Source: Acaryochloris marina MBIC11017 (GTDB taxonomy: Bacteria; Cyanobacteriota; Cyanobacteriia; Thermosynechococcales; Thermosynechococcaceae). Taken from it: 32,000 nucleotides of DNA. Made by a program: the position numbers and the translations under genes. Positions 1-32,000 of this stretch are shown one piece after another (positions within the stretch are counted from its first letter, which is position 1; every line of letters starts with the position of its first letter). Where the stretch lies: contig NC_009932.1 of assembly GCF_000018105.1 (NCBI RefSeq), positions 120,001 through 152,000 on the forward strand, read 5' to 3'. The notes beneath the pieces were generated by a model. That model saw only the letters and a program-made list of their open reading frames with translations, was not told the origin of the DNA and did not search any database.

Positions 1-538
1 ATGCACCAAACAGAGAATGTAAACAGCGATCGACCCGACAAGTTTCTGGAATACCATTATGATCTTCTGGATTTGCATAGTCATACCGCTTCTCCAGTTC
101 AATGCGTGGCACCTCATTGGGGGCATCCCCATAAACTTTATTTGTACTCATATGAATGAACACAGCCTCTGGGGAGAACTGACGGGTAGCCTCTAAAAGG
201 TTAACAGTCCCTAATGCATTCACCTCAAAGTCAAGCAAAGGAATTTGACAGGCTTTATCATGAGATGGCTGAGCTGCACAGTGAATGATTAAATCGAATT
301 TTTCTGCTTCAAATAATTCAAAAATACTTTGGCGATCACGAATATCGATACTGTGATGAGAAAAGTTCTGAGTACCCTCTTTAAGACGACTTAGATTCCA
401 AAGCGTATCGCCTTGCGCACCAAAAAATTCGGCGCGCATATTGTTGTCAACTCCGAACACTTGACAGCCTTCGTGGTCATAATACTCAACTGCCTCTGAA
501 CCAATAAGTCCACTAGAACCCGTAACTAATACCTTCAC
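1..538 (-). CDS. NAD-dependent epimerase/dehydratase (extended SDR), N-terminal ~179 codons; the 3' end runs off the window
   Basis: Absent from the ORF track because there is no stop inside the window. Reverse translation from GTG (538-536) gives [20 protein letters not shown]...[13 protein letters not shown]...[12 protein letters not shown]. This shows a Rossmann GxxGxxG and a sugar-nucleotide epimerase core. GGAGG (548-544) lies 5 nt upstream of the start. Confidence 0.8.
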
Positions 539-580
539 ACAAACCTCCTATCACTCATCAAAAAAAACATTCAGAAAACT

Positions 581-1837
581 TTAAACAACAGCTGGCAACA
601 CATTTGCTTCATTCAAAATTTCTGAAAAAACCGTGCGAATTTGTTCAATTGAATGCAACCGATAATAGCCTTCAAAGTCAGGATTTAGCTCACTCAAAGC
701 CTGATCAGAGCAATCGCAAAGATAGCGCAACGCGTCAATACACCTCGCCACATCTCCTTCGGGCATGGTTACACCTAACCTAAATTTTTCAATCCGAGCC
801 GCCATACAATAACCTTCACTGACAATGATCGGCTTTTTGAAGAGGGCTGCTTTTGTTAATAAGTTACTGCTGTAGGGGAAATTTTCATAGGCTGCGAATA
901 AAACATCGCAGGTATCAATCATGCTATTAAAAGCATAACCATCTGGAACAAATTCAAAGTGAAAATAGCAGTTAGAGGGCGGTTCATCTCGCATTTTTTT
1001 GATCTGCTGAAATTCATCTCCAAACCGCTGATCAAAGTCTTGATGAAACATCGTTTCATCAAGTGCGCCCGCAAACACAAAAAACCAGTTTTCCTGAACC
1101 GACTGTCGCGCCACTTCCAGTAGAGTTAGGATCCCCTTGCGCTTGCTTAATGCACCAATGAGTCCGACAATCTTACGATCTCCTGCCTTTTGGCGAATTT
1201 CCTTGATCAGCTCATAGTCAGTCTGAGGTTGCGTTTCATCCGTAATGTCGGGGAAAGCAACCACAGTTTTTCCTAAATCCTCCTGTATATCATCCACCAG
1301 CTCTTCATTGAGCATTGCCAGAGCGTAACACCGGGGAGATCGGGCGATCGCATAGTGGGCTAAGGGTTTGCTAAGTCCCTTTAGGGAGCGTTGCCCAAAT
1401 CTCAAAATGCCTGGACGAAAATAAAGTCCAGCCCAATTGTAAGGAAATACCGCATCAATAATGTGGTGTACTAAGTAGTAGCTGAGGTAGTTGTCAAGCC
1501 AGTTAAAAAAAACGTAGTCAGGAGAGTGACCGATCTCTTCTGAAGCATTACGGATAGACTTTGCTAAGTGCTGCCACCTTTCAATCACCGCAATGGGTCC
1601 GGGAACAGTGCCTAACACTGGAACTCGCCGCCGCTTATGCTTATGCATCTCGAAGGTCCATAGACGATCACGATAGGCTGGGCAGTGCTCTTCAATCCAA
1701 TCGGTAAGATCTACAGGTCTAGGATAAAAAGCCATCACCTGATACTGCTGCTCAAGTAAAGTTTTACTGAATAACCTCAAATAAGTAAGGTGATGACCGT
1801 TTCCAGAATTAGTTTCAATTAACGCAATTGTTTTCAT
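581..1837 (-). CDS. Glycosyltransferase (GT-B fold, GT1/GT4-like)
   Basis: 437-aa track ORF. I prefer the ATG at 1837 (MKTIALIETNSG...) over the non-ATG start at 1894. The C-terminal half reads GLIGALSKRKGILTLLEVA...FVFAG...KPIIVSEGY, typical of retaining GT-B enzymes. It ends 42 nt upstream of the epimerase on the same strand, so it is likely co-transcribed. Confidence 0.6.
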   Translation of the reverse strand: MKTIALIETNSGNGHHLTYLRLFSKTLLEQQYQVMAFYPRPVDLTDWIEEHCPAYRDRLWTFEMHKHKRRRVPVLGTVPGPIAVIERWQHLAKSIRNASEEIGHSPDYVFFNWLDNYLSYYLVHHIIDAVFPYNWAGLYFRPGILRFGQRSLKGLSKPLAHYAIARSPRCYALAMLNEELVDDIQEDLGKTVVAFPDITDETQPQTDYELIKEIRQKAGDRKIVGLIGALSKRKGILTLLEVARQSVQENWFFVFAGALDETMFHQDFDQRFGDEFQQIKKMRDEPPSNCYFHFEFVPDGYAFNSMIDTCDVLFAAYENFPYSSNLLTKAALFKKPIIVSEGYCMAARIEKFRLGVTMPEGDVARCIDALRYLCDCSDQALSELNPDFEGYYRLHSIEQIRTVFSEILNEANVLPAVV

Positions 1838-1897
1838 AATTAATAAATAGGCTCTAAGGTGTCGCCATCGGAGAGGAGTTGCCAGAGACAACAACCT

Positions 1898-2241
1898 TCA
1901 ATGGTCAATTGACGGCCAATCAGTGCGATTGCATTTAAGTAAAATTCAATGAAATATAATACAGACAGCGTTGATATTACATTAAAGGCTCATGTTGAGG
2001 TTAGTAACCCTCCCATGATCCGTTGTACAGTGCAAGATGATGGTGTGGGTATCGACTCTTAAAAAATCAATTCTCTCTTTGGAGTTTAACTCTTGGCCAA
2101 TCTGATTCTCTCATCACTGAGTATGGTCTTGGTCTCTATATTTGTCGAAAAATTATTGAAGCTCACGGGGGTACCATTGGCGTTGAAACCTCTGCTGATG
2201 GCGGAGCTACATTTTGGTTTCTGCTGGAATTGTCCACTTGA
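1898..2241 (+). pseudogene. Histidine kinase remnant: HATPase_c domain only, with stops and a frameshift
   Basis: The frame ending at TGA 2239-2241 reads ...LGQSDSLITEYGLGLYICRKIIEAHGGTIGVETSADGGATFWFLLELST (G2 box and C-terminus). A different frame upstream reads DITLKAHVEVSNPPMIRCTVQDDGVGIDS and then hits a stop (G1 box DxGxG). An N-box-like ISAIAFK is flanked by stops at 1910 and 1940. No HisKA domain is present. Confidence 0.7.
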
Positions 2242-2476
2242 CTAAGTCAGTCCAGAAGGAAGACACCTGTAGATTTTTCCAGGTTTTCTGCCCTGCATTG
2301 GGGTTGCATTCACTATAGAATCGCCAAGTGAGGATATTCCCATAGAATCTGTCATGCATGATGAATGTCAATTTCCCTTTTCTAACTGATTACTCAGTAA
2401 CTCCTGGATTTCCTCTACCATAAATAGTTTTGTCACATATCTTTGTCCATAATCCACTCCCATAGTGCGTGTCTAT

Positions 2477-2743
2477 ATGACGAATAGCGATTCTCAAAGA
2501 TGGACCGATGATCGGCTTGACGCCCTTGCAGCCTCTACTCAGAGTTTGCTAGATGCAACTCAGGCTAATACTGCCACAATTGGTCAAGTCCTTGAGCAGC
2601 AAAAAGTTACAGATAAGAAAATCGAATTATTGATTGAAGGTCAGCTAGCAATGCAGACCTTACATGGTCAATTGGCAGAGCAGACATCGCAGCTCAAGCG
2701 TGCCGTTGACTATTTATTGAGTAAGGATGGCGGACAATTCTGA
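2477..2743 (+). CDS. Hypothetical small coiled-coil protein
   Basis: Track ORF 2465-2743; the ATG at 2477 is preferred. Heptad-like, Gln/Leu-rich sequence. It ends 3 nt before the next ORF. Confidence 0.45.
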   Translation: MTNSDSQRWTDDRLDALAASTQSLLDATQANTATIGQVLEQQKVTDKKIELLIEGQLAMQTLHGQLAEQTSQLKRAVDYLLSKDGGQF

Positions 2744-2746
2744 TCA

Positions 2747-2974
2747 ATGGAATCTGACGAAATCATCATCCGCTACTATCACCAACCGAAACCTGTAATG
2801 GTTGATCCTGGGAAGAGCCACCCCTGTTACGAGCCTGATTTATTGCTCGGTTGGATTTGCAAGGGTGACTCCAAAAAACCTGTACTCAAGAAATTCCCTG
2901 ATGCTGAGATAGTGGCTAAGGTTAAACCCGATACTAAGCCCAAAACTCGGACCAAGCTCAGAAGAATCCAATAA
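2747..2974 (+). CDS. Hypothetical protein with a Lys-rich tail
   Basis: 75-aa ORF starting 3 nt after the previous stop. No family recognised. Confidence 0.4.
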   Translation: MESDEIIIRYYHQPKPVMVDPGKSHPCYEPDLLLGWICKGDSKKPVLKKFPDAEIVAKVKPDTKPKTRTKLRRIQ

Positions 2975-3124
2975 TGTAGCATCCCCAAGTAAAGACACGG
3001 AGCAGAGTAGAAGAATGTGATCATGGTCGGTGGAGTTGCGATCTCAATTCCAGTATTGCCATTGCCATCCAATTGAGCATCTCAAGCACTCGTTTTTCCT
3101 GGCTGGCTTCACATCTCAAGCTGA

Positions 3125-3355
3125 TCACTTTTCAACGTTGGTTAGCCTTGACCGGAGGGCATTAGATCTGAAATGGTGTAACTTCATAGGAGAGGTTTGA
3201 TAACGCCTAGATTTTAGATGTTTTTGGGTGGATTGATGATAGCGAGTGGTTAACTCAAGAGGGAACCGTTCGCGGCAACGATCACAATACCAATACAACT
3301 GGTTTTTATGAATGTGCAACAAAAGATCGCCTGAGCAAAGAATGCAGTCAGACAT
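3125..3355 (-). CDS. Small 4-Cys zinc-ribbon protein, paralog of 12571-12780
   Basis: MSDCILCSGDLLLHIHKNQLYWYCDRCRERFP has two CxxC pairs. The N-terminal ~32 residues share the same pattern as the ORF at 12571-12780. Confidence 0.55.
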   Translation of the reverse strand: MSDCILCSGDLLLHIHKNQLYWYCDRCRERFPLELTTRYHQSTQKHLKSRRYQTSPMKLHHFRSNALRSRLTNVEK

Positions 3356-3611
3356 TGTGAAGACCTGAGTGGGGAAATGTGAGTCAGAGTCTAACCTAAC
3401 AAACCCTAATTTTGTCTCCTTAAAAAATAAATCCTAGGTGAGTGTAGTTTACAAGGCGAAATCTCCAGCAAGTTCTCTCAGGTCTGCCGTTTGTTGAGAT
3501 TGCTGTGGGAGAATTCATGGTTTTAATTGCTATCAAACGTATTCCCCAAAACAAAAAAATTGATAAAAATCACCATAATAAAAGGAATGAATCACTCTTT
3601 TATAAACTCCC

Positions 3612-4205
3612 ATGAAATCTACCTCCGAACGCTATAACAGCCTTGCCAGTTCCTATATAAAACTCTCTGACGAATTTCATCAGCTCGACGTGGCCCACAT
3701 GGACCTTAAGCAAAAACTGCTACCCGCCATTAAAGCTATCAAAAACTATCAATCCTTAACCCATCAGCTTCAGCAAGACAACACCAAACTCGAACAAACC
3801 ATTCAAACCCTCACAGATCAACAGCAACGCCTAGAGGAAGACCAGCGCACCCTAAAAGCAAAGGAGGTAGAACAGTCGATAATAATCAATGCGCTAACCG
3901 ATGAGAAAACTAACCTCCAAGCTGCCCTAGAAGAGTTTCAAGCCAAGTATGATGCCTTGGCCGATTTTGAATCCTTGCTACAGTCTGGACCTCAAGCTGT
4001 TCTGGCAGAGGCTGAACAGCAGATGCTACTGGTAGAAGAAACCTTACAAGAGATAGCCCTCAACAGCGATCCTGACCTGAGTGAAAATGAGCAGCAGCTC
4101 ATAGAGGCTTATCAGGATGAGGATGAAAGCTTATTCATCTCAACGGAAATCTCAAAGGATAGCAGCAGTCTAAAAATTCCAAACATCTTATCCTTCGTTG
4201 CTTAG
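3612..4205 (+). CDS. Hypothetical coiled-coil protein with an acidic C-terminus
   Basis: 197-aa ORF, Q/E/L-rich, followed by a hairpin plus T-run. Confidence 0.55.
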   Translation: MKSTSERYNSLASSYIKLSDEFHQLDVAHMDLKQKLLPAIKAIKNYQSLTHQLQQDNTKLEQTIQTLTDQQQRLEEDQRTLKAKEVEQSIIINALTDEKTNLQAALEEFQAKYDALADFESLLQSGPQAVLAEAEQQMLLVEETLQEIALNSDPDLSENEQQLIEAYQDEDESLFISTEISKDSSSLKIPNILSFVA

Positions 4206-4243
4206 ACAACTATTAAACTGGGGCTTTCATGAGAATCTGACAA

Positions 4244-4277
4244 CTCCCCTGAAGTTGAATCTTCCAGGGGAGTTTTT
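4244..4277 (+). terminator. Rho-independent terminator candidate
   Basis: CTCCCCTG (4244-4251) pairs with CAGGGGAG (4265-4272) and is followed by TTTTT (4273-4277). It lies 39 nt after the stop of 3612-4205. Confidence 0.6.
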
Positions 4278-4296
4278 ATGTCTTAGGTTTAATAAC

Positions 4297-4524
4297 TCAA
4301 GCAACTTTGCTCAAATGAATATGCTTTCGCCCTAAGGAGATTTCGAACTCATCTCCTGGTTGCAGGTTCATTTTCTTGGTGTAGGCACTTCCCAACAATA
4401 GTTTGCCGTCAGTTTGTACGCTAATGCGATAGCTAGGATTGTGGCCTCTTAGTTGCTCGTTACTCTCACCTTTCGCATCCAGGTCCATCCCTTTTGCTGC
4501 CAATACTGCATTTAGAAAGGCCAT
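4297..4524 (-). CDS. cyAbrB-family transcriptional regulator, C-terminal AbrB-domain ORF; the N-terminal half is present upstream but cut off from its ATG
   Basis: ...SYRISVQTDGKLLLGSAYTKKMNLQPGDEFEISLGRKHIHLSKV aligns with the intact paralog at 28771-29148. The same frame stays open and homologous up to 4662 (see findings). Confidence 0.7.
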   Translation of the reverse strand: MAFLNAVLAAKGMDLDAKGESNEQLRGHNPSYRISVQTDGKLLLGSAYTKKMNLQPGDEFEISLGRKHIHLSKVA

Positions 4525-4857
4525 GACATTAATGCGCTCAATTCCATTAAGAGTAACTTTGTAATACTCACAGGCTTTTGCTTTCTCTTCACAGGTGGCC
4601 TGCTTAAGTTGTTTGACTGTAGCAATAAGTGCATCCCAAATTAACGGTTTAGGGTTGATTGCTTATTTCTGAACATTGAATTGAATGTGGGTTGGTATAT
4701 ATCAAGATATATAAAATAACAAAGACAATCTCTTATCACTTTTATTTGAGATGTCAACGGAAATCACAAAAATTGAAATCTCGTAATTCTGCACTTTATT
4801 AAAATAAAATTAAAGTAGTTATTTAGAAGTGAATTATGTTTTATAGGGGATCGAAGC

Positions 4858-5121
4858 ATGCTGTACGAAAAAACCATTTCCTTTGAAGATTATAAACAAG
4901 ATAAACCCAATATTTTGGGGAGACAACTAGGAATTAGCTTAAAATTCCACCACAGTAATATATTACAAAAACTCTCTCAAGAGGCTGCATTGCAAGCTAT
5001 GGTAGAAGCCTGGCAGTCTTGCCATTCTAAGCAGACCTATGAGTGTTCTAGTAAAGATTTCACTATTACTGTGCCCAGTCAAGAAATGGCTAATATATTG
5101 GAATGCAGGAATTTACTGTGA
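4858..5121 (+). CDS. Hypothetical protein
   Basis: 87-aa ORF after an AT-rich spacer. No family recognised. Confidence 0.3.
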   Translation: MLYEKTISFEDYKQDKPNILGRQLGISLKFHHSNILQKLSQEAALQAMVEAWQSCHSKQTYECSSKDFTITVPSQEMANILECRNLL

Positions 5122-5265
5122 AGTTGAGTCAATTTTTCGGTGATAGGCTACTCTTTATATTTTGCACCACAGGTATCTAAATTGACACCCTTTGATATGT
5201 CTAGCCTAAACAAAAAAGCAGCCAGATAATACAATATGAATGCTGAAATTAGATACAAGTTCACC

Positions 5266-5679
5266 TCATAGATTGCTAGGTTGCACCGCTTGCAGGCGAA
5301 TCTCCCGGATCCAAACCTTAGTAAATTGTCCTAATTCTTTCCCTGGCGTCATCAGTTGTTCAATTCCCTCTCCAAGTTGAGCGATAAATCTCTTCCGCCA
5401 TCGGTCCCAATCCGCCTGGGTGGGGTAATCCAGATCCTCACAAAATTCTGCCCAGCTTGATTGCTGAAATGCTGAAGCCAGCATAGACGTTTCTACCTCT
5501 CTAACCTGAATTAGATGGAGATCAATCAGCTCTTGAATAAATGGAGGATGACCGTTCCTAAGCTCACTGCTATCAACCACTGGAAACTCATAGGAAAGCT
5601 GCAGTTCCTCTACAGAATGTTTTTTGGCTATTCTTAGGAGTTCTAACTGTTGTTGAGTCAGGTTTGGGATATGAACCAT
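5266..5679 (-). CDS. Hypothetical protein
   Basis: 137-aa ORF on the same strand as, and downstream of, the HTH/DUF29 pair. No family recognised. Confidence 0.45.
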   Translation of the reverse strand: MVHIPNLTQQQLELLRIAKKHSVEELQLSYEFPVVDSSELRNGHPPFIQELIDLHLIQVREVETSMLASAFQQSSWAEFCEDLDYPTQADWDRWRKRFIAQLGEGIEQLMTPGKELGQFTKVWIREIRLQAVQPSNL

Positions 5680-5756
5680 AACGGATCTGCATCGATCAGT
5701 CTAAAGTGGTTGATTTGAGTTTCACTGAAGAAATGACTCTAGGCCATCCATACCAT

Positions 5757-6203
5757 CTAGTCATCACTGTTGATTAACTCCCATGCTTTAACTCTGATAC
5801 TCTCAGGGCATTGCATAGGAAAAGTGGAAATATCTAGCCTTGTTTCATTGGCAGCATCTCGACGTGCCCGCTTATAGCAGAGATCAAAGGACTCTTCAAG
5901 GTGGCGGCGCAGGGAGGGGCGATCTTCAAATTCATCTTTTATCTGGTTCGCAGCATCAACGATGGTGATATCCCAGCTATCAGTGTGCTTAGAGGGCTGA
6001 TATTTTATCTTCAGTAAGTGCCAAAGCATTCGTTTGAGCTGGCTTTTTACCTTGTCTCGATGGCGGTTACCCACATCCTCAACTTCCTCAATCAAGTTTT
6101 CTAGGTCGAGTAAGTCAAACCGACCATCTCGTAACAATTGAGCCTGTCGATCAGCCCACTCCACGACATCACGGTCATACAGAGTGCGTGTGTTAGTGGT
6201 CAT
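5757..6203 (-). CDS. DUF29 family protein
   Basis: LYDRDVVEWADRQAQLLRDGRFDLLDLENLIEEVEDVGNRHRDKVKSQLKRMLWHLLKIKYQP is the canonical DUF29 N-terminus, a family abundant in cyanobacteria. Confidence 0.85.
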   Translation of the reverse strand: MTTNTRTLYDRDVVEWADRQAQLLRDGRFDLLDLENLIEEVEDVGNRHRDKVKSQLKRMLWHLLKIKYQPSKHTDSWDITIVDAANQIKDEFEDRPSLRRHLEESFDLCYKRARRDAANETRLDISTFPMQCPESIRVKAWELINSDD

Positions 6204-6439
6204 GGTTTGTCCTCTTTCTCACGAATCAAGAGATCTCCAGGGCTGCAATCTAAAAATTCGCATATTTTATCTAAGGTTTCATGAGTCAAACGGGGCATAA
6301 CCTCTGACTTTCTGAGTCGATAGACAGAATTTTCATGAATCCCCATGAATTGCGCTAGATCACGACTTGTTTTTCTTTGAATAGATAAAAGCTCATGAAG
6401 CTTCCACTTAATCACTGCTTGGTGCATAGTTTTCATCAT
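6200..6439 (-). CDS. Cro/CI-type (XRE, HTH_26-like) transcriptional regulator
   Basis: ...RKTSRDLAQFMGIHENSVYRLRKSEVMPRLTHETLDKICEFLDCSPGDLL. The ATGA overlap at 6200-6203 couples it to the DUF29 gene. Alternative starts are GTG at 6457 and ATG at 6427. Confidence 0.8.
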   Translation of the reverse strand: MMKTMHQAVIKWKLHELLSIQRKTSRDLAQFMGIHENSVYRLRKSEVMPRLTHETLDKICEFLDCSPGDLLIREKEDKP

Positions 6440-6488
6440 TAAGATCCTAGCACTCACATTTTAGCACCAATAATTCTACGTTAAAGTG

Positions 6489-6517
6489 TTGATTATCATA
6501 GTCTAGATGTGTATAAT
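6489..6517 (+). promoter_or_regulatory. Sigma70-type promoter candidate for the rightward cassette
   Basis: TTGATT (6489-6494), a 17-nt spacer, then a perfect TATAAT (6512-6517). It lies in the gap between the divergent HTH gene and the first rightward ORF. Confidence 0.5.
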
Positions 6518-6596
6518 AGGTACATAAGCAAAGGGCACCACCTCCGACCAAAGAAACGATGCCCTCGCTGAAAAAACCCTAGATAGGTTTAATCTT

Positions 6597-6971
6597 ATGT
6601 ATTCTACAGTTCTTAAGCCTTTAACCACTCAGCAACAAACCCAGCCAGATATGTGGCTGGTTCAGACTGAAGCCGATGGAATAGCCTTCATTAACGAACA
6701 CACTGAAGATCCTCTTTGCCCTCCCTATACTCTGGCTTGCGTCCTACTCAAGGACTGCGGCCCCTTCGATTCGGATATCGATATTGATTTCGATGAGCAT
6801 TGGGTGTTGATGGTGACCCGCAAGCCGACCCCTGAGGAGCGCACGACTCAAACCCGGATCGAAAACTGGGTTCTTTATCACCATGAGCTTAAGGGTGCTC
6901 TCAGTGACTGGTACACCGTTCAGGCCGATCAGACGGTTCGAGCTGAGAACGATTACGACGACGAATTCTAA
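6597..6971 (+). CDS. Hypothetical acidic protein
   Basis: 124-aa ORF, the first gene of the rightward cassette. Confidence 0.5.
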   Translation: MYSTVLKPLTTQQQTQPDMWLVQTEADGIAFINEHTEDPLCPPYTLACVLLKDCGPFDSDIDIDFDEHWVLMVTRKPTPEERTTQTRIENWVLYHHELKGALSDWYTVQADQTVRAENDYDDEF

Positions 6972-6979
6972 GAATTTCT

Positions 6980-6997
6980 AGGGGCACCTTTGCCCCT
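6980..6997 (+). other. GC hairpin without a U-tract
   Basis: AGGGGCA (6980-6986), loop cctt, then TGCCCCT (6991-6997). It starts 9 nt after the stop at 6971. Confidence 0.35.
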
Positions 6998-7041
6998 CCC
7001 ACTTCACTTACACCCACTCGCTACATAGGGGACTAAATATC

Positions 7042-7419
7042 ATGATCACCGCTGAAGACCTTCAGATCGAACTCGCGCATTGTCATTGCAGTGAATCTCA
7101 CTATCAGCATTGGCTGGGTATCCGTTACACAGAAGGCGTCAAAACACTCGCAGAGAAAGGGGAATGTTTCTGGCTCCTCGACGTGATCGCAAGTTATCAA
7201 CGGGTGCGACTCATCAAGTGCAATCCCAACCTCCAAGAATTCCAGCTTTGGTTGCTGACCGTAAACGACGACCATAGCGCTGTCTTAGCCTGCTACGAAG
7301 ACAGCGCTAGTACTTGCAGCCCTGTCATTACCCAAGATATTCCCTTCACTGATTTCGTCCTGCCAGAAATCAAGCTGTATGTGGAATACGGCGTTGTGCT
7401 GCTGCCGTCTGAGCATTAA
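7042..7419 (+). CDS. DUF6876-like protein, a family seen on plasmids, ICEs and phages
   Basis: ...SESHYQHWLGIRYTEGVKTLAEKGECFWLLDVIASYQ...EFQLWLLTV matches my recollection of the DUF6876 pattern (W/Y-x-H..., YTEGV, AYWL-D-IA). Recognised by eye only. Confidence 0.5.
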   Translation: MITAEDLQIELAHCHCSESHYQHWLGIRYTEGVKTLAEKGECFWLLDVIASYQRVRLIKCNPNLQEFQLWLLTVNDDHSAVLACYEDSASTCSPVITQDIPFTDFVLPEIKLYVEYGVVLLPSEH

Positions 7420-7484
7420 TCTCCCTGGCCTGGGTGGTGCCTAACCACCCGCCGCTACATTCCAACCTCAGCGAGATTTCAACA

Positions 7485-8468
7485 ATGAACCCTCAAGACT
7501 ATGATCGGACGATCATCATGTTCTCTGGTGGCAAAGATTCTTTGGCCTGCATCCTCTGGGCCATCGAGAACAACTGCCCCAAAATTGAGCTTTGGCATCA
7601 CCTTGTAGACGGGTTGCCCGTGCAAGGCCAGACCGCTTCCACCCTGATGGATTGGCCGATCACATCAACCTACTGCAAGGCTGTGGCCCAATTGCTTTCC
7701 ATCCCCATCTATTTTTCTTGGCTGGACGGTGGCTTTGAGCGTGAGATGAACCGCTCCAATCAAGCCAAAGCAAAAACTTGGTTTGAAGCGCCTGATGGAC
7801 TGCGCTCTGCTGGTGGCAATGGTGGTAAGCAATCTACGCGCCAGAAATTTCCCCAAATCTCCGCTGATTTAAGCATCCGGTGGTGTTCGGCGTATCTCAA
7901 GGTGGATGTTTCTGCGATCGCAATTCGGAATCAACCCCGATTTAACGACTCCAAAACATTAGTGATTACTGGGGAACGGGCCGAGGAGTCTCCTTCACGG
8001 GCCAAGTATGCAGAGTTTGAGCCAGATCGGACTGACAACCGTAACGGCAAATCCAAGCGCCATGTGGATCGATTTCGCCCGATTCATGGCTGGAAGGAGT
8101 CGGAGGTCTGGGCCATCATTCAACGACATGGCATCATCCCCCATCCTGCCTATCATCTCGGCTGGGGTCGTTTGTCCTGCATGTCCTGTATCTTTGGCAG
8201 TGCTAACCAGTGGGCCACTATCCGTAAGATTGCGCCAGCTCATTTTGAGCGGATCGCTAACTATGAACAGCAATTCGATACCACAATTCAGCGTCAACGG
8301 TCAGTCCGTGAGATGGCCAACCTAGGAACACCCTACGCCGAAGCCAATAATAGTCAACTCGTGGAAATAGCTCTTTCCAGTGAGTGGGGGGATTATCCTA
8401 TCTGGACCCATCTCCAAGCCTGGGCCTTGCCTGCCGGGGCTTATGGCGAGAGCAATGGACCGACTTAG
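7485..8468 (+). CDS. PAPS-reductase / DndC / IbrA-like PP-loop ATPase
   Basis: PP-loop IIMFSGGKDSLACILWA, then IRWCSAYLK and GRLSCMSCIF Cys motifs. The ATG at 7485 is preferred over the track start at 7434. Confidence 0.8.
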   Translation: MNPQDYDRTIIMFSGGKDSLACILWAIENNCPKIELWHHLVDGLPVQGQTASTLMDWPITSTYCKAVAQLLSIPIYFSWLDGGFEREMNRSNQAKAKTWFEAPDGLRSAGGNGGKQSTRQKFPQISADLSIRWCSAYLKVDVSAIAIRNQPRFNDSKTLVITGERAEESPSRAKYAEFEPDRTDNRNGKSKRHVDRFRPIHGWKESEVWAIIQRHGIIPHPAYHLGWGRLSCMSCIFGSANQWATIRKIAPAHFERIANYEQQFDTTIQRQRSVREMANLGTPYAEANNSQLVEIALSSEWGDYPIWTHLQAWALPAGAYGESNGPT

Positions 8469-8575
8469 GGGGCAGTTATGAATGCTTACACAATTCTCTA
8501 TTGCCTAATCTGGCAATCCATCTATTTTTCACTCTTTCTCTATTTCTTCATCCCCTTCGCTTCAGAGGATAAACA

Positions 8576-8848
8576 ATGAAACCCACAACAAGATACAAAC
8601 TCATTCCACAAGTTCAGTTCACCACAACGATTGAACTCCATGACCAGCAGACGGCAATCCTTAACCGCCTGGTGCTGGGTAGCAAAGATTTGACCGACGA
8701 CGAGGCTTTGGATCTTTGGTTGTCACTTAACCCCTATGTCCACACCTTCCAACATTCCACTCCCAGAGATATCTTTTCTTCGTTGAGATATGCAGCCCTA
8801 GCTGCTCTACCAGATAATCCCAAGCCAGCTTACCCCTGGAGCTGCTAA
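8576..8848 (+). CDS. Hypothetical protein
   Basis: 90-aa ORF with GAGG upstream of the ATG. Confidence 0.45.
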   Translation: MKPTTRYKLIPQVQFTTTIELHDQQTAILNRLVLGSKDLTDDEALDLWLSLNPYVHTFQHSTPRDIFSSLRYAALAALPDNPKPAYPWSC

Positions 8849-8866
8849 ATTCCGTGCACTCAGATA

Positions 8867-9091
8867 TTGAAGCCGATGGTCAGGACTTCATTTGCTGCTG
8901 AGGATCATTCTGCCTACGTTTCTTATAACCACTCAAACCTCATTCGCTTTTTGGAGAAAATCATGACTGCCACTCTAGACAACAACGCCACTCGCAACGC
9001 TCTAACCAAAGCGATCAAAGAGCATATCGATCCTGCTAAGCCTGAGAAGGTCAACATCAAAAAAATACATCGTCAAACAGTACAAACCTGA
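8867..9091 (+). CDS. Hypothetical small protein, possibly the 5' half of a gene split at an A7 run
   Basis: The internal ATG at 8963, preceded by GGAG, is the more convincing start. The frame ends at TGA 9089-9091, shortly after the A7 run at 9059-9065. Confidence 0.4.
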   Translation: MKPMVRTSFAAEDHSAYVSYNHSNLIRFLEKIMTATLDNNATRNALTKAIKEHIDPAKPEKVNIKKIHRQTVQT

Positions 9092-9191
9092 TGACCCCAC
9101 AGGACAAGACAAGCTGGCTAAGTTTGCCTGGGAATTACACCATGGCAATCGTAATCTGCGGAACCGGGATCATGTCCTCGAACTCTTCGGA

Positions 9192-9602
9192 TTGCTAACC
9201 CTGGAAGCGACGGGACTAGAACAGCGCAAAACCAATAAGGCCAAATGCTCTCCCCTAAAAGAGGCTGTATTCAAAGTGCTTAAGCAGGTAGCAGGCCAGG
9301 ACATTTTGATGGTGGTTGCGCTAAATGAGCTGATGGATCAACTCACGGTCACTCGCATCAATAGCTGGGAGACCTTTTTTAAGCAGCTTGCCATTAAGCG
9401 AACTGAACTCGAATCTCTGGCTGATACCGTGTATGAACTCTCGGGGGTTTCTCCTGGGGCGGTTGAAGATCTCGACGCTGTGATTGTGCCCCTCTACAAC
9501 GAAGCAAAAGGCCAAGACATCAAAGCCATTAACTGGGAACGTCGCTCTTGGTGGGACTGGGCACACAACCATTTGCTTGAGCAGGTTAGCAAAGCGGCCT
9601 AA
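9192..9602 (+). CDS. Hypothetical protein; its frame is open from 9006, with no ATG/GTG/TTG before the TTG at 9192
   Basis: The same frame reads ...DKLAKFAWELHHGNRNLRNRDHVLELFG upstream of the called TTG start, so the real 5' end is probably missing or frameshifted. Confidence 0.5.
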   Translation: MLTLEATGLEQRKTNKAKCSPLKEAVFKVLKQVAGQDILMVVALNELMDQLTVTRINSWETFFKQLAIKRTELESLADTVYELSGVSPGAVEDLDAVIVPLYNEAKGQDIKAINWERRSWWDWAHNHLLEQVSKAA

Positions 9603-9700
9603 CCCTCTCCCCCTGTCTGTACCTGGGTCAGCCCTGTGGCGATATCCCCCCAACCATCGGGGCTGGCCTTTCCTTATTCCTATTCCCTTGGAGAAATCCC

Positions 9701-10081
9701 ATGCAAGCCCATCACCTTAATTTGGCAGAATTTCTGCTCAACCCGCCTACGGTTAACCTGGCCTATTCTCCGGTGGCTGTTATGACGGTAGCGACGGCTA
9801 AGAATTTAATGCAATCCCAGGAATTATTACTCAGTGGTGCCCAGAAACTGTTTAATCCAGCGGTCTGGCCCCAGCTAGAACCAGAGATTGAGCGGATTCC
9901 CTTCGACCGACAGAAGGCCCAATGCTTCCGTGATTGTGTTGCCTATCTAATGGCCGAGGCGACGACGCTGAGGTCGGAACGGCGACATGTCGATGCCCTC
10001 AAGCATATGGAGGCGGCGTTGATGCTGGAGGCACTGGTCCATGGCGGTTATGACGAGGGGCCATTCGTTTCAGAACAGTAA
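9701..10081 (+). CDS. Hypothetical protein
   Basis: 126-aa ORF with GGAG 7 nt upstream of the ATG. Confidence 0.5.
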   Translation: MQAHHLNLAEFLLNPPTVNLAYSPVAVMTVATAKNLMQSQELLLSGAQKLFNPAVWPQLEPEIERIPFDRQKAQCFRDCVAYLMAEATTLRSERRHVDALKHMEAALMLEALVHGGYDEGPFVSEQ

Positions 10082-10121
10082 AAGGCATCGCCAAGTTCGG
10101 GACAAGTCAAACGATGCCTTT
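10081..10121 (+). other. 10-bp-stem hairpin at a gene end, without a U-tract
   Basis: AAAGGCATCG (10081-10090) pairs with CGATGCCTTT (10112-10121) around a 21-nt loop. It begins on the last base of the stop codon. Confidence 0.4.
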
Positions 10122-10154
10122 CATTGAACGAACCATTCAACGAGGTTATTCAAC

Positions 10155-10487
10155 ATGAATCATACAACTCTTCCCCAACGAGTTATCGACAGTATTGATC
10201 TGCCTTCCTACGAACTCCATACCAGACCGACTGGTGAGAACGACCGCAAGCTCAATGTCTTTTTCGGCAGTCGGTTGATCGGGTATGTCTACATCAACTT
10301 TATCCAGGGCCAATCCAATTACGTCGGCACCACGCTCAGATATCAGTCCTTCGGCCCTTACTCCCGGAGGACGGAAGCGGCTGAGGCTGTCTTAGAAGCA
10401 TTCAATGCAGGACTCACGGATGAGCAACGGCTGAGGGTCGCTCTTGCTCATGAGATGGCCGAGAACATGACCGTCATTGCTTGCTAA
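10155..10487 (+). CDS. Hypothetical protein
   Basis: 110-aa ORF with GAGG upstream. Confidence 0.5.
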   Translation: MNHTTLPQRVIDSIDLPSYELHTRPTGENDRKLNVFFGSRLIGYVYINFIQGQSNYVGTTLRYQSFGPYSRRTEAAEAVLEAFNAGLTDEQRLRVALAHEMAENMTVIAC

Positions 10488-10519
10488 TCCCCAACAGCTA
10501 GAGATTTGGAGTATTCATC

Positions 10520-10930
10520 ATGCCCACTATCCACATTGCCAATCTGAGAAAGTCCCGGCAGCTTCAACCCGGTGTTCGATGTGATCGGGGGACTCCTTTA
10601 GGCAATCCTTTCCATATGTTCGCTGAATCAGAGCGAGATCGCTGCATTGCGGCTTTCCGGGTCTTCTTGTATGAGGTTGCCATTCTGGGAAATGAACCTA
10701 GCCAAGACTTGATTCGCAGAATTGCTGAGCAGCACAAGGTTATGCCCAGCGGTAGTTATAAACCATTCGGTCGAGGTGCAATGATGGCAGCGCTGGAGGC
10801 GCTGGGCCAGAAGTCTGAAGTAACGTTGCTGTGCTGGTGTCATCCCAAACCCTGTCACTGTGATGTGATCAAGGCTTTCCTTGAATGGAAGTGCCCAGCC
10901 CCCCAGCAGCAAACATTGGAGGTTTTGTGA
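10520..10930 (+). CDS. DUF4326 domain protein
   Basis: RCDRGTPLGNPF ... LLCWCHPKPCHCDVI is the DUF4326 signature. GGAG lies upstream. Confidence 0.8.
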   Translation: MPTIHIANLRKSRQLQPGVRCDRGTPLGNPFHMFAESERDRCIAAFRVFLYEVAILGNEPSQDLIRRIAEQHKVMPSGSYKPFGRGAMMAALEALGQKSEVTLLCWCHPKPCHCDVIKAFLEWKCPAPQQQTLEVL

Positions 10931-11307
10931 TGCCGATGATCCGGGCAAGATACCCCGATAACTGGGACGAGATTGCAACACGGGTTAAGGATGCTGCTAA
11001 CTGGCGTTGCACTCAGTGCGGTAAACCCTGTCGAAAGCCGGGGGTCGAGTGGCCGCATTTCGCTTTCTGGCTGATGATTACGCACCCTGAATGGTTCCCA
11101 AACACTTCAGAGGGGGAGGAATAGAAGCCTCAGCGATTCACTCTCACAGTGGCCCACCTGGATCAGGATCCGCAGAATAATCACCCAGATAATCTCAAAG
11201 CGCTCTGTGCGCCCTGCCACTTGAAATTTGATGCGCCATTCCGAAAAGCCAATGCGTACACAAAGCAGGAATGGTTTGGACAGATGAAGTTGGAGGATTT
11301 GTCATGA
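10930..11307 (+). pseudogene. HNH endonuclease interrupted by one in-frame TAG (11122-11124)
   Basis: The start overlaps the DUF4326 stop (TGATG). The first half carries WRCTQCGKPC. After the TAG the same frame continues KPQRFTLTVAHLDQDPQNNHPDNLKALCAPCHLKFD, which is the HNH core plus the second CxxC. It ends at TGA 11305-11307. Confidence 0.75.
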
Positions 11308-11564
11308 ATAAACAAATGTGGAACTTCATTCAAAGAGGCCGAGGTGTCTTGCAACTAAAGCCACTGGGATGCCTGAGTAATCACAGCCCGTCCTTTTGCT
11401 CTGGATGTGAACCTGGGCAGTACTACGAGTGCCAAGCCTGTGGCTATCTTCAGCCCTGGTGTAAAGGAGCTGATGATGACTACCCTGAAATTTGTGATGA
11501 CTGCTGGGCTATCGCTGAACAACTGCACAAAACCATTAAAACCCCAATGGAATCCGAGAAATGA
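11304..11564 (+). CDS. Small Cys-rich (zinc-binding-like) protein
   Basis: ATGA overlap with the HNH stop and GGAGG at 11292-11296. Contains CSGC...CQAC...C...CDDC. Confidence 0.5.
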   Translation: MNKQMWNFIQRGRGVLQLKPLGCLSNHSPSFCSGCEPGQYYECQACGYLQPWCKGADDDYPEICDDCWAIAEQLHKTIKTPMESEK

Positions 11565-11866
11565 ACGCAGCCACAAACAAATTAACCCCATCAACACAGC
11601 CCAAAGCTGTATTGCAACCCTTATCACAGCAATATCAATTCCAATCCCACGATCCTAGCCATGAAAGGGCACTGGGATTTGGTGATAGTCCATCGGCTTT
11701 GGCTTTATTCTGTGATCGTTCCAAAACAAGCACTTGGTATATCCTCGATAAAGACTCTGAACCTGTTGAGCTACTGAAGCCTGCTTTAACGGGTTACCTG
11801 ATCAGCATCGAGTTCGTTCCCAAGGAATTCAGAGGAAAGCCTTCGGGTCGGTTCAAATCAGGGTAA
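11561..11866 (+). CDS. Hypothetical protein, last gene of the cassette
   Basis: ATGA overlap with the previous gene. 101 aa. No family recognised. Confidence 0.45.
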   Translation: MNAATNKLTPSTQPKAVLQPLSQQYQFQSHDPSHERALGFGDSPSALALFCDRSKTSTWYILDKDSEPVELLKPALTGYLISIEFVPKEFRGKPSGRFKSG

Positions 11867-11941
11867 CGCTTTCACTTAATGGGAAAAAGGCTGCATCTGC
11901 TTCTGTACAAGAGCTTTAGGGTTTTTGGTTATATAAAAGTG

Positions 11942-12241
11942 TTACCCTGACATCCTAGAACTTGAACCATGCCGTTCTTTGTTTGGATCAGCACTTTCAG
12001 AATCAATCTGAGCAGATGGTTTGACCGCTGCTGTCGGCACTGGATCATATCCGCCAGGGTGAAAGGGGTGGCAACGACTAATTCGTTTCAACGCCAACCA
12101 GCTTCCCTTGAGGACTCCCCAAGTTGATATTGCTTCAATGGCGTAAGCTGAACAAGTCGGCTGAAAACGGCAAGACGGGAGAAATAAAGGCGAAATGAAT
12201 CGCCGATAAAACTGAATTAATCCAATTAATAGCGTTTTCAT
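11942..12241 (-). CDS. yidD: Membrane protein insertion efficiency factor YidD
   Basis: [62 protein letters not shown] is the conserved YidD core, followed by a low-complexity C-terminal tail. Confidence 0.9.
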
Positions 12242-12343
12242 ACAACTAACTCAAACAGGGGTAGACCATAAGCCTATCCCTATTTAACAATGAAAATATT
12301 GAATATGGAGTGGGTCTATGATCCCTATTCTTCCAACCTGTAA

Positions 12344-12448
12344 TTACCACAGGGCTTGAATGGGCTCAGACGGAATGGGATCAGGTCCTGCACCACCAAT
12401 CCGAACATCCTGATCATCGATCATATCTATCGGTTGATTAGTTTTCAT
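12344..12448 (-). CDS. Possible 34-codon small ORF, below the ORF-track cutoff
   Basis: My reverse translation gives MKTNQPIDMIDDQDVRIGGAGPDPIPSEPIQALW then a stop. GGAG lies 6 nt upstream of the ATG (12448-12446). No homology recognised. Confidence 0.25.
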   Translation of the reverse strand: MKTNQPIDMIDDQDVRIGGAGPDPIPSEPIQALW

Positions 12449-12570
12449 GGCGTTCTCCTGTCCCTTAGAAACAAGTACTTATCTAGGTTTCACCCTAACT
12501 TGAGACCTGATGAGTTGACCTACCCAAATATCTACATCACTGATTAAGGTATCCACACCGGATAGATGAC

Positions 12571-12780
12571 TTATACAGCCAGTGGACCTAGCAACTCAGG
12601 CCGTTTCTGCAGTCGATGTGCATTAATGGGGTCTTGCAGTATCACCGCTTTTCGGGGTTGTTCCACTGATACTTCTTCTAGGTTGGGAAAGTCTTGCCAA
12701 CAATAGTGGCAAAACCAGCAGATTTGCCCATGACTAATGTGAGGGAGGAGTTCATGGGAGCAAATGGGACAGTCAAACAT
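12571..12780 (-). CDS. Small 4-Cys zinc-ribbon protein, paralog of 3125-3355
   Basis: MFDCPICSHELLPHISHGQICWFCHYCWQDFP. The ATG at 12780 is preferred over the track start at 12888. Confidence 0.55.
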   Translation of the reverse strand: MFDCPICSHELLPHISHGQICWFCHYCWQDFPNLEEVSVEQPRKAVILQDPINAHRLQKRPELLGPLAV

Positions 12781-13333
12781 TGAGAAACCTCTGGCGTAGA
12801 TTGTCTCACCCAGAATCATAGGTGAGTGCCCTGCGTTACGAAGGATAGTTGATAAAGTTGAGAATCCTATGAAGATGATTGAAAACAAACGACTTTCACT
12901 GGGCTAAAGGTTGCAGAGAAAGGCATTGTTCAAATTCTAGGATGCCAGGGGAAAACTTTTATACGGCCAAAAATCCCTGAAGTCCTTAAGCAGCAGTAGC
13001 GGCAGCCTCTATCTCCCGAGTCATAGATTAGAATGAGCCATCAGCCTATCAGGCTGGCGGTGATCCCTCAATTTTGACTACTTTCTAACAAACGACAAAC
13101 TAAAAGGCTGGAGTCATTTTAGTGCGTGTCGGTGGAATAATTTGCAGTGAAAGGGTTTAAGGCAATTTGACCCATGGAATGAAACCCAAAATATGTTGAT
13201 CGCTATAGTCACGTTGTTATCCGCTGAGTGAAAACGGTGGAGCTAAATGGTCAATGGGAACAGCTTTGGTTCCCTCAAATCGTTGCAGAGAAAGAAAACC
13301 TAGAAAAATTTACAGGTGGACAACTTCAATAAA

Positions 13334-13981
13334 TCAGCTCTTTGATGTCCGTCTTTGTTTAATAAAAAGAACTATGCATATTAGACAAAATATTACTCCA
13401 ATCACAAAGGTGGTATATCCTAAAATTACAAGGAAGGTCACATCCATCCATAAGTAATGAGTATTGATGCTGTTGCTACTTTGGATATTTAGTTGAAACG
13501 AAAGATATTCGCTCAGACCTGCTTCATTTTTTACTGATAATCGATAAATATTATTCTTTGAGAAAGATATAGTATTAGAACTAAGTATTAAAATGTCATT
13601 GTATTTTTTACAAGAAAACTTTTCTGATATTAACTTATTTTTAGTGCTTTTATTCTTTCCTTTTATTGAAGATAGTCTTGGCTTAATAAGCTCAATAATA
13701 TTACAATCTATTTCTAGTAACTCTGAATTATTAATTTTAAAGATGACATTATATCGATTTTCAGAAATATCATAATTCGTTTCAATATCAAAATATATAC
13801 TATCATTAGATTTTAAGAGTATATTTTTAGTTAAAGGTTTAATAGTATAAATCTTTTCTTCCCACTTATAATAGATAAAGATAGATAAGAAAATAAAGAA
13901 TAGCCCTATTATTCCTATTTTTTTATTTTTCATGAAGAATATACTAAAGACAGCAAAAACTAAGAGAACATGCCTACTCAT
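13334..13981 (-). CDS. Hypothetical membrane protein encoded in a very AT-rich insert
   Basis: 215-aa ORF with hydrophobic helices at both ends (IGIIGLFFIFLSIFIYY; VTFLVILGYTTFVIGVIFCLICIVLFI) and an Asn/Ile/Lys/Ser-rich middle. An alternative start is ATG 13933. Sampled 60-nt lines are 20-25% G+C, against about 55% at 14701. Confidence 0.55.
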   Translation of the reverse strand: MSRHVLLVFAVFSIFFMKNKKIGIIGLFFIFLSIFIYYKWEEKIYTIKPLTKNILLKSNDSIYFDIETNYDISENRYNVIFKINNSELLEIDCNIIELIKPRLSSIKGKNKSTKNKLISEKFSCKKYNDILILSSNTISFSKNNIYRLSVKNEAGLSEYLSFQLNIQSSNSINTHYLWMDVTFLVILGYTTFVIGVIFCLICIVLFIKQRRTSKS

Positions 13982-14105
13982 AAAGAGCTGGTCGCACCTG
14001 GTGCTGCATTGGCAGATCTCGTGGTGTCGGGTGAGGGAGATGTAGAGGGAACTGTAGAGAAGATATTAGCGAGATTCTTGGATTTAGGGTCGGTTTAACC
14101 CCATA

Positions 14106-14522
14106 TCAATCCTCACATAAGGGCACTCCATCACTGGGTTCATTCGTTGCAGATCCCACCCGTAATCGATGCCCATCAGGATCTTCAATATTCATTTCTC
14201 GCATTCCCCAAGAGAAATTAGTAGGTGCTTGCCGAATCTTGGCTCCTTTCGCTTTGTAATCAATGAATAACGCATCAACATCAGCCACGAATATTGATAT
14301 CCATGTTCCAGGCTGCCCTTGTGCCCCCTGACATAAAAAGATGCAAACGTCATCTCTGGAAACAGATGCAAAAGTCGGTGGATCGCCCCAGTCCCAATCT
14401 TTTTGAAAGCCAAGAACATTGACATAGTAATCAATACTCGTAGGAATACTACTGACATTGAGTATGGGAGAAAGGCCCGAAAATTGGTTCTGAGCCATAC
14501 TTTCTTTAGGTGTGCTAGTCAT
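14106..14522 (-). CDS. VOC / glyoxalase / bleomycin-resistance family protein
   Basis: ...ILNVSSIPTSIDYYVNVLGFQKDWDWGDPPTFASV...GMREMNIEDPDGHRLRVG is a typical VOC beta-alpha-beta-beta-beta module. Confidence 0.8.
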   Translation of the reverse strand: MTSTPKESMAQNQFSGLSPILNVSSIPTSIDYYVNVLGFQKDWDWGDPPTFASVSRDDVCIFLCQGAQGQPGTWISIFVADVDALFIDYKAKGAKIRQAPTNFSWGMREMNIEDPDGHRLRVGSATNEPSDGVPLCED

Positions 14523-14620
14523 ACTAATCCTCTGCTCATCAAAGATCTATCGGCTTTAAGTCTTGCCTAGAAAATAATCAGTACTGTAGAGAAAATAGTT
14601 CATTTGTGCTAAGTATAAAC

Positions 14621-14634
14621 AGTACATATGAACC
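14621..14634 (+). promoter_or_regulatory. Possible LexA-type operator upstream of umuD
   Basis: AGTACATATGAACC matches 10 of the 11 defined positions of the Anabaena LexA box RGTACNNNDGTWCB (consensus quoted from memory). It lies between a TATAAA at 14614-14619 and the umuD ATG at 14641. A second CAGTAC occurs at 14579-14584. Confidence 0.3.
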
Positions 14635-14640
14635 ATAATA

Positions 14641-15072
14641 ATGCTTATTCGATCAGTTCATGCTGTTGAGTGGGCCGATCCTGTCTGCCTGCCTATATTT
14701 AGCGCTCCAGTTTCTGCTGGTTTCCCCAGCCCAGCCGACGACCATTTGCAGAAAAATCTGAATTTACAAGATGCCTTGATTCCTCGACCCGCCGCGACCT
14801 TTCTGATGCGAGTCGAGGGGGATTCGATGGAAGGCTGTGGGATATTCTCTGGGGATTTGTTGGTTGTGGATCGCTCCATTGATCCAGTGGATGGAGCTGT
14901 AGTGATAGCGGTTCTAGAAGGTGAGTTTACAGTGAAGCGGCTCCGTAAAACCCAAGGAAAAATTTTGCTGACTGCTGAGAACCCAGACTATCCTCCCATC
15001 ACTGTGCAAAGGGGAATGGATTTCTCTGTCTGGGGGGTCGTTACATTTGTGGTTCACGGGTTAGAAGCTTGA
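14641..15072 (+). CDS. umuD: UmuD-like S24 peptidase (Pol V accessory subunit)
   Basis: Ala26-Gly27 cleavage-site candidate (PVSAGFPSP), Ser nucleophile motif EGDSMEG and Lys motif FTVKRL. Confidence 0.85.
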   Translation: MLIRSVHAVEWADPVCLPIFSAPVSAGFPSPADDHLQKNLNLQDALIPRPAATFLMRVEGDSMEGCGIFSGDLLVVDRSIDPVDGAVVIAVLEGEFTVKRLRKTQGKILLTAENPDYPPITVQRGMDFSVWGVVTFVVHGLEA

Positions 15073-16334
15073 AACGATATCTGATCGGGCTTTGTGACTG
15101 TAACTCTTTCTACGCAAGTTGTGAGTCAGCTCTGAACCCTCGCTTGCAGCATAAGCCCGTGGTCATCGCTTCTAACAATGATGGGGTTGTTGTGACAGCC
15201 AATGCAAAAGCTAAAGCCTTAGGTCTGGTTATGGGTGTGCCCTTGTTCAAAGTCCAAGAGCTGATCAAGAAACACGATGTTAGAGTTTTCAGCTCCAACT
15301 ATGCGTTGTATGGTGATTTGTCCTCACGAGTGATGACGATTCTGGAGACCTTTACACCAGAGCAAGAGATCTATTCCATTGATGAATGCTTTATGCGAAT
15401 GCCGGAATTTGCTGAGGCTACGACATACTCTCATAAGGTGCGTAAAACGGTGTTGCAATGGACGGGGATTCCTGTGTCCATTGGCATTGCAACTTCCAAG
15501 ACTCTCTCAAAGATTGCCAATCATGTAGCAAAAAAGCAAAAGCAGTATGGTGGGGTGTTTGATATTTCCACTGCCCGTAATGCTGAGGGGATTTTGGCTA
15601 CCTTTCCAGTCGCAGATATCTGGGGGATTGGTCGCCAATACAATAAGTGGTTGTTAAGCCAAGGGATTGAGACAGCGAAGGAGCTGCGGGATGCTAACGA
15701 GGGGCTAATCCGCAAAAAAATGGGCGTGGTGGGGGTGAGGATGATCCATGAGTTGCGAGGTATTTCATGTTTGCCCCTGGAGCTGGTTGCTAAACCAAAG
15801 AAGGAAACTTGCGTCTCTCGCTCTTTCGGTCAGCCAGTGACGGAGTTAGCGGATTTGCAGGAAGCGATTGCGGCCTATGCATCTAGGGCAGCGGAGAAGC
15901 TACGCCATCAAGAACAAGTATCAGAGGCAATGGTTGTCTTCGTGCGGACAAGCCCTTTTAAGCCAGGATATTTTCGCCAATCTGCTACTGTGCAATTCCC
16001 CATAGCGACCAACTATACTCCAACAATTGTGGAATCTGCTCGTAATGCGATGAAGCGAATCTATGAACCGGGTCGAGAATTTCAAAAAGCGGGGGTGCTG
16101 ATGGTGGGTTTGTGTCCTGAGACGACTATCCAAGGGCACCTCTGGGAGAAGGATGAGGGTTGGGAGAAACGGAAGCGCCTGATGTCGATCATGGATGAAG
16201 TGAATGATCGGTTTGGCCGTGGAACGCTGGAGATTGCTGCGTCGGGGCTAAGGCAGACCTGGCGAATGCAGTCGAAGTGGCGATCACCGAGGTATACGAC
16301 GTGTTGGGCTGAGCTGCCAGTGGTGAGTTGTTGA
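15069..16334 (+). CDS. umuC: Y-family DNA polymerase, UmuC-like
   Basis: LCDCNSFYASCE...SIDECF...GIATSKTLSKIAN...IWGIGR. The TTG start overlaps the umuD stop (TTGA, 15069-15072). Confidence 0.9.
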   Translation: MKRYLIGLCDCNSFYASCESALNPRLQHKPVVIASNNDGVVVTANAKAKALGLVMGVPLFKVQELIKKHDVRVFSSNYALYGDLSSRVMTILETFTPEQEIYSIDECFMRMPEFAEATTYSHKVRKTVLQWTGIPVSIGIATSKTLSKIANHVAKKQKQYGGVFDISTARNAEGILATFPVADIWGIGRQYNKWLLSQGIETAKELRDANEGLIRKKMGVVGVRMIHELRGISCLPLELVAKPKKETCVSRSFGQPVTELADLQEAIAAYASRAAEKLRHQEQVSEAMVVFVRTSPFKPGYFRQSATVQFPIATNYTPTIVESARNAMKRIYEPGREFQKAGVLMVGLCPETTIQGHLWEKDEGWEKRKRLMSIMDEVNDRFGRGTLEIAASGLRQTWRMQSKWRSPRYTTCWAELPVVSC

Positions 16335-16398
16335 GGGGAATTGCAGATAGGCAAATTGTAAGACTGATCCTGGTGATTTGATGTAGACCATCTTCTCG

Positions 16399-17514
16399 CT
16401 ATCCGACATTCTGAAAGAGAATCGATAAACGAGTAATCAAAGCTCCAAGAAGAACATAGCCGATTAATACTTGAGACATGACTAGAAATTGACCAGTAAT
16501 ACTCAAAGGGTGTGCATGGATTTCACCAAAGCCCAGAGTCGTCATTGTAACAACGGAAAAATATAGCGACCTAAACCAAAGCTCAAACAAACAAATAAAC
16601 CCCAAATTTTTCTTGCATAAACTTTGGTTCAAAATATCATCGCTAAAATCAACTAAAAATGGGTTAGCGAAAGGTGTAGGCCAAGAATCTCCATCAGGTG
16701 CTGGAGTTCCTATAAGATATGCAATTGAAAAAAATAGAGAACAGCCTACAAAAGTACAGATAATCTTTGTTGTAGAACTACCATAGTCAGATATCCACCA
16801 GAAAATTCTAATTACTTGTGTATAAGCAGAAACAAAAATATTAATCGCAAAAACAAGAATTAAACTAAGCCCAGGAGTTTCTAGTATTAATGCGGGAATC
16901 TTCTGTAAAATATTTATTCGCTTGTTGTTTCTTTTGAGCCAATGCAGATAGTGTTTTTTCCATTTGCGCCAATTCGCATATTGTTTGTTCCAGAATATCT
17001 TTCGAATATTTCGTTTCAGCTTTGATTTTATGTGTTCTTCAATTCTGGCACTGTCTAGTCCCACAGCAGAAAAATTAGTTTTGTCATCAATCCTACAATC
17101 TGTGATCCCAGTCTTGCCATCAACAAGTGAGAATTTTGCAATCGTTCCACACAGGTCCACATTGTCGAAAATAGTGCCTCTCAAATCAACACCAGATAAA
17201 TTAGCTTCACTAAGATCAACACACCAAAAATCAATTCCACTTAAATTAGCTAGTCTTAAATCAGCTTTCTTTAGTATGGCTCCAGCTAAATATGATCCAG
17301 TCAAGTTTGCTCCTTTCAAGCAAGCCTTAGTAAGAACTGTTCCACCAAGCAATGATTGACTAAGATTAGCTTCGCTTAATTTAACTCCACTCAAGTTTTT
17401 TTCACACAAGTCTATTTGTGATAAATCAGGTTTTACACCTGGGTGACTTTCCCTCCAGCGATTCCAAGAATCGACTCCGTTCTTTAACTCCACAACATGC
17501 TCAGGATTTGCCAT
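16399..17514 (-). CDS. Pentapeptide-repeat domain fused to a 2-TM ion channel (Ion_trans_2-like)
   Basis: The N-terminus WNRWRESHPGVKPDLSQIDL is followed by repeats ANLSQ/ANLTG/ANLSG/ANLSG. The C-terminus has TM helices and the pore signature VVTMTTLGFGE (16522-16548). Confidence 0.8.
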   Translation of the reverse strand: MANPEHVVELKNGVDSWNRWRESHPGVKPDLSQIDLCEKNLSGVKLSEANLSQSLLGGTVLTKACLKGANLTGSYLAGAILKKADLRLANLSGIDFWCVDLSEANLSGVDLRGTIFDNVDLCGTIAKFSLVDGKTGITDCRIDDKTNFSAVGLDSARIEEHIKSKLKRNIRKIFWNKQYANWRKWKKHYLHWLKRNNKRINILQKIPALILETPGLSLILVFAINIFVSAYTQVIRIFWWISDYGSSTTKIICTFVGCSLFFSIAYLIGTPAPDGDSWPTPFANPFLVDFSDDILNQSLCKKNLGFICLFELWFRSLYFSVVTMTTLGFGEIHAHPLSITGQFLVMSQVLIGYVLLGALITRLSILFQNVG

Positions 17515-17633
17515 CCTTACCCCAAGAAAACAAAGATAAAATCAAGATAAGCTAAATCTTTTCAATCTATCAAACCCTTCCACCCTAAATGAATCAAAGA
17601 CACATCCTATGATTCATCACCAATAGCAAATCT

Positions 17634-17987
17634 TCACCCTTCCCGATCACCAAAAGAACACTCCACCGTGATTTTGAGATTGCATTCCCCGCTGCCCTTC
17701 GTGATGTAAGGCACTCCCCCCTCACCCGCGACTTTGACCCCGAATTCCAAAGTCACCTTATCTACATTGGCCGTTGCCACCTCTTTGAAAGCATTGAGGG
17801 TATAGGCCGTATAGGTGCGAATCGTCCCCTGCATGGCCTGGAAGTTTTTCAAGGCCACATCACCCATGCCTTTCGAGGTGCGGGTGGTCCCTTCAGACTC
17901 AGGCTGTGGATGTGCTGATACATCATCCTCCGCTTCGATATAGATCACGGTTCCATCATTGAGGTGGATCGGGGCTAATTGGGTCAT
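17634..17987 (-). CDS. Trypco2-like (CU044_2847 family) small protein
   Basis: N-terminal IHLNDGTVIYIEAEDD, a central linker, then C-terminal VTLEFGVKVAGEGGVPYITKGSGECNLKITVECSF. This matches my recollection of the family pattern (VEFGxKL..EAG..IAK...EA..KVTL.W). Confidence 0.65.
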   Translation of the reverse strand: MTQLAPIHLNDGTVIYIEAEDDVSAHPQPESEGTTRTSKGMGDVALKNFQAMQGTIRTYTAYTLNAFKEVATANVDKVTLEFGVKVAGEGGVPYITKGSGECNLKITVECSFGDREG

Positions 17988-18079
17988 GGATTGGCTCTCG
18001 CGGTAAGATACGGCAATAGTGATACTGCATGGTCGAAAACATTCTATGGTGATATCAAATCCGCTGCTTATCTCAACTT
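17988..18079. promoter_or_regulatory. Divergent intergenic region, presumed bidirectional promoter
   Basis: Only 92 bp separate the Trypco2-like start (17987, minus) from the caspase-NTPase start (18080, plus). No boxes can be assigned confidently. Confidence 0.3.
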
Positions 18080-21000
18080 ATGAGCCGAGATGCCCTCATT
18101 GTTGGAATTAACCGCTATCAGTATCTCCCGGATCTGAAAGCCCCTGCCCTGGATGCAGAAGCCATTGCACAACGGTTGGAGGACGATGGAGAGTTCGATA
18201 CTCTTTACCGATTACCGGAGATAATAATCCAAGGGGAAACGAAAAAGCCTGAGATTGGTGAAAAGGGATCTGTTTTTATCACGAAATTAAAGCAAGCATT
18301 AACGCAACTCTTTTTACCTAAAAGCCAACAAATACCCAAAACAGCTCTGTTTTACTTTTCTGGACATGGCTTGCCAGATCAAGATTTAGTGGGGGTTGAT
18401 AAAGGTTATTTGGCTGCAAGTGATACCAATAAAAACAACCCTAGTTCGGGTCTGTCCCTGCTTTGGCTGCAATCATTACTATCCAAAAGCCCTATCCAGC
18501 AACAAATTATCTGGTTAGATTGCTGTCATAGTGGTTCGATCCTTGTCAATGTCGGGGCAGCCAACCCTGGACATGGAGAAAGTAAAGACCGCTGTTTTAT
18601 TGCCTCATCACGGGACTTTGAAGAGTCTTGGGAGGACTTGAATAGTCCCTATAGTGTGCTTACCAAGGCGTTACTGGATGGGTTAGATCCCAAGCCTTTA
18701 CCAGGACGTTGGATCGATACTTTTTCCCTGGTGGATTATGTCAACCAAGCACTGAAAGGAGAACTGCAAACCCCCGTCTGTACCAACTTTGGGGAAGCCA
18801 TTAATCTCACCCGGAGCTGGCAAGTCCAAGAAGAATCAACCAGTGTAAGTCAAGTTGATAGCGGTATTTGCCCCTACAAAGGATTGGAGTTTTTTGACTG
18901 CAATGATGAAGACCCCAAATACTTCTATGGCCGGGAGCAGTTGGTGGGTCAGCTCCTCGATCAGGTGCGAACCTCTAACTTTCTGGCATTGGTAGGGGCT
19001 TCCGGGAATGGTAAATCTTCAGTTCTGCGAGCTGGGTTGCTGCACCAACTGAAGCTGGGGCGACGTATTTCAGGGAGTGAACAGTGGCGAATTCGGATTG
19101 CTCGACCGGATCGCCAACCGATACAGAATCTAGCCCTGGCCTTTGTCGAAGAGGGATTGTCCGATGGAGATAGGGCAATTGCTTTGGATAAGGTGGTTGG
19201 ATTATTGGATAAAGGGACTGCGGGATTACAGCGATTAGTCCAGGCATCTGCTGCACCTCGAACGGTTCTGGTGATTGACCAATTTGAAGAGGTCTTTACC
19301 CGCTGCGAGAACCCAGAGGAACGAGAGCATTTCTTTGCTTGTTTGATGGGAGCTTTGTTAGATGTAGACAACAAGCTTTGCCTGATCATCGCCATGCGGG
19401 CAGACTTTATCGTCAAATGTATGGAGCAGGAATATAGTGGCTTGGCCCGACTGATTGATCAGCAAATGGTCAGTGTGTTGCCAATGAAGACCAATGAGTT
19501 AAGGGCTGCGATTTGTAGACCAGCAGAACAGGTGGACCTACAAGTTGAATCTGCCCTGGTCACTGAAATACTAAACGATATCGAAGGGGCACCGGGTAGT
19601 CTACCGTTGTTGCAATACACCCTGAAAGAACTTTGGAATCAGCGACAGGACAATCAACTAACCTTCGCCTCCTATCAAATTTTAGGCGGAATCCAAGGCA
19701 CGTTGGATCAACGGGCGACGGCTATCTATAACAGCTTTGATAAAGCAGAACAGCAGACAGTTCAGCATATTTTTCAGCAATTGACTCAGTTGGGGGAAGG
19801 CACGGAAGATACTCGGCGGCGAGTATTTCAGGATGACTTGATAACGGAGCCAAAGCATCCAGCTCAGCGAGTACAGCAGGTCATTGAACGACTATCTAGC
19901 CCCGAGAATCGCCTGATCGTCACCAGTGAAGTGGTCAGCAAATCCGACCAATCCACCCGCATGTCGATTGTGGATGTGGCTCATGAAGCCCTGATCCGTC
20001 ACTGGAAGCTACTTCGGCAATGGATTGAGCTGAATCGAGACTTACTGAGGAAGCAACGCAGGATTGAGGCTAGTGCGATCTCATGGCGAAATCAGGGGCA
20101 AAAGTCTGGGTATCTATTGCAGGGACTACCACTGATTGAAGCCATTCAATTTAACAAGGATAAGTCTGTGACTTTTCCCTTGTCAGACAATAGCAAAGCT
20201 TTTATCCAGAAAAGTGTCAGAGAACGCCGATTGAATCAGCTTAAGGCTGGAGCATGGTTGATTGTCCCAGCATTACTGATTCTCATCGTTAGCGAGTATA
20301 TTATTCGAGAAAGTGGTGTCAGTAGAAACTACGTTCAATTGGACGGGGCAAGATCCACTGGAGAGAAACAAGCAGTTGATAGCTTAGTGGGAGGATGCAA
20401 TGCTCAAAAAGAGGTACAGTGGCTACCAAGTTATTTAGCAGAACGTTTATTTGGGAATTGTCGCCCTCTGATACAAGCTCAGTTGGAGCATGCCAAACTC
20501 CGCCATGCTGACCTCCGCAGCGCCATTCTAATTCGTGCCAACCTTTTCGCGGCTGACCTCAACTTTACCGACTTTAGCGATGCCGACCTTCGCTACGCTG
20601 ATCTCCGCCGAACCGACCTCAACTTCACTGATTTTAACCACGCCAATCTCAATTTCACCAAGTTGGGTAATGCCAACCTCAACGGTACGAACCTCAGTGA
20701 TGCCAACCTCATCGGCACCAACCTATACAGCGCTGATCTACGCAACGCCATTCTCATTCGCGCCAACCTATTCAGTACCAATCTTAGTAACGTCAATCTC
20801 TATAGCGCTGACCTAAGTAGTACCGACATGAGCAGTGCCAACTTAAGTAACGCCGATCTTATCCGAGCTAACCTCAGTGGTGCTGACCTCCACAATACCG
20901 ATCTTTTCTACGCCAACCTTAGTAACGCCAACCTTAGTAACGCCAACCTCAGCAATGCTATATTATTGAGTTCAAATCTTCGAGAGACAAAAAATCTCAC

Positions 21001-21193
21001 CCAAGCTCAGCTAGAGGGCGCGGAACATCCATTGATTTGTAATTCACCTCTTCCCCAGAACATCAGGATTGACCGCAACAGAGACTGTGACAAGGTAGCT
21101 GCTGTCTTACACGAAAGATATCCACAGTTGTTCAGAGATATAGAAGAAGCAGAAAAACACGTTGAAGAACAACGACAAAGTAAGTGGAACTAG
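18080..21193 (+). CDS. Caspase (C14) / nSTAND1-type P-loop NTPase / single TM / pentapeptide-repeat protein
   Basis: Caspase dyad FYFSGHG (His codon 18365-18367) and WLDCCHSG (18521-18529). CPYKGLEFF...FYGRE, Walker A LVGASGNGKSS (~18994-19020) and Walker B VLVIDQFEE. TM helix AGAWLIVPALLILIVSEYII (~20247-20310). About 36 A(D/N)LxX pentapeptides lie at ~20477-21010. Confidence 0.9.
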   Translation: MSRDALIVGINRYQYLPDLKAPALDAEAIAQRLEDDGEFDTLYRLPEIIIQGETKKPEIGEKGSVFITKLKQALTQLFLPKSQQIPKTALFYFSGHGLPDQDLVGVDKGYLAASDTNKNNPSSGLSLLWLQSLLSKSPIQQQIIWLDCCHSGSILVNVGAANPGHGESKDRCFIASSRDFEESWEDLNSPYSVLTKALLDGLDPKPLPGRWIDTFSLVDYVNQALKGELQTPVCTNFGEAINLTRSWQVQEESTSVSQVDSGICPYKGLEFFDCNDEDPKYFYGREQLVGQLLDQVRTSNFLALVGASGNGKSSVLRAGLLHQLKLGRRISGSEQWRIRIARPDRQPIQNLALAFVEEGLSDGDRAIALDKVVGLLDKGTAGLQRLVQASAAPRTVLVIDQFEEVFTRCENPEEREHFFACLMGALLDVDNKLCLIIAMRADFIVKCMEQEYSGLARLIDQQMVSVLPMKTNELRAAICRPAEQVDLQVESALVTEILNDIEGAPGSLPLLQYTLKELWNQRQDNQLTFASYQILGGIQGTLDQRATAIYNSFDKAEQQTVQHIFQQLTQLGEGTEDTRRRVFQDDLITEPKHPAQRVQQVIERLSSPENRLIVTSEVVSKSDQSTRMSIVDVAHEALIRHWKLLRQWIELNRDLLRKQRRIEASAISWRNQGQKSGYLLQGLPLIEAIQFNKDKSVTFPLSDNSKAFIQKSVRERRLNQLKAGAWLIVPALLILIVSEYIIRESGVSRNYVQLDGARSTGEKQAVDSLVGGCNAQKEVQWLPSYLAERLFGNCRPLIQAQLEHAKLRHADLRSAILIRANLFAADLNFTDFSDADLRYADLRRTDLNFTDFNHANLNFTKLGNANLNGTNLSDANLIGTNLYSADLRNAILIRANLFSTNLSNVNLYSADLSSTDMSSANLSNADLIRANLSGADLHNTDLFYANLSNANLSNANLSNAILLSSNLRETKNLTQAQLEGAEHPLICNSPLPQNIRIDRNRDCDKVAAVLHERYPQLFRDIEEAEKHVEEQRQSKWN

Positions 21194-21197
21194 TCAA

Positions 21198-21695
21198 TCA
21201 AAACACCAACTTCGCAATCGCCCCCTCAACCTGCTCATCGGTGACCTCAAGATACCCCGACAATGCGGCCAGCGTCCGATGTCCCAATATTCGCTGAATG
21301 TGCTTCGTCGGCACTCCAGCGTTGTGCATCCGTGTCAGGGCCGTGCGTCTGAAACTATGATTACTAAAGCCTTCCAGTCCCACCCGAGCAAAAGCTTGTC
21401 TCAAGATTCGGTCTGCTGAACTGACCCGGATATAAGAACGGCCATGACGACCAGGGAAAAGATAAGTGCGAGTCAAGTCAGGGCATAAGCCACTAAATAC
21501 TCATGCAACTGGGGATGCATCGTTACTTCTCGCGTATCCCGCTTACCCTTCGTCTGATGCCAGCGAAATAACACCGATGGCTTGGGTCCACTGACATTGA
21601 CCACATCACTGGTGAGTAATATACAGGCTTCACCGATCCTGAATCCGGTATAGAGGCACACACCAAAGAGGGCCAGATCGCGGGACTTGATTTCT
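21198..21695 (-). pseudogene. Tyrosine recombinase (phage integrase family) remnant: N-terminally truncated and frameshifted
   Basis: Two overlapping track ORFs in different frames. One reads ...SRDLALFGVCLYTGFRIGEA (Arg box). The other reads ...SNHSFRRTALTRM...ILGHRTLAALSGYLEV (HxxR, GH, Tyr). The frames meet at the tandem AGTCAAGTCA (21471-21480). An upstream stop at ~21696-21698 removes the whole N-terminal domain. Confidence 0.85.
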
Positions 21696-21779
21696 TATAA
21701 AGGTATAGCTAGAGAAAATTTGATTTCTATTTATTTTAATTCTGTCATTGTTTTAGCTATCCCCTGTCTAGGATCTAAA

Positions 21780-24700
21780 TTAGCCAAAGAGATCATCAAC
21801 TGCACCTAGAGTAATCAAGGAACTTTTCTGAGCATCTGTCAGCCCAGTGGTTCTTGAAATATTCGTTTTTTCATAGGGCCTTGAAGGTCTGAAGGTTCTA
21901 ATGCATTGCGCTGAATGCAAATCCCATAGCTTCACCGAGCCATCGTCACTTGCTGTGGCAATAGTTTGCCCGTCAGGGCTAAACTCAACCGAAATAACGC
22001 GAGCTGTATGGCCTTGAAAAATCTGTAGGCACTCACCCGTTTCCAAGGACCATAATCGTGCTGTTTGATCTTGGCTTGCACTTGCTAGACACTCCCCATC
22101 AGGACTGAAGGCCACTGACCAAATGAACTGTTTATGACCCGGTAACTCACGGATGCATTTTCTCATTTCAACTGACCAGAGTTGAATGGATTCGTAATCA
22201 CTCCCACTAGCAAGGATTTGACCATCAGGAGAAAATGCCACCGACCGAACTCTAGTACCAACATCAATAACCAAAGATTCTTCTGACTCCAAATACCATA
22301 GGCGAACAGTTAGATCATCACTGCCACTAGCCATGATATGACCACTCGGACTAAACGCGAGTCCCCAAATTCGGTTTGTATGCCCTATAAGCTGTTTCAA
22401 GCATTCCCCACTAGCTACCGACAAGAGTCTGACAAAGGAATCATCACATCCTGTTGCCAGCCATTTCCCATCAGGGCTAAACGCCAAAGGAAAGACTCGA
22501 TTACCATGCTCAATGCTATGTAAACAATGACCATCAGGATATGACCAAACCTTAACCACCCCATCTTGGCAGGCTGATGCCAGAATTTGACCTTGGTGTG
22601 AGAAAGCAACACCCCACAACCAATTTTGGTGCCCTCGAAAAACTTGGCGGTTATGACCAGTATGAATATCCCACACCTGCAAGGTCCCATCTTCATGTCC
22701 ATTTGCTAGAGTCTGCCCATTTGGATGAAAGGACACCGACCAAGTTCGATTGATGTATCCTTGCAGTGTTTGCTGACACACACCAGTGTCTACTCGCCAT
22801 AGCTTAACCATCGATTCACCGCCACTACTCACTAGAAGCTGACTATCCGGGCTAAAGGCAATACCCCAGATCACACTGGCATGTGCTTGAATTGTGCGAA
22901 AGCACTGATAACTGGCAATCTTCCAGATGCGAATCACACCTTGGTGATCCGAGCTAGCTAACCACTTTCCATCAGGACTAAAAGCAGCATCCCAAATAAT
23001 ACTTTGATGCCCCTGCAATTTTGCCAAACATGACCTTGTCCTAATCGACCAAACCATGACAGCGTTATCCCAGGCTGCACTCGCCAGTAAATTTCCATCT
23101 GGACTAAAGGTCACTGAGTTGACCATATTGCTATGCCCAGTTCCAGTCCACAGACACTGACCGGACCGAATATCCCAGAGCTTAACAGTGCCATCCTCGC
23201 TCCCTGTGGCGAGGGTCTCTTCATGAGGACTAAAGCAAATAGACTTCGGAGAAGCACCATGAACATCATTGATGGTTCTAAGACATGCACCGCTGTCCAG
23301 AGACCACAGTTTAAGGGTGTTGTCATCACTAACGGTTGCTAAGGTTTGTCCATCTGGGCTAATGTCAAGCGACCACACACGATCGCGGTGTCCTGACAAC
23401 ACTCGTAGACATTCGCCGCTTTCAACAGACCAAACCCGCACTTTGGAATCATCACTGCCACTAACCAGATATTGAGCGTCTGGGGTGAATGTCACACACC
23501 AAACCCAATCCCCAGTCCCTTGAAGGATTTTGAGGGGTTGATAGGAATGCATATCCCAGATGGTGATCTGGCCATCATTCCCCCCCGTGACCATACTTTG
23601 ACCATCAGAACTAAAAGCAACGGAAAAGAAGGCCCCAAAAGATTGAGTAAAGGTACAGTTTCGGAAGTCTGATCCAGTAAGGTCAATTTGGTGAAGAGTC
23701 ATGCCTTGAAAATCAGCTTGTCGAAATGTGAGCTGAGATAAGTTACACCCACTTAGGTCTGCTTGCAGCCAACGAAGGAGGTGCAGGCAATTGCTTGCAG
23801 CATAGCCCTGGGAAAATTGAGGATGTTCCCTGAAATATTGAAAGAACTGTAAAAGGGGACGTTGATCGGCAGCAAAGAGTTGAGCAATCGGCTCCAGAAT
23901 TAATCGGGCTTGTGTCTTTCTCAGATAGTCTTTGGCTACGGGCTTACAAAGTGCAAAGCGGTTAAAGATATCTAATGCATTAGTTTCCAATTCTTGGATA
24001 ACTTGTCGAATGATGCGGTCAGTTAAATACTCAATCAGTACTGGTTGAAGCGTAAAGCCAACTGAACTCTTCTCAAGGGGAAGTCTTCGTTTTAAATTCT
24101 GTAGGGTTGAGGGCAAGTCCCACTTATCACCGACACGAAGCAGATCGGTCCTGAGTGTAGAAATAGAAACAGGCTCCCGATGTAAGGCTAACCAATAGAC
24201 AACCTCTTGTTCTTTCCAGGATAATCGCTCAAAGTGCCAATCTAAGAGCTGTTTTAGATCGTCAAATATAGGTCGGCCTTCTCGAAGGAAGGCTGAAATG
24301 CTGCCATTGAAAACCTCATTGATATGATTTGCAGCCAGTTCAAGAGCAAGGGGGTTGCCATCGTAAAAGGATAGCAAGTGCTCCCAATCTTTATCAGTAG
24401 CAGTAAATTCTCCCAGTTGTGTTAAAAGTTGATGCGCTTCTTCAACCGAAAGCCCTTGCAACTCAAGGCACTGAATATGGTTTCCACCTCCTGTGACAGG
24501 ACGAATATCCCGTGGCTTTTCACGACTGGTGAGTAAAAGGCAGCTTTGGTGGTTTACATCTCTAATCTTTTGGACAAGTTGTCCGTAGCCTTCAAAGCCT
24601 TGACGATAGTTCCCTGCCTGCTCACCACCCTGAAGAATAGATTCAAAATTATCCAGTATTAAAAGACAGCGACGTGATTGAAGGTAGTAGAGCAACCGTG

Positions 24701-25373
24701 ATATTTGCTTATCTTCAGATCCAGGTAGTTCAGTTTCCTGCTGATGGGACAAGAATTTAACCACCTCGGTTAGATAATCCCTCAGTGGTGGAGCGTTGAG
24801 CAGTTTCCCCCAAAAAACAAAGTCAAAATCCTCTTGAATCCCATTTGCCAATTTGAGAGAAAGATCGGTTTTGCCGACACCCCCATGCCCTAGCTTGACA
24901 GATAAATGTGTTTTTCCAGAACCTCGGATCCCTACTATAGCTACGAGGCGACAGTGATCATCTACTATCCATCGCTGAAGCATTGAGAGTTCGCGAGTAC
25001 GACCGAAAAAAATAGAGACATCGGGTGCATCACCCCAGTTGCAACGAAACTCTCCGCATCTGGCATGTTTAATCCTAGTTTGAGTTTCGGACAGGGGCTC
25101 CAACAGGTTCAATTGATCATAAGGTTGACCCAGCAATAATCTACAGAGTCCATCGACCAGCCAATACTTGTAACTACTGTATTTGCTATTCAAGAAGTTA
25201 TGTATGGTCTGATCTGAGGGTACTTTTTCGCTAATGGTTTGTTCCCAATCGTGCAGGAACTTCGATATTTGTAGGCGGCTATATTCAGACTTTCTATATT
25301 TTTCGTAAAAAGCTGTAATAATTTTTTGCTTTAGCTGAGGCGAAATTTCAGTTGAGAAATTAACTCTGCTCAT
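21780..25373 (-). CDS. STAND NTPase: N-terminal HTH-like domain, NB-ARC/NACHT-type P-loop, short pentapeptide linker, 14 WD40 repeats
   Basis: DAPDVSIFFGRTRELSMLQRWIV, Walker A region GIRGSGKT...GHGGVGKT and Walker B CLLILDNFE. Linker ADLSGCNLSQLTFRQADFQG. Fourteen FSPDG-type WD blades. The ATG at 25373 (MSRVNF...) is preferred over the track start at 25484, which lies inside an 11-bp tandem repeat. Confidence 0.85.
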   Translation of the reverse strand: MSRVNFSTEISPQLKQKIITAFYEKYRKSEYSRLQISKFLHDWEQTISEKVPSDQTIHNFLNSKYSSYKYWLVDGLCRLLLGQPYDQLNLLEPLSETQTRIKHARCGEFRCNWGDAPDVSIFFGRTRELSMLQRWIVDDHCRLVAIVGIRGSGKTHLSVKLGHGGVGKTDLSLKLANGIQEDFDFVFWGKLLNAPPLRDYLTEVVKFLSHQQETELPGSEDKQISRLLYYLQSRRCLLILDNFESILQGGEQAGNYRQGFEGYGQLVQKIRDVNHQSCLLLTSREKPRDIRPVTGGGNHIQCLELQGLSVEEAHQLLTQLGEFTATDKDWEHLLSFYDGNPLALELAANHINEVFNGSISAFLREGRPIFDDLKQLLDWHFERLSWKEQEVVYWLALHREPVSISTLRTDLLRVGDKWDLPSTLQNLKRRLPLEKSSVGFTLQPVLIEYLTDRIIRQVIQELETNALDIFNRFALCKPVAKDYLRKTQARLILEPIAQLFAADQRPLLQFFQYFREHPQFSQGYAASNCLHLLRWLQADLSGCNLSQLTFRQADFQGMTLHQIDLTGSDFRNCTFTQSFGAFFSVAFSSDGQSMVTGGNDGQITIWDMHSYQPLKILQGTGDWVWCVTFTPDAQYLVSGSDDSKVRVWSVESGECLRVLSGHRDRVWSLDISPDGQTLATVSDDNTLKLWSLDSGACLRTINDVHGASPKSICFSPHEETLATGSEDGTVKLWDIRSGQCLWTGTGHSNMVNSVTFSPDGNLLASAAWDNAVMVWSIRTRSCLAKLQGHQSIIWDAAFSPDGKWLASSDHQGVIRIWKIASYQCFRTIQAHASVIWGIAFSPDSQLLVSSGGESMVKLWRVDTGVCQQTLQGYINRTWSVSFHPNGQTLANGHEDGTLQVWDIHTGHNRQVFRGHQNWLWGVAFSHQGQILASACQDGVVKVWSYPDGHCLHSIEHGNRVFPLAFSPDGKWLATGCDDSFVRLLSVASGECLKQLIGHTNRIWGLAFSPSGHIMASGSDDLTVRLWYLESEESLVIDVGTRVRSVAFSPDGQILASGSDYESIQLWSVEMRKCIRELPGHKQFIWSVAFSPDGECLASASQDQTARLWSLETGECLQIFQGHTARVISVEFSPDGQTIATASDDGSVKLWDLHSAQCIRTFRPSRPYEKTNISRTTGLTDAQKSSLITLGAVDDLFG

Positions 25374-25455
25374 TTGGAATAGGCCGAGGGATAAGTTTTT
25401 AGTACCACTATTGAATACATAATTTAGTTTACATTGGGTTGTTATTGGTTTGAAA

Positions 25456-25497
25456 TTGGCATCCACTTGGCATCCACTTGGCATCCACTTGGCATCA
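25456..25497. repeat. 11-bp tandem repeat, TTGGCATCCAC x3.8
   Basis: Units at 25456-25466, 25467-25477 and 25478-25488 are identical. A fourth unit (25489-25497) is partial. The array lies 83-124 nt upstream of the preferred start of the WD40 gene. Confidence 0.9.
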
Positions 25498-26521
25498 ATT
25501 CCATTTCAGAATACAAAAAGCTATTGATAAAATTTAAATCACGATTTTCTCACTTACAATTGAGATATGATTATGACTACAAGAGTAAGTAACTTATTAA
25601 ATTACTCAAAGCTAAGAACTTATTAGTAGCTTCTTCTAAGGATGAATCCATTAATCTCAATATTGCTTGATTCCATTCCTGCTTCAAGAGGTATCTATGT
25701 TGTCGAAGTACATAATCTCTACCAAGCAATTACTACTTAAAGCAAATAAGTAGTTACGCTTTTCTCTATATATTGGATAAGACAATTTCACAGTAGATAC
25801 ATGAATAGTCATACTTAAAGGATAAAATTCCTTATTCCCGTTAATATTTAATAATTAAAGCACCATCTTCTGCATTGATAACAACCCTTTTGATACTACC
25901 TCTTACAATCATTTCTTAAGATTTAACACTCTAAATTATTGGAATAAATCATGCCAAATTCAACTATTTTCCAAGAGATCAGAATCGGTCTTTCATTCGA
26001 GAATCTAAGTCCAAGTAGTTTCAATTCAGATTTTCTTAAAATTAGTGACATCACCGCTAGCCAAGTTATATGTGGAGCGCGAAGTATAGACATTAAAGCT
26101 ATATATAGAAACCACTTTAGCGAATTTATTTTAATATCGTCGAATTTGCCTTTTTTAGTCTCAATAATTCAATAATGTAGATTTGCTAATAATAAAAATT
26201 CCTTGAAATACTATCTAGGTTTAGTCTTAAGTGAGCTAAAAAAACAGAGTCTCTAGTAGGTATAGCTTTGAGGTATACTGCGTGATCTGTTCTAACGTTG
26301 ATATGATTCGCAAATTTTCTCATTCAATATTTATAGCTTTGAAAACTATAGAAGAAAAAAACCTTAGCATTGGAATACCTTTTATGACAGTGCATTCAAT
26401 GAATAGGAATACATACAGCTATTTGAAACTATCAAGAAACAAAGTTGAAATTTAAATATCATCTCTTACCAATAAAATAGTGGTTCGACGAATTTATAGC
26501 ATTACTAGACAGTGGAAGAAA

Positions 26522-27112
26522 ATGCTAAACATAAAAAATAAAGGTATTTCCCTTAATGGAGCATGTAAGCTTTCCTGGATAATATTCTTTTTCTTACTTA
26601 CATCTTGCTCATATAGCGACAAAAATAATATTCAAATCACAGATGAAGTCTTAGATGTACATATAAATTATGCAAAGTCATATATCACTGTCCAAAGATA
26701 TAGGTATCCAGGAATACCCTGGCCTGAAAAAACGGATAATACAGATATATATATAACAATGTTAAATGGATTTATACAGAAATATGTATCTGCATTTAAT
26801 GCTTCTAATTCTACCTTAAACTTCTCGGTTGACCAAAACTTTACTCTAGTAATTGGACAAGTAATCTATGCAGGAAATTGGTCTAATAAAAATGGGAAAA
26901 TAAGTTTTAATGGAAAATTGGATAAATTAGGTAATAATAGTATACCTAAAACCAGTGGTTGCAATGATTCACAAACAATAGAAGGTGAAAAAATTAAAGA
27001 AGACTTAGTAATTATATCTTTTAAAGAAAATCATGAATGTGATAGTACTAGTAAAGAAGGAAGTAGCCTATATAAATCTTCTGTATCATACAAAATCAGA
27101 CTTAAAAGTTAA
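26522..27112 (+). CDS. Putative lipoprotein (AT-rich island)
   Basis: MLNIKNKGISLNGACKLSWIIFFFLLTSCSY has a hydrophobic signal followed by a lipobox-like LLTSC. Asn/Lys/Ile-rich. The ATG at 26522 is preferred over the GTG at 26480. Confidence 0.5.
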   Translation: MLNIKNKGISLNGACKLSWIIFFFLLTSCSYSDKNNIQITDEVLDVHINYAKSYITVQRYRYPGIPWPEKTDNTDIYITMLNGFIQKYVSAFNASNSTLNFSVDQNFTLVIGQVIYAGNWSNKNGKISFNGKLDKLGNNSIPKTSGCNDSQTIEGEKIKEDLVIISFKENHECDSTSKEGSSLYKSSVSYKIRLKS

Positions 27113-27216
27113 TTCACTTAAACTATTGATTCCTTTATTTTATCTCAAGAAATAAAGGCGAAAATTGATCAAGTCTTGATCCAAGTTTTTTTAACTTATT
27201 TATTCAACAGAAAGCG

Positions 27217-28152
27217 ATGATGAATTTATCTAGAAGTACAGCATCTTTATTTGGATCTTTTATTGTAATTTTAATTGATGCTAGTATTACTTTGGGAAAT
27301 GTTCCTAGCAATAGGCAAACAGTACATTTTATAAAGTCTTCACCAATTGCCGATTCCAGGTTTTTATTGGATGGGTGTAAAATCTCTGTACTACGAGATA
27401 CAAGAGATGACTGCAAAAAAACCAATTCAACCGAATCACAGACAACTAACCCCAGCACTGATAGTAAAAAAGGTCAAAAACCAAGCAATGAAATAAAAAA
27501 ATCATTGATAATCTCTGATCACTCATTTTTTTCATGGAACTTACCTTTTTTTACATGGCCCATCGCTTCAAAATTAGCAACACATCCTCACATAGACTTA
27601 ATAAAAACTAGCTCTTTAGAATCAACAGAGCCAATTAGAGACTGGTCAATGTACGATGAAATAGTTGTAATGGTACATGAAATTATTGGTCAACCCAATA
27701 AGATATCTTCTGGTGATACCCCACAGAGCCTCGCTGCCAAATTGAGAAAAAGAAGAATTAATAAGTATGCTTCAATAGAACTTGTCATTTGCAATGGAGG
27801 GACAGCCCAATTAGGTTCAGATAAACAATCTTTTGCCAGTTTACTTGCTGCTTATCTTGACAGGCCGATTATTGCTTATACCCACCCGGTGAGAGTTGAA
27901 GCTTCTTATTGTTTCAAAGGATGTAATACATCCAGAATAGTGAGAAGCAATCGGCTAGAGCATAATAAAGAAGGTACTAAATATGAATATTTAATTAGTG
28001 ATAAACCAATAGATCGTCGTTTATATTATCCTAATAAATCTAGTAGTTCTATATCAGGTATACCCAATATTATACTTATAAATAATCTGAAGAAAGCTAA
28101 TCAACCATCAGCACAGCCGCTTAAAATTCAACTTCCTCCTAGGAATGATTAG
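27217..28152 (+). CDS. Hypothetical protein (AT-rich island) with a His...Cys strand layout resembling DUF4347 / clan-CD folds
   Basis: 311-aa ORF with an N-terminal hydrophobic segment. The central IVVMVHEIIGQ...SLAAKL...IELVICNGGT...QSFASLLAAYLDRPIIAYTHPV parallels LHLVSHGAPGQ...YAAEL...VFFYGCQVAAG...QQFVQRLSQLLGTGIAANKSV of the DUF4347 domain at 29.9-30.3 kb. Confidence 0.45.
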   Translation: MMNLSRSTASLFGSFIVILIDASITLGNVPSNRQTVHFIKSSPIADSRFLLDGCKISVLRDTRDDCKKTNSTESQTTNPSTDSKKGQKPSNEIKKSLIISDHSFFSWNLPFFTWPIASKLATHPHIDLIKTSSLESTEPIRDWSMYDEIVVMVHEIIGQPNKISSGDTPQSLAAKLRKRRINKYASIELVICNGGTAQLGSDKQSFASLLAAYLDRPIIAYTHPVRVEASYCFKGCNTSRIVRSNRLEHNKEGTKYEYLISDKPIDRRLYYPNKSSSSISGIPNIILINNLKKANQPSAQPLKIQLPPRND

Positions 28153-28468
28153 TACTAGACCTCTTGCTTAATTGAACTGTTGATGTGTAGAGGACTAAAA
28201 ATTCAAATCAAATTTCGGCATAAATTGAGTTGGATACCTAACAAAAATGAATATTGAAAAAAGGTCAAGTTCATTAAAAGTGTTAGTAAAAATCCAGAAA
28301 TATTTTAGGTTATTAATAACAAAAGAATAGTAAAAGGAGAGCAATAATCACTATTTTAAGGAATTAGGCTAACCATTTCTGACAGATCCCAAAGAGTATT
28401 TGAATTCACGCTGAGGGAAATACCCCATTCTTACCGAATCGATCTTGTTTCACAATTTAGAATCTATT

Positions 28469-28500
28469 CTAGGAGGTCTTTTGACACAAAGACCTCCTAG
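28469..28500. terminator. Perfect 13-bp-stem hairpin between convergent genes
   Basis: CTAGGAGGTCTTT (28469-28481), loop TGACAC, AAAGACCTCCTAG (28488-28500). There is no clean U-tract on either strand. Confidence 0.35.
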
Positions 28501-28770
28501 AGGGGTCAAAGCATTGGAAATTCGTGAAATGGAGGTCAAGGGGAGTAGAGAGATCGAGCTTATTGAGAATTTATTGAGTTATTGAGAATGAGGCGAAAGT
28601 GATTTTAGTGTACGTCAATGGTTCTTTCTATAAACTGGGTCTTGGCAGCTCAGACGACAGTATGTTTTTCTTATCTGGATTCAAGAATCACTGTTCTGAA
28701 GCTCTGAGAGATTAATATGAGAAACCAGTAGCTCGATTCATTTTGAGTCATGGTTTTTGGCAAAATTGTT

Positions 28771-29148
28771 CTATTCATCTTCCGTCAATTGAGTTAAATG
28801 AATGTGCTTTCTGCCGACCTTGATTTCAAATTCATCGCCAGTTTGTAAACCCATCTTTTCGGTATAGGCAGACCCGATAACCATCTGCCCATTCTGATGA
28901 ACTTTGATCCGATAGCTTGCTTCTCGACCTCTACCGTCGCTATTGGCATCACCATCTAGTGAAATGCCCTTGGCTTCCAAAATGGCATTCATAAAACCAC
29001 TCAGGTTAACTTTCTTGCCAACTACATAGCCACACTCTTTCGCTTTTTCCCGTTTCGAGAGGTGAGATAAGTCCTTGAGCTTATTGAGTAGTTCTTTCCC
29101 GACTAAGGGTTGTTTACCTTGTTTCTTCGCAGCTGCCTTTTTTGCCAT
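28771..29148 (-). CDS. cyAbrB-family transcriptional regulator (cyanobacterial AbrB-like, full length)
   Basis: Lys/Ala-rich N-terminus, REKAKECGY segment and C-terminal AbrB/SpoVT fold ASYRIKVHQNGQMVIGSAYTEKMGLQTGDEFEIKVGRKHIHL. Confidence 0.85.
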   Translation of the reverse strand: MAKKAAAKKQGKQPLVGKELLNKLKDLSHLSKREKAKECGYVVGKKVNLSGFMNAILEAKGISLDGDANSDGRGREASYRIKVHQNGQMVIGSAYTEKMGLQTGDEFEIKVGRKHIHLTQLTEDE

Positions 29149-29858
29149 TAATGCTGTACATCCCTGACTGAACTGAATTGCAAAGGACTTAGCCTACTAC
29201 AACTTCCAACTTTCCTGAGTTCTGACCTTATTGTCACCTAACACCTTATTGACGGCATAAAAACAACGGAAGCTGTGAAATAGAGCTATTTAGTGCATCT
29301 GTATTATAGTCTTACTTCTATGCCGCTTTAATGTAGAAACTGTTGCCCTCTTACCTCCCCCAGCAACCCTGAAAACACCCCATCACCTCTTCTTGAAGAT
29401 CCTTCCAGTTATCGTCGTACCACATCACCGTTTCTGGTTTCACTTGGCATGAGAGCTGCCCCACAAACCCCGTGGCGAGTTGTTGAGGGGGAGAGTAACG
29501 GTAAATATAGTTAACTTTTACATCAATATTTTAAGTTGGCCCAGTCTGTGCAATGGTTAAGCATATATACGGGTAGGGTCTCTATAGCTATCGCATCAAG
29601 TGTATTCCCCAGACTGAATCTTTAACGCAAAATCACCCATACTAACGGCGTCTTGCCAGAAATGCGGTCGGTTCCAAGCGTGTTCCCCCTCCGTTTTCTC
29701 CGGAACCTTCTGCTGAATTGAGTCTCAGTTCCGGCTCGGATATCGGGCCGCTTATCCGCAATTGTTCTTGTCGCAGGTCCATGAAGATGGCTGGCGGATT
29801 GGCCTGGGTTGACCTGTAGTGGTTTCGCTCTACTTGCTTATCTCTTCATCAATGACCT

Positions 29859-32000
29859 ATGAAATTTCAGTTTCCACCGCTTCTGTCAGTTGAGAATAGT
29901 CAACGTCTCGTCATCATTGATCCCACGATCGATGCACCGCAGCATTTGATCAATGGCGTTTTACCGGGGACAAGTGTCGTCGTGCTGGACCCCCAGCAAA
30001 AGAGTGTCCCCCAAATTACCAAGGCGTTGCAGGCTCATGCGCCGATTGTAGAACTGCATTTGGTGAGTCATGGGGCACCGGGACAGGTGCAGTGGGGCAA
30101 TGGGCCGCTGACACTAGCAAACTTGGGGGAATATGCGGCTGAGCTACAGCAGTGGCGGTCTCTGCTAGGGGAAGCAGCAGCGGTCTTTTTTTATGGGTGT
30201 CAGGTGGCTGCTGGGGAGCTGGGCCAACAATTTGTGCAACGGCTGAGTCAACTGCTGGGGACGGGGATTGCGGCCAATAAGAGTGTTACAGGCAGTGCTG
30301 CGATGGGGGGAAATTGGGATTTGTCCTATGAGCAGTCCCCTGCATGGTCATCCCATCGTTTATCCACTCTGTTGCCATTTACAGCTACAACGCTCTACAC
30401 CTACCCTGCCCATCTCGCTGTGGACTTTAGCATTCAATCCACCTTTGCGGCGGGTACTAACCCTGCCTCCGTCAGCCTGGGAGACTTTAATGGCGATAGC
30501 CAACCCGACTTGGTAACGGCGAACATCTTGATCAACAACGTCTCGGTTCTCTTAGGGGATGGCTCAGGCGGATTCTCTAGCCAAACCACCTTTGCAGCAG
30601 GTACTTTCCCTAACTCCGTCAGTGTGGGCGACTTTAATGGCGATAGCCTAGCTGACCTGGCGGTGGCAAACCAAATTAGCAACAACGTCTCCGTACTCTT
30701 GGGGGATGGCTCAGGCGGATTCTCTAGCCAAACCACCTTTGCGGCAGGAAGTCGCCCTTTCTCCGTCAGCATAGGCGACTTTAATGGCGATAGCCTAGCC
30801 GACCTGGCGGTGGCAACCCCCGCTAGCAACAACGTCTCGGTTCTCTTAGGGGATGGCTCAGGCGGATTCTCTAGCCAAACCACCTTTGCGGTGGGTATTA
30901 CCCCTTTCTCCGTCAGCGTAGGCGACTTTAATGGCGATAGCCAACCTGACTTAGTAACGGCAAACTTCGATAGCAACAACGTCTCGGTTCTCTTAGGGGA
31001 TGGCTCCAGCGGATTCTCTAGCCAAACCACCTTTGCAGCGGGTACTAACCCTTCATCTGTCAGTGTGGGTGACTTTAATGGCGATAGCCAAGCCGACTTG
31101 GTGACGGCAAACAACGGTAGCAACAACGTCTCGGTTCTCTTAGGGGATGGCTCAGGCGGATTCTCTAGCCAAACCACATTTGCGGTGGGCACTGACCCTT
31201 TCTCCGTCAGCGTAGGCGACTTTAATGGCGATAGCCAAGCTGACCTAGTAACGATGAACTTCGCTAGCAATAACGTCTCCGTGCTCTTAGGGAATGGTTC
31301 GGGTGGATTCTCTAGCCAAACCACCTTTGCAGCGGGTACTAACCCTGCCTCCATCAGCGTGGGCGACTTTAATGGTGACAGCCAGGCCGACCTGGCGGTG
31401 GCGAACAGCAGTAGCAACAATGTCTCTGTTCTTCTTAATACCACACCCATCGACCATGCAATTAGCGTGGATACCCCACAGATTATCGAGGGGGATAGCG
31501 GTAGTCAAACCCTCACCTTTACTGTTACTCGCTCTAGATTTATCGGCAGTGTCAGCAGTGTTGACTTTACCATTGCCGGAACCGCCATCAACGGGAGCGA
31601 CTTTACTAACATCGGCGGGACGAGTGGGGCAACCACAACTTCAGGCACTATTAACTTCGCCGCTGGAGAAACCAGTAAAACCATCACCCTTGATGTCTTG
31701 GGTGATACCAACTTTGAGCCTCAAGAAACGATTGCCATTACCCTGAGCAATGCCACAGCGGCTGTCAACACCACGATTAGCACTGCCACCGCCACCAGTA
31801 CTATTCTCAACGATGAACTCTTTGCAGACTTTAGTGTTCAATCCACTTTTGCAGCAGGAATTCGCCCTAGCTCCGTCAGCGTGGGTGACTTTAATGGCGA
31901 TAGCCTAGCTGACCTGGCGGTGGCGAACGACGGTAGCAACAACGTCTCCGTTTTCTTAGGGGATGGCTCGGGTGGATTCTCTAGCCAAACCACATTTGCA
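29859..32000 (+). CDS. Giant surface/adhesin-type protein: DUF4347 domain, 7 FG-GAP/VCBS repeats, Calx-beta, then further FG-GAP repeats; the 3' end runs off the window
   Basis: Absent from the ORF track because there is no stop in the window. ATG 29859 is preceded by an in-frame TGA at 29853. The protein reads MKFQFPPLLSVENSQRLVIIDPTIDAPQHL...ELHLVSHGAPGQVQWGNG...FFYGCQVAAGELG...GGNWDL (DUF4347). Repeats follow of the form VGDFNGDSxxDLVxAN..SNNVSVLLGDGSGGFSSQTTFAAG. A Calx-beta-like segment IIEGDSGSQTLTFTVTRS...INFAAGETSKTITLDVLGD lies at ~31450-31830. Confidence 0.85.
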   Translation, partial: MKFQFPPLLSVENSQRLVIIDPTIDAPQHLINGVLPGTSVVVLDPQQKSVPQITKALQAHAPIVELHLVSHGAPGQVQWGNGPLTLANLGEYAAELQQWRSLLGEAAAVFFYGCQVAAGELGQQFVQRLSQLLGTGIAANKSVTGSAAMGGNWDLSYEQSPAWSSHRLSTLLPFTATTLYTYPAHLAVDFSIQSTFAAGTNPASVSLGDFNGDSQPDLVTANILINNVSVLLGDGSGGFSSQTTFAAGTFPNSVSVGDFNGDSLADLAVANQISNNVSVLLGDGSGGFSSQTTFAAGSRPFSVSIGDFNGDSLADLAVATPASNNVSVLLGDGSGGFSSQTTFAVGITPFSVSVGDFNGDSQPDLVTANFDSNNVSVLLGDGSSGFSSQTTFAAGTNPSSVSVGDFNGDSQADLVTANNGSNNVSVLLGDGSGGFSSQTTFAVGTDPFSVSVGDFNGDSQADLVTMNFASNNVSVLLGNGSGGFSSQTTFAAGTNPASISVGDFNGDSQADLAVANSSSNNVSVLLNTTPIDHAISVDTPQIIEGDSGSQTLTFTVTRSRFIGSVSSVDFTIAGTAINGSDFTNIGGTSGATTTSGTINFAAGETSKTITLDVLGDTNFEPQETIAITLSNATAAVNTTISTATATSTILNDELFADFSVQSTFAAGIRPSSVSVGDFNGDSLADLAVANDGSNNVSVFLGDGSGGFSSQTTFA
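30440..31440 (+). repeat. Seven coding tandem repeats with an exact 147-nt period (FG-GAP blades)
   Basis: The GACTTTAATGG marker recurs at 30483, 30630, 30777, 30924, 31071, 31218 and 31365, all exactly 147 nt apart. It recurs again at 31877, after the Calx-beta segment. Confidence 0.9.

Follow-up and report, generated by a model that had tools for sequence, protein, structure and literature searches.

A caspase-NTPase sensor paired with a Pepco/Trypco1 protein on a mosaic Acaryochloris plasmid, beside a K-channel-type gene that appears unrelated

The stretch of DNA analysed here, a window of 32,000 nucleotides from Acaryochloris marina MBIC11017, carries a caspase-NTPase sensor gene paired with a Pepco/Trypco1 gene, a kind of module that is already described, and the adjoining K-channel-type gene is apparently unrelated to it and not a third component. 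We read the functional unit, which sits on a mosaic Acaryochloris plasmid, as a protease-effector module of two genes in which Pepco itself, by analogy with a studied relative, is likely the membrane-breaching effector, a predicted protease-activated pore former, and we attribute the placement of the channel gene to local plasmid history. To this explanation as a whole, mechanism included, we assign a probability of about 0.75. The preliminary description had joined all three genes in one system; comparative genomics backs a two-gene unit only.

The three open reading frames agree with that description in coordinates, strands, lengths and gaps. The gene for a pentapeptide-capped protein of the 2-TM K-channel family (371 aa) occupies 16399..17514 on the minus strand and is separated by 119 bp from the Pepco/Trypco1 gene (117 aa, CU044_2847 family; 17634..17987), also on the minus strand. 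A divergent spacer of 92 bp (17988..18079), which presumably holds putative promoters for both directions, parts the latter from the sensor-protease gene (1037 aa; 18080..21193, plus strand), recognised by its Pfam domains, motifs and TM segment. Every motif named at the outset was recovered in its place, including the channel filter TMTTLGFGE, whose codons lie exactly at 16522-16548, and profile searches for Peptidase_C14, nSTAND1, Pentapeptide and Ion_trans_2 all matched the expected proteins, every family assignment clearing its curated cutoff. One label has to be corrected: the 117-aa protein, initially called Trypco2-like, gives no match to the Trypco2 profile in the Pfam search and belongs to Trypco1 (PF19493: 1.4e-25, 90 bits, cutoff 24.6, profile positions 2-97 of 98; NCBIfam NF041216, CU044_2847: 1.7e-29). 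It has 435 homologues, and among the 120 matches listed almost all are cyanobacterial; the alignment contains 19 invariant columns and another 31 conserved at a level of at least 90%.

The sensor protein, whose features all lie on the plus strand, begins with a metacaspase/orthocaspase-like Peptidase_C14 domain (PF00656; aa 5-234, 18092..18781; 1.3e-12, 48.4 bits, cutoff 21.4), which is also matched by the PADLOC "caspase" model (6e-12) and has an intact dyad of His96 (FSGHG, with SGHG from aa 94) and Cys149 (DCCHSG from aa 147). The nSTAND1 NTPase domain (PF20703; aa 265-676, 18872..20107; 2.2e-121, 406 bits, profile positions 1-378 of 379) follows, with CPYKGLEFF beginning at aa 264 and with Walker A (GASGNGKSS from aa 306, including Lys312) and Walker B (VLVIDQFEE from aa 396) both intact. 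A single TM helix is predicted at the Kyte-Doolittle maximum, aa ~722-742 (20243..20305), where a peak of 2.17 over GAWLIVPALLILIVSEYII marks one strong TM-like segment. Beyond it lies a pentapeptide-repeat array (PF00805, 1.5e-38; aa ~785-995, 20432..21064), predicted to be extracytoplasmic and to do the sensing; the repeats had been noticed before, and their number is about 40 where about 36 had been counted. This array is the hypervariable part among sensor paralogues, collinear DNA homology being lost at 20269-20599 and back at 20831-20945, and the relatives of the sensor measure 982 to 1140 aa. As an EACC1-type caspase the protein scores too low (84 bits against NCBIfam caspase_w_EACC1, under the cutoff of 140), and no Avs model of PADLOC matches the protein.

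The proposed core, a sensor-protease (caspase plus STAND NTPase) with a small Trypco protein, proved to be conserved. Among 32 Trypco1 loci, collected irrespective of the channel, 23 have a caspase gene next to Trypco1, almost always head-to-head, and this order is retained across cyanobacteria. The caspase is adjacent in 3/3 Acaryochloris plasmid paralogues bearing Trypco1, in 15 of the 24 loci from species-representative genomes and in all five closest metagenomic relatives, and the spacer of exactly 92 bp is found again in pMB04, pREC3 and pREC4. Trypco1 and the caspase stay constant, whereas the NTPase may be nSTAND1 or NB-ARC and the C-terminal region differs too.

The layout of the window itself could also be read as a three-component system, in which proteolysis would open the pentapeptide-capped channel and depolarise the cell, with the Trypco-like protein as adaptor. 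The channel gene follows Trypco1 in the same orientation, and the 119-bp gap shows no predicted terminator, so that co-transcription of the two is possible; the same gene order is seen again in L008/L009 and L010, whose channels are only 47-51% identical to that of the window, and the adjacency persists in three plasmid lineages. However, the channel gene adjoins Trypco1 in 0/32 Trypco1 loci, and a Trypco1, caspase or nSTAND1 neighbour occurs in 0/82 channel-family loci, gathered without reference to Trypco1. L008/L009 and L010 hold the only other adjacencies, and because the junction is homologous in all, the three go back to a single ancestral event. There, Trypco1 is a pseudogene, cut short by an ISL3 transposase or bearing a frameshift, beside an intact channel ORF; no caspase gene is found on these contigs. 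As the contigs are short, none exceeding 5.8 kb, the genomes in question could carry a caspase-STAND gene at another place. Furthermore, eight related loci remain homologous to the window at the DNA level only as far as 17630-17652, where the Trypco1 stop codon lies (17634-17636); this sets the cassette boundary there and leaves the channel outside it. Pentapeptide repeats on both channel and sensor had been taken as a hint of mutual recognition, an idea that finds no support; the channel repeats score 50 bits against those of the sensor and 58-62 bits against the repeat domains of other channels, and are no nearer to the former than to the latter. By the canonical family topology, the membrane would even separate the two repeat domains. 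Pepco alone suffices as effector in the studied system. We consider the three-component model very unlikely.

As a protein, the channel belongs to a large, stand-alone family (1381 matches) in which the motif T-M-T-T-L-G-F-G is invariant, and its Pfam matches are clear (Pentapeptide 3.7e-25, Ion_trans_2 2.3e-10). Like KcsA-like 2-TM K+ channels (Ion_trans_2), it has M1, pore helix, filter and M2, but it differs from them by the N-terminal pentapeptide beta-helix cap and the conserved FWWxSDYGSS before M1. The description as a 2-TM pore holds for the family core, whereas the window's own copy has a third hydrophobic segment within a unique insertion of ~50 aa (aa ~182-232). The 119 nearest neighbours of channel loci spread over 107 Pfam families, none with more than three members, and are heterogeneous, miscellaneous housekeeping genes. 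A literature search found no functional study of this pentapeptide-channel fusion family.

For the Pepco-protease pair, the earlier statement that an experimental description is lacking is outdated. Trypco1/2 were originally described as parts of conflict systems with a link to peptidases, tied to trypsin-like peptidases in vWA-MoxR-VMAP systems, with caspases accompanied by alpha/beta-hydrolases (Kaur, Burroughs, Iyer and Aravind, 2020; PMC7159879), and are now named Pepco (Evans et al., 2025; bioRxiv 10.1101/2025.11.14.688446). One Pepco is a beta-barrel pore toxin that is assembled beforehand and activated by an adjacent sensor-fused protease: SsPepco from Streptomyces subrutilus is cut after Ile97 by the trypsin-like SsAvs4 and loses a 20-aa tail, Pepco being needed for toxicity and the truncated form sufficient (Evans et al., 2025). 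The natural contexts listed there include cysteine proteases, cyanobacteria and "transmembrane STAND ATPases". The ideas that the Trypco-like protein is a target of the protease and that the output dissipates the membrane are reasonable, since protease cleavage of the small protein and membrane permeabilisation are the published mechanism and outcome for the family (Evans et al., 2025).

On this model, the 1037-aa protein would be a membrane-anchored STAND sensor with cytoplasmic C14 peptidase and nSTAND1 domains, one TM crossing and the hypervariable pentapeptide-repeat beta-helix probably facing outward. A signal at the repeat/C-terminal region would lead to NTP-dependent oligomerisation, which, judging from general STAND behaviour, would unite and activate the caspase domains. 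These would then cleave the divergently encoded 117-aa Pepco/Trypco1, and Pepco, assumed to be a beta-barrel oligomer, would upon processing form a membrane-permeabilising pore by analogy with SsPepco and kill or arrest the cell in an abortive-infection or conflict response.

The resemblance to SsPepco-SsAvs4 lies in the ~117-aa Trypco-family protein, the protease fused to a STAND-type sensor and the expected logic of a protease that processes Pepco and a processed form that breaches the membrane. In contrast to that tandem pair, the window's genes are divergent, its protease is a C14 caspase and not trypsin-like, and its sensor consists of nSTAND1, TM helix and pentapeptide repeats instead of Avs4. 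With the VMAP ternary systems (PMC7159879), the module shares the Trypco1 (PF19493) family and the tie to peptidases in conflict systems of multicellular/filamentous bacteria, whereas in the window the partner of Trypco1 is a caspase and the module has no vWA or MoxR gene. EACC1-caspase systems likewise join a small membrane-active protein to an N-terminal caspase with variable fused domains, sometimes nSTAND1, with proteolytic activation yielding a pore, but the window has no EACC1 gene and Trypco1 is the partner of the caspase. Avs and bacterial NLR-like proteins show the same order of N-terminal effector/protease, central STAND NTPase and C-terminal repeat sensor, and oligomerisation-driven activation is expected in both; characterised Avs sense phage proteins in the cytoplasm, whereas the window's protein is membrane-anchored and its sensor presumably extracytoplasmic.

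It is also conceivable, albeit unlikely, that the pair is real and Trypco1, instead of being the killing effector, regulates or inhibits the caspase-STAND protein or serves as its adaptor; the lethal substrates of the caspase would then lie elsewhere, e.g. through the broad proteolysis proposed for some prokaryotic caspases. The clade has no cleavable C-terminal tail of the kind that defines SsPepco activation, in the paralogue of pREC2 (L006) an intact caspase-STAND-repeat gene stands without a Trypco1 next to it, and the AF2 monomer (pLDDT 63.7, moderate confidence), for which the PDB held no structural match, gave no oligomer or pore support. Against this, coupling to the caspase is tight and widespread, Trypco1 is very highly conserved, the family-level experiment makes Pepco both required and, when truncated, sufficient for toxicity, and the model of N-terminal strands, disordered loop 22-42, helix 41-70 and C-terminal beta-hairpin has a helix and hairpin that fit a barrel-forming protomer. 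We give still less credence, scarcely any, to the view that the locus is decaying plasmid cargo which no longer functions. Tyrosine recombinase/integrase remnants (21198..21661, minus strand; C-terminal part of PF00589, 4.5e-13) directly downstream of the sensor gene indicate a mobile-element context, with intact recombinases at the same convergent position in L004 and L116, and the flanks of the window are a patchwork of plasmid blocks. Some related copies are damaged: the pREC4 caspase has only 207 aa, the nSTAND1 gene of L115 is broken into fragments, and Trypco1 in L008 and L010 is the pseudogene mentioned above. In the window, however, both genes are full length, dyad and Walker motifs are intact, and the nSTAND1 and Trypco1 profiles are covered almost completely.

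The variable disordered loop of the 117-aa Pepco (pLDDT <50 at residues 22-42) holds a conserved basic motif, T35-R36-T37-S38-K39-G40 (17868..17885, minus strand), which is a putative site of cleavage by the caspase. Of 121 sequences, 110 have R36, 116 have K39, with R in the other five, and 117 have G40. All full-length caspase-linked Trypco1 copies retain R36/K39, while the motif is missing in subtilase-linked copies and degenerate in some orphans. The caspase-linked clade has a C-terminal tail of just 2-5 residues, and the window's Pepco, with 5 aa past the last strand in place of the 20-aa tail of SsPepco, carries the R/K motif in its internal loop instead; with so short a tail, a cut at R36/K39 would be more likely than a C-terminal one. 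The conserved motif together with the lack of a long tail suggests that caspase-linked Pepco proteins are cut elsewhere than the studied Pepco, and this combination of loop motif and short tail is one modest new lead.

The core of the locus is a pair of divergent genes separated by 92 bp, one encoding a 117-aa protein (17634-17987, minus strand) and the other a 1037-aa sensor (18080-21193, plus strand); a gene for a 371-aa channel (16399-17514, minus strand) lies 119 bp from the small gene. All three ORFs of the preliminary description were recovered with the same coordinates, lengths and gaps, and its motifs (the channel filter, His96, Cys149, Lys312 and Walker B) sit where it had placed them. 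Its Trypco2 label for the small protein was dropped, as a Pfam scan (E <= 0.01) returned Trypco1 alone (PF19493, 90.2 bits against a cutoff of 24.6, 1.4e-25, profile positions 2-97 of 98), and the only other match was the CU044_2847 family (NF041216, 102.3 bits against a cutoff of 23, 1.7e-29). The sensor is a Peptidase C14 (caspase/metacaspase/orthocaspase) protein by both profile (aa 5-234; PF00656, 1.3e-12, 48.4 bits against a cutoff of 21.4) and His-Cys dyad, with His96 in FSGHG (the SGHG motif) and Cys149 in DCCHSG (the D-x-C-H-S-G motif). It continues with an almost complete nSTAND1 NTPase (aa 265-676; PF20703, 2.2e-121, 406.5 bits, profile positions 1-378 of 379), in which Walker A (GASGNGKSS, Lys312) and Walker B (VLVIDQFEE) are both intact, a single strong TM-like segment (aa ~722-742) and pentapeptide repeats (aa ~785-995, 1.5e-38).

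Trypco1 and Trypco2 were defined as small proteins found together with peptidases in conflict systems (Kaur et al., 2020; PMC7159879) and have recently been renamed Pepco, with one example, the 117-aa SsPepco, studied (Evans et al., 2025; bioRxiv 10.1101/2025.11.14.688446). SsPepco pre-assembles as a 9- to 10-mer beta-barrel and turns into a membrane-permeabilising toxin after the adjoining trypsin-like Avs4 cuts behind Ile97 and removes a 20-aa C-terminal tail (bioRxiv 10.1101/2025.11.14.688446). A Pepco of this kind would be expected to assemble stably into a 9- to 10-mer barrel with an amphipathic basal helix and to be toxic once processed. As in the family at large, the gene alongside Trypco1 in the window encodes a peptidase fused to sensor domains (caspase-nSTAND1), and in light of the published Pepco-protease class the Trypco1 and caspase-nSTAND1-TM pair belongs to a class that is already described. 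The idea that the sensor-protease acts together with the small protein is therefore supported, both by this class and by an adjacency of Trypco1 and caspase conserved in 23 of 32 related loci. Membrane integrity as the likely target likewise agrees with the behaviour of processed SsPepco; the adaptor role first given to the small protein has to be replaced, since in the described class it is the effector.

The conservation of the pair is visible at several distances. Via DNA similarity, four related places were located on other Acaryochloris plasmids, of which three (pMB04, pREC3 and pREC4) carry Trypco1 and a divergent caspase gene with an identical 92-bp spacer; on pREC2 the caspase-STAND-repeat gene is present and Trypco1 is absent. 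Among 24 Trypco1 loci of species-representative genomes, a caspase gene directly adjoins in 15, head-to-head in 14, and two distant loci have a subtilase in its place. A head-to-head caspase or nSTAND1 partner is present in each of the five closest metagenomic relatives (77-97% identity), and a channel in none of them. No named defence system was matched in PADLOC, whose 2023 library is older than Pepco; none of its Avs models matched, and the only returns were a weak mad8 and, at 6e-12, the generic 'caspase' model. The locus also differs from the EACC1-caspase system, as its caspase scores 84.4 bits against the caspase_w_EACC1 model, below the cutoff of 140, and the adjacent small protein is Trypco1 instead of the EACC1 partner which that system needs.

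The partners of Trypco1 carry an nSTAND1 or an NB-ARC NTPase and differ in their C-terminal regions, with Trypco1 and the caspase as the constant elements; such a constant effector pair with a variable sensor is typical of these systems. The related proteins range from 982 to 1140 aa, with conservation of caspase, NTPase and the final ~90 residues. The sole portion of the cassette without collinear alignment between the paralogues (loci L004, L005 and L116) is 20270-20945, corresponding to sensor aa ~730-955, and judged from these sequences the pentapeptide array looks like a case of repeat-driven diversification of a sensing surface. Since the NTPase must be cytoplasmic and the TM helix follows it and precedes the repeats, the array probably faces outward. 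If true, a STAND system would here be detecting something beyond the cytoplasm.

The channel combines pentapeptide repeats (aa ~30-125, 3.7e-25) with an Ion_trans_2 domain (aa 313-368; PF07885, 2.3e-10, 40.6 bits against a cutoff of 22.5), and a K-channel-type filter of the T-x-G-[YF]-G type (TMTTLGFGE, 16522-16548) lies between two TM helices of the predicted pore. This fusion architecture gave 1381 matches at E <= 1e-3 in cyanobacteria, planctomycetes, Desulfobacterales and others; TTLGFG is invariant in 35 homologues, and in the family (P0001-P0120; alignment A1) the filter is invariant as T-M-T-T-L-G-F-G and a conserved FWWxSDYGSS motif directly precedes M1. The core of the family has the canonical pore of two TM helices, and by the established topology of K-channels its N-terminal cap is expected in the cytoplasm. 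A limited literature search on fusions of pentapeptide repeats to K-channels yielded eukaryotic KCTD9 and plant channels only, with no functional study of the family; KCTD9, with its T1/BTB domain and pentapeptide repeats, is a loose architectural parallel.

According to the preliminary description, this channel would be the effector of a three-gene system, opened when the caspase acts on the small protein or on the channel cap. The genomic neighbourhoods argue against it: the channel occurs in 0 of 32 Trypco1 loci, and Trypco1 or caspase, searched with narrow profiles, in 0 of 82 channel loci. No channel homologue was found beside the 24 Trypco1 loci of species-representative genomes in flanks of up to 10 kb, and downstream of Trypco1 in pMB04, pREC3 and pREC4 there is a 112-aa hypothetical gene, ParA/ParB or an RTX calcium-binding protein, never a channel. 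Near the pMB04 cassette, at a distance of ~1 kb, a pentapeptide protein was considered as a second channel and dropped because it has no Ion_trans_2 domain, and a 254-aa ORF just downstream of Trypco1 in the related locus L117 is not a channel either. From the channel side, the same narrow Trypco1 and caspase profiles and nSTAND1 detected nothing in 80 metagenomic channel loci (588 kb in total, 35 loci of at least 8 kb), and two Acaryochloris channel paralogues on long contigs have unrelated neighbours. The 119 nearest channel neighbours in the 32 longest loci fall into 107 Pfam families with at most three members each, mostly housekeeping, judged on the best 25 of the 107, so a lone weak match may sit among the one-member families. 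The channel family thus behaves as a stand-alone gene. In eight related loci, collinear DNA homology to the window starts at 17630-17652, next to the Trypco1 stop codon (17634-17636), which places the channel directly beyond the block that undergoes duplication and exchange.

The only other cases in which a pentapeptide-channel comes after Trypco1 in the same orientation are the contigs L008/L009 and L010, with channels just 47-51% identical to that of the window. They align with the window across the junction (Trypco1 3' end, intergenic region and start of the channel gene), which points to one ancestral adjacency. In L008, the first ~17 Trypco1 codons and everything upstream are replaced by an ISL3 transposase, and in L010 Trypco1 has a degenerate N-terminus and, through a 1-nt deletion, a shifted reading frame in its C-terminal part; on these contigs of at most 5.8 kb there is no caspase gene, and the channel ORF is intact on each, with strong domain matches. 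With Trypco1 broken and the channels intact, the channel has been kept without a working Trypco1, so these contigs were dropped as an independent link and instead count against functional dependence. In consequence, there is no three-gene co-occurrence beyond a shared local history. The shared repeats had also been taken as a sign of a special channel-sensor relationship, yet the pentapeptide domain of the channel scores 50 bits against the sensor of the window and 55 bits against a paralogous sensor, compared with 58-62 bits against other channels. Comparative genomics therefore speaks strongly against the channel as a component of the system, and the idea of a defence effector in the form of a protease-gated ion channel does not hold up against it; disfavouring the three-gene model saves further effort on it.

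The channel copy of the window has a ~50-aa insertion (aa ~182-232) that is unique in comparison to its closest homologues, a basic stretch RKWKKHYLHWLKRNNKR followed by a ~22-aa hydrophobic segment, which adds a third TM-like segment missing from 34 other family members; an Acaryochloris marina protein is 100% identical to this copy. The channel could have been recruited in this plasmid lineage as a second output that shares a transcript with Trypco1 and is opened by the caspase, with the insertion as an adaptation, but we regard this as highly improbable. A scan of 16200-18300 revealed no terminators, and promoter-like sites were not above chance. If the recruitment did take place, a protease-opened ion channel would be a defence effector.

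A milder and likelier reading concerns the activation of Trypco1 itself. Going by domain identity and by how these families behave in published work, the sensor would detect a signal through its repeat array and C-terminal region, nSTAND1 would oligomerise, and the metacaspase-like domain, now in proximity, would cleave Trypco1, which would then form or open a pore. In SsPepco ~20 aa extend past Ile97; Trypco1 of the window has only five residues beyond its last conserved strand (...KITVECSF-GDREG), and its relatives have 2-5 aa after this invariant strand, rarely up to ~13, so that a cleavable C-terminal tail of the SsPepco type, which we looked for in the window's protein, is absent. Such a tail may be a trait of the single studied, serine-protease-linked member which the whole family need not share. 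Trypco1 has instead a variable Pro/Ser/Glu-rich loop (aa 20-34) ending in a conserved T-R-T-x-K-G motif, with R36 in 110 and K39 in 116 of 121 sequences. This motif is kept in all full-length caspase-linked copies, distant ones included, missing in subtilase-linked copies and degenerate in some orphans. The AF2 monomer (pLDDT 63.7) has a helix (41-70) and a beta-hairpin, and residues 22-42 are disordered (pLDDT < 50); a Foldseek search of the model against the PDB gave nothing below E = 1, so the barrel has no structural support there, and a PDB sequence search gave no match even at E <= 10. With the tail absent and a basic motif kept in a disordered loop, the activation cut may lie elsewhere than in SsPepco. 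Metacaspases and orthocaspases with SGHG and DxCHSG motifs are generally Arg/Lys-specific, which makes R36 or K39 a plausible candidate site, and we infer that in this tail-less clade the cut would fall within the loop motif. That caspase-linked Trypco1 is activated by this internal cut, losing an N-terminal segment and not a C-terminal tail, is a tentative proposal to which we assign a probability of roughly 0.35.

Other Trypco1 copies show further variation. On pREC4, a second CU044_2847/Trypco1 copy (L007 1-223) lies ~6 kb from the first, with 86% DNA identity to the gene of the window, and 64 bp on its start-codon side resemble window 16230-16293, the 3' end of umuC. A subclade of longer homologues (L014, L025, L027, L030; 150-171 aa) has extended loops and glycosyltransferase or amidase genes as neighbours with no protease adjoining; these may be orphans or partnered by a protease encoded elsewhere.

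The flanks of the window match Acaryochloris plasmids in patches only, which indicates a mosaic plasmid region. Convergent with the channel gene is a umuD-like (Peptidase_S24) and umuC-like (IMS, IMS_C, DUF4113) pair (14641-16334, plus strand) with overlapping stop and start codons, a translesion-synthesis cargo carried by the plasmid. The block at 6900-11850 (DUF6876, a PAPS_reduct-domain protein, DUF4326 and several hypothetical proteins) matches at least five Acaryochloris plasmids at 81-92% identity, in some with ArdC-like genes alongside, and is probably conjugative-plasmid backbone. Beyond the sensor gene, a tyrosine recombinase is reduced to remnants (21198-21661, minus strand), and several relatives have one near the caspase-STAND gene (L004 9404-10789, L116 2188-4470, L117 2217-2882, L005 1923-3935), with the two genes converging directly in L004 and L116; the recombinase of L116 carries a PRiA4_ORF3 domain as a fusion, and at this position L117 encodes PRiA4_ORF3 in a gene of its own. 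The Trypco1-caspase cassette may thus travel with a tyrosine recombinase. About 600 bp past the cassette, a 1234-aa protein (21780-25484, minus strand) has 14 WD40 repeats in its C-terminal half and, by eye, a P-loop-like GIRGSGKTH in its N-terminal half; its Pfam matches are beta-propeller families only. If it contains a STAND NTPase, several conflict-type genes would be clustered here.

The locus is thus a cyanobacterial, plasmid-borne and caspase-driven example of the Pepco-protease class with a membrane-anchored sensor. It extends this recently characterised class of proteolysis-gated pore toxins by a modest new twist, a cleavage site that may differ from that of SsPepco together with a pentapeptide sensor that probably faces outward, and its value lies in two testable points, the position of the activation cut and the outward-facing hypervariable sensor array.
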